DNA of 64,000 nt, from NCBI GenBank assembly GCA_045660445.1, contig JAZRDR010000006.1, positions 1,208 to 65,207 on the forward strand. The letters are read 5' to 3'. Position 1 is the first letter of the stretch, and each line of letters opens with the position of its first letter. The translations under genes were made by a program, and so were the position numbers. Positions 1 to 64,000 of the stretch are shown in pieces. The notes below the pieces were generated by a model, which saw only the letters and a program-made list of their open reading frames with translations, did no database searches and was not told where the DNA came from. This DNA comes from Candidatus Faeciplasma sp. Lineage in GTDB: Bacteria > Bacillota > Clostridia > Oscillospirales > Ruminococcaceae.

Positions 1-274
1 AGCCAACATGAATTAATGCAGATATTCTCCCAGTATTATAGCATAGTGTCATAATAATCAAGTTAATTAGTACAAAAGATAACGTATTAGTATAGAAATT
101 TGCAATACTAGACAAAGAGACATATAAAAGAACAGCATAACCAGCAAAGAAAGAAAGGATACTAAACAGTTTGCTTCTTTTAGTAGAAAACAAATAACTC
201 AAGTAAGAGCGTGTTATCATAGCTTCTATTACAAAAACAACGATATAACAAATCAACTCAACATATGTGTTCAT
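1..274 (-). CDS. AgrC/ComD-type membrane sensor histidine kinase, N-terminal part only (runs off window)
   Basis: Not in the ORF track. My reverse-complement translation from ATG 274..272 stays open to base 1: MNTYVELICYIVVFVIEAMITRSYLSYLFSTKRSKLFSILSFFAGYAVLLYVSLSSIANFYTN... It is a hydrophobic multi-TM N-terminus. Its ATG overlaps the TGA of the LytTR regulator (ATGA), the usual RR-HK coupling. The kinase domain is outside the window. Confidence 0.45.
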   Translation of the reverse strand, partial: MNTYVELICYIVVFVIEAMITRSYLSYLFSTKRSKLFSILSFFAGYAVLLYVSLSSIANFYTNTLSFVLINLIIMTLCYNTGRISALIHVG

Positions 275-990
275 TTCATACTCTCCATATATAGTAAATA
301 AGTATTTTTGAATTCTTTAAAACGCCTTGATGCAAGATATGCATTTATTCTTTTATTGTGCGATCTCAAAACGACAGTATCCTTGTTGAATGAAGATACA
401 TATTTCATATTGACTATAAAACTTCTGTGCGTATGGTAAAAACATGGAGTTATAATTCGCTCCTTCCAATACTCTATTCCCTTAACGCTATCAATATCTC
501 GGTAATTTGTGTATACAATTGATCGTCGGCCATCTGCACAAATGCACATAATATCTTCAGACAATAAAGTCTCATATCCATCTGCTGTTTCAACAATTAT
601 TGGCGTAGTATCTATAACGAGTTGTTTAACAGCGTCCTTTATATTTCGAAAAAGCCTATTCTTATCGATTGGTTTTGAAAGGTATCTAAAAACTTGAAAA
701 CGCATGGCTTCATCAAGATAATCAGCGTATGAAGTAACGATTATTATCTTAATACGTGGATTTCTTTCCTTTAACTTTGCGCCGACATGGATTCCACTTT
801 GGCCAGGCATTTCAACATCCAAGAAAGCAATATCTCCGTTTTCTTCACTCTCAATTAGCTCATCTCCGTTGTTATATGAAACATATGATGGCGTGATATC
901 ACTAATTTTTGAAAAGTATTCAGCAACCAATTGCTTCATCTGATTAGTGAATATGGGGTCATCGTCACAAAAAATAATACGTAAATTCAA
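271..990 (-). CDS. LytTR-family response regulator (AgrA-like)
   Basis: 239 aa. Receiver domain (IIFCDDDP, DIAFLDVEMPG, IIIVTSY) plus C-terminal LytTR DNA-binding domain (HRSFIVNMKYV). Confidence 0.9.
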   Translation of the reverse strand: MNLRIIFCDDDPIFTNQMKQLVAEYFSKISDITPSYVSYNNGDELIESEENGDIAFLDVEMPGQSGIHVGAKLKERNPRIKIIIVTSYADYLDEAMRFQVFRYLSKPIDKNRLFRNIKDAVKQLVIDTTPIIVETADGYETLLSEDIMCICADGRRSIVYTNYRDIDSVKGIEYWKERIITPCFYHTHRSFIVNMKYVSSFNKDTVVLRSHNKRINAYLASRRFKEFKNTYLLYMESMK

Positions 991-1036
991 AGGACATTAC
1001 CTCCCTAAACGATGTAATGTCCTTATTATATCATAA

Positions 1037-1387
1037 TTATGCAAAATTGTCATCATTCCATTTTGATGAATTCCTGTCTACCATTAATTGTACGATTTCT
1101 TTCACCAATTGCAAATCATCATTAGAACACAATCTAAGACTTTCAATTATATTCTGTGAAATGTTATCTGAATGCATCGATCCCATCAGTAAATAATCAG
1201 GGGTTACGTCTAACGCATTACAAATATCGACTAACAGGTCTAAACTCGGTATTTCCTTGCCACGTTCCACTCCAGATAGATGATTATTTGAAATGTCAAG
1301 TTTTTCTGCAAGAGATATTTGACTAATTCCTAATTGTTTTCTTCTTTTCGAAATTCTCTTACCCATTTGTGAATATTGCAGTTCCAT
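1037..1387 (-). CDS. XRE-family HTH transcriptional regulator
   Basis: HTH_XRE motif KRRKQLGISQISLAEKLDISNNHLSGVERG. I moved the start to internal ATG 1387 (MELQYSQ), which has a GGGTGA RBS. The track start at 1435 is also possible. Confidence 0.8.
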   Translation of the reverse strand: MELQYSQMGKRISKRRKQLGISQISLAEKLDISNNHLSGVERGKEIPSLDLLVDICNALDVTPDYLLMGSMHSDNISQNIIESLRLCSNDDLQLVKEIVQLMVDRNSSKWNDDNFA

Positions 1388-1645
1388 AATATCACCCAAA
1401 TTTATGATATCAATTAATCTCAAACTTGTTAACAATATATTTCAGAAATTTTCTGCTATATATTTAATGAAAAATAAATATATTCCAGAAGTATTCTGCT
1501 TTGTATAAAAGAAACATGCATCTAAATAAATAATTCATCTCTTTTGTTGTCATTTTGTCATTTCGTGTCCAATTATTGTGCTATTTTAATGAATAATGTT
1601 ATAATGTACTTGCTAAATGCAATTACTTTTAAGGAGGACAATAAT

Positions 1646-1801
1646 ATGTCAAAAAACAAGAATTTAGTCTACAAAATCGCTGCTACTTGTACAACATTTC
1701 TGAGCGCTGTTCTTTTTGTATGTGCTAACACATCGTCATGCATGGCTATTCATCAGCCCAAAGCACCCGAAAATCTCTCAAAGTTTAGTAAAATACAGTG
1801 A
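1646..1801 (+). CDS. agrD: AgrD-like autoinducing-peptide precursor (51 aa)
   Basis: ATG 1646 lies behind an aaggagga RBS, in frame with track ORF 1544..1801. Sequence: MSKNKNLVYKIAATCTTFLSAVLFVCANTSSCMAIHQPKAPENLSKFSKIQ. It has a hydrophobic leader, a Cys core (CMAIH) and a QPKxPExL-type charged tail as in clostridial AgrD. The stop overlaps the agrB start (GTGA). Confidence 0.7.
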   Translation: MSKNKNLVYKIAATCTTFLSAVLFVCANTSSCMAIHQPKAPENLSKFSKIQ

Positions 1802-2379
1802 TTCGTAAATTGTCAGATGTTATAGCAACATGGCTTGCAAAAACAGGAGCGATTGAGGAAAGCGAACAAGAATTATACAGTTACGCTGTATATAGCTTTT
1901 TGTTTTCCTTGGCCCCTATAGTGTTGTCAATAACAGTAGGTATGATAATGGACATGATTATCGAAAGTCTTCTGTTTGTTCTTCCATTTGTAGCTATCAG
2001 AAAATTTAGTGGGGGATTTCATTTGAAGTCTCCCACGATATGCTTCTTTTCTTCTGTATCAACATTTATTATTTGCTTTTTCGTTATTAAAGCTATCATA
2101 ACTTATCAGGTTTATTTGCCCATAATTATTGCTACTATTTTGGCAGTAATACAACTTATGGTCGTAAGTCCGATAGATTCAGAGAATAGAAAATTATCTC
2201 CTAAGGAATTCTACGTTTTTCGTAAAATTACTATTATCATATCCATACTGTTTGCATTAATCTTTTTGTTATTATCATGCATTGGTTTGGAAAAGTACGC
2301 ATGTCCTATTGGCGTGGGAATAATCATGACTTCAGCTCTCCAAATGCCAGTTATAATTAAAAGACATATGCGACTATAA
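1798..2379 (+). CDS. agrB: AgrB-family membrane peptidase (AIP maturation)
   Basis: 193 aa and polytopic. The RKFSGGFHLKSPTIC motif gives His75 and Cys82, with the 7-residue spacing of the AgrB catalytic His/Cys pair. Confidence 0.85.
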   Translation: MIRKLSDVIATWLAKTGAIEESEQELYSYAVYSFLFSLAPIVLSITVGMIMDMIIESLLFVLPFVAIRKFSGGFHLKSPTICFFSSVSTFIICFFVIKAIITYQVYLPIIIATILAVIQLMVVSPIDSENRKLSPKEFYVFRKITIIISILFALIFLLLSCIGLEKYACPIGVGIIMTSALQMPVIIKRHMRL

Positions 2380-2505
2380 TCAAAAAAGTTATATATTTTG
2401 AACTAAATCATTATGATAGAAGCAAAAAGTAATTCTAAAAAGCCGAGTTGAACCAAGTCAAGGATTCTATCCAAACATAACGAATACTCCTAGGGAATTG
2501 CACCA

Positions 2506-2877
2506 ATGAATACAGCATCTGATCTTGGACAATTTCTTGTACAAAAACGCATAGAGCACAACATATCTGCAAGATGGCTTTCAAAAGCCCTCAACATCTC
2601 CGCAGTATATATGTGCGACATTGAAAAAGGAAGAAGGACTCTTCCTGATGACCTGCTTCCTAAAGTAGCTGAGATTTTACTTCTTACCGAAGAGGAGAAA
2701 ACTCAAATGTATGATCTGGTAGCAATGTCTAAAAATACTGTAAGCGTAGATATTTGCGAGTACATAATGAATAAAGACATTGTCAGGAAAGTCATACGCA
2801 CAGCTATTAAGAACGATATTCCTGATGATGCGTGGGAAGCGTTCTTCGAACAAACAATTGTACAAGATAAAAAATGA
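2506..2877 (+). CDS. XRE-family HTH regulator
   Basis: 123 aa. ISARWLSKALNISAVYMCDIEKGRR is an HTH_XRE pattern. Confidence 0.8.
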   Translation: MNTASDLGQFLVQKRIEHNISARWLSKALNISAVYMCDIEKGRRTLPDDLLPKVAEILLLTEEEKTQMYDLVAMSKNTVSVDICEYIMNKDIVRKVIRTAIKNDIPDDAWEAFFEQTIVQDKK

Positions 2878-2940
2878 CATTAAATGTCATTTTTTATCAA
2901 TATGATATTCGCAAATTTGCGAATATGGGAGGTTAATATA

Positions 2941-3141
2941 TTGCAGACAACGACTGAATCTCATTCTGCTCAAAAGGTAATCAGGTATAAAATTGCTTGT
3001 CCGTGTTGCGGCCGGCTGATTATCAGCGATATGAATAACCGCCCTTTTAAAGTTGAGGAGCTTCTGCCCAAAGACTCAGACAAGTATCACAAGGTTACCA
3101 GATGTCCTCGCTGTAAGTTGTGGATAGGAGTGTACAACTGA
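2941..3141 (+). CDS. small Zn-ribbon protein (two CxxC pairs, KTR-like)
   Basis: TTG 2941 lies 8 nt after GGGAGG (2927-2932), in frame with track ORF 2884..3141. CPCCG and CPRCK pairs. Similar small Cys-rich proteins accompany XRE and sigma genes in Tn916-like elements (from memory). Confidence 0.5.
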   Translation: MQTTTESHSAQKVIRYKIACPCCGRLIISDMNNRPFKVEELLPKDSDKYHKVTRCPRCKLWIGVYN

Positions 3142-3255
3142 ACAGAAGTGAAGGTCTACAGCCGGAAACGCTGATTAAAATCAGTAGGAGCGAGCTTACG
3201 AAACGCCTATAAGTTATAGCTTTTTAACGCTATTTCTTGTGGGCGTTATTGTTTT

Positions 3256-3288
3256 CCTTTCTGCGTTAAAAGCAGGAAGGACTTTTTT
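3256..3288 (+). terminator. rho-independent terminator-like hairpin
   Basis: CCTTTCTGC-gttaaaa-GCAGGAAGG followed by acTTTTTT. Confidence 0.5.
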
Positions 3289-3334
3289 ATGTATATAAGG
3301 GATTCTTGGGAGGAAGACATCGCCAAATACCCAT

Positions 3335-3378
3335 AACTCCTTTGTTTTGATTCAAACAAAAATCAAGACAAAGGAGTT
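3335..3378 (+). promoter_or_regulatory. 18-bp stem hairpin that sequesters the RBS of the sigma-like gene
   Basis: AACTCCTTTGTTTTGATT (3335-3352), loop caaacaaa, AATCAAGACAAAGGAGTT (3361-3378). The only non-Watson-Crick position is a U-G wobble. The right arm contains the AAGGAG Shine-Dalgarno for ATG 3385. Confidence 0.55.
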
Positions 3379-3384
3379 TTCATT

Positions 3385-3813
3385 ATGAAGGAATACATAT
3401 TAAAAGTTTACAATCCATCTACGCAGAAAATAGAAGATGTTATAACAACTAAAGAGGTATACGATACCTACCGAAGAATGGAGTGGAAAGCAAAATACGG
3501 AGATAAGCTGTTCTATAAGAATGAAATACAGTTCAGTTCTTTGAACGGACTACAAGACGGACTGCTCCCTCAGTATGCATCATCTGAGCTCGATCCTGCT
3601 CAAGCGTATGAAGCCATAGAATTGCTAAATGAATTGGAAAAGGCCATATCAAAGTTAGATGACTACGACCAAGCGATGATCAAAGCCATCTATATTAACG
3701 GCAAAACCGAAAGAGAATACAGCAGTGAAATCGGCGAGTCACAGCAGACTGTACACTATAACAAATTGAGAATTTTAAAAAGTCTAAGATTTTTTCTCGA
3801 AATTTTTTGTTAA
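3385..3813 (+). CDS. small sigma-70 region-4-like protein (Tn916 orf7-type regulator)
   Basis: 142 aa. C-terminal HTH EYSSEIGESQQTVHYNKLRILKSLR. The position next to XRE and Zn-ribbon genes is typical of conjugative or mobilisable element regulatory modules. Confidence 0.7.
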   Translation: MKEYILKVYNPSTQKIEDVITTKEVYDTYRRMEWKAKYGDKLFYKNEIQFSSLNGLQDGLLPQYASSELDPAQAYEAIELLNELEKAISKLDDYDQAMIKAIYINGKTEREYSSEIGESQQTVHYNKLRILKSLRFFLEIFC

Positions 3814-4241
3814 AGTGCTTTAAAATTACTCTATATAGGTGAAAGGATATTCCTTATCCTATGTAGCTTGACAACTGAATACCGAGTACCGATACATAAC
3901 TTCGGACTTACTCAAATGTTTGAGTAAGCCTTTCTTATCACATACGCCATGACTCTTAATTGATGAGCGATACACTGTGTATAAGATATAGCAATTCAGC
4001 ACTGCTATTACGGCGATGACGAATCCGAAGATAATGATACTTCTGCTTTGCAGTCCGCCTGAGATGAAGGGACGGGATATGAACATACCGAGTTGTCGGT
4101 ATACCATATATGAGCATCTTTGCTGAGATGCTGTCGGTACTCGCTTTTATTCCAAAGCCAAATAAAATGGCTGCGGAACTATTGTGCAGGACATCTAAGG
4201 TCCTGCACACCATTCTGCCGCCATAAGAAAGGAAGATTAAA

Positions 4242-5168
4242 TTGTTTGAGTTTACATACGAAGACAGCCATATACTAAACAAATACATTAACGAGAAAAA
4301 AGCATATACAGGCGGAGTATACGATTTCACATACGAAGGAAGATATCTGATATATCACGCATTTATTCAAAACACTACCGCTTACATAGTTATAGATATG
4401 AAAACTGATCAGGCATCAAGGGTAATTAACAAAAAACTTGGCGAATTGATTCCCAAAGATGAATACGGTCGGATGATACCTCTTATGTATAAAGCACTAA
4501 CATATACAGGAGAATTCAGATATGGCTGTGCATTAAATACCCGGCCTCTTGAAGCTATCGAAGATATACTTAAAAACGCATTCACTGCCTATGGATTCGA
4601 CATAAACGAACATCAAATTGAACTTGCAAAGAGCGTATACTGTGGTCTTATGAAAAACAAGATTACTATCTGCGAAACATTGCATTGTAAAGATCGAGAA
4701 AAGATTATGGCGTACCTATTGGCGGGATTTCTTGTTTGGAAAAACAGCAGTAACTACTATAGAAACGATTCGCCTATAATCATCTGCACAGACGGTTCAG
4801 ATGAGGTAAGCTCCGCAATAAAATCGGAATTGTTAAGACTCTCATCAATGCTGTTTGATGTGGGAATAATCCAAAATCCGTTAAAGGCTGTCAGTGTAAA
4901 AGGCCGACAGCATTATCTATGTCCAAGAAGATTTGAAACATATATGAGAGATATCTCCAAGCATATGGATAAGCATAAAGAACTAATAGGTTTCCTTAAT
5001 GACATAAACCCCAATAAGCTAATTGACCTTGACGGCATTCCAATTCATCCTGATACGAAGAAAAAGATTTGTGTTAAAGGCTCTTGTCGAAACTGCAAGA
5101 GGAAACCAAAATGCCCATATGCCAAGTTTACATCGAACGTGCGTAAAGACAATGAAAAACATATATGA
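4242..5168 (+). CDS. DinG/XPD-like helicase homologue, N-terminal part, Walker A degenerate
   Basis: TTG start behind aaaggaag. HQIELAKSVYCGLMKNKITICETLHCKDREKIMAYLLAG aligns by eye with the DinG Q-motif/motif I region, but GTGTGKT is replaced by LHCKDREK. KGRQHYLCPRRF and CVKGSCRNCKRKPKCPY (C-x4-C-x2-C-x5-C) fit the Fe-S domain. Confidence 0.55.
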   Translation: MFEFTYEDSHILNKYINEKKAYTGGVYDFTYEGRYLIYHAFIQNTTAYIVIDMKTDQASRVINKKLGELIPKDEYGRMIPLMYKALTYTGEFRYGCALNTRPLEAIEDILKNAFTAYGFDINEHQIELAKSVYCGLMKNKITICETLHCKDREKIMAYLLAGFLVWKNSSNYYRNDSPIIICTDGSDEVSSAIKSELLRLSSMLFDVGIIQNPLKAVSVKGRQHYLCPRRFETYMRDISKHMDKHKELIGFLNDINPNKLIDLDGIPIHPDTKKKICVKGSCRNCKRKPKCPYAKFTSNVRKDNEKHI

Positions 5169-5776
5169 TTGTAAGTAACAGTGTGTATCTTGGATATATT
5201 ACTTCCAGCTTCAACAGTTCAGTAGATATATTACCAATGAACACTTATGTAATAATCGAAAACGGTAGAGGATTCTACCGTGCTTCAAAGAAAATACTTT
5301 CACAGCGTGTTTCAGACAAGGAAATACATTCATTTCTCAACTCAGTAACACACTCAAGAAACACATCCATCAGCAAAACATCATATCTTCACCTGATAGA
5401 CCAGGCACATGAACTAACTCATAAGATTTTCGAAAGGATCAAAGAAAGCCAGAATCCGAACAATAACATCATCACAGAACTCGATTCCAAAACTGCGTTA
5501 CAGATAGACGCCTTAATATCTATGCTCGAAACGATAGACAATGCAAGAATTCATAAATCGAACTATTTTGATTCACGAGGAGCAAAGATGTGTCAAAAGC
5601 TGAAAAAGCTCAAAGAGCATAAAGGCATAGATATGTGGATCAGTGAGAAAACGTCTTCTACAGAAGTGAGATCCTCTCCGAAGAACTCGAATAAAGAATT
5701 GTACGACTTACTTTGGAACAAAGATTCTGCATTTGTATTATTGGAGGAGAGGGTAAATGATGGACAAACAATCTGA
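5165..5776 (+). CDS. continuation of the DinG-like homologue in another frame (ATGA overlap), DEAH box lost, truncated
   Basis: MIVSNSVYL matches the vvVtNHxLL strand that follows the Fe-S domain. Where DEAH is expected the sequence reads YVIIENGRGF. The ORF ends before any helicase domain-2 motif. Confidence 0.5.
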   Translation: MIVSNSVYLGYITSSFNSSVDILPMNTYVIIENGRGFYRASKKILSQRVSDKEIHSFLNSVTHSRNTSISKTSYLHLIDQAHELTHKIFERIKESQNPNNNIITELDSKTALQIDALISMLETIDNARIHKSNYFDSRGAKMCQKLKKLKEHKGIDMWISEKTSSTEVRSSPKNSNKELYDLLWNKDSAFVLLEERVNDGQTI

Positions 5777-5912
5777 TGTTAAAAACATAGCTTTCGAATA
5801 CAGCGTATACATAATCAAAAAGCTCTTAACCATGGAGCTAATCAGCCAAGACGAATATGATCGCATAATGACGATATGCAAAAACCATTACCACAATAAA
5901 ATATGTGTCTAA
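5757..5912 (+). CDS. 51-aa helical protein immediately upstream of the recombinase genes
   Basis: Below the track size cut-off. ATG 5757 follows GGAGGAGAGGG. Sequence: MMDKQSDVKNIAFEYSVYIIKKLLTMELISQDEYDRIMTICKNHYHNKICV, stop 5910-5912. It overlaps the end of 5165..5776 by 20 nt. Confidence 0.45.
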   Translation: MMDKQSDVKNIAFEYSVYIIKKLLTMELISQDEYDRIMTICKNHYHNKICV

Positions 5913-5955
5913 AAAGATAACTTTTCAAATTTGAGCTGGATGTTTCTGTACTTAT

Positions 5956-7563
5956 GTGGTATTGTCTGTGTTGCAAAAACAAATGAAAGGATTGAGTGAC
6001 ATAAATATTGTAGACATTTCAATAACAGCTCCGCAAACAGAAGTAATTCTCTTAGCGGCATACTGCCGTGTATCCAGCGATTCTGACGATCAGCTTCACT
6101 CTTTTGCAGCACAAATAAGATACTACAAAGATTATGAAAGAAACCATCCCCAGTACAAGCTTGTAGATATCTATGCAGACGAAGGAATAACAGGAACTTG
6201 CATGGACAAGCGTGATGAGTTTTCCCGAATGATCAGTGATTGTAAAAAAGGGAAAATCAATAGAATAATCGTCAAGTCTGTTTCAAGATTTGCAAGAAAT
6301 ACAGAAGAACTGCTTATAACACTCCGACTGCTGAAAGATTTGAATGTGAGTGTGTATTTCGAAGAACAAGATATTGATACCGAAAAACTGAATATGGAAA
6401 TGATTGTAACATTCCCCGGTATGGCCGCACAGCAAGAAAGCGAAGCCATATCGGGGAATATGCGTTGGAGCTATAAAAAACGAATGGAGTCAGGCGAATT
6501 CAACTGTTGCAGACCTGCGTACGGATACTCGTTATGTAACGGAAAGATCACAATTAACGAAGAAGAGGCCAACGTCGTAAGACGTATATTCAGTCTATTC
6601 CTAAACGGGATGGGAAAACAAAGAATCGCCAACTTACTGAACTCAGAAGGAATCCTAAACAGGTATTACAATCATAAGTGGTATGCATCGACAATCAGAT
6701 ACATATTGACCAATGAAAGATATATAGGCGACTCACTGTTACAAAAGAAATATACAACCGATCATCTGCCATACAAGAAAATGAGAAACCACGGTGAAAG
6801 AGCACAGTACTACGTTGAAAACAGTCACTCCCCTATCGTTTCCAAGGAGACCTTCCATGCCGCTCAGGATCTTATAAAAGCAAAGGGACAAAACCACTCA
6901 TCACATAATCGATATCTGCTCTCCGGAATAATGCGATGCGCCTTTTGCGGTAAGACTTACAGAAGACAAATAATCAGAAATAAAGCATATTGGACTTGCT
7001 CTTACCGCTCATCAGGTTCCGCAAGTTGCGATAACTTTCTGCTAAGAGAAGACCAGATATATGATGCTCATATGCTAATGCTAGACAAGCTCATAACCTA
7101 CAAAAAAGTTCTTATCGACTCTGCCATCAATCAGCTCAAAGAACTTCAAAGCAAAAGTGGAAACTGTTGCAGTGAAATCAGAAACATAGATAAACAAATC
7201 GCTGATCTTTCAGCAAGACATTTGGTTGTAACAAGACTTCATACGGGCGGTGTGCTGAATGCTGCAGATTTTGCCGCACAATCTTCCGAGGTCGATAATA
7301 AACTAAAATCATTACGTTTCAAGCGACGAGAACTGTTAAACGAAAATGACAACGAAATGTATTTGGACGAACTATATGAATTAAGTAACATACTGACCGA
7401 ATACGGCGAAACACAAAGCTATACCACCCGCATAGATGAAGACTTACTCAATAATATAGCAACCGAAATAACGGTATACAAATCCGAAATAACATTCAAG
7501 CTGTTGGGTGGCATTGAATTCACAGAGATGATTATGCTTGAAAGGCAGGAAACAGCATCATGA
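5956..7563 (+). CDS. large serine recombinase
   Basis: 535 aa. Resolvase catalytic domain (AAYCRVSSDSDDQ, VKSVSRFARN), recombinase domain and Zn-ribbon (CAFCG..C), and a coiled-coil C-terminus. The start could be the internal ATG 5983. Confidence 0.9.
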   Translation: MVLSVLQKQMKGLSDINIVDISITAPQTEVILLAAYCRVSSDSDDQLHSFAAQIRYYKDYERNHPQYKLVDIYADEGITGTCMDKRDEFSRMISDCKKGKINRIIVKSVSRFARNTEELLITLRLLKDLNVSVYFEEQDIDTEKLNMEMIVTFPGMAAQQESEAISGNMRWSYKKRMESGEFNCCRPAYGYSLCNGKITINEEEANVVRRIFSLFLNGMGKQRIANLLNSEGILNRYYNHKWYASTIRYILTNERYIGDSLLQKKYTTDHLPYKKMRNHGERAQYYVENSHSPIVSKETFHAAQDLIKAKGQNHSSHNRYLLSGIMRCAFCGKTYRRQIIRNKAYWTCSYRSSGSASCDNFLLREDQIYDAHMLMLDKLITYKKVLIDSAINQLKELQSKSGNCCSEIRNIDKQIADLSARHLVVTRLHTGGVLNAADFAAQSSEVDNKLKSLRFKRRELLNENDNEMYLDELYELSNILTEYGETQSYTTRIDEDLLNNIATEITVYKSEITFKLLGGIEFTEMIMLERQETAS

Positions 7564-8414
7564 GACACAGAAACATTTTATTCGGTTATCAGTACCGTGA
7601 GGGAAAGATAGTAATCAACCCCAAAGAAGCATTGGCTGTAAAAAGAATATTCAATGATTATTTGAATGGATTATCTTTGCTATCAATCTCAGAAAGCCTT
7701 TCAAAAGAGAATATAGAGTACATATCCGGTTCCTGCAATTGGAACAAAGCAAGACTTATGAGAATGCTCGAGGATGTGAGGTATATAGGAAACGATCAAT
7801 ACCCTGCCATAATAGACTGCGATATATTCAGTAGAATTGCCATTATAAAATCGCAAAGATGTACCACCAAAACTGCTCGCTCTAAATCTGAACGTATAGG
7901 AGCAGATATCAAGGTCAACTGCCACAAGTGCGGAGAAAAGATGAAGAGATATCACAATATCAAGTGTAAGTGTCCCGAATACTGGTTATGCCAAAGTTGC
8001 AAAGAACGGATTTCAATATCCGATTCTGAGCTATTGGAAAATATAACGGCTTGCCTCAATAGCATTATACAGAATCCAAATCTCATCAATGAAGGAGCCG
8101 TGCCTCAGATTTGCCGGTGCGCTGATATTATGCAGATTGAGAATGCCATTTCGAGAGAACTTGAAAACGTGTCTGTTGACAGAGAAAAAGTAAGATCATT
8201 GATCTGCAATCTAGCATCCGTAAAATACTCAAAGATAGATAACACGCATTTTATATCCAAAAAACTAAAAGCGGAATTTGAGCAATCAAATCCGCTTTCT
8301 TCATTTTCTAAAGAGTTATTTAAAAGAGTTGCTAAAGGAATAACGCTTAGGCCTGACTGTTCAGTTACAATAATTCTCCAAAACGGTCAAAGCATAAACA
8401 AGGAGTCACACTGA
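7560..8414 (+). CDS. recombinase-domain protein lacking the serine catalytic domain
   Basis: 284 aa. It starts directly in the recombinase domain (FGYQYREGKIVINPKEALAVKRIFNDYLNG) and has Cys-rich Zn-ribbon-like segments (CHKCGEKM, CQSCKE). There is no RVS/SRxxRN N-terminal domain. Its ATG overlaps the upstream TGA (ATGA). Confidence 0.8.
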   Translation: MRHRNILFGYQYREGKIVINPKEALAVKRIFNDYLNGLSLLSISESLSKENIEYISGSCNWNKARLMRMLEDVRYIGNDQYPAIIDCDIFSRIAIIKSQRCTTKTARSKSERIGADIKVNCHKCGEKMKRYHNIKCKCPEYWLCQSCKERISISDSELLENITACLNSIIQNPNLINEGAVPQICRCADIMQIENAISRELENVSVDREKVRSLICNLASVKYSKIDNTHFISKKLKAEFEQSNPLSSFSKELFKRVAKGITLRPDCSVTIILQNGQSINKESH

Positions 8415-8415
8415 T

Positions 8416-10053
8416 ATGACAACTACACAGACAATTCCTCAAAAGACGGTAAGAATTATTCCTGCAAAAGTAGATGTGCAAAAAGAAATAAGCAATACAT
8501 ATCGCCAACTTCGGGTTGCCGCATACTGCCGAGTATCGACAAAAGAAGAGGAACAGCTCAACAGTTACGATGTTCAGAAAAGATACTATACCGAGAAAAT
8601 AAATAGCGAACCTAAATGGTCTCTGGTAGGGATATTCGCCGATAAAGGCATAACCGGTACAAGTGTTAAAAAGCGTGATGAGTTCAATAAACTAATGCGT
8701 ATATGTAAACAGGGCAAGGTTGATATGATTATAACAAAATCGATCAGCAGATTTGCCCGAAACACAGTAGACTGCTTACAGTATGTACGAATGCTCAAAG
8801 ATATAGGCGTTGATGTTTACTTTGAAGAACAAGGAATTCATAGCACTCAACCAGGAGCAGAGTTTTACATTACAATATACGGTTCTATCGCTCAGAGCGA
8901 ATCAGAAAACATATCCGCAAATGTACGGTGGGGCAAGGCGCAAAGCGCAAAAGAAGGCAACGTTACATTTCACTACAGTAGATTCCTAGGTTATAGAAAA
9001 GGCTCGGACGGACAACCTGAAATAGTACCTGAACAGGCTGCTATAATAAAAAGAATATATGACAGTTTCTTATCCGGCGACAGTATGGCCGGCATAGCTG
9101 ATAGTCTTAATAAAGACGGCATTCCCACGGTAACAGGTAAAGGAAAATGGGAAAGAGGAACTATACAGTCCATTCTGACAAATGAAAAATATAAGGGTGA
9201 TGCGATACTTAACAAAACATATATCGTAGACTGTATCTCCAAGAAAGTGAAAATAAACAACGGAGAGCGCCCGAAATATTATGTAGAAAACAATCATCCT
9301 GCAATAATAGACTCGGTTACATTTGGAAAGGTTCAAGAAGAGCTTGCAAGAAGAAACAGCAAGCGGAAGGTTAAGCAAATAGGTACAACGACCGTAAGCG
9401 GAAAGTATTCAAGCAAGTATGCTCTAACGGAACTGCTCATATGCGGAGAGTGCGGTACCCCGTACAGAAGATGCACGTGGACAATAAACAGAGAGAAGAA
9501 AATAGTATGGCGATGCATAAGCCGATTAGATTACGGTAAAAAGTACTGCCATACTTCCCCAAGCATAGAAGAAGGCAAGTTACAGCAAGCGATTATGAGG
9601 GCAATAATGACAGTCGCTTCTCAGAATTCAGAAATATGGGATACACTAAAGCTTCACATAAGTATGGGGCTTAACGCGAATGGTAATGAAGACAACTTCC
9701 TTGATATCCAAGTGAGAATCGCAGAGATAGATTCCGAATTCGCTAAAATGCTAAGCGCCGTATCCACAGATACAGTAGATATTTTTGATGAAGCAAGGGC
9801 GACCGCTTTGATGCTTGAAAAGAATCAGCTCCAAAAACAACTTGATGAATACTTAGAACAAAGCAAAGAACGCGAATCCGCACAGTCAAGAGTGGATGAC
9901 ATATTCTCTGTACTGAAAGAGATAAGAAATCAGCCGTTAGAGTATGATGATAAGCTTGTGCGAAAACTGCTTGGATGCGTGGTTGTAGAGAGCAAGGAAC
10001 AAGTGAAAGTGGTGTTTAAAGGAGGGATGGAGGTTGAGGAGGAACTAATATAA
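8416..10053 (+). CDS. large serine recombinase
   Basis: 545 aa. AAYCRVSTKEEEQ, TKSISRFARN, recombinase domain, CGECG Zn-ribbon and coiled-coil tail. It starts 1 nt after the previous stop. Confidence 0.9.
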   Translation: MTTTQTIPQKTVRIIPAKVDVQKEISNTYRQLRVAAYCRVSTKEEEQLNSYDVQKRYYTEKINSEPKWSLVGIFADKGITGTSVKKRDEFNKLMRICKQGKVDMIITKSISRFARNTVDCLQYVRMLKDIGVDVYFEEQGIHSTQPGAEFYITIYGSIAQSESENISANVRWGKAQSAKEGNVTFHYSRFLGYRKGSDGQPEIVPEQAAIIKRIYDSFLSGDSMAGIADSLNKDGIPTVTGKGKWERGTIQSILTNEKYKGDAILNKTYIVDCISKKVKINNGERPKYYVENNHPAIIDSVTFGKVQEELARRNSKRKVKQIGTTTVSGKYSSKYALTELLICGECGTPYRRCTWTINREKKIVWRCISRLDYGKKYCHTSPSIEEGKLQQAIMRAIMTVASQNSEIWDTLKLHISMGLNANGNEDNFLDIQVRIAEIDSEFAKMLSAVSTDTVDIFDEARATALMLEKNQLQKQLDEYLEQSKERESAQSRVDDIFSVLKEIRNQPLEYDDKLVRKLLGCVVVESKEQVKVVFKGGMEVEEELI

Positions 10054-10383
10054 GTATTAATCCATTAGCGCTCAAGAACGTTCTCCGTCAAGATTCTTAG
10101 TTAATATAGTATAAAGCTCGATTTACATCCCGAAAAACAGCTATAACCTTTTCAATGTATTCTTGTTACAATTTAATCATGAGATAAAAACACTTTAAAG
10201 ATAATACTTATATCGATTAATTCTATAAATACGTTTTGAACGTCATATTTCAACTCATAATAACTTGTTTTTCATTTCCATTTAGAAATTATATGATTCC
10301 TCCTTTGGATAATCTCACAAGTATACAGATACTAACTGCAAGTAGCGCATAAAATATAATTAGTAAATTTTGTCCCAAAACTA

Positions 10384-10412
10384 TTGATTTTGTCCCGATA
10401 TCGTGATATAAT
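10384..10412 (+). promoter_or_regulatory. sigma-A-type promoter for the AAA+/S8 operon
   Basis: TTGATT (10384-10389), 17-nt spacer, then extended -10 TGaTATAAT (TATAAT at 10407-10412). The AAGGAGG RBS is at 10424-10430. Confidence 0.6.
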
Positions 10413-10438
10413 ACGAAATAGACAAGGAGGAAGATGCG

Positions 10439-11506
10439 ATGAAAAAGCAAAACGTACTAAACTTAATTAAATATCATGTTGAAAAAAATGAAAACTCCTT
10501 TAGAAATGAAGCTATTAATATAGCTAGATACTTTGACAGTATCGGAGATGACCAACTGGCAGAGTATATTATGGGATTAATAGCAGAATCAAATATGTAT
10601 ACCCCACAAGGCAGCGATTTTGAAAGTGAATTCTTGAAGCAGATTGATACTCGGATAATGGATCCGCTGAATCTTCCAACAGATATTTCCGAAGATGTCA
10701 AAGGAATAATCAATGCAGTAAACCATAACATAGGCATCAATAAATTTTTGTTTGAAGGATTTCCCGGTAGCGGAAAAACCGAGGCGGCAAAGCATGTTGC
10801 GCGTTTGTTAGATAGAACTTTATTTTGCGTTGATTTTGATAATTTAATTGATAGCAAATTGGGTCAAACAAACAAAAACATTTCTCTGATCTTTAACGAA
10901 ATCAATATGATACCGCATGCCAATAAAGCGGTTGTTTTATTTGATGAGATTGATGTAATTGCTCTTGACAGAATAAATTCAAATGACGTCAGAGAAATGG
11001 GCCGTGTTACTTCAACAATATTAAGAGAGTTTGATAGATTAACGGACTTAAATAAAGAGATTGTAATCATAGCCACAACAAATCTTTATTCTAATTTTGA
11101 TAAAGCACTCATCAGACGTTTCGATGCAGTTATTAACTTTAACAGATACAGCAAAGAAGATTTGATCGAAGTAGCCGAATTTTATTTTTCTTCGTTTGTT
11201 AAGAATTTCAAAGGTGTTTCTAAAGATATTAGACTGTTTAGAAAGATTCTAACTGTTGCACCGGAACTTCCTTATCCCGGAGAACTAAAAAATATTATCA
11301 AAACTTCTTTAGCATTTAGTGATGTTAATTTAGAACATGATTATTTAAGACGACTTTATAATAATTTGATTGGCGAATTAGAAAAAACAGATATTACTCA
11401 ACTCTATGAAAAGGGATTCACCGTAAGAGAAATTGAAAAATTAAAAGGCGAATCCAAAAGCTCTGTTTCTCGAAAATTGAACAAGGAGGATGAATCGGAT
11501 GAATAA
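10439..11506 (+). CDS. ietA: AAA+ ATPase, IetA-like
   Basis: 355 aa. Walker A GFPGSGKT (aa 107-114, nt 10757-10780), Walker B VVLFDEID, sensor-1 ATTN and RRFD. C-terminal HTH-like GFTVREIEKLKGESKSSVSRKL. Overlaps the S8 protease gene by 17 nt. Confidence 0.75.
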   Translation: MKKQNVLNLIKYHVEKNENSFRNEAINIARYFDSIGDDQLAEYIMGLIAESNMYTPQGSDFESEFLKQIDTRIMDPLNLPTDISEDVKGIINAVNHNIGINKFLFEGFPGSGKTEAAKHVARLLDRTLFCVDFDNLIDSKLGQTNKNISLIFNEINMIPHANKAVVLFDEIDVIALDRINSNDVREMGRVTSTILREFDRLTDLNKEIVIIATTNLYSNFDKALIRRFDAVINFNRYSKEDLIEVAEFYFSSFVKNFKGVSKDIRLFRKILTVAPELPYPGELKNIIKTSLAFSDVNLEHDYLRRLYNNLIGELEKTDITQLYEKGFTVREIEKLKGESKSSVSRKLNKEDESDE

Positions 11507-13736
11507 TATGCTTGAGCTGAAGGGAAAGCGTTTTGTTCAGGCGGCAAAACGCCCTGGTTCAGGTGGAGCCGCTATGAATAGCAAATCCTTGGTTACAAAT
11601 GAGCATCTGCTCAAACTGACAGCAAAATTGCAACAAATAAAACAATTCTGGGAACAAGAGCAAAAACCATTTCACGGTGTTTTGATTAGTGTCCATTACA
11701 ACAAAATAGTTGCAAAGTCTAATCGTATTGCTGGATTGTTCAAAGGTGAAGATTCGAATTTGGCAATAGTTGGTGCAAAATTTAACAAAGAGAAGACCAA
11801 GCATATTATCACATATTTCTTGGATTCATACGATCTTGATACAACAATCAATTCGTTGCTGATAGCAAACGAAATTGTTCGTTCTCTATTCAAAGACGGG
11901 ATTACTAAAGCGGTATTTGATAACAGCAAGGCTTTGTTTAATAAAATCAATACCAAAATGCATCACATGTCAAAATCGGCATTTAGGCAAGTAATTGCGG
12001 ATGTTTCTTATATTGAAGACTTTGAAGTTGAAAGAGCGCCTCAACAATTCAAAGAAAGCATTATTACGCTTTATGATACCAAGATGGACACTCAGCTTCT
12101 GTTCAAAAATATAGGTATTGATATTCTGTCAAGCCGTATTCTGGACAACAGAACTGTTTTCTTAGACGAAAATCAAGCTAAAATACTATACGAGAAAGCT
12201 CCTTATCTTGTTGCTATGGCAACGGAAAACTTATTAGATCTTTCTCCGGAAGACTTTATAGGCGGTTATGACGATGGAATGATTCATATTCCAAGTCCGT
12301 CTATTGAGCCTACAATCGGCGTAATTGACACCTTATTTGATGAAAGGGTGTATTTCAACGAGTGGGTAGAATACTATGATATGGTCGATGATGCTATTCC
12401 CAAAACCTCTAGAGATTATCGTCATGGAACTGCGGTTTCATCAATAATTGTTGACGGACCTCGCTTGAATCCGTGGCTGAATGATGGCTGCGGAAGATTT
12501 CAAGTTCGTCATTTCGGTGTTGCGACTGCTTCACAGTTCTCTTCATTCACCATAATCAAACATATCAAAAGAATTATCGCAGAAAACAAAGATATAAAAG
12601 TCTGGAATATTTCTCTTGGCAGCGACAAGGAAGTGAATGACAATTTTATATCTGCAGAAGCCGCCATCCTTGATCAAATACAATATGAAAACGACGTGAT
12701 TTTTGTTGTTGCCGGCACTAATAAGCCTAATGATAGCGTTGTAAAAATCGGTTCTCCTGCGGATTCAATCAATAGTATGGTCGTAAACGCAGTCGCCAAA
12801 AGTGGTTTGTCGACAAGATACTCCAGAAAAGGGTTGGCTCTTTCGTTCTTTGCTAAACCCGATGTAAGTTATTACGGAGGTAGCGAGGAACAATACATTT
12901 GTGTTTGTGAGCCTTTGGGTGCTGCCAACGTTGCAGGAACCTCGTACGCTGCTCCTTGGATTGCCCGAAAATTAGCCTATCTTATCAATGTTTTGGGCTT
13001 CAATCGAGAAATTGCGAAAGCGATGATTATCGACTCGGCCCGAGCATGGAATGAGGCTCCGACACCCGAAGAAGTGGCTCTATACGGTCATGGCGTTGTA
13101 CCGATCAAGATTGAGGACATTGTTCAAACTAAAGACGATGAGATAAAGTTTGTTGTCACAGACATAAGTGAAAAATGGAACACCTATAACTATGATTTTC
13201 CCATTCCTATGCAAGATGATAAATACCCATATGTAGCAAGAGCTACTATGTGTTATTTCCCGATTTGTGATAGAACGCAGGGCGTTGATTATACAAACAC
13301 GGAATTGAATCTGCATTTTGGTAGAATCAAAGACGATGGAAAGTTATACGAAATCAATGATGACAAGCAGAACCCTGACGAAGATGTGGTCGGTGCAAGA
13401 AGCTATATTCTTGAGGGTGAAGCAAGAGAGAGATTCCGAAAATGGGATAATGTAAAATATATTTGCGAAAAGCCAACCAATGACAAGCACGCCAAAAAAT
13501 CTTACAAGAACAAGAACTGGGGCATGGAGATAAAAACCAACAATCGATTAGACCCCCAAGACGGAGTGGGGATACGGTTTGGCATTGTTGTCACATTGAA
13601 AGAAATCAATGGTGTAAACAGAATAGATGAATTCGTTAAAAACTGCCATCTTAACGGATGGTTGGTTAACACTATCGATATTCAGAATCGCATCGATATT
13701 CATGAGAAAATTAATGAAGAAGTCGTTTTCGATTGA
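11490..13736 (+). CDS. ietS: S8 (subtilisin-like) serine peptidase with unknown ~270-aa N-domain and ~200-aa C-domain, IetS-like
   Basis: 748 aa. Catalytic triad motifs IGVIDT (D280), YRHGTAVSS (H312) and AGTSYAAPW (S485). No signal peptide. Later Met starts (11499/11508) are possible. Confidence 0.75.
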   Translation: MNRMNNMLELKGKRFVQAAKRPGSGGAAMNSKSLVTNEHLLKLTAKLQQIKQFWEQEQKPFHGVLISVHYNKIVAKSNRIAGLFKGEDSNLAIVGAKFNKEKTKHIITYFLDSYDLDTTINSLLIANEIVRSLFKDGITKAVFDNSKALFNKINTKMHHMSKSAFRQVIADVSYIEDFEVERAPQQFKESIITLYDTKMDTQLLFKNIGIDILSSRILDNRTVFLDENQAKILYEKAPYLVAMATENLLDLSPEDFIGGYDDGMIHIPSPSIEPTIGVIDTLFDERVYFNEWVEYYDMVDDAIPKTSRDYRHGTAVSSIIVDGPRLNPWLNDGCGRFQVRHFGVATASQFSSFTIIKHIKRIIAENKDIKVWNISLGSDKEVNDNFISAEAAILDQIQYENDVIFVVAGTNKPNDSVVKIGSPADSINSMVVNAVAKSGLSTRYSRKGLALSFFAKPDVSYYGGSEEQYICVCEPLGAANVAGTSYAAPWIARKLAYLINVLGFNREIAKAMIIDSARAWNEAPTPEEVALYGHGVVPIKIEDIVQTKDDEIKFVVTDISEKWNTYNYDFPIPMQDDKYPYVARATMCYFPICDRTQGVDYTNTELNLHFGRIKDDGKLYEINDDKQNPDEDVVGARSYILEGEARERFRKWDNVKYICEKPTNDKHAKKSYKNKNWGMEIKTNNRLDPQDGVGIRFGIVVTLKEINGVNRIDEFVKNCHLNGWLVNTIDIQNRIDIHEKINEEVVFD

Positions 13737-13875
13737 TTATACTATTCGTCGCAAATTGTACAAAGCCTTGAGATTTTAAACCATTCTGCTTAATTAATGT
13801 GTTTTTCAATATTACACAATAGCCAACTCGTCCATAAATTTAGTGCTGATTCATGCGACAAAATATAGACAATTT

Positions 13876-13915
13876 AACGGCGCTGATACTAAATCACCGC
13901 CGTTTCGCTTTTTTC
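13876..13915 (+). terminator. rho-independent terminator
   Basis: AACGGCG-ctgatactaaatca-CGCCGTT followed by tcgcTTTTTT. Confidence 0.6.
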
Positions 13916-14115
13916 ATTCTCTATACCCACGATATAGACAGCTGCTGGGCATATATAACCGCCTTTCTTACTCAAATCAGCGAAAAAGCAGTCTTACAAA
14001 CACTGGTTATACTTCACGTTCTCTGTTACTGTTCAAATAGAGATGCCACTAGCTGTTTACAGTAAAAAGAACGCCTCACACAAATGATGCTCCCAAACAG
14101 CCATACGAATTTGCA

Positions 14116-14319
14116 TTAGGTGAACTCAAGCTTTCCGGTACCACAAATCGGCATCTCAATAGAACGGTTGTAATTCTCAACAGTACAAATCTCTTTGACG
14201 GTAATGGCGCGAGACACAACAATCCCATTTTCGGAAATAGTAGCCTGAATAGCTTCTTGAACAAGCTTTTTTTTACGTCCATTTCGACGTAATCTTCTTT
14301 TAATAATACGATTAACCAT
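14116..14319 (-). CDS. 67-aa basic protein, unknown function
   Basis: ATG 14319 is preceded by an AGGTGA RBS. Sequence: MVNRIIKRRLRRNGRKKKLVQEAIQ... It lies directly downstream of, and co-oriented with, the 2-TM gene. No family recognised. Confidence 0.4.
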   Translation of the reverse strand: MVNRIIKRRLRRNGRKKKLVQEAIQATISENGIVVSRAITVKEICTVENYNRSIEMPICGTGKLEFT

Positions 14320-14351
14320 ACAAATTCACCTACAATATATTATGCGATAAA

Positions 14352-15341
14352 CTAAGCCGTGTGACTTCCGCACAACTTTGAGACAATGGACTTACAATAA
14401 GTTTCAACTGTATGCATTTCATCAAAATACGATCCATCAATTGAACCTAAAAACACAATATCTTTTTGACTGCTATACGGAAAGGCAAAATAAATACGCT
14501 TGTTTTTAGAAATGCTGGTTTGATTTCTAAAAACATATAGATCGTTAATCACCAATGCACCAAGAATTCCCGTTTTCTTTCTTTTAATCAATTCTGCTTC
14601 TATATCTCTTCTCTGCAAAAAGCTCTCTATTGCTTCTCCAGAAATCGTTGGCAAGAGTTTGGCAAGGACTCTGTACATGTCGCAGTGGAGCTCCTCAATT
14701 TCATTTGCAGAATTTATAGTATTGAGAGAATTAATAAGTTGCCTACACAATTCATGACCTACATCAGCAAATTCCGTCCAATATAATTCTTTCTGTATCG
14801 GATCGGTTTCGTTCAAATACTTATTATAACGTGAAGACACATTGCGAATTTTCTTGTGAATCGGATAGGTGAAGTAAAAATAGGTCTGTAAAATGGTGTT
14901 GATTTCTGTTCTTTCGTTTGCCGCCCCAGCAAGATAGCTCAGCTTAATATACTTACGTCCGTCATCATTTTTAATTCTGTGCTGAAAAGCTTGCATACTC
15001 TCAATGTGCTCATTTTCATCAACCACTGTAAATAATGTCTTATTAAGCGCCTCTAGTTCATCCGACGAAACAATTTTAGAGTTAGCCTTAGATTGCTGAA
15101 CTATATACACTATCGTGCATACAAAAAATATTGCAGCACAAATTGCCCACGGAATTATGCTGGAAATCAAAACGCTTTTACCTAGCCAAACTTTCACCTT
15201 TTCTTCATCGAAGTAATACATCACCAGCCATTCAAAAATAGGTTGTACAATGAAGCCTAAAACAGTAAGCGCAAAGTACCATGGTTTATTTTGAAGAATT
15301 TTTCTCATACTGTCACTCCAACCACTTCTCATATTCGACAT
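14352..15341 (-). CDS. 2-TM membrane protein with ~240-aa unknown soluble domain
   Basis: 329 aa. Two N-terminal hydrophobic helices (WYFALTVLGFIVQPIFEWLVMYYF and LISSIIPWAICAAIFFVCTIVYIV). The rest has no motif I can name. Confidence 0.7.
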   Translation of the reverse strand: MSNMRSGWSDSMRKILQNKPWYFALTVLGFIVQPIFEWLVMYYFDEEKVKVWLGKSVLISSIIPWAICAAIFFVCTIVYIVQQSKANSKIVSSDELEALNKTLFTVVDENEHIESMQAFQHRIKNDDGRKYIKLSYLAGAANERTEINTILQTYFYFTYPIHKKIRNVSSRYNKYLNETDPIQKELYWTEFADVGHELCRQLINSLNTINSANEIEELHCDMYRVLAKLLPTISGEAIESFLQRRDIEAELIKRKKTGILGALVINDLYVFRNQTSISKNKRIYFAFPYSSQKDIVFLGSIDGSYFDEMHTVETYCKSIVSKLCGSHTA

Positions 15342-15399
15342 TATTCTACAAAAAACACGAAAAATGTCAACTATTTATTAATCCGCTTATTGCAATTTC

Positions 15400-16125
15400 A
15401 ACCTTGTTTCCTAATTTTAACTTGCTGCAACCATGCTTGATGCTAGAATAATCAGTTTCTTTATTTACCGTTTTCTTGTATCCATTCTTTGCGTAAGGCC
15501 TTTGTTCGTTATAAAATAATACATACTTATCAGCCAATGTTTTGGATTCTTTTTTCAGAACGGTATTTTGTTAGGTATAGTTCTTCACGTTTATACTTGA
15601 AAGGAACGTTTCCATAACAGAATCATCTCTGGCATATGTATCTTGAAAAAGACTGTATTACACAAAGATATTCCAAATAGCTCCCAAATGCTTCGGAGAC
15701 ATACTGGTCGGCTCCATGTGAATGAAACATCAGACTTTTTGACGGTTTGCGTTTTTCATAAGCTATTCTGAAGGCAGCCTTTGTCAGCTGTATGCTGTTC
15801 TTTTGGTTGATTTTATATGCCACTACTACCTTTGCATACAAATCGGTAATGGCGCAGATATAGTAATTGATATTATTATATCGGAAGTATGTAAAGTAAA
15901 TTAAGTCGCAAGATTGTGCCACGGTTGTTTTTACTTCCAAATCTTGCGACTTTTTTTGTTATAGGCCTTGCTGTTTTTTAGGGTTTCTGGTGACGAGGTT
16001 TAACTCACCCCAAGTTTGCCGTTTAGCTTGATCGATTTTGCACTTCTCTTCTTTAGAGAGTTTCTCGTGGGAAATAGATTTGCTTAATATTGATTTGCAT
16101 TATTATAAACGCACATGTATTAAAA
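15400..16125 (-). pseudogene. IS3-family transposase relic (frameshifted, truncated)
   Basis: Track ORF 15623..15940 carries the rve core (ICAITDLYAKVVVAY...MFHSHGADQYVS...IQSFSR). Flanking frames give further IS3-like pieces (YNEQRPYAKNGYKK; SHEKLSKEEKCKIDQAK) interrupted by stops and frame changes. Confidence 0.75.
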
Positions 16126-16129
16126 TCAA

Positions 16130-19100
16130 TTAATGCACTCTAAACTCATCTAATAGAACAGCAGCGTTTTCAAACCTTAAACTGATAAGAGTTTCGAGAG
16201 TTTTTTCATATGCGATCGTCAATTCGGCATCTTGTTTTATTTTGTCACTAAATTTTAAATAAGCAAGAAGAATTAGGCGATTGAGTATCCATCTAGTATC
16301 CTCCAGATGCGATGCATTAAAGTAAGATGTTGTAAATTCTGTAACAGTAGTTGCTATGGAAGGCAAAATATTCGGAAGTAATTTCTCTAATTTCATTTTA
16401 TATACTGTTAGCATGAAATAATTAAAATTATACTTACCATATCTACCAAACATAGTGTTTAAAAACTGTATATCTGAGTAGGAATAGCTCGTAGTCACAT
16501 TGCTCCAGTCACCTTCAAATCCACGCACAGAGAGAATCAATGCGCGATACAGTTCTCGACGTACCCAATCTGCACAATTGATAGCATTAATCCTTTCTTC
16601 TATTGCAGAAAGTGTGATTTCACATTGCTTTCTGCGCAAAGGGGTCTTATATGCATCAACATAGCCAGGTAATAACGCTCCAAATACATCGAGATAGAAG
16701 TCAACGGCATCTCTAGAGAACTTTGTAAAATCAATATCGTCAAATAAAATGTTCAGTGTAAGTTCTGTATTATCAAATAATTCTTCGCCTAGATAATCTA
16801 TCACCATTCTGAATGTATATGTATCTAATCGTTCAACACGAGAATGATATGAATCTTTTGTGTTGAGAATAGTGATTATATTTCTCACAAGCGACTGTAC
16901 AATAGAATAATGAAACGGATTCTGAATGTTAATTCCACAATCAACAATACTACCAAGTGTATAGAGATCATAATCATCAGCAATGAACTCAGTCAAATTA
17001 TAGACTTCTTCAGAGTATAAATGTTTTTCAATGATTTGGTCTTTGCAGCTTACATAGCCCGGTTTGCCGGATTGTTGTATCATGTGATCTACCCTTCGGA
17101 ATTTAAAATCACTGTTATGAACAAAATCAAACGATTGTGTATCCGTATTATTCATAACGTAATTAAAACTAAATAACTGGTGTTGCATTTCATCTTTTGA
17201 AAGTGCGATAACAGTATTAATTATCGCCGTCTGTATGTTGGGTGTGACTTTTATAAAGCTTTTTGCAATACGCCGGAAGCTATAAATACGTCCATTAATT
17301 CCTCTATCCATAATTATTTGAAGGATCAAACGCTTAATTCTGTTCCTTACCTCCTGGCTTGCATTAGAATCTATCTGTCTAAAAAGAATATACAGCAAAC
17401 CGTCATCGAACAAAAAACTGCCATTATTAAAAATGTCTTCAATGCCATCTGCCCAAAAATTACAGTATGCATCTCTTCGTTTAGATTCAAGATCGGGCTT
17501 ATTTAGTGCATATGTAACCAAGAGCAAAAAATAGCCTGTATATGCAAAGGAATTCTCGGTAGCATCCAATGCAGTTTGAAACGCATCAAGATATGTGAGT
17601 ATTTCACTTTCTGAGTAATCCTCCGGGTTAACATTGTTAGTAAAATCGCTTACGATTTTTTGTATCTCCTTTTCCGGGGTTAAGATAGCAGAATGTGTGT
17701 CTACAATCTCCTTCGCTAAACCCGAAACTCTAGGAGTGATGGCCACAGTTTTGTCATCGACTTGTTCGATGTTGGGGTTTCTAAAATCCATTTGCTGTAT
17801 TTGCAAATGACTTTGTGCATGTTGTTCGTTGTTGGGATATAGCCCGTACAGATAATCTAATAACCGATGGCATGTTTTTTGTGTCCCTGCAATAAACTGC
17901 ATTTTGGCAACATACTCACGAAGGATATATTTAATACTAGCGTTCTCGGGGTACCGTTGTTTTAAATTGGGAACACCTACTATTTGCAGTATTTGCTCTT
18001 CAAGTTTTTGACTAATGGCACCAGGATTTAAATGCGAAAATCTTTCTATATCCCAAATAATAATCTCCATACATGTTGCTAAATCCAGTGCATATCCTGG
18101 TAGCTCTTTTTCAAACTGGCATCCAACATCCTCGATGATTGAAAGCATGGATATATTATTGGTCTTTTGGAATATTGTTGCTTTAATGCTATTTGCAAAT
18201 TCCGTGATGTCTATGTTTTGATGTATTCCGCTGTTGATAATGCGAAGAATCTTAGTTCTTAATAAATATACAATATCGCTAAGTAATGCAGGAAACCGAT
18301 ACTCATCAACCCCGGCAAACCACATATCACGGTTAGCCAATAGCTTCTTCTCTTCGTTTTTGTCCAACAATATTAACGTGACTTCTTTAATCTCTGTTGG
18401 GTGGTTTGTTGCAAAGTGCGAAATGCATTTGTTATTAAAACCAATTGCCCAGTACAAACCCTTCCAAAAATTTTGGTCAATCAGATTAGGGAAAAACCGA
18501 TAATCATCCGATGACTGGCTAGAGTGTTCGTAGTCTTCCGCAAGCCTATTCAAGCCATAATGATAGCAATTGGAGTCCAATCCATTTCCATAAGAAAAAG
18601 AATAATTGTTTAATTTGGTTGTCCAAAAAACATCTGCAATATTACACAATTCGTCAGGGAGATACTTCGCCAATTGCCAAGTTGTAAACTTTAATGTGTA
18701 CTCCAGCAATTCTTCCGCAACAGATTGTTTGTCACGTTCTTCAGACAAGAAAGCTTCTGTTTGCTGATTCCAAAACGAAACGATCCAGTCTTTAGAGAAT
18801 TCGGCCATCTGATATATGGGATATAAAAGCCGTGTCGCTATTTCCTTAATGTCGTGGCGATGAATATTTTGAATGTCTAACCCGATGGTTATAAAGTGCT
18901 GTAATATCTTGCTGGCTATGTTAGCAGTATAGGCCACCTTATTTGTACTCTTAGCGTAGTCGGAACACAATTTGATTATAGAATCCATGTTGATATCGGA
19001 CGTTGTGTATACGTTTTGCTCATAAATGATCTTAATAAGAGCGTCTCGTCCTTCGCCTATAGGGTGTAATAGAAGGCATGGTGCGGTATCGGTTCCCCAA

Positions 19101-20875
19101 ACTTCTGGGGAGAACGCATATAAGTTTGTGATATCAACGAATTCTTGAAGCTTATTGCTGGAGATAATACTATATGTTTTCTCTTCAAAAAATGGTGCAC
19201 AGAATCTGGATTTTGTGAGCCCTATTATAGTTTGCTGACTCCAATGGGTAGGTATCTTGGTGGTAGATATTAAATTATAAAGAAATTTCTCTCTATTTTC
19301 CTTTGACAGGATTTTATTAGCAATCCATATTTGATATCTTCTGTAGCTGCATCTACCAAACTTTTCAATGTGATTAAAGAACACATCATACTCCCCACGG
19401 CATGATATAAAGGCATTATCAAATTCTTTTTCGAAGCATATATCCTCAAAGATATCATATTTAAGGCGCACTCCATGTCCGTTTTCTATAAGAACACCTT
19501 CAGACACTAGTGCATTTAAAACTGCTTGATTAACGCTTTCTTTACTAACGCCCAAACTAAAGTTCTGTGCTCTGGCAAAGGTCAGATTCGTTACTTCTTG
19601 AGCAATTTCATTGAATGACAGCCTGTATTTAAGTGCTTTTTTTCTTAGGCATATGACATTTTCCCATATATACTCTCTGAGCGCATTTTCATCGGCTATG
19701 CTGGCGTAATCAGTTACATTACTGACTATTAAATTAATATAAAAGGGAATGGATATCAATGTACTATATGAATTGTCTTTGAGAAAAGCCTGAATAACGG
19801 GATACTTTTTAGCTATATGGTGTACTTCTTCTGCAGTTAAAGGTTCAATTAGAAACGGCATGACTGCATATTTTGAATCAATTTTAATAAATGACGTTTC
19901 ATCGCTACTTCTACAGCTGGTGATAATCTTTACGTTGGGATGTTCTTTTGCTAATTCATACAGTGATTGCAGCAAATCCAACTTGGTGCTGGGGGCATCT
20001 GAAATAAACTCTAAAGAATCAATAAAAAAGGTAATAGGTTTATCTTGCAAATAAAGCAAGGCATCCGCAATGCATAAATGCCAAATGTCATTTATGTCCG
20101 TTTCCTCGACAAATCTTTCAGCGCGAGCATATAATAGATATTGCTCATTCTCCACGACTTTTTTGCAAACTACCGATTTCCCACTGCCAGCCTCGCCACG
20201 AATGCTTATGAACTGTTGGTTAGCTTCTTTGATTTTCTTAATAACCGGTGTCCGATCTATTTCATATTCACCATTGATAAGACTTATAATGCTGTTTAAT
20301 CCGATCTCTTTACTATTATGAAACTGCTCGAGTAGCTTGCTTGATATTTCAGCTATTTTCGCGTCGTCTCCTTCTAATAATTCATATAGAGCTATTTGAA
20401 AATCCAATCTATTTTTTGCACGTGCTACGACATCTTGTGTCGTAATCAAATGATGAGCTTTTTCAAAATCAATGTTGCCAATTCTGTTTTTCCCAGTATA
20501 ATCTTTTACTCGATCAACACTGTCGTTATTTAAGACGAAAAAGAACACATTTTGCAGACTATCAAATCGCGGGTCTTTGCTGTCTCGGATTTTTTCTAGT
20601 GTAGATTTGATCTTACTAGACACATCTTGGACTGTACTTACCTGCACATAAACGGTACCATCCTCAGACTCAAGGTCAACATATGGGTAATTCGATCGTT
20701 TTTCATTTAAGTTATAGAATTTTTGACCAAACCAAAGCCCACAAACATTAATGGCAAACAATTCGAATAAAGTCGCAGTATCAAACAATCCGTTTTTGTT
20801 GGCTAACGTAATCTTTGCTTCATACGCAGACATATATTCATTGATATAGTCCATTCTTTCTGCCGAATTCATCAT
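16130..20875 (-). CDS. giant SMEK-like N-domain + P-loop (STAND/NACHT-like) NTPase + ~1,250-aa tail
   Basis: Uninterrupted 4.7-kb ORF. Walker A GEAGSGKS at nt 20174-20197 (aa 231-238 in track numbering) and Walker B-like ITFFIDSLEF (aa 285-294). The N-terminus reads GLFDTATLFELFAINVCGLWFG...NYPYVDLESEDGTVYVQVSTVQDVSSKIKSTLEKI. I moved the start to ATG 20875 (MMNSAER), which lies behind AAGGATGG. The track start is 20887. Confidence 0.85.
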   Translation of the reverse strand: MMNSAERMDYINEYMSAYEAKITLANKNGLFDTATLFELFAINVCGLWFGQKFYNLNEKRSNYPYVDLESEDGTVYVQVSTVQDVSSKIKSTLEKIRDSKDPRFDSLQNVFFFVLNNDSVDRVKDYTGKNRIGNIDFEKAHHLITTQDVVARAKNRLDFQIALYELLEGDDAKIAEISSKLLEQFHNSKEIGLNSIISLINGEYEIDRTPVIKKIKEANQQFISIRGEAGSGKSVVCKKVVENEQYLLYARAERFVEETDINDIWHLCIADALLYLQDKPITFFIDSLEFISDAPSTKLDLLQSLYELAKEHPNVKIITSCRSSDETSFIKIDSKYAVMPFLIEPLTAEEVHHIAKKYPVIQAFLKDNSYSTLISIPFYINLIVSNVTDYASIADENALREYIWENVICLRKKALKYRLSFNEIAQEVTNLTFARAQNFSLGVSKESVNQAVLNALVSEGVLIENGHGVRLKYDIFEDICFEKEFDNAFISCRGEYDVFFNHIEKFGRCSYRRYQIWIANKILSKENREKFLYNLISTTKIPTHWSQQTIIGLTKSRFCAPFFEEKTYSIISSNKLQEFVDITNLYAFSPEVWGTDTAPCLLLHPIGEGRDALIKIIYEQNVYTTSDINMDSIIKLCSDYAKSTNKVAYTANIASKILQHFITIGLDIQNIHRHDIKEIATRLLYPIYQMAEFSKDWIVSFWNQQTEAFLSEERDKQSVAEELLEYTLKFTTWQLAKYLPDELCNIADVFWTTKLNNYSFSYGNGLDSNCYHYGLNRLAEDYEHSSQSSDDYRFFPNLIDQNFWKGLYWAIGFNNKCISHFATNHPTEIKEVTLILLDKNEEKKLLANRDMWFAGVDEYRFPALLSDIVYLLRTKILRIINSGIHQNIDITEFANSIKATIFQKTNNISMLSIIEDVGCQFEKELPGYALDLATCMEIIIWDIERFSHLNPGAISQKLEEQILQIVGVPNLKQRYPENASIKYILREYVAKMQFIAGTQKTCHRLLDYLYGLYPNNEQHAQSHLQIQQMDFRNPNIEQVDDKTVAITPRVSGLAKEIVDTHSAILTPEKEIQKIVSDFTNNVNPEDYSESEILTYLDAFQTALDATENSFAYTGYFLLLVTYALNKPDLESKRRDAYCNFWADGIEDIFNNGSFLFDDGLLYILFRQIDSNASQEVRNRIKRLILQIIMDRGINGRIYSFRRIAKSFIKVTPNIQTAIINTVIALSKDEMQHQLFSFNYVMNNTDTQSFDFVHNSDFKFRRVDHMIQQSGKPGYVSCKDQIIEKHLYSEEVYNLTEFIADDYDLYTLGSIVDCGINIQNPFHYSIVQSLVRNIITILNTKDSYHSRVERLDTYTFRMVIDYLGEELFDNTELTLNILFDDIDFTKFSRDAVDFYLDVFGALLPGYVDAYKTPLRRKQCEITLSAIEERINAINCADWVRRELYRALILSVRGFEGDWSNVTTSYSYSDIQFLNTMFGRYGKYNFNYFMLTVYKMKLEKLLPNILPSIATTVTEFTTSYFNASHLEDTRWILNRLILLAYLKFSDKIKQDAELTIAYEKTLETLISLRFENAAVLLDEFRVH

Positions 20876-20895
20876 AATCAACACCATCCTTTATC

Positions 20896-20924
20896 TTTAT
20901 AAATGATTTTAATCACAGATTCAA
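20896..20924 (-). promoter_or_regulatory. sigma-A-type promoter for the giant NTPase gene
   Basis: On the minus strand: TTGAAT, 17-nt spacer, TATAAA, about 20 nt upstream of the start region. Confidence 0.5.
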
Positions 20925-21399
20925 TTCTTTTTTCTTCCGATAGAAGGTATCTAGCTTCATCAATAATGTCGGACTTGCAGCCTTTGTATTTGCACTCGGC
21001 ATTTGCAATCTTGATCCCCTCGCACTGACAATCAATGATGCTTCACGTTCCAGTTCTGCCAAATCTCCGAAAACAGTGAGCATAAATCAGTAGTTAGTAT
21101 GCATCGATGTTCTTCTACAAGCTGATAAACTCTACTTCCTTTTCTGTCAAGCAGAAAATCACAGACAACTGATCTCTGGTGTTTCTTGCAATCCAGGAGA
21201 CGCTCTCTACGATTACAATGTCACCTGCACGAACGAAAGTTATCAAAGTTTTAGAAGCATTGCGATCAACATTCTTGTCATTGCCATATCGATAAATTTC
21301 CTACAGTCTTTTGTTCTTCTATCATCGTTAACTGGCCAACTTCGTTCTGCTCAGCGGTGGAACAGCGGACACATTAGTCTTTTGAGAGATAACACCCAT
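20900..21399 (-). pseudogene. small serine recombinase (resolvase/invertase) pseudogene
   Basis: Minus-strand frames give RCSTAEQNEVGQL, GNDKNVDRNASKTLITFVRAGDIVIVESVSWIARNTRDQL and GIKIANAECKYKGCKS. These are resolvase motifs in the right order but broken by at least 2 frameshifts and several stops. Confidence 0.65.
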
Positions 21400-21650
21400 T
21401 CAAATCTGATATTATTATACTAAATACAACGGCATATTTCAACAAACTATACATTTATTTTGCAATATTCAAAATGCGAGATGTGATTCATTTTTTTGCA
21501 CAAGCTTATGTGTTTGAGAGCTCTATTGAAAACTTCTTTTATAAATCAATGAACTTTTCAATAAATCCTTGATTTTTTAAGTTTATTGATGTATAATTCC
21601 TATTGAAAGGTTATATGATAAATCAAGAAAGTTTTCAATGGGAGGTCGCT

Positions 21651-22952
21651 ATGGAAATCAAACGTGATCGGTATTTACAGCAACTCATCTCATATATGTG
21701 GGATGGGCAGGTAAAAGTTATCACCGGTATTCGCAGATGTGGGAAATCATATTTGCTTGGCACTTTGTTCCGCAAGTATTTGATCAGTGAAGGTGTCAAA
21801 GAAGAACAAATTCTTTCATTCGCGTTGGACTTGACTAAAGATATAAAATACCGCAATCCTCTTGCACTTGCTGAATATGTAAGAGGAATCGTCGAGAATA
21901 AAGACGAGCAGTTTTATCTGTTTGTGGATGAAATTCAGTTATCCGACGAAATTCCCAACCCCTATAATAGTGACGGCAAAAAGATCACTTTCTACGATGC
22001 ACTAAACGATCTTCGCTCGTTATCCAACTTGGATATCTATGTAACCGGAAGCAACTCCAAAATGCTTTCTTCCGATATACTGACTGAGTTCAGAGGCCGC
22101 AGTGACGAAGTTCGTGTGCATCCACTTAATTTTTCTGAATACTATTCAGCCATTGGCGGTGATAAATACGATGCATTTGACAGCTACGCTTTCTTTGGCG
22201 GTATGCCGCTTGTACTCTCCCGTCCAAATGATGCCGCTAAGATGGCTTACCTGCAATCACTATTTGCTGAAACTTATTTGAAGGATATCATTGAGCGAAA
22301 GAAGATTAGACGAAAGGATATTCTCGATGCCGTTCTTGATCTGCTCTGCTCTTCTGTCGGATCTCTCACCAATCCCACCAATGTGGCCAATAGTTTGAAT
22401 ACCAAGCAAAAGCTTAGCGGCGAAAATACCGTAGCGCAAAATACCGTGAAAAGTTATATGGACTACTTGACAGATGCATTCCTTTTCAGTGAATGCAAGC
22501 GTTGGGATGTTAAAGGAAAGAGCTATTTCGATTATCCCAACAAGTATTATTGCGAGGATATAGGACTGAGAAATGCACGTATCGGATTCCGTCAGCAGGA
22601 AATGACTCACATCATGGAAAACATCATTTACAACGAGCTTATAATTCGTGGCTGTGCAGTTGATGTCGGTATTGTATACGGTAATGGTACCGATAAAAAA
22701 GGTCGTACTGTCCAAGTACCGCGAGAAATTGATTTCGTTGCGACCATTGGTGGAAAGCGAGTATATATCCAGTCTGCATATGCACTTCCAGATGATGCAA
22801 AAGCTGAAATCGAGAACCGACCTTTCGGTTTGACCGGTGACTCTTTCCCGAAAATTATCGTCCGTCATGACATTCGTAAGAGGTGGTATGATGATAACGG
22901 TGTATTGAATATCGGAATCATCGATTTCCTCTTGGATCAAACCGTTGTTTGA
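21651..22952 (+). CDS. AAA+ ATPase with DUF4143 C-terminal domain
   Basis: Start moved to ATG 21651 (MEIKRDRYLQQL), 6 nt after GGGAGG. Walker A GIRRCGKS and Walker B LFVDEIQ. The fold pattern is typical of the AAA_14/DUF4143 family. Confidence 0.85.
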   Translation: MEIKRDRYLQQLISYMWDGQVKVITGIRRCGKSYLLGTLFRKYLISEGVKEEQILSFALDLTKDIKYRNPLALAEYVRGIVENKDEQFYLFVDEIQLSDEIPNPYNSDGKKITFYDALNDLRSLSNLDIYVTGSNSKMLSSDILTEFRGRSDEVRVHPLNFSEYYSAIGGDKYDAFDSYAFFGGMPLVLSRPNDAAKMAYLQSLFAETYLKDIIERKKIRRKDILDAVLDLLCSSVGSLTNPTNVANSLNTKQKLSGENTVAQNTVKSYMDYLTDAFLFSECKRWDVKGKSYFDYPNKYYCEDIGLRNARIGFRQQEMTHIMENIIYNELIIRGCAVDVGIVYGNGTDKKGRTVQVPREIDFVATIGGKRVYIQSAYALPDDAKAEIENRPFGLTGDSFPKIIVRHDIRKRWYDDNGVLNIGIIDFLLDQTVV

Positions 22953-23229
22953 TTTTAAAAAAGCAAATGCCTACAGTTGACAAATGGTCTTTAAGGTTGC
23001 TTGGTACTGCGAGCATTTATTTAGGTAATAGCTACCTGCGGGAAATATCTTTTCCGTATGGGATCGACAAATGAAACGCATACTACTTTTTCATATAATC
23101 TTTTCGGGATATAAAAAGCCGCAAGCTTTTGTTATACCTGTTATACTGTTATGTTTCTTCAAACTCTTGCCCGCCTTTTCAAATACATTTGATTTTATGG
23201 AAAATAAAACAATTTTCAGAAATCTGCCA

Positions 23230-23258
23230 TTGACTGAATCTGCAATTGCATATATACT
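23230..23258 (+). promoter_or_regulatory. sigma-A-type promoter
   Basis: TTGACT, 17-nt spacer, TATACT, about 30 nt upstream of ATG 23291. Confidence 0.5.
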
Positions 23259-23290
23259 AAATTACAGAAGCATCGAAAAGGGGGCGTAAT

Positions 23291-24331
23291 ATGATATCAT
23301 ATTCAAGAGTAGGCAACACATTTAAATTCAACGATGATAATGAGACGTTTTCATTCACAATACCAAAGCATCCCAAGCAGACCGATGAACCTCATATTAG
23401 CCCTTTGCGAGCTATGGATTTTTTAGATTCAGGTCCCTCATCGTCAAAAAGCGGGAGATACATCGCTTTAGCTAAGTTTGACAAGATATATGTTTTTGAC
23501 CGACAGACAAATTCGCTCACTGAATCGAAATTTAAGATGAAATCTTATATTTTCGAAAGCCCAAGGTTTGATGAGCAGGATCGCATATATTTTATCTGCG
23601 GGAATTCAATTTTTCGCTGGGTAATTGGAGAAAAAGAAGCTAAGACCCTTTACAATCTTTACAGAGCTACTCATGGTCCTTCCGACATCGGAACAAGTCC
23701 AAGCGGAAGATACGTGTCATTCTTAAAATATCGCAATGACTCGCAGTATCTCTATGTATATGATACGGTAACTGAGGGGTGTCGCGATTACAAAACCTCC
23801 GTGTACCACTATGCTTGGCTGGACGAAACTCACATCGTATATACAAAATCCGAAGGAATCATAGTTTTAGACATTGAAACCGGAAAAAGCAAGCATATCA
23901 TTAAAGATCTCGCAGCTCTTGCTAAAAGAAGTAGCCAAGAAGACGCAGACTTAATTAGAGAATTAATCGTTGACCCGAAGTTTTTATCCAAAACTTTTTC
24001 TATTTTGGGTGTGCGCGACGGAAGAATTTGGTTTTCTCTTTGGGCTTGCGATTTTAAAAAGAGTGTTAAAATTTCCGTTCCGATTCTCAATATGATAACT
24101 AAAAATCATTTAGAGCACTTGGGCATTTGGAGCGTTAATTCCGACGGTTCAGATGCACAATATGCCTTTGAAGCTCCTGACAAAATCAGAGGCAGATTTG
24201 TCGCTCTGACTGACGATAAAAGAATCGCATTTTCCAGCAAACACACCTTGACAATTTATGACCGTGAATCAAAAATAAAGCTTGAAGAAGACTGGAGCAT
24301 CGTTCGTTGCTATGAAGCTTCAAGCCGATAA
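23291..24331 (+). CDS. cytoplasmic protein with TolB/DPP-IV-like beta-propeller repeats, unknown function
   Basis: 346 aa with no signal peptide. Repeated motifs of the type SPSGRYVSFLKYRNDSQYLYVYD and SGRYIALAKFDKIYVFD. Confidence 0.65.
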   Translation: MISYSRVGNTFKFNDDNETFSFTIPKHPKQTDEPHISPLRAMDFLDSGPSSSKSGRYIALAKFDKIYVFDRQTNSLTESKFKMKSYIFESPRFDEQDRIYFICGNSIFRWVIGEKEAKTLYNLYRATHGPSDIGTSPSGRYVSFLKYRNDSQYLYVYDTVTEGCRDYKTSVYHYAWLDETHIVYTKSEGIIVLDIETGKSKHIIKDLAALAKRSSQEDADLIRELIVDPKFLSKTFSILGVRDGRIWFSLWACDFKKSVKISVPILNMITKNHLEHLGIWSVNSDGSDAQYAFEAPDKIRGRFVALTDDKRIAFSSKHTLTIYDRESKIKLEEDWSIVRCYEASSR

Positions 24332-24341
24332 AAATATACAA

Positions 24342-24365
24342 AACAGTATCCTTTCGGGTGCTGTT
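24342..24365. terminator. terminator hairpin, near-identical flipped copy of the one at 31326-31349
   Basis: AACAGTATCC-tttc-GGGTGCTGTT with flanking A and T runs. Confidence 0.6.
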
Positions 24366-24367
24366 TT

Positions 24368-24470
24368 TCACTGCTTTTCAATCTCGGGTATTATAATACC
24401 CTTGCCTCTTTCATGTTTAGTTTTGTAAGATATCCTTTCAGTATCTTATCACCAAACATTATCACAACCT
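24368..24470 (-). pseudogene. 3-prime fragment of a paralogue of the GH gene at 31365-32846
   Basis: Minus-strand reading gives DTERISYKTKHERGKGIIIPEIEKQ*, compared with ..VVYDKTGNHYGIGKGIIISEI* for the intact gene. 34 of 37 nt are identical between 24371-24407 and 31359-31395. Confidence 0.5.
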
Positions 24471-24491
24471 CTGTGACAAGCCAAAAACAAG

Positions 24492-24527
24492 GGCCTCCCC
24501 CGATACTTGCAGTATCAAGGGAGGCCT
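24492..24527 (-). terminator. terminator of the sigma/anti-sigma operon
   Basis: GGCCTCCC..GATACTtgcAGTATC..GGGAGGCC, with a T-run on the minus strand. Confidence 0.6.
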
Positions 24528-24566
24528 GTTTATATAAACTCTGATCAGATCGCCGAGTTTTATTCT

Positions 24567-26201
24567 TTAATCATCGCGTTCCTTCTCGCTCTTCAAAACC
24601 TTGCCGGTCTCGGCATCGATCTCGTATTCGTAATCATATCCGCCTGCCGAGAACTCGACATCGTAATGATCCTTTTCAAAGATGCCTTCTGCACCGTCAA
24701 ACTCGCATTCAAGACCTCTTGCATCGGAAGCGCTTACGCCTGCATGCTCAAGTGCGGCAGCATTTGCGGCATCCTTGCCGATAAATTCAGCATTCTGCGA
24801 GGAAGAGGGCTTATCGTTGTTTTCGAATACGTTTTCTATTCCGTCGAAGATGTTGTCATCGTCAAACTTCTTGGAATGTCTTACAACTGCACCGGTCTTT
24901 GCATTGATCTCATAATCATAGTCGTATTGTCCTACCTCGAAGTCGATCTCGTAAACCGCCAAGCCGTCTTCGTGGTCGAACTCGCACTCAAATTCTCTTA
25001 CGTCGCTATCGTTAACTCCTGCGTGTGCAACAGCAGCGGCTCTTGCCTCTTCATAGGTGATATAAGCGGTGGATTCAGTTTTGTTGCTATCAGGCTTGGA
25101 GTTGCCGTTTTGCTCGGTGCTGCTGCCCTGCTGAGCATTTTCGTTTGTAGAGGACTGAGCGTTATTATTATTGTTATTATTGTTATTATTGTTATTATCG
25201 TTATTGTACTTATAATAATCATCGTCGCGCTCGCGAACGTTGTTTATAACACTGCCATCTGTTGCGTTTACGTCGTAATCATACTCGTAACCGTTTGCAT
25301 GGAACTCGATCTCATAAACCATTGTGCCGCGTTCATAGTCAAGCTCGCATTCATAACCGCGAATGTCAGCCTCTGTAACACCTGCATGATCAAGTGCCGC
25401 CTGCTTTGCAACCTCTGCTCCGATATATTTCTTATCGCTGGCAGAACCTGTAGAGGTTACGTTTTCAAGGGTGGTACCGTTTGAGGTAGAGATAAGATTA
25501 AGCTCGTTGATTGAAAGCTTTGCCAAATCCTCGAAGGTATAGTGGGTGTTCTGAGAAGTGATCTGTCTTATAAGCTGTGCCTTGCCTGCGGTGATGCCAT
25601 ATTGCTGGGCAAGAGTGTCAAGCTCGGTGTCGTGATTAACTGTCTGGCTTAAAACAGAGCCGCTAAAGCTATCGGTATTCAACAACTTGTCGATCTCTTG
25701 CGCAAGTCTTGCCTGAAGCTCTTCGTTCTTTGCAAAGTCGTCGCCGTCAACACTTATAAGGATCGAGTTTGCAAGGTCGTTTAAATAACCTTCTCTTAAC
25801 ATCGAGCCGATAAGTGCGTTGATAACCACGTCGATGTCGCTTCCTTTAAAGTCCATCTCGCCGATGACCTTAACGCCATCGTCGTTGAGAGGGATAACTT
25901 CCAAAACTCTTTCGTTTCTGTTTACTTTTATTTCAATGCTGGGGTTAACATCAAGTGATACAACTGATGCAACCGAGTTGTTAGAGCTGACAGTTGTAAT
26001 TCCAACGCCCAAGCCCAAGATCAGTACGATAGCAGCCGCAACAGCAACCGCTCTTTTTGCCCAATGAGGTCTTCTTTCAATCATCATAATGCTTTGTCCT
26101 TTCATATTCTCGCAATCGCGAAGAACCGTATCAAGGACGTTTGGGGTGGCATTTTTGAACGCTTTGTTGATTTTTCTTTCTAAATCGTTATTATAAGTCA
26201 T
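24567..26201 (-). CDS. anti-sigma factor with one TM segment and three PepSY domains
   Basis: 544 aa. N-terminal anti-sigma segment, TM helix (AVAVAAAIVLILGLGVGITTV) and three repeats of the type AALDHAGVTEADIRGYECELDYERGTMVYEIEF. Its start overlaps the stop of the sigma gene. Confidence 0.8.
   Translation of the reverse strand: MTYNNDLERKINKAFKNATPNVLDTVLRDCENMKGQSIMMIERRPHWAKRAVAVAAAIVLILGLGVGITTVSSNNSVASVVSLDVNPSIEIKVNRNERVLEVIPLNDDGVKVIGEMDFKGSDIDVVINALIGSMLREGYLNDLANSILISVDGDDFAKNEELQARLAQEIDKLLNTDSFSGSVLSQTVNHDTELDTLAQQYGITAGKAQLIRQITSQNTHYTFEDLAKLSINELNLISTSNGTTLENVTSTGSASDKKYIGAEVAKQAALDHAGVTEADIRGYECELDYERGTMVYEIEFHANGYEYDYDVNATDGSVINNVRERDDDYYKYNNDNNNNNNNNNNNNAQSSTNENAQQGSSTEQNGNSKPDSNKTESTAYITYEEARAAAVAHAGVNDSDVREFECEFDHEDGLAVYEIDFEVGQYDYDYEINAKTGAVVRHSKKFDDDNIFDGIENVFENNDKPSSSQNAEFIGKDAANAAALEHAGVSASDARGLECEFDGAEGIFEKDHYDVEFSAGGYDYEYEIDAETGKVLKSEKERDD
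25161..25206. repeat. 9-bp microsatellite (GTTATTATT)n encoding a poly-Asn tract
   Basis: gttattatt att gttattatt gttattatt gttattatc gttattg. On the minus strand this encodes the 13-residue Asn run (NNDN13 in context) between PepSY repeats. Confidence 0.8.
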
Positions 26202-26778
26202 TGCTCGGTTCTCCTTTCTCTAAATGTGCCCTTAACTTCTTAATTGCGCGATTATATTTTGAAAGAACTGTCGCAAGTGCCATGTCCATGTGAGATGCTA
26301 TCTCTCTGTGCTTAAAGCCTGCCACTGCATGAAGCAGAACTATCTGCCTTTCGTCGTCGTTTAAAACTGTCATGCATTGCTCTATAATAACCTTGTCGTT
26401 AACTGTCATTTCGTGGCAGTCGGAAATATAGTTCTGCCAATCCTCCTCGGGAATGTCCGAGGTTTTGTTTCTCTCTCTTATCTTTTGCAGGCAGAGGTTT
26501 TTGGTGATCGTAAGTATCCAGGCCATCGGTTTTCCAAAGGAACGGTAGTTTTGAGCGTTAGCATGGATATTAACGAAACAGTCGTGCAATACATCTTCGG
26601 CATCGTGCGAGTTTTTCAAAATAGACAGGGCGTAACCGTATACAGCCGCGCTTGCATTACGGTAGAGATCGGAAAGTGCCTCCTTGTTGCCATTGGCTAT
26701 ACAAGCTATATATCTTTCCAAGGCTTCTTCGCTTCCCATATCCATGATTTTCATTGTTGACGTCAAACAGATAATCAT
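26191..26778 (-). CDS. ECF-type sigma-70 family RNA polymerase sigma factor
   Basis: Region 2 (DAEDVLHDCFVNI) and region 4 (QIVLLHAVAGFKHREIASHMDMALATVLSKYNRAIKKLR). I chose the start at ATG 26778, behind AAAGGGG. The track start is 26820. Confidence 0.85.
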   Translation of the reverse strand: MIICLTSTMKIMDMGSEEALERYIACIANGNKEALSDLYRNASAAVYGYALSILKNSHDAEDVLHDCFVNIHANAQNYRSFGKPMAWILTITKNLCLQKIRERNKTSDIPEEDWQNYISDCHEMTVNDKVIIEQCMTVLNDDERQIVLLHAVAGFKHREIASHMDMALATVLSKYNRAIKKLRAHLEKGEPSNDL

Positions 26779-27003
26779 GTTTCTCGCCCCTTTCATCTTA
26801 TTAATACACGAACCGTTCATTTTATTGCATCAATTTAAGAATAATTCTTAAAAATATTAAATCATATTTAATTTGTATTGTCAATCTATTTTAATCGCAA
26901 GATTACTAATTTCTAACTGATGTTAAAATGCAGGACAACATAGTAACAAAAAGAGCACATATATTTTCGCGATCTATATGCATCTTTTTAATCAAGGTAA
27001 AAT

Positions 27004-27047
27004 AAAAAAGCCAAATAGGCAGGACATCTGCTTATCTGGCTTTTGTT
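27004..27047 (-). terminator. terminator of the AraC gene
   Basis: AGCCAAATAGGCAG-gacat-CTGCTTATCTGGCT flanked by A and T runs. A second near-copy lies at 37272-37316. Confidence 0.6.
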
Positions 27048-27085
27048 TTAGGAAAGCGTTAAAAGAAAATTCAAGCTCTTATACA

Positions 27086-27871
27086 CTATCTGTTTTGCAT
27101 TTTATCCCTATATTCAGATGCGGTCATATCCATTCTTGACTTAAACTGTCTCATAAAATGAACATGGCATTTATACCCGCAGAGTAAGGATATCTGATTT
27201 ATCTGAAGATCTGTTGATGAAAGTAAATATTTAGCGTGCTCTATACGGCTGTTAATAACGTCATTCATTGCGCTAACACCAAATATTTCTTTATATAAAT
27301 GCTGGAAGTGAGATTTGCTCATAGCCAGCCTGTGAGCAAGCATAGCAATGTTCCAATCCTCATTCGGTTTATTATAGATCTGCGATCTTATTATAGCAAA
27401 ATTATCGTAATCCGAGCTTGGTTTTTGGTTTCTGCGGCCGTGGATCAATTCGCTCAGCTTAATGAACAGCAGTTTCATATAAAGCTCGACCGAGTCTGTT
27501 TTATAAGTGTTGATCGAATAGTGCTCATATGACATATTATTCACAAGCATTGACAATCCGTTAATATCTTCAACATTGATCACCTTGTCAAAAGGAATAT
27601 CTAAGGCTTCAAAGAATACCATTTCATTATCATCAATAGTGAAATGGATCCAGTCGTTGACAAATTGAGCTCCCAAGGCGCAGTATCTTTGTGGAGTTCC
27701 CTTTCTATATAAAATAACAGAATTGGGAGTGGTGTTTTGCTCGTAATCTTCAAAAATGAATCTTGCAGGAGTCTTCAAAATCAGAAGCATATAATCACCG
27801 GAACCGTAAGGACGGTCGATATTAAAATCGGCATCATGTCTGTGATTATAGCCTATATCGTTTATCTGCAT
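27086..27871 (-). CDS. AraC-family transcriptional regulator
   Basis: 261 aa. Cupin-like N-domain and C-terminal double HTH (LAHRLAMSKSHFQHLYKEIFGVS...ISLLCGYKCHVHFMRQFK). Confidence 0.9.
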   Translation of the reverse strand: MQINDIGYNHRHDADFNIDRPYGSGDYMLLILKTPARFIFEDYEQNTTPNSVILYRKGTPQRYCALGAQFVNDWIHFTIDDNEMVFFEALDIPFDKVINVEDINGLSMLVNNMSYEHYSINTYKTDSVELYMKLLFIKLSELIHGRRNQKPSSDYDNFAIIRSQIYNKPNEDWNIAMLAHRLAMSKSHFQHLYKEIFGVSAMNDVINSRIEHAKYLLSSTDLQINQISLLCGYKCHVHFMRQFKSRMDMTASEYRDKMQNR

Positions 27872-28111
27872 TTTTTAACACCTCCATAATTTGATTATAA
27901 TCAAAACACACAAAGCAAATCAATACCTAAGCAGAATATATAACTGAATTTGCAGAAAAAGTCAGCAATTCGGCTGCTATATCGTTTGTCGAAACAACGC
28001 CATAACACAATATGTTAGCTTTTTTGCTTAATATACAATTGACCTGTGAAAGCATTTAATGCTATCCTTTATTTATAGTAGAATCGCAAAGTATGCATCT
28101 TATTAGAGTGA

Positions 28112-29602
<1,491 letters not shown>

Positions 29603-29617
29603 CGGGAGAAAAACGAA

Positions 29618-31264
29618 ATGTTGAAAAGAATTATTTCTATTATGATTGCTATGATGTGTGCATTTACATTGTTCGGATGTGCGAACGAAGAAATTATTGA
29701 AGAGCAAGGCTTTATTCACGTTGAAGGAAGCAAAATTGTTGACGGAAACGGAAACGAGGTTTGGCTTAAGGGTATCGCCTGCGGCAACGGTGTTTGGGAC
29801 AATCCCACCGAGCCTGTTTGGACAAGCCAGGATGAATCATCATATGAAGACATGGCTGACATGGGCTTTAACTGTGTAAGATTCTATCTTAACTATCAGC
29901 TCTTTGAGGATGACAATAATCCCTATGTTTATAAGGACGCAGGCTTTGAATTGATCGATAAAAACCTTAAATGGGCTGAAAAGAACGGCATCAGCCTTAT
30001 CCTTAATATGCACGTTCCTCAGGGCGGCTATCAGTCTCAGGGCAACGGCGGAAACCTTTGGTCAGACGATGAAAACCAGTCAAGACTTGTTGCATTGTGG
30101 TCTGAAATCGCAAAGCGTTATGTTGACAACCCCTCCATAATCGGTTATGGCATATTGAACGAACCTATTGTTCCGGACGTTGGAAACGTGGAGGATTCGG
30201 TTGATCAGTGCAGAGATCTTATGCAAAGAATAACCGACGGCATCAGACAATATGATACAAACCACATAATCTTTGCAGAAAGAGTTTGTGCTGTTCAGGA
30301 TGCAAACGGACATTCGGATTGGAACATTGAGATAAGCAAGCTTCAGTTCCTTCTGGATGATAGTAACACCGCTTATGAATTCCACAGCTACGATCCTCAT
30401 AACTTCACTCATCAGGATATGGATTGGGCAAACACTGCGGGAAGCACAATGACTTATCCTTCTGAAGATCTGATCGTAACATCATATATAGATAACTGGG
30501 TTGATTGCTCCACCGCAAAGAAAGTTGAAGCTCTTGAAGACGGATGGGAACTTTGGGAGACCTCGTTTGTTTCCTTGACCGATAAATATAACGTCGGTGC
30601 CATCACCTTTAGAGCTGCAAATCTTGGAGAAGACGGAACTGCATACGTTGATGACATCGTTTTGGAAGAATATAAAGACGGAGAACTGACAAACGTTTTA
30701 AGAGAGATAGACTTCACTTTAAGTGCAGCATTAGATTTCTGGTCAAGCAACAACGGCGGTAAGGCCAGCAAAACTAAAAACGGCTATAAGGGCTATGGTT
30801 ATATGATTTCAGGAACCACCGGCGATGCCAACTCCGCAGGCTATAGATTCGAGCTTAAGGAAGGCTATGAATATAAGCTGACTGCAAAGATCAAGACTGA
30901 AAACGCAGCTTCGGGAGCAAAGGTTATGCCAAGAATCGACCTTTCTCTTGCTTCGGGACTTATGTTACTTAACAGTGAATATCTTGAATCTGTTCTTCTT
31001 CAGAATCTCCAGTTTGGAATAGATAACGAAGTTCCCATGTATTTGGGCGAAGTCGGTGCTGCTCGTACAGCTTTTGAATTCAACAGAGGCGGCGAACGTT
31101 GGGTTTCGGATATGCTTGATTTGTGTGAAAAGTATGGACTCCATTTCACATATCATGCTTATCACGAAGGATCTTTTGGCCTTTACGGTAACAACGCTTA
31201 TTCGCTCCCTGCTGAAAGAAATGAAGTGCTTGCAGAATTATTCAAGAGCAAGCTTAACGGTTAA
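29618..31264 (+). CDS. GH5 glycoside hydrolase lipoprotein with inserted beta-sandwich module
   Basis: Lipobox LFGC. GFNCVRFYL, ILNEP and YLGEVG are GH5 catalytic motifs. About 150 aa are inserted between them. Confidence 0.8.
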   Translation: MLKRIISIMIAMMCAFTLFGCANEEIIEEQGFIHVEGSKIVDGNGNEVWLKGIACGNGVWDNPTEPVWTSQDESSYEDMADMGFNCVRFYLNYQLFEDDNNPYVYKDAGFELIDKNLKWAEKNGISLILNMHVPQGGYQSQGNGGNLWSDDENQSRLVALWSEIAKRYVDNPSIIGYGILNEPIVPDVGNVEDSVDQCRDLMQRITDGIRQYDTNHIIFAERVCAVQDANGHSDWNIEISKLQFLLDDSNTAYEFHSYDPHNFTHQDMDWANTAGSTMTYPSEDLIVTSYIDNWVDCSTAKKVEALEDGWELWETSFVSLTDKYNVGAITFRAANLGEDGTAYVDDIVLEEYKDGELTNVLREIDFTLSAALDFWSSNNGGKASKTKNGYKGYGYMISGTTGDANSAGYRFELKEGYEYKLTAKIKTENAASGAKVMPRIDLSLASGLMLLNSEYLESVLLQNLQFGIDNEVPMYLGEVGAARTAFEFNRGGERWVSDMLDLCEKYGLHFTYHAYHEGSFGLYGNNAYSLPAERNEVLAELFKSKLNG

Positions 31265-31325
31265 AATCGTAAAACAAATATTTATTGCTATCTACACCTT
31301 TTCATACGTTACCTACGAAAATAAA

Positions 31326-31349
31326 AACAGCACCCGAAAGGATGCTGTT
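31326..31349. terminator. bidirectional terminator hairpin
   Basis: AACAGCACCC-gaaa-GGATGCTGTT between convergent genes. Confidence 0.65.
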
Positions 31350-31364
31350 TTTATTTTACTGCTT

Positions 31365-32846
31365 TTAAATCTCGGATATTATAATCCCCTTGCCTATACC
31401 ATAATGGTTTCCTGTTTTATCGTATACCACACGGTATCTTTTGCCCTTCAGGCTGATATTCTCGGCCCAAAAGTATTCCCACCAATCAGGAATTATAGGC
31501 GTTGCATCAAGCTCGCCCGATTCACTTATATCAATGCCTAAAAGGCCGGATAAAACCAGATCGCAAAACAGCGAGTGATTATAATCCTTCCCTCTCTCAT
31601 AACCGCCGAGATGCTTTTGCCAGCCCCAGCTTTGCAAAATATCCCTAGATATCCATCTTCCTGTAAAAGGATCCATATTTTCATCTATCCAGGGAATTCT
31701 CCTGCCGTTATCATCAATGCGATGCTGGCTTTTTGCATACTGCAAAAGGAGCTTATAATAATCATCTTTTGAAATAACGCTTTGATTTTGTTTCTTTAAG
31801 AGGTTTGCAACCGCAACAAGCGTTTGCGACGTGGCATATGGCCAAACAGGGCCGTTCCAAAGACATTCATGGTCGTGTTTTTCCATAAAGCGAGGGTGAC
31901 ATTGCTCTGCAGTTGTAAGTCCTGACGGTGCAAAGAAAGCATTAGTCTGCATCAAAGAGGTGAAGGCCGCTTCCCTGCCCTCGTTCGGCAGATCAAAATA
32001 CCACGGAATAAATCCGACAAGCTCTTTAACATCGTTTTGCTTATCAATCTTCGGGCGATGAGAAAAGTTTTCATCGCTCTTTTCATTCATGGGAATTGTT
32101 TTATAAAAATCTTCGTCCCACAAAAGTGTATCAATGCGCTCTTTAAGCTTGTTTGCTTTATCTTTATAGCGCTGTGAAAGCTCATCGTCCCCGGAAAGCT
32201 TTGCCAAACGGGATATCGCCACGGCATCGCCATATGCATAGGAATTGATCGTGGGGCGCAGTCCCGAACCGCTTATTGAATATTCCATACCGTCACGGTC
32301 ATCGATTGACCAATAAAGCCCGCTTTGATGCAAGTGAGTTTTCTCTCTTCTCTCGAAATAATCAACTAATGCAGGCAGCTTTTCAATTCCATATTCAAAA
32401 TCGTTGTGAAGTGTGCAATATTCCCAGACAGCGTGTGCATACCACGAGCTATATGAATCTGCATCGCCATCGCCGTTCAGCCAAAAGTCAATATATTCTT
32501 TAAGCCAGCCCTTTGAATCGTTTAGCCATCTTGCTTCTCTTATATGAAAACAAGCAGGACAGTTGATGGTATTGTACGGTCCGCTCCAGGGGACTTGTGG
32601 CAGAAATTCCGTTAAAACGTGGCCCTTTTCTGTCGATTTCCAGTGCTTTCTTAATACCCACCAGCGGAAATAATAAATTTCCTCGATTTCTGAGTCAGGA
32701 CAGTCTATCAACGGTATTTCGCTTATGAGATAATCAAACGCTTCATTATTTTGAATGAGATTTGAAAATGGCACTTCATCTTGGCTGTTGAACGAATCGA
32801 CATAGCCTGCGAGCTTATTTTGAAGCTTTGAAAACATATCGTTCAT
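31365..32846 (-). CDS. (alpha/alpha)6-barrel glycoside hydrolase, GH63/MGH1-like
   Basis: 493 aa with no signal peptide. By eye it resembles trehalase/mannosylglycerate-hydrolase-type six-hairpin enzymes. The family assignment is tentative. Confidence 0.6.
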   Translation of the reverse strand: MNDMFSKLQNKLAGYVDSFNSQDEVPFSNLIQNNEAFDYLISEIPLIDCPDSEIEEIYYFRWWVLRKHWKSTEKGHVLTEFLPQVPWSGPYNTINCPACFHIREARWLNDSKGWLKEYIDFWLNGDGDADSYSSWYAHAVWEYCTLHNDFEYGIEKLPALVDYFERREKTHLHQSGLYWSIDDRDGMEYSISGSGLRPTINSYAYGDAVAISRLAKLSGDDELSQRYKDKANKLKERIDTLLWDEDFYKTIPMNEKSDENFSHRPKIDKQNDVKELVGFIPWYFDLPNEGREAAFTSLMQTNAFFAPSGLTTAEQCHPRFMEKHDHECLWNGPVWPYATSQTLVAVANLLKKQNQSVISKDDYYKLLLQYAKSQHRIDDNGRRIPWIDENMDPFTGRWISRDILQSWGWQKHLGGYERGKDYNHSLFCDLVLSGLLGIDISESGELDATPIIPDWWEYFWAENISLKGKRYRVVYDKTGNHYGIGKGIIISEI

Positions 32847-33760
32847 TAAAATGCAAGCTCCTCGCCCTGCTGAATTGCAAGGCCAATCTGCTCGTGGCTT
32901 CCACGTCTTCCGTTATACCAAAGCCACCAAGCTCCGTTAAACTTTAAAGCAAAAGGCTTATAACAAGCTTCGCCGTCCCACTTTTCCCAATCGGGCGCAA
33001 TTATCGGATTTTGGTTTGAACGTTCCCAATCTGTGATACCGTTTTTCGATCTTGCCATTCCAATTTGAGCGTAATGCTCGTTGTGATAGCCAATATAGAA
33101 CATTCTGTACCAGCCGTCTTCGTAAATTATCTGACAGCCGCCAACCTTGTGCTGTTCCCATTCATTATTGGGATCAGCTGTGAATATCGGATATTCGCTA
33201 TACTTTTCCCAATGAACACCGTCTTTACTTACAGCATATCCAAAAGCGTTAGGCTCATATTGCTCTCCGCCCGAATACCACATCATAAAGGTCTTTTCCT
33301 CTTCGTTCCAAAGAACGCTTGGACACATAAGGGCGCACTTTTCCCATGCAAATTCCGGACTTAAAACAGGTTCTTTAGATACCCTTTCAAATGTAACGCC
33401 GTCTTTACTTACAGCATAGAAAATATGCGAAGAGCCATCCGCAGCACCCGGCTTGAACTGACCGGTATACCACATATGATATGTATCATTCAAATGAAGA
33501 ACATAAGGGCGGTTGATAGCATCTTCCCATCCCTGTGGGGTTTCTCTTGGCGTAAGGCATATTACCGGCTCACTCCAATGAATTCCGTCCGTGCTCGTTA
33601 CACGTGCGATACTGTCGCAATCTCTCCAAGAGAAATACATAATGATTTCGCCGTTTTCTTCAAGCATGGAAATATCAAAGCAGGTGCCATACTGCCCTCC
33701 CAAAAGAGGGGTGGGATACTTTTCCCAGCCGCTGTTTGTGCCTGTGCAGAACTTTTCCAT
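32846..33760 (-). CDS. five-bladed beta-propeller glycoside hydrolase/phosphorylase-like protein (GH43/GH130/DUF377 type)
   Basis: 304 aa. Repeated blades of the form S.DG..W... (TSTDGIHWSEP, VSKDGVTFERV, VSKDGVHWEKY, RSKNGITDWER). Confidence 0.6.
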   Translation of the reverse strand: MEKFCTGTNSGWEKYPTPLLGGQYGTCFDISMLEENGEIIMYFSWRDCDSIARVTSTDGIHWSEPVICLTPRETPQGWEDAINRPYVLHLNDTYHMWYTGQFKPGAADGSSHIFYAVSKDGVTFERVSKEPVLSPEFAWEKCALMCPSVLWNEEEKTFMMWYSGGEQYEPNAFGYAVSKDGVHWEKYSEYPIFTADPNNEWEQHKVGGCQIIYEDGWYRMFYIGYHNEHYAQIGMARSKNGITDWERSNQNPIIAPDWEKWDGEACYKPFALKFNGAWWLWYNGRRGSHEQIGLAIQQGEELAF

Positions 33761-33782
33761 AATATATCCCTCTCATTCTTTA

Positions 33783-34694
33783 TCAGTTGTTATTCCCGGC
33801 TATCTTTTCTATCAAGTCGTTAAGAAGCCCGTCACGATCGATGTGATACACATACACCATCGGAGTGGCATTATCATCAAGCTGATATTGATGGTCATAT
33901 GTGGGCAGATGTCGGGGAACGATTCTTGACTGCATGAAGCGATTATTGTCATTTAACAGCCACGCAACAGCGGTAACGTCCCAGATAACACGTGACCAAG
34001 CTCTGTTTCCGACGTAGCTTGACACCTCGTTGACGGTGTTAACGGCAAGATAGTCTGCAAGCTCGTTTTTGCCCTTAAACCAATGTTCAAGGTCGCTTCC
34101 CGAAATTCTGAAGGAATCGACAACGCCATTACAGGGAAGCTGAACAAATGCCGCTCCGCTGTTTACTACAACTCTTGCAGAGGCAATGTCCTGGAACATA
34201 TTGAATTCATATGTGTCGTGATAATGAAGAGCATGCCCTCCCAGCCAGACAACGACGATCCTTTCAGCGATTTCAGGCTTTAACAAAAGAGCGGATGCGA
34301 TATTAGTTATTGCACCTATCGCAACAACGTAAAGAGGAGCTTCGGGAGTGTATTCCATTGCCCTTTTGATAAGATCGTTTGCAGCATCAGAAATAACGGG
34401 AGTTGTTTCATCGGCAAGATAGCTTTCAGAGCCTTTGAAAACCTGTGTGTTTTCTTTTGCAAGCTCCAAGATCTTGAATATCTCGTTATAGCTTTTTTCC
34501 ATGCCGTCTTTTGGGCTTTCGGAATGCTGATTTAAAAACGGAGCAGCATAGATGGCCTTTACGTTCAGCTTTTCTTTAGAGCGAAGCATATAGGATATCG
34601 CGAACTGATCGTCGATCTCGTTATAAGCATCGGTATCCAAAACAACGTCGATCCTGCCTGACGGCACTTGAAGATTTTTAAGTAACATATTCAT
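33783..34694 (-). CDS. nucleoside hydrolase (IUNH family)
   Basis: 303 aa. N-terminal DTDAYNEIDDQFA matches the DxDxxxDD Ca-binding signature. Confidence 0.85.
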   Translation of the reverse strand: MNMLLKNLQVPSGRIDVVLDTDAYNEIDDQFAISYMLRSKEKLNVKAIYAAPFLNQHSESPKDGMEKSYNEIFKILELAKENTQVFKGSESYLADETTPVISDAANDLIKRAMEYTPEAPLYVVAIGAITNIASALLLKPEIAERIVVVWLGGHALHYHDTYEFNMFQDIASARVVVNSGAAFVQLPCNGVVDSFRISGSDLEHWFKGKNELADYLAVNTVNEVSSYVGNRAWSRVIWDVTAVAWLLNDNNRFMQSRIVPRHLPTYDHQYQLDDNATPMVYVYHIDRDGLLNDLIEKIAGNNN

Positions 34695-34844
34695 CCTCCT
34701 ATTTATTAAAATATTAAATTTTTCTATTTACAGTATACATTTATACCTGATATTTTTCAAGAGAAAAACATTTTTTTGTTGAAATAAACTAAACTTTATT
34801 GTATAATGATTTTGTAAATAATTTCTTGAAAGGAATGAATACAT

Positions 34845-36128
34845 ATGCGCAAGCTTATTGTTAAAGACAGATATCTAGCTTGGGAGGATGGCGAGCCTTT
34901 CTTCTATTTGGGTGACACCGCCTGGGAGATATTCCACCGCTTAAGCCGCGAGGAAGTTGAAAAGTATTTTGAATGTCGTTCACGCCAAGGCTTTAACGCC
35001 ATTCAAAGCGTTGCGCTGGCAGAATTCGAGGGGATAACAGTTCCAAATGCTCATGGCAGATTGCCGCTGCTTTCTACCGACGGTATACCCGACCCTGCGA
35101 AGCCTGATACCGACGGTGAGTATTCATATTGGGACCATGTGGACTTTGTTATCGATACTGCCGCAAAGTATAATATTCTTATCGTTTTGCTTCCCACATG
35201 GGGAGATAAAATAAACAAATGCTGGGGACAAGGCCCTGTTATTTTCAACGAGGAAAACGCTTATATCTATGGCAAGTGGATCGCTAAGCGTTATGCCCAG
35301 AAGGAAAACATCATTTGGATGCTTGGCGGCGACCGTCAGCTTGAGCCTAATCACCGCAGAATTATTGATGTAATGGCAAAGGGCATTAAGGAAGAGGACG
35401 AAAATCATCTTATAACCTTCCACCCCTCAGGCTGTAGCGACTCGACAAAATGGGTAAACGATGCCGATTATATCGACTTCCACACGGCACAGACAAGTCA
35501 CACAGCAGATCAAAACTATGATTCTGATCATATCATGCTTGAAATGGCAAAGGCAACCGACAAACCTTATATGAACTCGGAGCCGAGATATGAAGACCAT
35601 CCCGCTTGCTTCAACGATAAGATCGGATATTTCTGGAACGCAGCCGACGTTAGACAAAATGCTTATTGGGATACATTTAGCGGCACCTGCGGACACACAT
35701 ATGGCAACCACTGCATTTGGAGCATGACAAAAGAGCCTACAAGCTATTTCCCCTATAGATGGGACGAAGTCTTGGAGCACGAGGGTGCCACACAGATGGG
35801 ATATCTTAAAAAGCTAAGATTAAGCCACGATTACTTCTCCTTCCGCCATGCACCCGAACTTATTTGTGAAAACTTTTCGGGTATGGGCCACATGAATGCA
35901 GGACGCGGCGACGATTACGGATATATCTATTCCCCTCTTGGTGTGCCGTTTACAGTAAATCTTGATGCATTCAAGGGCTTTGGTTTCTTGCGTGCTTCGT
36001 GGTTTGACCCGCGCACCGGCGAAAGCGAGATATTTGCTATCTTACCGTCATACGGTAAGACGTTGCTTGCCCCTCCCTCTCAGGGCAAGGGCTGTGATTG
36101 GGTGCTGATTTTAGAAGCTATGAAATAA
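34845..36128 (+). CDS. DUF4038/GH140-like glycoside hydrolase
   Basis: 427 aa. PFFYLGDTAWEIFHRL is the characteristic DUF4038 start. TIM-barrel-like pattern. Confidence 0.7.
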   Translation: MRKLIVKDRYLAWEDGEPFFYLGDTAWEIFHRLSREEVEKYFECRSRQGFNAIQSVALAEFEGITVPNAHGRLPLLSTDGIPDPAKPDTDGEYSYWDHVDFVIDTAAKYNILIVLLPTWGDKINKCWGQGPVIFNEENAYIYGKWIAKRYAQKENIIWMLGGDRQLEPNHRRIIDVMAKGIKEEDENHLITFHPSGCSDSTKWVNDADYIDFHTAQTSHTADQNYDSDHIMLEMAKATDKPYMNSEPRYEDHPACFNDKIGYFWNAADVRQNAYWDTFSGTCGHTYGNHCIWSMTKEPTSYFPYRWDEVLEHEGATQMGYLKKLRLSHDYFSFRHAPELICENFSGMGHMNAGRGDDYGYIYSPLGVPFTVNLDAFKGFGFLRASWFDPRTGESEIFAILPSYGKTLLAPPSQGKGCDWVLILEAMK

Positions 36129-36224
36129 GCATTGATCGCTTTTGATTTTTCATATTGTACTTCAGCATTTTTGCAAAAAAGAAAAATCCCCCTCGGAAGC
36201 TTTTCAGTCCGAGGGGGTATTTAA

Positions 36225-37154
36225 TTATTCAACAGCATTTACTCCTTCGCATTTTGCGATGGTGTCGATAGAGCCGTCTTCATTATACTTAAACTCTGCA
36301 ACACAAACGCTGCGGTGGAACAAGCTTCCGCCGGGAAGCTCACCTGTGTGATAGAACAGATATGAATGTCCCTTAAAGTCAACAACACCGGGGTGATTTG
36401 TGAATGTTCCGCCTTCTTCGGTCATCAAAACTCCGCCATAAGTCCAAGGGCCTGTGGGAGATTCAGAGGTGGAATAAGCAAGATGCTCTTGATGTATCCC
36501 CTGAGCGAATGCGGCGTATACCATATAGTAAAGTCCGTTTCTTTTATAGAACCACGGTCCCTCAGCATAAGTTGTGCCGGTCATGTGTCCTCCCTTGCCG
36601 AAGGATTCCACGGTCATGGGAATCTTCTTGATTCCGACTGTTTCGTCATATGATACCATATCCTCGTTCAACAAAACGTATCTGAGCTCGGGGTTGCCGA
36701 AATAAAGATAAGCTTGATCGTCATCGTCGATAAACACAGTCGGGTCGATATCGTTCCAATCGCCCTCGTCGACAAGGGGATATCCAAGATCCTTAAAGGG
36801 ACCTGTGGGGCTATCGGATACGCCGACAGCGATCGCCATTCCGCCGTTTGTTTTGTGAACGGGGCAATAAAGATAGAACTTTCCGTTGCGCTCGATGCAC
36901 TGAGGAGCCCACGCTCTGTCAACTGCCCACTCGATGTCATTAAGTGAGAAAACCTCGCCGTGATCAGCCCAGTTTACCATGTCCTTTGTGGAATAACAGT
37001 GCCAATTGAACATAGTGTAAAAGCCGTTTATAAGTTCATCCTCATCGTGAGTGGTATAAAGATATAAAGTGTCGCCATAAACCATCGGTGCGGGGTCGGC
37101 TGTATAAATGTCTGTGATTATCGGGTTTTTGCAAAAGTCTTTTTTGTGTTCCAT
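36225..37154 (-). CDS. GH43 arabinofuranosidase/xylosidase
   Basis: 309 aa. NPIITDIYTADPAPMVY (catalytic Asp), with GH43 blades throughout. Confidence 0.9.
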   Translation of the reverse strand: MEHKKDFCKNPIITDIYTADPAPMVYGDTLYLYTTHDEDELINGFYTMFNWHCYSTKDMVNWADHGEVFSLNDIEWAVDRAWAPQCIERNGKFYLYCPVHKTNGGMAIAVGVSDSPTGPFKDLGYPLVDEGDWNDIDPTVFIDDDDQAYLYFGNPELRYVLLNEDMVSYDETVGIKKIPMTVESFGKGGHMTGTTYAEGPWFYKRNGLYYMVYAAFAQGIHQEHLAYSTSESPTGPWTYGGVLMTEEGGTFTNHPGVVDFKGHSYLFYHTGELPGGSLFHRSVCVAEFKYNEDGSIDTIAKCEGVNAVE

Positions 37155-37271
37155 AGTAACCCTCCTTAGGTGATTATAATTTAATTATAACAGAAAAGAC
37201 TATCAATTCAAGAGCACCAAGTCACTTTTTCTTGCGGTTTTCAAGATTAGATATTTTCGAACATTGTTATA

Positions 37272-37316
37272 AAAATCAAGCCAAATAGGCAGGTTGACTG
37301 CTTGTTTGGCTTTTTC
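37272..37316. repeat. orphan copy of the AraC-gene terminator hairpin
   Basis: AGCCAAATAGGCAG-gttga-CTGCTTGTTTGGCT. It sits in a divergent promoter region where no transcript needs terminating. Confidence 0.5.
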
Positions 37317-37551
37317 ATCAAATGGTTTTAAATATAGCGAGGCTTTAAGTTAAAAGCTCACATTCATTGGTTACTTCCACTCTTAATAAGGACATTTAGT
37401 ATAAAAAAAGACAGTGTGCGCATTATATACAATGTTCACGCTTTTCTTTAATTTCGTATCAACAGTATATACGAGTTTTCCTTAAGGATTTATTTAGAAT
37501 TGAGGAGAACGCATCAAGGCCGTGTTTTGCGGCAATATATAGGAGGATCTT

Positions 37552-38841
37552 ATGAAAAAACTTTTGGCACTTTTGATGGCACTTGCGCTTTGCCTATTTG
37601 CCGGCTGTGGCGATAATAACACCGACAACGGCGGCAACAATGACAGTGATGTTCAGGCTCTTGCCGATACTTATGATATCAAGGTTTGGGTTGCTGAGGC
37701 AGCCGTTGAGCTTACCAGGTCCCAGATCGCTAAGTTCAACGAAACCAACACTGACGGCATCGTTATCAATGCAACTATCGAAGCTGTTGGCGAGGGCGAC
37801 GCCGCAAATTCCATGACAACCGACATCGAAGCAGGCGCTGACCTTTACTGCTTTGCACAGGACCAGGCTGCAAGACTTATCCAATCACGAGCTTTGGCTA
37901 AGCTTGGCGTTGCTGCTGCTGAATCCGTTTCTGCTGCTAACGATGCAAGCGTTGTTGCTGCTGCAACCTCGGGCGAGGATCTTTATGCTTATCCTTTAAC
38001 TGCTGACAACGGCTATTTCATGTATTATGACAAGAGCGTTATTTCTGAAGATGCCGCTAAAAGCCTTGAGGACATCATCGCTGCTTGTGAAGATGCAGGC
38101 AAGCTCTTCTCCTTCGAGCTTGAAGGTTCTGCTTGGTATACTGCTTCCTTCTTCTTCGCAACAGGCTGTGTTTCTGAATGGGCCGTTGACAATGAAGGCA
38201 ACTTCACCGCTGTTAACGACACCTTCAATTCCGAAGCAGGCATCGCAGCTGCCAAGGGTATGCGCAAGCTCCTTTCTTCTGCTGCATACAACAACTCCAG
38301 CGCTTGCACCGACTTTGCCGCTGCAACTCCTTCTGCAGTAGTGATTTCAGGTATTTGGGACTATGTAACCGCGCAAGAGATCTTGAGCGACAACCTTGGT
38401 GTTGCAGAACTTCCTTCCTTCACTGTTGATGGCAACACATATCACCTTGGCTCCTTCAGTGGGTGCAAGTTGATGGGTGTAAAACCTCAGGCAGATGCTA
38501 AAAAAGCTGCTGCTATCCACAAGCTCGCTCAATACCTCACCAACGAAGAAGCTCAGACCGAAAGATTTGAAGCTCTTGCCTGGGGACCTGCTAACCTTAA
38601 AGCTCAGGAATCTGATGCTGTAAGGGCTAACCCTGCACTCGTTGCGCTTTTGGCTCAATCTGCTTATTCTGTACCTCAGGGTCAGATCCACGGCTCTTGG
38701 TGGGATATCGGTAAGGCCTTGGGCACCAACGTTAAGAATGCTGCCGATGATGCTGCAATTCAGGGTGCTTTGGACACCTATACCGCCGCTGTTAACGCTT
38801 TGATATCCACACCCAATAAAGCTGATATTTCGGCTGAGTAA
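37552..38841 (+). CDS. CUT1 sugar ABC transporter substrate-binding lipoprotein
   Basis: 429 aa. Lipobox LFAGC, MalE/GanS-like. Confidence 0.9.
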   Translation: MKKLLALLMALALCLFAGCGDNNTDNGGNNDSDVQALADTYDIKVWVAEAAVELTRSQIAKFNETNTDGIVINATIEAVGEGDAANSMTTDIEAGADLYCFAQDQAARLIQSRALAKLGVAAAESVSAANDASVVAAATSGEDLYAYPLTADNGYFMYYDKSVISEDAAKSLEDIIAACEDAGKLFSFELEGSAWYTASFFFATGCVSEWAVDNEGNFTAVNDTFNSEAGIAAAKGMRKLLSSAAYNNSSACTDFAAATPSAVVISGIWDYVTAQEILSDNLGVAELPSFTVDGNTYHLGSFSGCKLMGVKPQADAKKAAAIHKLAQYLTNEEAQTERFEALAWGPANLKAQESDAVRANPALVALLAQSAYSVPQGQIHGSWWDIGKALGTNVKNAADDAAIQGALDTYTAAVNALISTPNKADISAE

Positions 38842-38922
38842 TTTTCAGCTGAAGAAACCGTATAGTATCTAAGGGTCGGAGCCGATTTGACTCCGGCCCT
38901 TTTTACAAAAGAGGGATTAAAT

Positions 38923-40449
38923 ATGAAAAAATACAGTGATCTCGAATATTTGAAGCTACCGAAATGGAAACGGTTTCTGTATACCTTTGTTTGCTTTATC
39001 GTTGCTATTCCCGATAGCATTTTAAACTTCTTCAAACACATCGGATCATACATCGCAAAGTTCTTCATTGGCATTAAAAACGAATTTGTTGATATCTTTG
39101 CAACATTCAAAAACGGCGATTGGAAAACCAAAGTTTCTTTTATTGTAATGGGCTTTGGCAGCATCGCCAGAGGGCAGGTGCTTCGCGGCTTTTTGTTTTT
39201 AGCCTTTGAAATCGTATTTATCGTTTATATGATATTCAGCGGTGTCTATTGGCTCTCGATGCTTGATACATTGGGCGACAAAGGACCCGAGGTTGCATAC
39301 GACCCGATCTATGACGCATATGCAACAACTTATAATGACAACTCGTTTAAGATCTTGCTTTACGGCGTTTTGACTCTTTTCTTCATCGTTGCTTTCATCT
39401 ATACCTGGAGACTTAACGTTAAGCAAAACAAGATCGCAGAAAATATTATCGCATCGGGCAAAAAGCTTAAAAGCTCAAAAGACGATCTTCGCTCGCTTGT
39501 TGACGATCAGTTCCACAAAACACTTTTGGCGTTGCCTATCGCAGGCATTATGATCTTCACCGTTTTGCCCATTATATTTATGATCCTTGTAGCCTTCACA
39601 AACTATGACGGCGCACACAACGGATATTCTAACAACCTGTTTACTTGGGTTGGACTTGACAACTTTAACGAGCTTTTGTCATGGTCCGCCGGCGGAGTAT
39701 CTTATACTGCAACCTTTGGCGAGGTACTCTCTTGGACTTTGATATGGGCATTCTTTGCAACCTTCACAAACTACTTCCTTGGAATGTTGGTTGCAATGAT
39801 GATAAACAAAAAAGGCATTCACTTTAAAAAATTCTGGAGAACCTGCCTTGTATTCACAATTGCAGTTCCCCAGTTCATCTCACTCTTATACGTTTCCAAG
39901 ATGTTTGCACAAAACGGTCTTGTCAACGCATTCCTTTTGGATATTGGCTTGATCGATAAGGCACTTCCCTTCTGGACTGATCCTACATGGGCGCGTGTTA
40001 GTGTTATTATCATTAACATCTGGATCGGTATTCCTTATCTTATGCTTATTGCAACGGGTATTTTAATGAACATCCCCAAGGATTTATATGAATCCGCAAA
40101 GGTTGACGGTGCAGGTCCTCTTAAGCAATATACAAAGATAACACTTCCCTATATGCTGTTTGTAACGGGTCCTTATCTTTTGACCAGCTTTACAAGCAAC
40201 ATGAACAACTTCAACGTCATTTATCTTCTTACCGGCGGCGCACCTAACTCGACACTCCCCTCTCCCGGCGGAAACCTTGGTGACACCGACCTTTTGATCA
40301 CATGGCTGTTTAAGTTGACAACATACGAAAACGCTGACTACCACATGGCATCGGTTATCGGTATCTTGGTATTCATTGTTGTAGCGTTGATCTCTCTCAT
40401 CGTCTACAATGTCCTGCCGTCTACAAGAAATGAGGAGGATTTCCAATGA
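38923..40449 (+). CDS. sugar ABC transporter permease (MalF/GanP-like)
   Basis: Start at ATG 38923 behind AGAGGGA. Polytopic, with the EAA-loop region ESAKVDGAGPLKQYTKITLP. Confidence 0.9.
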   Translation: MKKYSDLEYLKLPKWKRFLYTFVCFIVAIPDSILNFFKHIGSYIAKFFIGIKNEFVDIFATFKNGDWKTKVSFIVMGFGSIARGQVLRGFLFLAFEIVFIVYMIFSGVYWLSMLDTLGDKGPEVAYDPIYDAYATTYNDNSFKILLYGVLTLFFIVAFIYTWRLNVKQNKIAENIIASGKKLKSSKDDLRSLVDDQFHKTLLALPIAGIMIFTVLPIIFMILVAFTNYDGAHNGYSNNLFTWVGLDNFNELLSWSAGGVSYTATFGEVLSWTLIWAFFATFTNYFLGMLVAMMINKKGIHFKKFWRTCLVFTIAVPQFISLLYVSKMFAQNGLVNAFLLDIGLIDKALPFWTDPTWARVSVIIINIWIGIPYLMLIATGILMNIPKDLYESAKVDGAGPLKQYTKITLPYMLFVTGPYLLTSFTSNMNNFNVIYLLTGGAPNSTLPSPGGNLGDTDLLITWLFKLTTYENADYHMASVIGILVFIVVALISLIVYNVLPSTRNEEDFQ

Positions 40450-41342
40450 TGAAAAAGAAAAACGGACTTCCGAGCTTGCCGCCGCAGGCAAAGCGCCATA
40501 TGGGCATGAAGGCTCGAAACACAATAAGCAACACTCTCATCTATATTTTGCTTACTGCTATAACCGTTGTTTGGCTTGTGCCCTTCGTGTTCATAATCTT
40601 GCAGTCCTTCCGTGTTGAGTCTACTTACATGGTTGGCTACGTAATACCTAAGCAGTGGGGACTTGACAACTATATCAACCTTCTTAATACAGACTTCCCA
40701 AGGTGGTATTCAAACACGTTCATCACCGCTGTTATAACCTCGCTGTTGCAGACAATAATCGTTTTGTGCATGAGCTATACTTTGTCTCGCTTCCGCTTCA
40801 ACGGCAGAAAGCTTTTGATGAGATTTATGCTTATTCTGGGTATGTTCCCCGGCATGCTTACAATGATCATTTTATACCGTGTACTTAAAGACATGGGAAT
40901 GACTGAGTCAAACGCAGTTCCGGGACTTATCCTTGTTTACATTGCCTCCTCGGGCATGGGATATTACGTATCAAAGGGCTTCTTCGACACCATCCCCAAA
41001 TCCTTGGACGAGGCTGCCCGTATCGACGGTGCATCCAGACTTCAGATCTTGCAAAGAGTTATTCTTCCGCTTGCAAAACCGATCGTGATCTATACAATAC
41101 TGACCGCATTCATGGCGCCTTGGGGTGACTTCGTCTTCGCAAGATATGTTTCCATGAACGTTTCGAGCGGTATGAACGTTGCTGTTGGACTTTACAGCTG
41201 GCTTAACAAAGACATGATCGCGGGCAGATATACAATGTTCTGTGCCGGCGGCGTTGTCGTTGCACTTCCCGTAACGATCCTCTTTATGTTCTTGCAGAAG
41301 TATTACGTCGAGGGTGTAACCGGCGGTGCTGTTAAGGGATAA
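40446..41342 (+). CDS. sugar ABC transporter permease (MalG/GanQ-like)
   Basis: 298 aa. EAA loop DEAARIDGASRLQILQRVILP. ATGA overlap with the upstream permease. Confidence 0.9.
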   Translation: MMKKKNGLPSLPPQAKRHMGMKARNTISNTLIYILLTAITVVWLVPFVFIILQSFRVESTYMVGYVIPKQWGLDNYINLLNTDFPRWYSNTFITAVITSLLQTIIVLCMSYTLSRFRFNGRKLLMRFMLILGMFPGMLTMIILYRVLKDMGMTESNAVPGLILVYIASSGMGYYVSKGFFDTIPKSLDEAARIDGASRLQILQRVILPLAKPIVIYTILTAFMAPWGDFVFARYVSMNVSSGMNVAVGLYSWLNKDMIAGRYTMFCAGGVVVALPVTILFMFLQKYYVEGVTGGAVKG

Positions 41343-41363
41343 TCACGATAAGGAGGTAATATT

Positions 41364-42488
41364 ATGGCAAGCGTAAAACTTACTAACGTTAAAAAAGTTT
41401 ATGATAATAAGGTCGTTGCTGTTGATGACTTTAACTTAGAGATCAAGGACAAGGAATTTGTCGTATTCGTTGGCCCATCGGGCTGCGGAAAGAGTACAAC
41501 TTTAAGAATGATAGCAGGTCTTGAAGAGATATCCGGCGGTACTATTGAGATCGATGGCGAGATCGTTAACGATCTTCAGCCCAAGGACAGAAATATCGCA
41601 ATGGTATTCCAAAACTATGCTTTATATCCGCATATGACTGTATATGACAACATTGCTTTCTCGTTAAGAATCAAAAAGGTTCCCGAGGATGAGGTTTATA
41701 AGCGTGTTGTTCACGCAGCAGAGGTTTTGGGCATCAGCGAATATCTCTTGCGTAAGCCCCGTGCACTTTCTGGCGGACAGAGACAGCGTGTTGCTATCGG
41801 GCGAGCAATGGTTAGAGATTCAAAGGTCTTCTTGATGGACGAACCTCTTTCCAACCTCGACGCTAAATTAAGAAACCAGATGCGTGCAGAGATCATTCTT
41901 TTGCGTCAGCATCTTGACACAACATTCGTTTATGTAACTCACGATCAGACCGAAGCTATGACCTTGGGCGATCGTATCGTTATCATGAAGGACGGCTTCA
42001 TTCAGCAGATCGGCACCCCTGAAGAAGTGTTTGAAAGACCGGGTAACCTCTTCGTTGCTGAATTTATCGGCGCTCCGAAGATGAACATAATGCACACCAA
42101 GCTTGTTTTGGAAGACGGCAAATATTATGTAACTCCATTCGGCTCAAAGATCGAGGTTGACGGTGAAACCGGTGAGCTCTTGAAAGGAAAAGGCATTAGC
42201 TCAATGGACGTTATCTTGGGCGTTCGTCCCGAGCATATCACTCTTGCGACAGAGGCTTCTTTAAACACCATCAACGGCACCGTTCAGGTTAACGAAATGA
42301 TGGGAAGCGAGCTTCACTTGCACATCAATGTCGATGATAAAACATCGCTTATCGCACGCACACCAACAGTTAATCTTTCTCGTGAGGAGCGCGCACAGCT
42401 TAAAAACGGTCACCTCGTACATCTCACCTTCCCCGGCAAGGTTATGTACTTCTTCGATACCAAGACTGAAAAGAATCTTCTTTACTGA
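41364..42488 (+). CDS. sugar ABC transporter ATP-binding protein (MsmK/MalK/UgpC type)
   Basis: 374 aa. [17 protein letters not shown] and [11 protein letters not shown]. Confidence 0.9.
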
Positions 42489-42494
42489 TCATAT

Positions 42495-42530
42495 AAAAGC
42501 CATATAGCGAGCTTGCTATATGGCTTTTTG
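42495..42530. terminator. bidirectional terminator
   Basis: AGCCATATAGC-gagctt-GCTATATGGCT followed by TTTT, between convergent genes. Confidence 0.7.
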
Positions 42531-42541
42531 TTATGTAAAAA

Positions 42542-43510
42542 TCAATACAGTTCGGGCAAAGTATCTTTTGTCACTGCGTTGGGGCTGTTATATATCGCTT
42601 TAAGCGCTTCCTTGGTGTTAAATTCCTCTCCAATGCAGAAGCTGTGCGACCATGTCATATAAGTTGACCATCCAACCTTTTCGCTTGCGATGGCATCAGC
42701 ATCGGGCAGGGTTCCTGTTTCTCCGATCAAAACGATCTTTGGCTCGTTAGTTATCTTCATAAGATCATAATACATTTCGTTCTGCGAGGTGTGCTGATGT
42801 GCGGGAGGGTACATATCTCTTGAGATTATGTCAACTGTGTCGTCACCGGGATAACACTCGGGCATGGGAGAGTTCCACACCCAGATGAGGTTATTCAGCT
42901 TGTGAACGTTGGTATAGCGGTCGTACATTATTCTCCACAGCTTTTTAAGGGTGTCTGGGCCTTTAACTCCCCACCAGAACCAATTGCCGTCACCCTCGTG
43001 GAAGGGTCGCCAAAGAATGGGTATCTGCTTGTCACAGAAGGGGCGCAAAATTCCCGCCATAACGTCCATATCCGAAATAAGGGCAATGTTTTCGGGAGTT
43101 CCCTCGATCACAGCCTTTGAAGCATCGAAATCGGTGTATCTTGCATAGAAAGCTTTCGATCTTCCGCCCAAAGGAGAGAACCAATGCCAAGTGAAGGTGA
43201 TAAGTCCCTTCTTTTCTGCCCATTCCCACGCTCTTTTAAGAGTGCCATAGTTTTCAACGATCTCGGTCATACACTCTTCATCGGTATCGAAATAGTTGAT
43301 GTTGGGCGAATATCCCAAAAGCTCGAATCCCAGAAGAGCAGGCTGTTTGCCTGTCACATCCTCGATATAATGAAGCTCTTCCATCCCCATAGACTGTGTG
43401 TGCTGACCTGTTACGATCTTCTCATATGTAATGTCGCTTAAATATTTCATCACATTTTTAACGCACTGCTGTGCATTCTTGTTTTGAGGGGTGTATATCT
43501 TGTCACTCAT
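42542..43510 (-). CDS. GH26 beta-mannanase
   Basis: 322 aa. WRPFHEGDGNWFWWG and LIGETG catalytic motifs. Confidence 0.9.
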   Translation of the reverse strand: MSDKIYTPQNKNAQQCVKNVMKYLSDITYEKIVTGQHTQSMGMEELHYIEDVTGKQPALLGFELLGYSPNINYFDTDEECMTEIVENYGTLKRAWEWAEKKGLITFTWHWFSPLGGRSKAFYARYTDFDASKAVIEGTPENIALISDMDVMAGILRPFCDKQIPILWRPFHEGDGNWFWWGVKGPDTLKKLWRIMYDRYTNVHKLNNLIWVWNSPMPECYPGDDTVDIISRDMYPPAHQHTSQNEMYYDLMKITNEPKIVLIGETGTLPDADAIASEKVGWSTYMTWSHSFCIGEEFNTKEALKAIYNSPNAVTKDTLPELY

Positions 43511-43696
43511 GGCAATGCCTCTCTTTCGCTTTCATTTGATCACATTATATCATAACTGATTTTATATTGAAACATCAAATCGCAAAACAAAGAAAAAATA
43601 TTCGATATTAAAGGAATATTACAGCTTTCAAAAGCGTTGACTTAATTATATTCAAGGTGTATAATCCTTACAGATAAAAATTAAGGAAGAATCATC

Positions 43697-45412
43697 ATGT
43701 TAAAACGATTTATCGGCTATTATAAGCCTCACAAATTAATGTTTACTCTTGATATGCTGGCTTCTTTGGGCATTTCGCTCATCGGCATGATATATCCCAT
43801 CATGACACGCACCATGCTTAACGACCTTATTCCCAACAAGAACTATCGAATGATAGTCATTGCAGGCTTGGGATTGCTTTTGATGTATATCGTAAGAATG
43901 CTTTTGCAGTTCTTTGTGCAATATTTCGGGCACATCATCGGCGTTAAGATGCAGGCGCAGATGAGAAGCGATATGTTTAAAAAGCTGCAGTCGCTCCCCT
44001 ATACGTACTATGACAATCACGAAACGGGCAAAATAATGTCGAGAATGACAAACGACCTTATGGACATTTCCGAGCTTGCACACCACGGCCCCGAAAACTT
44101 GTTCATCTGCTCGATAATGATAATCGGCTCGTTTGTATATCTTTGCACGATCGATTGGGTGCTTACAGTTATAATCTTTGCCTGCGTTCCGATATTGGTG
44201 TTTGTTGCAACAGTTTTGCGCAAGAACATGAGAGATGCATTCATGGAAAGCAGAACGAGCATTGCAGTTATAAACTCGGCACTTGAAAGCAGTATTTCGG
44301 GCATCCGCGTGACAAAGGCGTTCACAAACACTGCCACCGAGACTGACAAGTTTGAAAACGGCAACTCGCTTTTTGTCGAGGCTAGAAGAAAAGCATATAA
44401 AGTGATGGCGAAGTTCCATTCCTCTACCTCGTTTATCACCGACGTTTTCAACGTCATCGTTTTGATCGCAGGCGGTCTTTTCCTTTACAGCGGAAGGATC
44501 AATTTTGGCGACTATTCCACGTTCATCGTTTCCATAAACCTGTTTATCAGCCCCGTTATGACACTTATCTCGTTTATCGAGCAGTATCAAAACGGTGTTA
44601 CGGGCTTTGAACGTTTTTTGGAGATCATGGACGAAAAGCCTGAGACTGACAAGCCCGACGCCAAGCCCTTGGGCGAGGTTAAGGGAGATATCAGCTTTGA
44701 TAACGTAAGCTTTGCATATAACGACTCGAAGGAGATCATTCAAGATCTTTCGCTCGATATTAAAAAGGGACAGAAGATCGCGATGGTTGGCCCCTCAGGC
44801 GGAGGAAAGACAACACTTTGCCACCTTGTTCCCAGATTCTATGAATATGAATCGGGCAAGATCACTATTGACGGCGTTGATATTAAGGACGTAACGCTTG
44901 AATCGCTTAGACAAAACATCGGCATCGTTCAGCAGGACGTTTTCTTGTTTGACGGCACTATCGGCGAGAACATTATGTACGGCCGACCTGACGCAACTTA
45001 CGAAGAAATGCTTGAGGCTGCACGCCGTGCAAATATCGACGAATACGTTAAAACCCTCCCAGACGGTTATGATACACAGATCGGCGAGCGCGGAGTTAAG
45101 CTTTCGGGCGGACAGAAGCAGCGTTTGTCGATTGCAAGAGTATTCCTTAAAGACCCTGCAATTCTCATTTTGGACGAAGCTACAAGCGCTTTGGACAACA
45201 CCACTGAGATCCTCATTCAGGAAGCTTTGGACGAGCTTTGCAAGGGCAGAACCACACTTGTTGTTGCACACAGACTTTCTACCGTTAAAAATGCTGACAG
45301 GATCGTTGTTGTTAGCGACGGCGTTATCACCGAGGAAGGCACTCATCACGAGCTTATGGATCTTGGCGGAACCTATTCGAAGCTTTACAGCCTTCAGTTC
45401 AGAGAAGATTAA
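43697..45412 (+). CDS. ABC exporter, fused permease/ATPase (MsbA/LmrA type)
   Basis: 571 aa. Six TM helices, GPSGGGKTT, LSGGQKQR and ILILDEATSALD. Confidence 0.9.
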   Translation: MLKRFIGYYKPHKLMFTLDMLASLGISLIGMIYPIMTRTMLNDLIPNKNYRMIVIAGLGLLLMYIVRMLLQFFVQYFGHIIGVKMQAQMRSDMFKKLQSLPYTYYDNHETGKIMSRMTNDLMDISELAHHGPENLFICSIMIIGSFVYLCTIDWVLTVIIFACVPILVFVATVLRKNMRDAFMESRTSIAVINSALESSISGIRVTKAFTNTATETDKFENGNSLFVEARRKAYKVMAKFHSSTSFITDVFNVIVLIAGGLFLYSGRINFGDYSTFIVSINLFISPVMTLISFIEQYQNGVTGFERFLEIMDEKPETDKPDAKPLGEVKGDISFDNVSFAYNDSKEIIQDLSLDIKKGQKIAMVGPSGGGKTTLCHLVPRFYEYESGKITIDGVDIKDVTLESLRQNIGIVQQDVFLFDGTIGENIMYGRPDATYEEMLEAARRANIDEYVKTLPDGYDTQIGERGVKLSGGQKQRLSIARVFLKDPAILILDEATSALDNTTEILIQEALDELCKGRTTLVVAHRLSTVKNADRIVVVSDGVITEEGTHHELMDLGGTYSKLYSLQFRED

Positions 45413-45420
45413 GTGCAAAT

Positions 45421-45461
45421 AAAAAGCCATACAAGCAAGTACTTGCTTGTATGGCTTTTTT
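45421..45461 (+). terminator. rho-independent terminator
   Basis: AAAAAGCCATACAAGCAAG-ta-CTTGCTTGTATGGCTTTTTT. Confidence 0.8.
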
Positions 45462-45562
45462 AGTTTATTATATAATTATCACATTCGTGTGATGATATAT
45501 CATTAACGAATTTTAGATGGCATATGTAATTTAAGTATTAAAACAACGAAAAGGAGAACACT

Positions 45563-47383
45563 ATGGAATTCTATGTGGAGCTTAAACTTGACAGTGATGT
45601 CTATCCCGGAAATTTCTCGAACGGACTTACGCTTTGCGGCACCCACCCGCTTGAGAAAAAAGAAGAAACCGATAATGCAATTACTTATCGAAGCTATCGA
45701 GATCACACTGTTGTCTTGCACAAAAACAAGAAAGGCGAAGCATATGAGATTTCGGCCGAGTTCATCAACAAAAGCGACAATGATGTAACGCTTGAAATGA
45801 TCTCTTCCGTTGCTGTTAGAAACGTTAAGGCAGATAAGGTTCACCGTATGCTAAGCTTCTGGAGCGCAGAAGGAAAGCTTAAAACCGATTCTGTTTTGGA
45901 TCTTCACTTAGAGCCTTCTTGGAACGGATGCGGCTTGCGACTCGAAAAATTCGGAAACTGTGGCTCTATGCCCGTAAGAAGATATTTCCCCTTCGTAGTT
46001 CTCGAGGACAGCGAAAACAGCGATTTCCTGGCAATCGAGCTTTATTCCCCAACATCTTGGCAGATCGAGATTTTGCTCAATAATGATAAGACCCTTAACG
46101 TTGTCGGCGGCCTTGCAGACTATGACTTCGGTCACTGGTGTAAAAACGTTGCAAGCGGCGAAAGCTTCACAACTCCTCGTGCACTTGTGGCACAGGGAAA
46201 AACACTTATCGAGGCTTGTGACAAGCTTGTTAGGGCTCAAACCCCGAACATTTCACCTGTTGATAATAATATGGACATTATGTTCAATGATTATTGTACA
46301 ACCTGGGGTAACCCTAGCTTTGAAAACATTAAGTCTATAGCAGACAATCTTAAGGGCAAGGGCGTTAAGTATTTGGTTATTGACGCAGGCTGGTATGGAA
46401 AGCAGAACTGGTGGCAGTCCATGGGCGAATGGGAGGTTAACAACGATAAGTTCCCGAACGGACTTAAAGAGATTGCCGACTATATCCGCGAATGTGGAAT
46501 GATCCCCGGCCTTTGGTTCGAGCTTGAGGTGGTTGGATCGTTCTCTGAATACTATAACAGCGCAGAGCATCTTTTAAAGCGTAACGGAAAGATCCTAACC
46601 TCGGGTGAAAGACGCTTCTGGGACATGGAAGACCCGTGGGTAATTGAGCATCTGACGGAAAGAGTTATCAAACAACTACGAGACAATGGATTTGGATACA
46701 TAAAGATCGACTATAACGAAACTATCGGTCTCGGATGTGACGGCTATGAAAGCTTGGGCGAAGGACTTAGAAGAAAGATTAATGCTTCACAGGAATTCAT
46801 TAAAAAGCTTGGAAGAGAGGTCCCAGATATCGTTATTGAAAACTGCTCAAGCGGCGGCCACAGACTTGAACCTTCCATGATGGAGATCGTTTCACAGGCA
46901 AGCTTTTCCGACGCTCACGAGACCAAGTCAATACCGTTGATCGCTGCCAACCTGCACAGAGTTATCCCCCCTCGTCAGACACAGATCTGGGCTGTTATGC
47001 GCAGAGCCGATGACGTGCACCGCATTCACTATTCGATAGTCAATACCTTCTTTGGCAGAATGTGCTTAAGCGGCGATATTTATGATCTTTCCGACGAGAA
47101 GTGGGCACTTATTGATGAAGGAATGGCATTTTATAATCAAGCCGCTGATATCATTAAAGACGGCGTGACCGTATACTGTCACAGCACTCCCGAAAGCTAT
47201 AACGATCCCAAGGGCGAGCAGGTGCTTATAAGAAAGCTCGGCAAGCGTGAGCTTGTTATTGCGCACCGTTTTGCTCAATCGAGTGATATCTCGACAGACT
47301 TCCTTAACGGCAAAAAGGTTATTGCCGAATATGGCGATATAAGCTGCGATTTCAGCGCAAAGGCTTGGATTTTGGAAGAATAA
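45563..47383 (+). CDS. GH36-type alpha-galactosidase
   Basis: 606 aa. YLVIDAGWYG, IKIDYNE and CSSGGHR motifs. Confidence 0.75.
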   Translation: MEFYVELKLDSDVYPGNFSNGLTLCGTHPLEKKEETDNAITYRSYRDHTVVLHKNKKGEAYEISAEFINKSDNDVTLEMISSVAVRNVKADKVHRMLSFWSAEGKLKTDSVLDLHLEPSWNGCGLRLEKFGNCGSMPVRRYFPFVVLEDSENSDFLAIELYSPTSWQIEILLNNDKTLNVVGGLADYDFGHWCKNVASGESFTTPRALVAQGKTLIEACDKLVRAQTPNISPVDNNMDIMFNDYCTTWGNPSFENIKSIADNLKGKGVKYLVIDAGWYGKQNWWQSMGEWEVNNDKFPNGLKEIADYIRECGMIPGLWFELEVVGSFSEYYNSAEHLLKRNGKILTSGERRFWDMEDPWVIEHLTERVIKQLRDNGFGYIKIDYNETIGLGCDGYESLGEGLRRKINASQEFIKKLGREVPDIVIENCSSGGHRLEPSMMEIVSQASFSDAHETKSIPLIAANLHRVIPPRQTQIWAVMRRADDVHRIHYSIVNTFFGRMCLSGDIYDLSDEKWALIDEGMAFYNQAADIIKDGVTVYCHSTPESYNDPKGEQVLIRKLGKRELVIAHRFAQSSDISTDFLNGKKVIAEYGDISCDFSAKAWILEE

Positions 47384-47423
47384 AAAACAAAGGCTCTTCT
47401 TTAACGAAGGGCCTTTTTTGTTA

Positions 47424-48419
47424 TCAGAATATGCCTGCAACCTTTAAAAGATAGGATGCCAAGAACACCGTTAACGCCGAAGCAAAGGTTGTCCACACAA
47501 CAAGCTGACCGGCAAGTGTCGCATCGCCGTCCATTTCCTGGGCCATCGGAACACTTGAAACTGCAATGGGTGTTGTGAACATTGCAACAAATGCGGCAAA
47601 GTGTGCGCCGCCAAAGTGATCTTTAAACAGCAAAAATGCCGTTCCGATTCCTATAATAGGGGCAATGACTGCTCTCATCACTGTGCCAAAGATTATTTCT
47701 CTTTTAAGCTCGGAAACTGCCGAGAATTCAAACTGTGCGCCAAGCATTAAAAGTGCCAAAGGCGTTGCAAGATTGGACAGATATGTCAAAACCTTACCCA
47801 AAGGAGCAATGTCCAAAAGCCTGAACGTGATGCCAGTTTTCACGAAAATCGTTCTTATCGCCAAAGCAACAAGTCCTGCGGCAACGCCCTGAATAAGTGG
47901 GTTCTTAACTATTTCAAGCAAAACTTTTTTAACGCTTGTTTTGGTTTTAGAGTCTTTAAAAACAGAAAGGCTTATAACCGCCAAAATGTTAAAAGCAGGT
48001 ATTGCAACGGCAGACAGCAAAGAGGCAACCTTTTCGCCCTCCTCGCCAAAAAGTGCGCCTGCTAAAGGAATTCCTATAAGAGCATAGTTCGAGCGAAAAA
48101 CGCCTTGAATAAGCACTCCCCTACACCGTTTTTTATCAGTGAAAATAAACACTGCGGGAATTGCTATTGCAAAGATGACCAAGAGTACTGACAAAGCATA
48201 TCCGATATAGCCAAGGTCGATTCCTTTGATGTCCTCAATCTTATATACGTTCAAAAACAGCATCACGGGCAAGAAAACGCGGAACACAAGCTTGTTTGCC
48301 ATTTTGGCAAAGCTTTCGTTCATAAACCCCAGCTTTTTAAGAATATAGCCGATCGCAACCATTGCAATTATCGGTGCGACAGCGTTAAGTGCAAAAATTA
48401 ATGAGTCCATGATTAGCAC
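47424..48419 (-). CDS. AEC (auxin efflux carrier) family transporter
   Basis: 331 aa. About 10 TM helices in the typical AEC two-half arrangement. Confidence 0.85.
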   Translation of the reverse strand: MLIMDSLIFALNAVAPIIAMVAIGYILKKLGFMNESFAKMANKLVFRVFLPVMLFLNVYKIEDIKGIDLGYIGYALSVLLVIFAIAIPAVFIFTDKKRCRGVLIQGVFRSNYALIGIPLAGALFGEEGEKVASLLSAVAIPAFNILAVISLSVFKDSKTKTSVKKVLLEIVKNPLIQGVAAGLVALAIRTIFVKTGITFRLLDIAPLGKVLTYLSNLATPLALLMLGAQFEFSAVSELKREIIFGTVMRAVIAPIIGIGTAFLLFKDHFGGAHFAAFVAMFTTPIAVSSVPMAQEMDGDATLAGQLVVWTTFASALTVFLASYLLKVAGIF

Positions 48420-48609
48420 CTTTCAATTATAGCTTGTGACTAATTATACGCTTATATGTATAAAAATTCAACTATAATTTTTACATAAAACATCAGAATT
48501 AAAGAGCAAATATATAATTGAGCAACAAAAGCTTTATCTAATGCGCATCGAGCTGTTATGATTTTTGCAAACTAACAAGCTATCCCGAAAGGCTCATCCT
48601 TCTTTAATG

Positions 48610-48637
48610 AAAAAGCACCCTTTCGGGTGCTTTTTTT
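48610..48637 (-). terminator. terminator hairpin
   Basis: AAAAAGCACCC-tttc-GGGTGCTTTTTTT. Confidence 0.7.
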
Positions 48638-48639
48638 GT

Positions 48640-49443
48640 TTATTCAAAGTTTACTTTTACGGAACCAATGCCGTTATTAACGCTCACCTTAGACTCGCCG
48701 TCTCCGATCGTTTTATCTCCGATGATGACATCACCATCAAGTCGGAATTCTCCGATTCCCGTGGTTGCTTTGATCTTGTAATCGTCACGGCTTCCCAAAA
48801 GAACGATCTCAAGCTCGCCGATACCCGATTCGATATCGCTTTCTCCGCTAAGCTTTGCCCTTATGCTTGCTTTGCCAACACCCATTTCGGCATCGATATT
48901 GTGGATTTCTCCGTCCTTTACGATGAACTCGCCTGCTCCACCCTCAATATCCGCTTCGTTATATACTGCAAGGTAGTCTATCGTTACCTTACCTGCGCCG
49001 AGAGTGAGTTCGAAATCCTCACAAGACAATGTGCTCGCCTGAACAAAGCCTGCGCCTGTTTTTATTACGATCTTTTCGAAAACTAGTCCCGAGGGAATGG
49101 TTATGTCAAGATAGGTGTCGTCGTTTTCAACGCTTGAGTGTCTGGTTTCAATCGCAACAAGCTTGTTTCCGCGCGTTTCAACTGTGATATGCTCGTTATC
49201 TGTAACTCCCGAAAGGATATCGCCCTCTCGGATAATCACCTTTGATGCTCCGATTTCTATGTATAATATAGATTCTTCTTCACTTTCGAATATATTCTCA
49301 GCATCTGTTTTAGTCCCTGACACGCTATATCCCAGCTCAATTCCACCATCGAGCAAGGAGATAACACCACCTATTATCCCGACAATAATGAGCGCCGCCA
49401 AAGCATATGCAAAGAACTTTATTATTCTGTGAACGTTTTTCAC
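48640..49443 (-). CDS. DUF4097 (putative adhesin/beta-helix) protein with N-terminal TM anchor
   Basis: 267 aa. Repeated G.G...I motifs (GAGKVTIDYL, GGAGEFIVKDG, GVGKASIRAKL, GIGELEIVL, GIGSVKVNFE). Confidence 0.7.
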   Translation of the reverse strand: MKNVHRIIKFFAYALAALIIVGIIGGVISLLDGGIELGYSVSGTKTDAENIFESEEESILYIEIGASKVIIREGDILSGVTDNEHITVETRGNKLVAIETRHSSVENDDTYLDITIPSGLVFEKIVIKTGAGFVQASTLSCEDFELTLGAGKVTIDYLAVYNEADIEGGAGEFIVKDGEIHNIDAEMGVGKASIRAKLSGESDIESGIGELEIVLLGSRDDYKIKATTGIGEFRLDGDVIIGDKTIGDGESKVSVNNGIGSVKVNFE

Positions 49444-50135
49444 TTGATATCAACCCCTCCGAATACGCAGGTTGCGTTAACATAAACGGTGGGTGCACCC
49501 TCAATGGGTTTTGTGCTTCGCTTGGTGGAAACTCCGCCGAATACTGAACTTGAATCGACCTTCACGTTATATTCAGTGGGAACGATTATGTCCACTCCGC
49601 CAAAAACAGCGTTTGCGTTGATAACAACATCCTCGGTGATGATGGCACCGGTCAGGTCGATATCTATCCCTCCGAAAACAGCGCTTACGCCCGTGCCGCT
49701 GAAGTCCTGACCGTCAAAACGCAGCTTCTGTGCAGAAAACGTCGAATAGTATTCCTCTCTTGTGGTGTTGTTCTTATCAAGAATTATTTTAATCTCTTTT
49801 CTTGTTTTGCTTCCTATGGTGTTTTTAAGGATGACTGACACGCCAATGACAACAAGGATCGCAGGAACGATAAGCTTGCCGATAAGGTCGAAGCGCAAAA
49901 CATCTTGACATCCCAAAAGCAATACAACACCGATAAGGATTCCTATAAGATTGCCCGTTTTTTCTTTCTCGTTTATCAAGCCGATAACGCAAGGAACGAT
50001 TATAAATAGCGTCCACCAACCATCGAAGAAGATATCTATATCCGTGATGTTAAGAGCGTTAAGTCCGAATATGATTCCAAGACCTATTAAAACGATGCCC
50101 CACAAAACTGCCGTTGATTTTTTCATAAATGTCAT
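49440..50135 (-). CDS. LiaF-like membrane protein (cell-wall stress response type)
   Basis: 231 aa. N-terminal TM helices and C-terminal repeats VFGGIDIDL, VFGGVDIIV and VFGGVDIK. Confidence 0.65.
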   Translation of the reverse strand: MTFMKKSTAVLWGIVLIGLGIIFGLNALNITDIDIFFDGWWTLFIIVPCVIGLINEKEKTGNLIGILIGVVLLLGCQDVLRFDLIGKLIVPAILVVIGVSVILKNTIGSKTRKEIKIILDKNNTTREEYYSTFSAQKLRFDGQDFSGTGVSAVFGGIDIDLTGAIITEDVVINANAVFGGVDIIVPTEYNVKVDSSSVFGGVSTKRSTKPIEGAPTVYVNATCVFGGVDIK

Positions 50136-50236
50136 TCCTTTCGATATGTAGTCTATAAAAATTATACACTGTTAAAAAACTGTTTGTCAATAAATTAAAA
50201 GGAATTATCAAATGTTTTCTAACATTTTAATTGCTC

Positions 50237-50265
50237 TTGACACATGGAGACAAAACAGGTATAAT
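50237..50265 (+). promoter_or_regulatory. consensus sigma-A promoter of tRNA-Pro
   Basis: TTGACA (50237-50242), 17-nt spacer, TATAAT (50260-50265), 10 nt before the tRNA 5-prime end. Confidence 0.75.
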
Positions 50266-50275
50266 GAATTGGCAT

Positions 50276-50351
50276 CGGGATGTAGCGCAGTTGGTAGCGC
50301 GCCTGCTTTGGGAGCAGGATGTCGCAGGTTCAAATCCTGTCATTCCGACCA
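50276..50351 (+). tRNA. tRNA-Pro (anticodon UGG), CCA encoded
   Basis: Hand-folded cloverleaf: acceptor CGGGATG/CATTCCG (C1-G72 as in bacterial tRNA-Pro), D arm GCGC/GCGC, anticodon stem CCTGC/GCAGG with loop TTTGGGA, T arm GCAGG-TTCAAAT-CCTGT, then ACCA. Confidence 0.9.
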
Positions 50352-50484
50352 GTCGGCAGTGCCGGCAGCCAATGTCGCTGTCAGTGCTGCCAATTTTCTT
50401 TAATGGAGATATCTCGGCAAAAAGCTGATCTGTGTTCCGTTAAAATGCGCATTATAAAAGAGACAAGTTATTCGAGGAGAAAAA

Positions 50485-51210
50485 ATGAAGGTACAGATAG
50501 TTGAAAATTACAATGAAATGTCTCGCCTTGCGGCAGATATCTTCGCTCAGGTCATCAGCTCAAAGAAGCAGTGTGTTCTCGGCCTTGCCACGGGGGATAC
50601 TCCCATCGGAATGTATGAGTGTCTTGTTCAGGACCACAAGGACGGAAAGATCGATTTCGCCTTGGTCAAATCAGTCAATCTTGACGAATATTATCCTATC
50701 TCTCCCAACAACGAGCAGAGCTACCGTTATTTTATGAATCGCCATCTTTTTGATAAGGTGAACATAAACAAGGAATATACATATGTTCCCGACGGACAGG
50801 CAAAGGATGTAAATAAAAGTTGTGCTGACTATGAAAAAAACATAGATGCGCTTGGCGGCATCGACATTCAAGTCCTTGGCATCGGAAGAAATGGGCACAT
50901 TGGCTTTAACGAACCCGATAGCGAGCTTCATCCGTATACTCACATCACCGATCTGACCTTGGATACGATAGAGGCAAATTCCCGATTCTTTGAAAGCGAG
51001 AATGATGTTCCGAAGCAAGCTATTACGATGGGAATGGAAAGTATCTTCAAGGCAAGAAAGATAATTATTCTTGCCAGCGGAGAAGGAAAGGCAGATGCCG
51101 TTCAGGCAATGCTTAACGGGAAAACAACTACTGAATGTCCTGCATCACTTTTGCGCCTTCATTCCGACGTAACTCTTATTTGCGACAAGGACGCTGCAAA
51201 GAAAATATAA
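50485..51210 (+). CDS. nagB: glucosamine-6-phosphate deaminase
   Basis: 241 aa. LGLATGDTPIGMY and GIGRNGHIGFNEP motifs. Confidence 0.9.
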   Translation: MKVQIVENYNEMSRLAADIFAQVISSKKQCVLGLATGDTPIGMYECLVQDHKDGKIDFALVKSVNLDEYYPISPNNEQSYRYFMNRHLFDKVNINKEYTYVPDGQAKDVNKSCADYEKNIDALGGIDIQVLGIGRNGHIGFNEPDSELHPYTHITDLTLDTIEANSRFFESENDVPKQAITMGMESIFKARKIIILASGEGKADAVQAMLNGKTTTECPASLLRLHSDVTLICDKDAAKKI

Positions 51211-51261
51211 ATCAAATCGTTATAGAATTTGCAGTTATATGCTTATTTTAAGGAGAACGCT

Positions 51262-51942
51262 ATGAAAGATGAATGTTTGATCTGCGGCGCACCTCTTATA
51301 TATTTAGAAAAAGATGTTGAAATGGAATGTGCTGTCTGTCATAAAAAAGAGAGCAGCAAGACCGTTTGCGAAAAGGGACATTATGTATGCAATGAATGCC
51401 ACTCAAATGGCATTGATTCGCTGATGGGCGTTTGTCTTGCGGTGGATTCTAAAAACCCCGCAGAAATAATTCGCAAGTTGATGGCTCTGCCATTTTGCCA
51501 TATGCATGGTCCCGAGCATCATATCATGGTAGGAGCAGCCCTTCTGACTGCCTATAAAAATGCAGGCGGAAATATCGACCTTGAAAAATGCCTTTTAGAA
51601 ATGCAATCAAGGGGCAAAAAGGTTCCCGGCGGTGCGTGCGGTTTTTGGGGAGCCTGCGGAGCAGGTATCAGCGCGGGAATGTTTGTTTCTATCGTTACAG
51701 GCTCAACACCGCTTAAAAACAAAGAATGGGCTTTATCAAATCAAATGACGTCCGAAGCATTGGGTGCGATCGCCTCGTGGGGCGGCCCTCGTTGCTGTAA
51801 ACGAAACTCTTATACCGCAATAATAAAAGCGGTGGAATTTGCAAAAACACATCTTGGTGTGGAAATGGAGCTTGACGAGATCAAGTGTAGCCACTCGACA
51901 CAGAATAACCAATGCATCAAGGAGAGGTGTCCGTTTAACTAA
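51262..51942 (+). CDS. Cys-rich DUF5714-like protein
   Basis: Start at ATG 51262 behind AAGGAG. CLICG, CAVC, CNEC, then HMHGPEHH and GACGFWGACGAG. Confidence 0.55.
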   Translation: MKDECLICGAPLIYLEKDVEMECAVCHKKESSKTVCEKGHYVCNECHSNGIDSLMGVCLAVDSKNPAEIIRKLMALPFCHMHGPEHHIMVGAALLTAYKNAGGNIDLEKCLLEMQSRGKKVPGGACGFWGACGAGISAGMFVSIVTGSTPLKNKEWALSNQMTSEALGAIASWGGPRCCKRNSYTAIIKAVEFAKTHLGVEMELDEIKCSHSTQNNQCIKERCPFN

Positions 51943-52042
51943 AAGTGCATTGCCGCATATGGCTATACCTCTGTTATTACTTTTGTATACTTTTTCAAAA
52001 AGTGGGGAAAGTAAATATCAGAAAATATTCGGAGGTAATGCT

Positions 52043-52705
52043 ATGTTTAAACACGAAAAATTGCTTTTTCATCCTGTTTCAGTGGAAAGACCCAATCCGC
52101 AGTATGCGGCGCTTTTGCAGGAACAGCTTGGCGGCGGAAACGGAGAGTTAAAGGCGGCGATGCAATATATGTCTCAAAGCTTCAGGATCAAAGATCCAGA
52201 AATTAAAGACCTCTTCCTTGACATTGCTGCAGAAGAGCTTGGCCATATGGAAATGGTGGCACAGACCATCAATATGCTTAATGGCCATGATGTTGATGCC
52301 GAAAGTGTTCCCAACGGCGAGATCCAAACGCATGTGCTTTTGGGCTTAAACCCGGGGCTTATCAATGCATCGGGTTATTCCTGGACCGGCGATTATGTAA
52401 CCGTTACAGGAGATCTGTGTGCCGACTTGCTCAGTAATATCGCATCGGAACAGCGTGCAAAGGTGGTTTATGAATATCTTTACCGACAGATAAACGACAA
52501 AAAGGTGCGTGAAACCATCGACTTTCTTTTAAACCGCGAGGAAGCACACAATCAGATGTTCCGTGATGCCTTTAACAAGGTGCAGAACTCGGGCTCGAAC
52601 AGAGATTTTGGCACCACAAAAGCTGCAAAAATGTATTTCTCCATGTCAGACCCCGGACCCAATACTTTTGCCACGGGCGAGACAAAACCCGTATCTTTTA
52701 GTTAA
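52043..52705 (+). CDS. manganese catalase family protein
   Basis: Start at ATG 52043 behind GGAGGT. GGGNGELKAAMQYMSQSF and EELGHMEMV motifs. The N-terminal extension in the track ORF is unlikely. Confidence 0.85.
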   Translation: MFKHEKLLFHPVSVERPNPQYAALLQEQLGGGNGELKAAMQYMSQSFRIKDPEIKDLFLDIAAEELGHMEMVAQTINMLNGHDVDAESVPNGEIQTHVLLGLNPGLINASGYSWTGDYVTVTGDLCADLLSNIASEQRAKVVYEYLYRQINDKKVRETIDFLLNREEAHNQMFRDAFNKVQNSGSNRDFGTTKAAKMYFSMSDPGPNTFATGETKPVSFS

Positions 52706-52717
52706 TAAAATGTGAAA

Positions 52718-52765
52718 CAGCCTCTTGGTGTTAATCTTCCAACACTAAGAGGCTGGAGTGTTTTT
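52718..52765 (+). terminator. rho-independent terminator
   Basis: CAGCCTCTTGGTGTT-aatcttcc-AACACTAAGAGGCTG followed by gagtgTTTTT. Confidence 0.75.
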
Positions 52766-52990
52766 GGCACATCTTTTTGCAGACGCATATCAAAGATGAA
52801 ACCTGTGTGAACATCTTAAGAAATCGTTGACAGTTATGCATGGTTGTGATAAAATACAAATTGCACTGATTTTACGATAAGAATTAGGCTAAAATGCATA
52901 AACATTCAGCGGATATCCCTATTAAAAAAGAATAAACCAAACAAAACAGTATAGATTAATATTCAAGACAAAATGAAAGGAGAGACTTTA

Positions 52991-53572
52991 ATGAGGATCT
53001 GTGTTTACGGTGCGGCTTCGCCGACGATCGACAAGGATTACATTGAAAAGGTTGAGGTTTTGGGATCTGAAATGGCTTTGCGCAATCATTCGCTTGTTTT
53101 TGGCGGAGGCGGCAACGGACTTATGGGTGCTGTGGCCAGAGGGGTTAAATCTCAGGGCGGCAAGATATTGGGCGTTATCCCCAAGTTCTTCAGAAACGAA
53201 AGCGTTGAAGCTATCAGTGAAATTTGCGACACTCTTATCGAGCCTGACACCATGCGCGAGCGCAAGCAGATAATGGAGGACAATGCAGACGCATTCATCG
53301 TTGTTCCGGGCGGAATTGGAACATTTGAAGAATTCTTTGAGATCCTCACTCTTAAGCAGCTCTGCCGTCACAACAAGCCAATTGCAATATATAACGTCAA
53401 CGGTTATTATGACGGGCTGAATGCTTTCATGGCTGATGCTATTAAGAAGAACTTTATTAAGGATAACTGCTTTGGACTTTATTACACGACTGACAGCCTT
53501 GACGAGCTGTTTAAGTATATCGAGGCTCCCGTCAACGAGATCAGAACGGTTAAGGAATTAAAGGATGGGTAA
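52991..53572 (+). CDS. LOG-family (TIGR00730) nucleotide phosphoribohydrolase
   Basis: Start at ATG 52991 behind AAAGGAGAG. VFGGGGNGLMG and PGGIGTFEEFFE motifs. Confidence 0.85.
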   Translation: MRICVYGAASPTIDKDYIEKVEVLGSEMALRNHSLVFGGGGNGLMGAVARGVKSQGGKILGVIPKFFRNESVEAISEICDTLIEPDTMRERKQIMEDNADAFIVVPGGIGTFEEFFEILTLKQLCRHNKPIAIYNVNGYYDGLNAFMADAIKKNFIKDNCFGLYYTTDSLDELFKYIEAPVNEIRTVKELKDG

Positions 53573-53580
53573 AACAAAAA

Positions 53581-53606
53581 GCATCGCTTGATTGCGATGC
53601 TTTTTT
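53581..53606. terminator. bidirectional terminator
   Basis: GCATCGC-ttgatt-GCGATGC followed by TTTTTT, between convergent genes. Confidence 0.7.
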
Positions 53607-54291
53607 ATATTCCGTATTTAATTTTAACTCGCTCGAGCTTCTCGCCAAATGGTCTTGCCAAAAACCAAAGGAACACAAAGTTCGACACAGCATACATCGC
53701 TGTGTGAGGGAGTGCCGTTACAACAGATGCAAGATACAAAGTCATATTAAGCTCGCCGCTATACCACACGACCGACCAAACGTCCATTATAAGAGAGAAA
53801 GCGATACCTGATATAACACCGTATATGCAAAGAAGAACTCTGCTCTTTTTAAGTGGCTTTTTTAAATATCCCGCCAAAAGCCCAATAAGCCCCCATGCAA
53901 GCATTTGAAAAGGTGTCCACGGCCCCTGACCAAAATAAAAATTCGATATAAGTGCCGAAAGTGCACCCACCAAAAAGCCTGCTTCGCCGCCAAGATACAT
54001 TGCCGTTATTATTGTCAGCGCAGTAATCGGCTTGAAAAATGGGATGAATCTTCCCACGATGCAAAGCGCTGTCATAACCGCAACCGTCACCGCACGGCGC
54101 GAGCCGATGAGCTTTTTCTCATAACCCGATATAAACAACACGACAGCCATCAATGCAACCGCAAAGGATATAAAAAGATATCGTTTTTCATCGAAGACGG
54201 TTATGCCCAAAAATATCACAAGAGGGATCAAAACAAACGGCAACGTGACCTTTAAAACTCTTCGTGCGGTTTTATTTTTTATAACTATCAC
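53605..54291 (-). CDS. ECF transporter substrate-specific (S) component
   Basis: 228 aa with about 6 TM helices. GTG start overlaps the ATPase stop (GTGA). Last gene of the ECF operon. Confidence 0.65.
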   Translation of the reverse strand: MIVIKNKTARRVLKVTLPFVLIPLVIFLGITVFDEKRYLFISFAVALMAVVLFISGYEKKLIGSRRAVTVAVMTALCIVGRFIPFFKPITALTIITAMYLGGEAGFLVGALSALISNFYFGQGPWTPFQMLAWGLIGLLAGYLKKPLKKSRVLLCIYGVISGIAFSLIMDVWSVVWYSGELNMTLYLASVVTALPHTAMYAVSNFVFLWFLARPFGEKLERVKIKYGI

Positions 54292-55919
54292 TCGCTGTCA
54301 CCGCCCTCTTTCTTGTTTAAGAGGCTTAGCTTTGCTGCCTGCTCGAGCGTGACGGCGTTGTTATAATACCCCTTTGTCATTCTTGCTGTGGCTGTTGTAT
54401 AGAAGCTGTTTTGCCCAAAGAAACGTGTGGGAGTGTCTTTTGAAACGATTCCTCCTCTAAAGCAAAGCGCGCAGCGATCTGCACACATTGCGGCAAATTC
54501 AACGTCATGAGTGACTATCACGACTGTCATTCCGTTTGATTTAAGTCTTTTAATGATCTCAATAAGCCTTATCTTTGCATTCGCATCAAGACCTTTTGTG
54601 GGCTCGTCCAAAAGAAGAAGCCTTGGCTTTTGCGAAAGCACCCTTGCAAGTGCCAAAAGCTGTTGCTCACCGCCCGAAAGATCATAAGGATGCAGATCGT
54701 AAAGTGCTGAAAGTGCGGATGGGATAAGTTCAGGGCTTATGTCGGCAAGCTCCTTGCGAACAGTGTTTTTCATAAACACCGTTTGCACGTCCTGCGGAAG
54801 CATTGCAACGCACTCGCGATAAAGCGAGCCGTTTTTATAATCCTTTATCTTTTTGCCGAACACCTTAACGCTTCCGCTATAATGCTTAAAAAGTCCCGCG
54901 GCTACGTTTAAGAGTGTCGTTTTTCCCGAACCGTTTCCACCAAGGATGCAAAAGATCTCGTTTTCATAGATCTTCAAGTTCATTCCACAAAGGGCATCTG
55001 CAAGCCCGCGGTTATATTTAAAATAAACCTCGTTAAGCTCGAGAGCGACTTTTTCCGAGTGTGTATATTCCTGTTCTTCAAGCTCGCAAACTGTGTTTGC
55101 AAAATTTGATTCGATAAATTCCCTGCCCTCTCTAACGCTTAAGGGGCAGTTGCCAACACCGCCAACCTTGTGATAAAGTCTTTCAGATGCAGGCATCATG
55201 TTTAAAAGCTTAGTGTCGGCAATATTGGCGACAGCCTCTCGAGGTGGTGCATCCATGATCACCTTGCCATCCTGGAGAGCTATAAGTCTTGTGCAATCGG
55301 GGATGACGTCTTCATGCCTGTGCTCTGCGATTATGACCGTTAGCGCAAGCTCGCGGTTAAGCTTTTTAACGGTTGAAATAAACTCGCTTGCGGCAATCGG
55401 GTCGAGCTGTGCTGTGGGCTCGTCCAGAATCAGCACTTCGGGCTGCATTACCATTACTGCCGCCAAGTTTAAAAGCTGTTTTTGTCCGCCTGAGAGTGAA
55501 GCTGTATCCTTATCAAACCAATCCTGAATCCCGAAATATGCCGCCATCTCGGCAATTCTTGCCGAGATCACGTTGCTTGACAACCCCATATTTTCAAGTC
55601 CAAAGGCAAGCTCGCTGTATACCTTGTCGCAAACTATCTGCTGTTCGGGGCGCTGCATAACATAGCCTATCTTACAGGCAGAGGTGATATCATCAAGCTC
55701 GTCTATCGGTTTGCCGCAATAATAAACGTCACCCGTTTTTTCGCCCAATGGCGAGACCTCTTTTTTAAGAAGTCTTAAAAGCGTGGATTTTCCGCTGCCT
55801 GTCGCTCCGCAAAGCGCCAAAAGCTCGCCTCTGTTAATTTTCAAAGAGACATTTTTGACAGAGGGTATATCACAATTCGGATATTTGAAGCTTAGATTTT
55901 CGAGCTTAAGTATTTCCAT
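54288..55919 (-). CDS. ECF transporter fused double ATPase (EcfA-EcfA')
   Basis: Start at ATG 55919 behind AAAGGAGG. Two ABC cassettes (GATGSGKST..LSGGQKQ..LILDEPT and GGNGSGKTT..LSGGEQQ..LLLDEPT). Confidence 0.9.
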   Translation of the reverse strand: MEILKLENLSFKYPNCDIPSVKNVSLKINRGELLALCGATGSGKSTLLRLLKKEVSPLGEKTGDVYYCGKPIDELDDITSACKIGYVMQRPEQQIVCDKVYSELAFGLENMGLSSNVISARIAEMAAYFGIQDWFDKDTASLSGGQKQLLNLAAVMVMQPEVLILDEPTAQLDPIAASEFISTVKKLNRELALTVIIAEHRHEDVIPDCTRLIALQDGKVIMDAPPREAVANIADTKLLNMMPASERLYHKVGGVGNCPLSVREGREFIESNFANTVCELEEQEYTHSEKVALELNEVYFKYNRGLADALCGMNLKIYENEIFCILGGNGSGKTTLLNVAAGLFKHYSGSVKVFGKKIKDYKNGSLYRECVAMLPQDVQTVFMKNTVRKELADISPELIPSALSALYDLHPYDLSGGEQQLLALARVLSQKPRLLLLDEPTKGLDANAKIRLIEIIKRLKSNGMTVVIVTHDVEFAAMCADRCALCFRGGIVSKDTPTRFFGQNSFYTTATARMTKGYYNNAVTLEQAAKLSLLNKKEGGDSE

Positions 55920-56782
55920 CGCAGTGCCTCCTTTAAGTTTATTATCGACGGCAAAATGCAAAGAATGCCGTATGAGATATATCCCAAAACCGTTATATAT
56001 GATGATATGGATAATGATATCTCGGGGTAGAATTCAAATCCCGCATGGTTTATTCCAAACGCTGAAAGCAATAGCAGCAAGATGCTTACAGTAAGCATAA
56101 AAGCATCCTGCAATGTAAATTTAAAAACGGAAAAATGCGTTCTTTTATGAGTGCCATATCCGCGTGCGGTCATACTGTCGGCGGTGATTATGCCGTTTTC
56201 AAGCGACCACGTTACCATCACCGAGAACACGCGAATTCCAAAGCGCGCTTTGTCGATAATATTGTCATCGCTGTAAAGTCCCAAGGCTTTTTGGGTGTTT
56301 ACAACTCTTTGCAGCTGCGATTTAAACAAGGGAATATAGCGAAGCGTCATCGAAAAAACAAGTGCCAGCCTTGGCGAAAGTGCGCCAAAGATATATAAAA
56401 GCTTATCGCTTGTCATTATAAACGAAAAACATCCGAACCAATACATAACTGCGGCTATCATAAGCCCCGAGGATAAGCCGAAAAGCATTGCTTCAAGTGT
56501 GATGGGGTTGTCGTTCAAAACAAACAGAACAGTTTTTCCGTTGTGCGAAACGAGCGTATTTATCACCACTGATGCAAAAACGACTAAAAGCGCAAATCCG
56601 TGCATTTTTGCGGCATTTCTGCCGTGATAAGTCGAATAAAGTATCGCTCCGCCAAAAAGCGAGATCATATTGCAAATGGGGTCTGTGCTGAACATTGTAA
56701 CACCTGCAACCGCCAAGATATAAATTGCAACCGCAAACGGATTGCAGTCTTTAAATGCACGCACAGATTCATCCCCTTTCAT
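55892..56782 (-). CDS. ECF transporter transmembrane (T) component, CbiQ/EcfT family
   Basis: 296 aa and polytopic. ARGY-type motif (MTARGYG). Confidence 0.85.
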   Translation of the reverse strand: MKGDESVRAFKDCNPFAVAIYILAVAGVTMFSTDPICNMISLFGGAILYSTYHGRNAAKMHGFALLVVFASVVINTLVSHNGKTVLFVLNDNPITLEAMLFGLSSGLMIAAVMYWFGCFSFIMTSDKLLYIFGALSPRLALVFSMTLRYIPLFKSQLQRVVNTQKALGLYSDDNIIDKARFGIRVFSVMVTWSLENGIITADSMTARGYGTHKRTHFSVFKFTLQDAFMLTVSILLLLLSAFGINHAGFEFYPEISLSISSYITVLGYISYGILCILPSIINLKEALRWKYLSSKI

Positions 56783-56788
56783 ACTAAT

Positions 56789-58297
56789 TTAAATCGTTTC
56801 CAAGCTCAACGTATAAAGCCACTCGACCTTGTCGCCACTTGAAAGAACGTATTCATCACACCCTAAGGACATCGTTTCGCCGTTAACACGATATGTCCAG
56901 CCCGAAAGATCGCCAAAATCGAATTCATAAATGTTGCCGATCCCCTCGATGTATTTCATTCCGTCGCTGCCGCTTGATTCAACGTGAAGCGAGTTAAGCC
57001 TTGCCACCTCGATAAGAATATCATAAACGGTGTCGGATGAGTCTATCTCAAGCTCGGTGACTTCTAAAATTACTCCGTCAGAGGGGATGTGCTTGTCTCT
57101 TCCCGCAACGGCATCGCACCTTATTTCAAGGGTTACCGTGCCGATGATGTCGCCCTTTTGTGTTGCTTCACCGTAATAACCCTCGGCCGATTTAATATCA
57201 ACGAAGATGACAACAGCTATCATAACCAAGCCAAGCGCCAAGACCGCCAAAAGATTCTTTTTATTCAGCTTTTTTGCGATCGCCAAAGCAATGCACACGG
57301 CCGCCGTTAAGCCGATTATAATGCAAACTGTGATCGGTTTATATCCAATAACTTCGCTTTTTGGCGAGGTATATGAGATGTTATCAAAAAGATATATGCT
57401 CCCCTCGCCGTCAATCATATTTGAATATGCCACTAATGCAAGCACTGCCTGCGAGGTTGCGCTTTCGCTTTCTTCGCCGCCCTTAATGTGACAAAATCCT
57501 CCCGACGGAAGCGAATAGTCCTTAATAGCGGTTAAAAGAGTGTTCCCCTCTTTAATAAATCTTTCGTCTGCTTCAAGATCGATATCAAGTGAGGAAAGAG
57601 CGATTATCACCTGCGACACACTTTCGCAATTTTCCTCGCCCATGCTCATAAATCCGCCGTTTGAAAGCTGAGAGTTTGACAAAAACGAAAGCGCCTTGTC
57701 AACAGCCTCACCGATATTTTCATCACTATAATGAGGAGCAAGCGCTTGCAACACCATTGCGGTGGCATCGGTATCGCCCACTTCGCCCATCACTGCCCAG
57801 CCACCGTCTGAAAGCTGCAAGGAAAGGATCGTGTTGATAACATCGCTTGCAAAGTGTGAGCGCGACTTAAATCCGTTATTTAGAATATGCAGGCCATATA
57901 CATAGCTCATAAGCCCCTGCTTGCCCACAGAATCCTCAAGCGTTTGATAGATATATTCACTGTCACCGCCGGTTGCTATATAAGCAAGGGCGATTTTTTG
58001 GCGAGTCGTTGCCGAGGCAACGCTGTTATCACGCAAATACTCATCAAGCGCTAAGCGATAGTCGGAAAAATCAAGACCGCCATCTTTTGAAAGTGAAATT
58101 ATATACCACACGCTGTCGGCAGGGCTTTTTGTTAATGATGAATCAAGCCATTCCTGCACAGTTTCGGTATTAGGATCTAAATGCTTATATTCGATGATGC
58201 TATCAAGCAATGCGTCCGTCCCATTTGCCGAGATTTCAAGCGCAAGCGAGAATATAAGCAAAGTGCAAATAAGTAAAGATAAAAGTTTATTTTTCAT
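56789..58297 (-). CDS. surface protein: prenyltransferase/terpene-cyclase-like alpha/alpha toroid + TM + DUF4430 domain
   Basis: 502 aa with a signal peptide. Repeats LQLSDGGWA, SQLSNGGF and YSLPSGGFCH, an internal TM helix, and a C-terminal DUF4430 pattern (LSGWTYRVNGETMSLGCDEYVLSSGDKVEWLYT). Confidence 0.75.
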   Translation of the reverse strand: MKNKLLSLLICTLLIFSLALEISANGTDALLDSIIEYKHLDPNTETVQEWLDSSLTKSPADSVWYIISLSKDGGLDFSDYRLALDEYLRDNSVASATTRQKIALAYIATGGDSEYIYQTLEDSVGKQGLMSYVYGLHILNNGFKSRSHFASDVINTILSLQLSDGGWAVMGEVGDTDATAMVLQALAPHYSDENIGEAVDKALSFLSNSQLSNGGFMSMGEENCESVSQVIIALSSLDIDLEADERFIKEGNTLLTAIKDYSLPSGGFCHIKGGEESESATSQAVLALVAYSNMIDGEGSIYLFDNISYTSPKSEVIGYKPITVCIIIGLTAAVCIALAIAKKLNKKNLLAVLALGLVMIAVVIFVDIKSAEGYYGEATQKGDIIGTVTLEIRCDAVAGRDKHIPSDGVILEVTELEIDSSDTVYDILIEVARLNSLHVESSGSDGMKYIEGIGNIYEFDFGDLSGWTYRVNGETMSLGCDEYVLSSGDKVEWLYTLSLETI

Positions 58298-59087
58298 TGT
58301 TTTTTCTCTTAAGTGCTGAATATGAAATGAAAACCGCCACAGAAAGCAGGACTATTACCCCAAGTCCCACAACTGCTGCCGCGCCGATTTTTGGGGCTGT
58401 GCCGATGACTGTTAAAGTGCAGATCGGCGGAACGAGTGTCTCGGTTTCAGACACAGCGCTTATTATGTGTTCGCCTGCTTTGTTGCAGGTTATGGTTGCG
58501 GTTCCGTTTTCATCGGTGATAATGCCGGTGTCCTTGCCGTTAAGAGTGATATTTGCACCAACCACAGGAACTGTTATGGGATTCCAATTTTCATCATATG
58601 TTGCCGCCAAAAGCGTTAGGGTGACATTTCCACCCTCCTCGCAGGAAGAGGTCAGTAAATCAAAATAAGAATATGTATCGCTCCACGAAATAAGGTCGGT
58701 ATAAGCGTATGCATATAAATGGTCGCCATCCGAAACGGTGTCCAAAAGACTTGCCGAGGACTGGTTATTTATATAATAACCATAGCTTCCGCCGTTTACA
58801 GTTCCCCAAAGCTTGTTTAAGGACAAGCCGTATTCGCTTTTTACTGCCTCATAACCCTCTTTCGCCCCGCCTTTATAAAACTCCTCGTGGGCAGCAAACA
58901 GAGCATCGTTCACGGTGACAACACCGTCACCATCGAAATCGGATACTGCTATTTTTTCATATTTAACAGCTAAGGGTGCGTTATCATCCGAAATGGTAAC
59001 GTATACCGACACATCCTCGGCGCATGTTGTTATGCAAAGTGCAAGTGCAAGCATAACGGCTGTTAAAATGCTAAGTGTTCTTTTCAT
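58287..59087 (-). CDS. surface-anchored protein with Ca-binding DxDGDG motif, DUF4430-like and Ig-like domains
   Basis: Start at ATG 59087 behind GGAGG. Signal peptide, SDFDGDGVVTVNDA, GGSYGYYINNQ...SDGDHLYAYAY, and a C-terminal TM anchor. Confidence 0.7.
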   Translation of the reverse strand: MKRTLSILTAVMLALALCITTCAEDVSVYVTISDDNAPLAVKYEKIAVSDFDGDGVVTVNDALFAAHEEFYKGGAKEGYEAVKSEYGLSLNKLWGTVNGGSYGYYINNQSSASLLDTVSDGDHLYAYAYTDLISWSDTYSYFDLLTSSCEEGGNVTLTLLAATYDENWNPITVPVVGANITLNGKDTGIITDENGTATITCNKAGEHIISAVSETETLVPPICTLTVIGTAPKIGAAAVVGLGVIVLLSVAVFISYSALKRKNNEK

Positions 59088-59211
59088 GTTAAATTCCTCC
59101 GAATTTTGCATTAAGCGTATTATAGCATACTTTTCAGCATTTTTACAGCCTTTATGAAATTATTTGCATTATAAAAGACTGCCGCAAAAGCAACAGTCTT
59201 TTGATAGTCAT

Positions 59212-59973
59212 TTAATTTGCCTGAGAATATAACACTCCATTGTGCGCCTCAAGATCACTGCCATAAGCCTCAAAAAGATCGGTAACCGTTACGAAAGTAT
59301 AGCCTTCTTCAACAAGTCTTGGCAAAATAGTTTTCAATGCTTCTACAGTGTTATCGTTACCTACAAAGCAATGCAAAACAGCAACCTTGCCCTCGCTGCA
59401 TTGTTCAAAGAAGAGTTTTACTCTCTCCTCGGCAGAAACAGTCTTATCCCAGTCCTTTGAACTGAAGCCGCCGATAAAGGGAAGATCTATAACGTCATAC
59501 ATTGTCTGGCTCATATCGATATAAGGTGGGCGGAAAAGGTCGGGCGACTGGCCAACAACTTCACGCACCTTGCGCTGAGTTTTTGTAATCTCATCCTCGA
59601 TCTCTTCGGCGGAAAGCTTTGAAGTGTATCCGTGACTCCAAGTGTGGTTACCAAGTTCGCATCCCATTTCATAAGCGCGCTTCATAACCTCGCCCGATTC
59701 GTCATTTATATACTTTCCAATAAGGAAGAATGTTGCAACAGCATCATATTCCTCTAAAAGATCCAAAACCTCTACCATTGTGGTGGTGTTCGGTCCGTCA
59801 TCAAATGTAAGTGCTATAAGCTTCTGGGGTTCTTTCACAGTAATCTCCTCCTCGGTCAAAGACGTGTCTTGTTCATTAGTAATCTCATTTTGATTATCTG
59901 CGGGCATATTTGCGCAAGCTGTGAAAAGCATTGCACCAGCCATCAATAAAAATATTATTCTTTTCATAATCAT
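59212..59973 (-). CDS. polysaccharide deacetylase (CE4) lipoprotein
   Basis: Lipobox LFTAC. LTFDDGP and GNHTWSH motifs. Confidence 0.85.
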   Translation of the reverse strand: MIMKRIIFLLMAGAMLFTACANMPADNQNEITNEQDTSLTEEEITVKEPQKLIALTFDDGPNTTTMVEVLDLLEEYDAVATFFLIGKYINDESGEVMKRAYEMGCELGNHTWSHGYTSKLSAEEIEDEITKTQRKVREVVGQSPDLFRPPYIDMSQTMYDVIDLPFIGGFSSKDWDKTVSAEERVKLFFEQCSEGKVAVLHCFVGNDNTVEALKTILPRLVEEGYTFVTVTDLFEAYGSDLEAHNGVLYSQAN

Positions 59974-60725
59974 TTACCGTAAATATCCGAGTAAATAACA
60001 CCGCTGTTTGCTTCGGGTGTTACACCCTTTGCTTCAAAGAGCTCGCTGATGGTTACAAACTTATAACCCTCATCCAAAAGCTCGGGAACGATGATTTTAA
60101 CTGCTTCAACAGTTTCCCAGTTGTCCCATCCGTCATGCATCAAAACGATAATGCCGTCCTGGGCAAAGTTTAAAACGTTCTGCGCTCTCTCTTCGGCGGG
60201 AATACCTGTCCAGTCCATAGAGTCACGGCCGAAGATAAAGGTGTTATCGATAACGTCGTGCATTAAAGGATTTACTGCCAAGAAGGGAGGTCTGAACAAG
60301 GTGGGTTCAACTCCGATATGTTCCTTTACGATGTCCTGAACATACTGAATTTCAGTTTTCATTTCATCAGCGGATTTTTTACTCATATCTTCGTGGCTCT
60401 TTGTGTGGTTGCCGATCTCGCATCCCATTTCATAGGCACGCTTCATAACCTCGGCGGTTTCGTCATTAATGTTGTTGCCGATAACGAAGAATGTTCCGAC
60501 AATGTCCATCTCCTCGAAATAGTCGAGCAGCGCGTTTGTCGCGCCAAGACAGGGGCCGTCATCAAAGGAAAGTGCGATAAGCTTGTCATCGGGGCCGTAT
60601 TTGGGTTCTTCAACAGGATCGCTCATCTCACCGGCGTCGTAACCGTCGGCTTTGTCATCGGCAGGAGCCGAGCATCCGCAAAGCAAAAGCATAAACGCTA
60701 ATAATATAGCTGTTATTCTTTTCAT
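59970..60725 (-). CDS. polysaccharide deacetylase (CE4) lipoprotein, tandem paralogue
   Basis: Start at ATG 60725 behind AAAGGAG. Lipobox LLCGC. LSFDDGP and GNHTKSH. Long identical stretches with its neighbour (EVMKRAYEMGCE.GNHT). Confidence 0.85.
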   Translation of the reverse strand: MKRITAILLAFMLLLCGCSAPADDKADGYDAGEMSDPVEEPKYGPDDKLIALSFDDGPCLGATNALLDYFEEMDIVGTFFVIGNNINDETAEVMKRAYEMGCEIGNHTKSHEDMSKKSADEMKTEIQYVQDIVKEHIGVEPTLFRPPFLAVNPLMHDVIDNTFIFGRDSMDWTGIPAEERAQNVLNFAQDGIIVLMHDGWDNWETVEAVKIIVPELLDEGYKFVTISELFEAKGVTPEANSGVIYSDIYGK

Positions 60726-60900
60726 GTCAAATCTCCTTTGGTGGATTATAATAAGTATATTATACATCCGCTCACATAAAAACGCAATACTGTTTAGGAG
60801 TTATTGACACAGCCGCCTTTTGTCGGATATAATCATATAAAGACATAAATCAGGAAGTCCTGCATTTTATATGCGCGACCTGTGACATTGGAGAAAAACT

Positions 60901-61653
60901 ATGGAAGAAAAGAAATTTAAATTTGATATATCGTCGGCAGGGCTACACATTATCGCAATGTTATGTATGTTGCTTGACCATATGTGGGCTGTGGGACTTG
61001 TTGACAGCATGGTGTTCACCTGCATTGGAAGAATAGCTTTTCCGATATTTGCATTTATGAATGCAGAGGGGTTCAGGCGCACCAAAAACGTTAAAAAATA
61101 TGCTTTAAGGATGTTTTTATTCGCACTCGTTACCGAGATTCCCTTTAACTTTATGGTTGGCGGAAGCTTTATATATCCTTTCCATCAAAACGTTTTGTGG
61201 ACGTTTTTGATGGCTTTGGGTGTTATGTGCCTGCTTGAAAAGGCAAAGAATGCAAAGCAAAAATGGCTATACCCTATCTTCGTGGCAGCTTCCTGCCTGC
61301 TTGCATATTTAATGGGCATCATCACCATGGCAGATTATTACGGCGGCGGCGTGTTAACAGTTCTTGTGTTCTACTTCTTCAACAAAAAGAAGCCCGTTGA
61401 TATCATATGCCAGATAATTGCATTGCTTTATATCAACTGTGAAATTCTCGGCGGATTCGGTTATGACCTTAACGTTTTTGGACTTGAGTTCTTCTTCCCC
61501 ACTCAAGCTATCGCGCTTTTGGCACTTATTCCGATATGGCTGTATAATGGGCGCAAGGGGCACTCGAGCAAGGCTTTCAAATATACCTGCTATGCGTTCT
61601 ATCCCGGGCATATGTTGGCTTTGTATTTAATTGCACTGCTCATGCATAAATAA
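60901..61653 (+). CDS. TraX-family membrane acyltransferase-like protein
   Basis: 250 aa and polytopic. The N-terminal LHIIAMLCMLLDH pattern is typical of TraX. Confidence 0.8.
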   Translation: MEEKKFKFDISSAGLHIIAMLCMLLDHMWAVGLVDSMVFTCIGRIAFPIFAFMNAEGFRRTKNVKKYALRMFLFALVTEIPFNFMVGGSFIYPFHQNVLWTFLMALGVMCLLEKAKNAKQKWLYPIFVAASCLLAYLMGIITMADYYGGGVLTVLVFYFFNKKKPVDIICQIIALLYINCEILGGFGYDLNVFGLEFFFPTQAIALLALIPIWLYNGRKGHSSKAFKYTCYAFYPGHMLALYLIALLMHK

Positions 61654-61729
61654 TCAAAAACCACTTTTATTTCAATAAATATGTGCTATAATGAAAAGGT
61701 CAAAAATTTTTGTTTTGGAGGATAAATAA

Positions 61730-62953
61730 ATGAAACTTTGTGACATTGAAAGAATATTTAACGAAACCGCTTACGTTAGAATGGGCGGAAGTGCCGAGGA
61801 GCTTAAGTGCGCCGAATATTTAAAGGGCGAGTGCGAGAAGCTTGGTCTTAACGCTGAAATCGTTCCGTTTGAGGTTGAAATGGCTTCTATCAAGCAGGCT
61901 CATTTATATATCGACGGCAAAGAGGTTACCTGCAAGGGATATCTTAACTGCGGATCGGGCGAGGTTGAGGCTGAATTCTACTATTTAAGCAACACCTCGA
62001 AATATGCTCTTTCCCAGTGCCGCGGCAAGATCGTTATGATCGACGGCTATTTGGGATATTGGATGTATCAGGACCTTTTGGAAAACGGAGCATTGGGCTT
62101 TATTACATATGACGGAAATGCAAACTACGTTGACTTTGATATCGACCAGCGCGAATTAAGACCTCACGTTGCAAACGGCAACAAGATCTTGGGCGTGAAC
62201 ATCAACGCAAAGCACGCAATAGAACTTGTTAACTCGGGTGCCACGACTGCCAAGATCGTCATCGAGCAGGATGAATATAAGGGTGAATCGAGAAACGTGA
62301 TCGCTGAAATTAAGGGCGAGATCGACGAGACTATTGTCTTCACCGCACACTATGACTCGACTTCGCTTTCTCAGGGCGCTTATGACAATATGTCGGGAAG
62401 CGTTGGACTTTTGGGCATTGCCGAATATTTCCTTGCTAACCCCTGCAAGAGAAGCCTTCGCTTCATCTGGTGCGGATCTGAAGAGAGAGGGCTTTTGGGT
62501 GCAAAGGCTTATTGCGCCGCTAACGAAGAAGAACTTAAGAACGTTGTTTTAAACGTCAACCTTGATATGATCGGCTGCATTATGGGCAAATTTATCGCTT
62601 GCTGCACGACCGAGGATAAGCTTGTTAACTATATCGAATATTTCAGCGATGAATATGGCTTTGGTGTTAGCGCAAAGCAGGACGTTTATTCCTCTGACTC
62701 CACTCCTTTCGCTGACAAGGGCGTTCCCGCACTTTCCTTTGCAAGAATCGCTCCTCATAACACTGCAACCATCCACAACAGCTATGATACAAAGGCTTTG
62801 ATGAAGGCTGAGCAGATGGCCGCTGACATCGATTTTATCAATGCATTCTCTGAAAGAATGGCAAATGCAGTCCGTTGCCCCGTATCACGTGATATCCCCG
62901 AAAAGATGAAGGAAGAGCTTGACTACTACCTCACCAGAAAGCGCAGAAAGTAA
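61730..62953 (+). CDS. M28-family metallopeptidase with PA domain
   Basis: 407 aa. AHYDS, CGSEERGLLG and NLDMIG metal-ligand motifs. Confidence 0.85.
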   Translation: MKLCDIERIFNETAYVRMGGSAEELKCAEYLKGECEKLGLNAEIVPFEVEMASIKQAHLYIDGKEVTCKGYLNCGSGEVEAEFYYLSNTSKYALSQCRGKIVMIDGYLGYWMYQDLLENGALGFITYDGNANYVDFDIDQRELRPHVANGNKILGVNINAKHAIELVNSGATTAKIVIEQDEYKGESRNVIAEIKGEIDETIVFTAHYDSTSLSQGAYDNMSGSVGLLGIAEYFLANPCKRSLRFIWCGSEERGLLGAKAYCAANEEELKNVVLNVNLDMIGCIMGKFIACCTTEDKLVNYIEYFSDEYGFGVSAKQDVYSSDSTPFADKGVPALSFARIAPHNTATIHNSYDTKALMKAEQMAADIDFINAFSERMANAVRCPVSRDIPEKMKEELDYYLTRKRRK

Positions 62954-63369
62954 TGGAAATTAAGGCTTATGAATGTTTGTGCGATGATGCACTGAAGATC
63001 CGCATAACCGTTTTTGTCGATGAGCAGGGCTTTAGGGACGAGTTTGACGATATTGACGAGCGTGCTTTGCACCTTGTTATGTATGACGGTGATACTCCCG
63101 TTGCCACCTGCAGATGCTTTTATGAAGATTCTATCGAGTGCTGGCATATCGGCCGTGTTGCCGTTTTGAAGGATTATCGCGGCAAGGGCTTGGGCAAAGA
63201 GATTATGCAAGAAGCAGAGCGCTTGATCGGGCTTAAAGGCGGCAAGGTGTGCGAGCTTTCGTCGCAGTGCCGTGCACGTGGTTTTTATGAATCCTGCGGA
63301 TATGAAGCCGAGGGTGAAATATATCTTGACGAAGGCTGCCCTCACATCAAGATGACAAAGCATATATAA
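62953..63369 (+). CDS. GNAT-family N-acetyltransferase
   Basis: 138 aa. RVAVLKDYRGKGLGKEIM acetyl-CoA binding motif. The start overlaps the upstream stop. Confidence 0.85.
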   Translation: MEIKAYECLCDDALKIRITVFVDEQGFRDEFDDIDERALHLVMYDGDTPVATCRCFYEDSIECWHIGRVAVLKDYRGKGLGKEIMQEAERLIGLKGGKVCELSSQCRARGFYESCGYEAEGEIYLDEGCPHIKMTKHI

Positions 63370-63420
63370 AAATATGAAATAGCCATCGCGAATTAGTTTC
63401 ATAAATAAACTTTTCGAATT

Positions 63421-63453
63421 AAGTGCTTACAGTTATAAACGGTAAGCACTTTT
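63421..63453 (+). terminator. rho-independent terminator
   Basis: AAGTGCTTAC-agttataaacg-GTAAGCACTT followed by TTaaTTTT. Confidence 0.7.
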
Positions 63454-63637
63454 AATTTTGTATTTTTCATGGCGCTATAACGCATAAAGATTGCTTGCAA
63501 GCATGTTAACTTTAATTATTTAATAATTTTAAACTAAAAAATTCCGATTACCCCCTTGTAAATCAAGCCAAATGATGTTAAAATTATTTTGACCGTGCTA
63601 CGGCAACTATCTTTAAAAAGATCAGGAGGAATAATCA

Positions 63638-64000
63638 ATGCAATACGGCCATTTTGACCTAAAGAACAAGGAGTATATCATTACTTCTCCCAACACTCCC
63701 GCACCTTGGTGCAACTATCTGGGTTCCCCTGCTTACGGCGCAATTATCTCGAACAACGCCGCAGGTTACAGCTTTGTTAAGTCGGGTGCAAACGGAAGAA
63801 TCGCAAGATACCGTTTCAACTCTAACATGGCTCTTCCCGGAAGATATATCTATATCCGCGATAACGACACCGCTGATTATTGGTCGGCTTCTTGGCAGCC
63901 TGTTGGCAAGCCCTTGGACGAGTATAAGTCTGAATGCCGCCATGGCACAGCCTATACTGTTATCACCTCTGAATATGCAGGCATCAATTCCGAAGTTACA
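63638..64000 (+). CDS. GH94 cellobiose/cellodextrin phosphorylase, N-terminal part (runs off window)
   Basis: ATG 63638 lies behind AGGAGG. MQYGHFDLKNKEYIITSPNTPAPWCNYLG is the characteristic GH94 N-terminus. The frame is open to the window end. Confidence 0.85.
   Translation, partial: MQYGHFDLKNKEYIITSPNTPAPWCNYLGSPAYGAIISNNAAGYSFVKSGANGRIARYRFNSNMALPGRYIYIRDNDTADYWSASWQPVGKPLDEYKSECRHGTAYTVITSEYAGINSEVT

Follow-up and report, generated by a model that had tools for sequence, protein, structure and literature searches.

Which kind of protein is encoded by a single, very long gene lying among defence and mobile-element genes is the question raised by this locus of Candidatus Faeciplasma sp. 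The window, which is the whole 64,000-nucleotide stretch of DNA analysed here, was first examined from its letters alone. In that original prediction, the gene product was read as an NTPase with an N-terminal effector and a long sensor region that fitted no named family and possibly represented a new clade or system. Here, the gene, its domains, its relatives, and its neighbourhood were analysed computationally.

Gene structure and start codon

The predicted uninterrupted 4.7-kb open reading frame (ORF) was verified as a single unbroken frame of 1,585 codons (16130..20887, minus strand), and the AT-rich setting was borne out by a GC content of 35 to 37% in the surrounding DNA. The mechanical ORF start at 20887 lies 12 nt upstream of an ATGATG at 20875. 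When start codons were compared, the upstream ATG was found to be out of frame in relatives and the ATGATG at 20875 was conserved; in addition, a database protein with 100% identity (P0001) is 1,581 amino acids (aa) long. Thus, the real start was placed at 20875, which gives a coding sequence at 16130..20875 (minus strand; stop codon, 16130 to 16132) and a protein of 1,581 aa. The reading frame originally proposed was kept, and its start was moved; the Walker A lysine numbered K237 becomes K233. Proteins of this family are labelled in NCBI only as "SMEK domain-containing protein."

A predicted nuclease-type effector at the N terminus

The SMEK domain, a Mrr-like domain of the PD-(D/E)xK type, covers aa 1 to 156 (20408..20875, minus strand). 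It had been named in the original prediction, and the call held up in the proposed HMM scans, with 97.2 bits for Pfam SMEK_N (PF21941; cut-off, 27) and 53.7 bits for NCBIfam SMEK_N (NF033859; cut-off, 30). The core of the domain in the AF2 model has the order alpha-beta-beta-beta-alpha-beta. The closest solved relative was PDB entry 26bh_D (E 2.4e-7), named "Mrr domain from Kordia jejudonensis Mrr-APAZ pAgo." Residues E38, D67, Q78, and K88 were invariant across 120 homologues, and the D, Q, and K are common to the Kordia domain; these four are the putative catalytic residues. The beta-3 motif of Mrr is Q-x-K. Since the SMEK motif at this position is instead Q-V-S, with the conserved lysine K88 in the next helix, we only infer that the domain is catalytically competent. 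As judged from these features, it is a Mrr-like PD-(D/E)xK nuclease-type effector with predicted cleavage activity.

SMEK has been described as a Mrr-like nuclease effector of short-pAgo and Lamassu systems (PMC10810196; bioRxiv 10.1101/2023.06.08.544223; bioRxiv 10.1101/2025.04.02.646746), and DNA cleavage by a SMEK-APAZ/pAgo complex is mentioned in PMC10810196, which cites its reference 19 for it. The literature search found no paper joining SMEK with an Avs protein; one Lamassu paper contains both words, unlinked.

The PADLOC scan gave a single match at an E value of ≤1, to Aga_REase-PNTD1-PNTD2 (E 6.6e-16), so the scan suggested for naming a defence family recovered only the SMEK part of an Argonaute-associated model. 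Over its N-terminal 160 aa, the protein shares its domain family with the Kordia SMEK/Mrr-APAZ protein (26bh), and the domain serves as the effector of an immune sensor in both. In contrast, the protein analysed here has no APAZ region, with the Aga model matched at positions 1 to 153 of 463 only, and its proposed activation is through a STAND oligomer rather than through guide-directed target binding. No Argonaute or PIWI match came from the scanned flanking ORFs (about 0.3 to 10 kb and 21.6 to 29.6 kb). A SMEK-APAZ/short-pAgo system was rejected because the APAZ region was absent and the scanned neighbours gave no PIWI match.

STAND nucleotide-binding module

The effector is connected to the NTPase by a long linker helix in the AF2 model (aa 157 to 195; 20291..20407, minus strand), a segment that is kept in family members with a different N-terminal domain. 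The STAND nucleotide-binding domain (aa 196 to 345; 19841..20290, minus strand) was delimited by conserved motifs, Foldseek matches, and sub-threshold Pfam matches. As predicted, it carries a Walker A motif, GEAGSGKS (nucleotides 20174 to 20197, minus strand), followed about 50 aa later by a Walker B motif, FFIDSLEF (20006 to 20035, minus strand), both of them invariant or nearly so in 120 homologues. A sensor-1-like TSCR motif (19910 to 19921, minus strand) is also present. Invariant residues among the 120 homologues were G227, G230, G232, K233, S234, E289, S320, C321, and R322; D286 and T319 were nearly invariant. The helical and winged-helix domains of the NOD follow at aa 346 to 482 (19430..19840, minus strand), as assigned from AF2 secondary structure and an hhalign alignment. 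The AF2 model of aa 1 to 620 (pLDDT 87.6) contains the Walker A and B motifs, the TSCR motif, and the winged helix.

At the end of the NOD, the conserved motif RLKYDIFEDICFE was aligned by hhalign with the MHD-like HDIFEDWAL of Avs4. The conserved histidine of Avs4 (HDIFEDW) is replaced by tyrosine in the SMEK family (KYDIFED), and nucleotide-state control may therefore differ from that of Avs4, as far as this alignment indicates.

The proposed search with STAND models turned out less favourably than that with SMEK. All Pfam STAND models stayed below their gathering thresholds: nSTAND_NTPase5 (PF25199) scored 21.1 against 34, NB-ARC scored 15.3 against 23.5, and NACHT scored 12.1 against 26.7. 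Most of the sub-threshold matches (nSTAND5, NPHP3_N, NB-ARC, and NACHT) span the P-loop only. A literature search on nSTAND5 returned unrelated plant papers only. Structure comparison was more telling; Foldseek ranked Avs4 first among PDB matches of the aa 1 to 620 model, followed by NLRC4, NLRP9, Avs5, SAMD9, NLRP3, and CED-4. A MalT-like or other regulatory STAND protein was considered and rejected, as the protein has no DNA-binding output domain and its context is one of defence.

The sensor and the relationship to Avs4

The remainder of the protein is a helical sensor of about 1,100 aa (aa 483 to 1581; 16133..19429, minus strand), as delimited by the AF2 model, Foldseek, and an hhalign alignment that runs to the C terminus. 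The model of aa 600 to 1581 (pLDDT 89.1) matched 8dgf_B, E. coli Avs4, with an E value of 9.1e-17 and a TMq of 0.60 over 1,088 columns; the runner-up reached an E value of 8.9e-7 with a TM of 0.14, and all other PDB solenoids had a TM of ≤0.23. For the aa 1 to 620 model, the match to 8dgf_A had an E value of 3.5e-19, and the next one had an E value of 8e-7. EcAvs4 is thus the top PDB match for both halves, ahead by about ten orders of E value or more. In the hhalign comparison, the SMEK family profile matched an Avs4-type profile with a probability of 100% and an E value of 3.2e-61 over 1,333 columns, covering the NTPase and the sensor to the C terminus, with the sensor motifs P-x-G-x-G and FW...YGL in common. 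This Avs4-type profile was built from 17 proteins, of which the lead (P0148) matched PADLOC Avs4 and the other 16 are its homologues (21 to 87% identity), not themselves scanned. Convergence as the source of the resemblance is implausible given a profile alignment of this length.

The lead protein is WP_044236412.1 of Haliscomenobacter, which matches EcAvs4 8dgf_A with an E value of 3.5e-71 and PADLOC Avs4 with an E value of 5.4e-157. It came from a tblastn search of plasmids, in which the only match was to Haliscomenobacter and became the bridge to Avs4; by BLASTP, it aligned with the SMEK-STAND protein over 811 aa (E 2.7e-28; 21% identity). Closer relatives with 32 to 35% identity (L042 and L077) also pass the PADLOC Avs4 model (E 1.3e-42 and 7e-33). 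The 1,581-aa protein itself gave no match to this model (PDLC02169) even at an E value of ≤1, and the Pfam, NCBIfam, and PADLOC scans named no STAND or defence family besides SMEK. Thus, the protein has no family name because the PADLOC model misses it, though relatives at 32 to 35% identity pass. Sequence searches of the PDB with the family profile, the single sequence, and the NTPase region did not reach 8DGF even at an E value of ≤10.

Taken together, the gene product very probably belongs to the Avs4 group of antiviral STAND proteins and carries a nuclease-type effector. By profile and model comparison, it is a distant, mainly clostridial relative of characterised Avs4 and not a new kind of system. 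The predicted order of N-terminal effector, STAND NTPase, and long sensor, with an Avs- or NLR-like antiphage role, is still the best reading. The suggestion of a new clade outside any named family was contradicted by the 8DGF matches, the profile alignment, and the PADLOC-positive relatives. The proposed modelling and Foldseek search gave a confident match to EcAvs4, by which the protein joins a known family, through structure and profile only. Overall identity to Avs4 proteins is just 14 to 21%, and at such a distance the ligand specificity may have changed.

A closer comparison with EcAvs4 (8DGF) shows the extent of both likeness and difference. The two proteins are of nearly equal length (1,587 aa for the 8dgf_A chain and 1,581 aa here), each combines a Mrr-type nuclease-fold effector with a STAND NOD and a large helical sensor, and both are single-gene units in defence islands; their NOD and sensor are homologous through Avs4 intermediates in profile comparison. 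However, identity is only 14 to 18%, the effector here is a SMEK domain (D...Q-x-S...K) whose sequence has no detectable counterpart in the EcAvs4 N terminus, the MHD-like histidine is a tyrosine, and the family occurs mainly in Clostridia, Bacilli, and Acholeplasma-type bacteria rather than Proteobacteria. The Haliscomenobacter hydrossis protein, encoded on pHALHY01, likewise has a homologous NOD and sensor and a defence context, adjoining a nucleotidyltransferase and SLATT pair. In contrast, its N terminus matches the N-terminal regions of PADLOC Avs2, LmuA, and DRT UG9 instead of SMEK, and its source is a member of the Bacteroidota. Avs3-Cap4, Avs7, and Avs11 resemble the SMEK-STAND protein in that a STAND switch puts an N-terminal nuclease under the control of core phage protein recognition, and Avs11 also senses portals (PMC13581612). 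The affinity is specifically with Avs4, since SeAvs3 (8dgc) was a weak match (E 4.3e-5). None of the structures of Avs7 to Avs21 was among the best 50 PDB matches listed for either model.

Genomic context and promoter

The neighbours named in the original prediction were all found: IetA/IetS at 10439 to 13736, the IS3 and resolvase relics (rve at 15623 to 15940; decayed resolvase at 20947 to 21370), and an AAA_14/DUF4143 gene at 21603 to 22952, which matches PADLOC PDC-S01. The island has low GC and contains three large serine recombinases. A pseudogene of a small serine resolvase lies directly upstream (20947..21370, minus strand), where tblastn revealed in-frame stops and a frame change. In three close relatives (L082, L083, and L084), this resolvase is intact, with 186 aa, and lies upstream of the Avs4-like gene at a distance of 42 nt; the two genes form a module of about 5.35 kb, whose shared DNA ends at the stop codon. 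DNA homology with relatives starts near position 21477 of the window. No convincing terminal direct or inverted repeats were found at the ends of the module in the window or in L084.

The gene had been credited with its own promoter, TTGAAT-17-TATAAA (20896..20924, minus strand). The sequence is present at this site, and its status as a promoter was not upheld. TTGAAT corresponds in relatives to the end of the upstream resolvase coding sequence (E-L-N-L-stop), and TATAAA is not conserved in them; with 31 in the region against a chance expectation of 25.9, promoter-like sequences are not enriched, and a consensus promoter scan did not list this site. A conserved promoter here is probably to be discounted. 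A better promoter-like sequence, TTGAAA-17-TATAAT (21414..21442, minus strand), lies upstream of the resolvase relic and agrees at 11 of 12 positions; L084 has a matching sequence in the corresponding place. This site probably served as promoter of the ancestral module of resolvase and Avs4.

Across 80 species-level homologous loci, no conserved partner gene was found, nor was one found for the variants with an alternative N domain. This agrees with the earlier view of a single-gene unit among defence and mobile-element genes, and on this comparison of loci, the gene acts alone. The nearest neighbours in homologous loci include AriA, type III restriction enzymes (REase_III), AbiLi, mad2, integrases, and TnpV. 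Most of the 80 loci have no resolvase and adjoin restriction or abortive-infection genes instead, a setting compatible with defence.

Family distribution and N-domain swapping

Among the genomes scanned, the SMEK-STAND family was found in 86 species-representative genomes, mostly of Clostridia/Bacillota, and also of Bacilli- and Acholeplasma-type bacteria. At least 14 homologues carry a different N-terminal module in exchange. In sister proteins, such as that at L042:9482-14152, SMEK is replaced by a helical N domain of about 130 aa (MDLVxAIGLLSS...) that gave no Pfam match and for which the best PDB sequence match (E 0.075) was not meaningful. This domain could be a new type of effector or adaptor.

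Evolution is fastest in the sensor, where mean pairwise identity is 44%, against 59 to 61% for the rest of the protein. Searched exhaustively with HMMER, the sensor region alone returned 266 representatives; in every full-length match listed, it occupies the part from about residue 600 on, as in the SMEK-STAND protein.

Proposed mechanism and alternative explanations

As reported previously, Avs4 senses the phage portal, forms tetramers, and activates its Mrr nuclease, and PDB entry 8DGF is described as "EcAvs4-Mrr-portal" (PMC11897194; bioRxiv 10.64898/2026.08.25.746987). This entry contains E. coli Avs4 bound to the portal of phage PhiV-1 (Gao et al. 2022). The best overall explanation, which we consider probable, is an Avs4-type NLR-like receptor that acts in a corresponding way. 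In the uninfected cell, it would be an autoinhibited monomer, by analogy with EcAvs4. During infection, the sensor would bind a conserved structural protein of the phage, with the portal as the likeliest candidate by homology; a portal trigger in particular is a tentative analogy, falling just short of an even prospect. The released NOD would bind ATP through K233 and probably D286 and E289 and form a tetramer, and this assembly would pair the SMEK nuclease domains into active dimers. The dimers would then degrade DNA indiscriminately, so that the cell dies or is arrested before phage release (abortive infection).

The divergence of the sensor gives some weight to a related explanation, which we regard as unlikely: a nuclease-STAND receptor of the same Avs4 descent in which the sensor was retargeted to another phage protein or a non-protein cue, making it a separate functional Avs family. 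The sensor has only 14% identity to that of EcAvs4 and evolves fastest, and the full-length proteins listed among its 266 representatives all have the same architecture. Some sensor clusters span several STAND clades and others are clade-specific, and portals are detected by Avs4 as well as by Avs11, whose sensors are unrelated (Lee et al. 2026, PMC13581612), so that sensor fold and target appear loosely coupled. However, the sensor model superimposes on EcAvs4 with a TM of 0.60 over some 1,080 columns, far above the other PDB solenoids, and the profile alignment spans the whole sensor with shared motifs. In addition, Avs4 homologues from distant taxa reportedly all responded to portals, which also favours the portal-sensing receptor.

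Descent from Avs4 is itself denied by the original view of an undescribed STAND/NLR-like family unrelated to named defence families. This view can point to the lack of any PADLOC defence model beyond the SMEK domain, the Pfam STAND models all below threshold, the NCBI name limited to SMEK, and the literature searched, in which a Lamassu paper was the lone co-mention of SMEK and Avs. It is very hard to sustain against the hhalign alignment to Avs4-type proteins, the outstanding structural match of both halves to EcAvs4, and family members called Avs4 by PADLOC. Moreover, the catalogue of Lee et al. 2026 (PMC13581612), built from NCBI clustered nr with Mrr-effector seeds, covers 589 STAND clades, so the SMEK family is probably among them already. 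Also improbable, if slightly less so, is a protein that serves the mobile resolvase and STAND module, in addiction or in exclusion of plasmids and mobile elements, and is no phage sensor, or in which SMEK is a non-catalytic DNA-binding domain. The resolvase-containing module of close relatives and the presence of three large serine recombinases in the island would suit such a role, as would the adjoining IetAS, which acts against plasmids; the missing lysine at the canonical Q-x-K position would suit a non-catalytic SMEK. Yet the resolvase is absent from most homologous loci, which have restriction or abortive-infection neighbours, and the homologous receptor recognises a phage portal. Also against it are the invariance of the putative active-site residues and the DNA cleavage reported for a SMEK-APAZ/pAgo complex (PMC10810196, citing its reference 19). 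On this balance, the Avs4-type receptor is preferred.

Implications for the Avs4 group

No new class of mechanism is opened by the SMEK-Avs4 protein. It would be rather surprising if any of three further possibilities proved true, namely, a sensor that drifted to a new trigger on the Avs4 scaffold, a self-contained cassette of resolvase and receptor, or a novel alternative N domain; in any of these cases, the family would count as an Avs type of its own in function, rather than merely Avs4. The analysis exposes an annotation gap, in which a family present in 86 genomes escapes the PADLOC Avs4 model and yet is of Avs4 type by structure and profile. With this family, the Avs4 scaffold reaches into anaerobic Bacillota, where it is paired with the SMEK nuclease family of short-Argonaute and Lamassu systems, a further case of effector modules shared among immune systems. 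The family would also be a tractable test case for whether portal specificity survives at about 15% sensor identity.

Gene structure and direct searches

The uninterrupted 4.7-kb reading frame of the original prediction was confirmed as one ORF of 1585 codons at 16130..20887 (-), in DNA with a GC content of 35-37%. The conserved start of the Avs4-like gene is the ATGATG at 20875, with AAAGGATGGTG standing just before it. An additional upstream ATG is in frame in the window only, because of a 2-nt difference from the relatives. Residues are numbered here from the ATGATG at 20875, so that the numbers in the original prediction are 4 higher; a database protein (P0001) identical to the window protein has 1581 aa. 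Walker A (G227-EAGSGKS-234, nt 20174-20197) and Walker B (FFID286SLE289F) were correctly named from the sequence, and both are invariant or nearly so in 120 homologues. At the positions where STAND NTPases are known to carry the sensor 1 and GxP-type motifs, the protein has TSCR (T319 to R322) and SPFY (P377).

The SMEK domain of the original prediction was recovered by both Pfam SMEK_N (97.2 bits against a cut-off of 27; aa 14-156 in ORF numbering) and NCBIfam SMEK_N (53.7 bits against a cut-off of 30). In the Pfam scan, the STAND models nSTAND5, NPHP3_N, AAA_16, NB-ARC, and NACHT were all sub-threshold, and most reached the P-loop only. The sole match in the PADLOC scan was that of the first ~160 aa to the Argonaute-associated "REase-PNTD" model, and the PADLOC Avs4 model did not call the protein. 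The protein seems unplaceable when judged on direct scans alone, which was the conclusion originally reached.

Relation to Avs4

The protein was modelled with AlphaFold2 in two parts, each from a 120-sequence alignment: aa 1-620 (pLDDT 87.6, pTM 0.84) and aa 600-1581 (pLDDT 89.1, pTM 0.76). The first model contains SMEK, a linker helix of 39 residues, a P-loop domain with five strands, and then a helical domain and a winged helix. When it was compared with the PDB using Foldseek, the best match was 8dgf_A, Avs4 with the PhiV-1 portal (E 3.5e-19), followed by NLRC4, NLRP9, EfAvs5, SAMD9, NLRP3, Orc1/Cdc6, and CED-4 (E 1e-6 to 1e-4). For the sensor model (aa 600-1581), the best match was 8dgf_B (E 9.1e-17, TM 0.60, 1088 columns), followed by generic solenoids such as karyopherins, SF3b, and FANCI (E ~1e-6 or weaker, TM <=0.23). 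Since the two halves separately found their best matches in 8DGF, both point to one protein, the Escherichia coli Avs4 (EcAvs4), whose length of 1587 aa is close to that of the window protein.

The single plasmid match of the window protein, WP_044236412.1 of Haliscomenobacter hydrossis (1655 aa), was 21% identical over 811 aa by BLASTP (E 2.7e-28). This plasmid protein in turn matched 8dgf_A over aa 282-1650 (E 3.5e-71) and the PADLOC Avs4 model (E 5.4e-157). When the family alignment was compared by hhalign with an alignment of 17 proteins from the Avs4 group of WP_044236412.1, the two matched over 1333 columns, from just ahead of the P-loop to the C-terminus (probability 100%, E 3.2e-61). 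They share sensor motifs, among others P-x-G-x-G-R/W, FW, and Y/FGL, as well as a ...DIFED... motif after the winged helix. In the window protein, the latter is RLKYDIFEDICFE (window 19430-19470, aa ~470-482), which aligns with AHDIFEDWAL of Avs4. The conserved His of HDIFEDW, which we read as the MHD-like position, is replaced in the family of the window protein by Tyr (KYDIFED; Y473 nearly invariant).

Two members of the family are called directly by the PADLOC Avs4 model, namely, L042 (E 1.3e-42), which shares 35% identity with the window protein over its aa 202-1581, and L077 (E 7e-33), which shares 32% over aa 103-1581. The family members L046 and L037, like the window protein, are not called; therefore, the family lies on both sides of what the current Avs4 model can detect. 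Taken together, the window protein is a divergent Avs4-type antiviral STAND protein with a SMEK/Mrr-like effector, and the proposal that it belongs to no named family does not hold.

On the Haliscomenobacter plasmid pHALHY01 (L081:2634-10101), the bridging Avs4 gene lies directly 3' of nucleotidyltransferase, SLATT-domain, and hypothetical genes on the same strand with overlapping ends. These genes may form a CBASS-like operon or another defence operon, either next to Avs4 or coupled with it.

SMEK effector and an alternative N-terminal domain

As reported previously, SMEK is a Mrr-like nuclease effector, which occurs as an APAZ fusion in short-Argonaute systems and as an LmuA effector in Lamassu (PMC10810196; bioRxiv 10.1101/2023.06.08.544223; 10.1101/2025.04.02.646746). 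Here, the family profile matched one solved structure, the Mrr domain of the Kordia jejudonensis Mrr-APAZ pAgo (PDB 26bh, E 2.4e-7), and the AlphaFold model has the alpha-beta-beta-beta-alpha-beta order of the PD-(D/E)xK fold. The putative nuclease residues E38, D67, Q78, and K88 do not vary across 120 sequences, and the Kordia domain has the D, Q, and K at the aligned positions. However, strand 3 carries Q-V-S instead of Q-x-K, with the conserved Lys in the next helix, and for this reason we only infer nuclease competence.

In at least 14 homologues (L029, L036, L037, L039, L042, L043, L044, L046, L047, L063, L068, L073, L079, and L080; for example, L042:9482-9991), SMEK is swapped for a different helical N-domain of ~130 aa, with the linker, the nucleotide-binding, helical, and winged-helix module (NOD), and the sensor retained. 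This domain is conserved, starts with MDLVxAIGLLSSxVTLEEAGRSW, and gave no Pfam match and no meaningful PDB sequence match. A search for a conserved partner gene near these variants found none. The N-domain may represent an effector or adaptor of a kind not yet described.

Distribution of the family

A protein database search with the window protein returned 1239 matches. The best 120 of these are 40-83% identical, and nearly all have the full length (1569-1617 aa, with one of 1321 aa). Their sources are chiefly metagenomes of the gut and of anaerobic habitats; the few that are named (Defluviitalea, Ruminiclostridium, Lactonifactor) are labelled "SMEK domain-containing protein." An exhaustive HMMER search of 1.84 billion proteins with the sensor region alone found only 266 representatives, and in all full-length sensor matches among those listed the sensor starts near residue 600 and runs through to the C-terminus. 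Within the family, the sensors have a mean pairwise identity of 44%, compared with 59% for the SMEK domains and 61% for the nucleotide-binding domains.

A species-level scan with one genome each gave 86 loci. The 80 that were retained come mainly from Clostridia, Bacilli, and Acholeplasma-type bacteria, with single loci labelled Cetobacterium, Fibrobacteraceae, and Prevotellaceae. The L077 contig (CAVGNR010000003.1) is binned as "Escherichia coli" and, given this distribution, may be mis-binned.

Genomic context and the resolvase module

The Avs4-like gene is organized as a single gene in a defence context, within a low-GC stretch (33-39% at 10-22 kb, compared with 43-45% beyond 28 kb). At the edge of this stretch, two complete genes for large serine recombinases (535 and 545 aa) stand in tandem at 5956-10053 (+). 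The shorter ORF that separates them (284 aa) has retained only a Recombinase domain and a ZZ-type zinc finger. The position of these genes suggests that an integrative element carries the defence genes. Overlapping genes at 10439-13736 (+) match the PADLOC models for IetA (AAA ATPase, E 1.2e-36) and IetS (S8 subtilase, E 3.1e-63), apparently a complete IetAS defence system. An AAA_14/DUF4143 gene whose product matches the candidate defence family PDC-S01 (21603-22952, +; PADLOC E 9.6e-104) is transcribed divergently from the resolvase/Avs4 module.

Neither Pfam nor PADLOC gave a match for two ORFs within the island, one of 346 aa (23291-24331, +) and one of 329 aa (14352-15341, -). The latter shares the strand of the Avs4-like gene and lies 3' of it, with an IS3-type rve relic (15623-15940) between, and is absent from the recurrent neighbour families of homologues elsewhere. 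The left edge of the window (271-2379) carries an agr-like quorum-sensing set of a LytTR response regulator (271-990, -), an HTH_3 regulator (1037-1435, -), and AgrB (1798-2379, +); an RsgI-like anti-sigma factor and its sigma factor are found at 24567-26820 (-).

Across the 80 loci there is no conserved neighbour, the biggest neighbour cluster occurring in 13 of them at varying positions. Among the 140 nearest neighbours, PADLOC matches (E <= 1e-8) include AriA (6), type III restriction enzyme (5), AbiLi (5), mad2 (5), and several PDC candidates, and Pfam matches include ResIII (9), SWI2_SNF2 (7), phage integrase (7), AAA_21 (6), and TnpV (5). These matches give qualitative support to a defence-island or mobile-element location.

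In three close relatives (79-80% identical), an intact 186-aa serine resolvase (L082:351-911, L083:23-583, L084:9398-9958) lies on the same strand 42 nt upstream of the Avs4-like gene, forming a two-gene module of ~5.35 kb. Homology with the window DNA is confined to this module (~21477 to 16127) and breaks off at the stop codon of the Avs4-like gene; a search of the module ends for terminal repeats found none. In the window, the resolvase is a pseudogene with stops and a frame change (20947-21370, -). The promoter originally assigned to the Avs4-like gene is probably not a conserved promoter, as its TTGAAT -35 element is formed by the last codons of the resolvase and its -10 element is not conserved. 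Upstream of the resolvase, TTGAAA-17-TATAAT stands at 21442-21414, with a counterpart at the same position in L084.

Proposed mechanism and significance

By analogy with EcAvs4 (PMC11897194; bioRxiv 10.64898/2026.08.25.746987; PDB 8DGF), the source of every step proposed here, the sensor (aa 483-1581) would bind a phage portal, the NOD with ATP would form a tetramer, and paired Mrr-type domains would cleave DNA, whereupon the infection would be aborted. The least secure step is what triggers the sensor, because the sensor is only 14% identical to that of EcAvs4; moreover, Lee et al. 2026 (PMC13581612) show that the link between the fold of a sensor and its target is not a rigid one. That survey of 589 STAND clades, drawn from NCBI clustered nr with Mrr-effector seeds, probably already includes the SMEK-Avs4 family.

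The alternative N-domain, as yet uncharacterised, and the resolvase-linked module are further useful points. The SMEK-Avs4 family exposes an annotation gap, extends Avs4 into anaerobic Bacillota, and illustrates how the SMEK effector is used again across Argonaute, Lamassu, and Avs systems.
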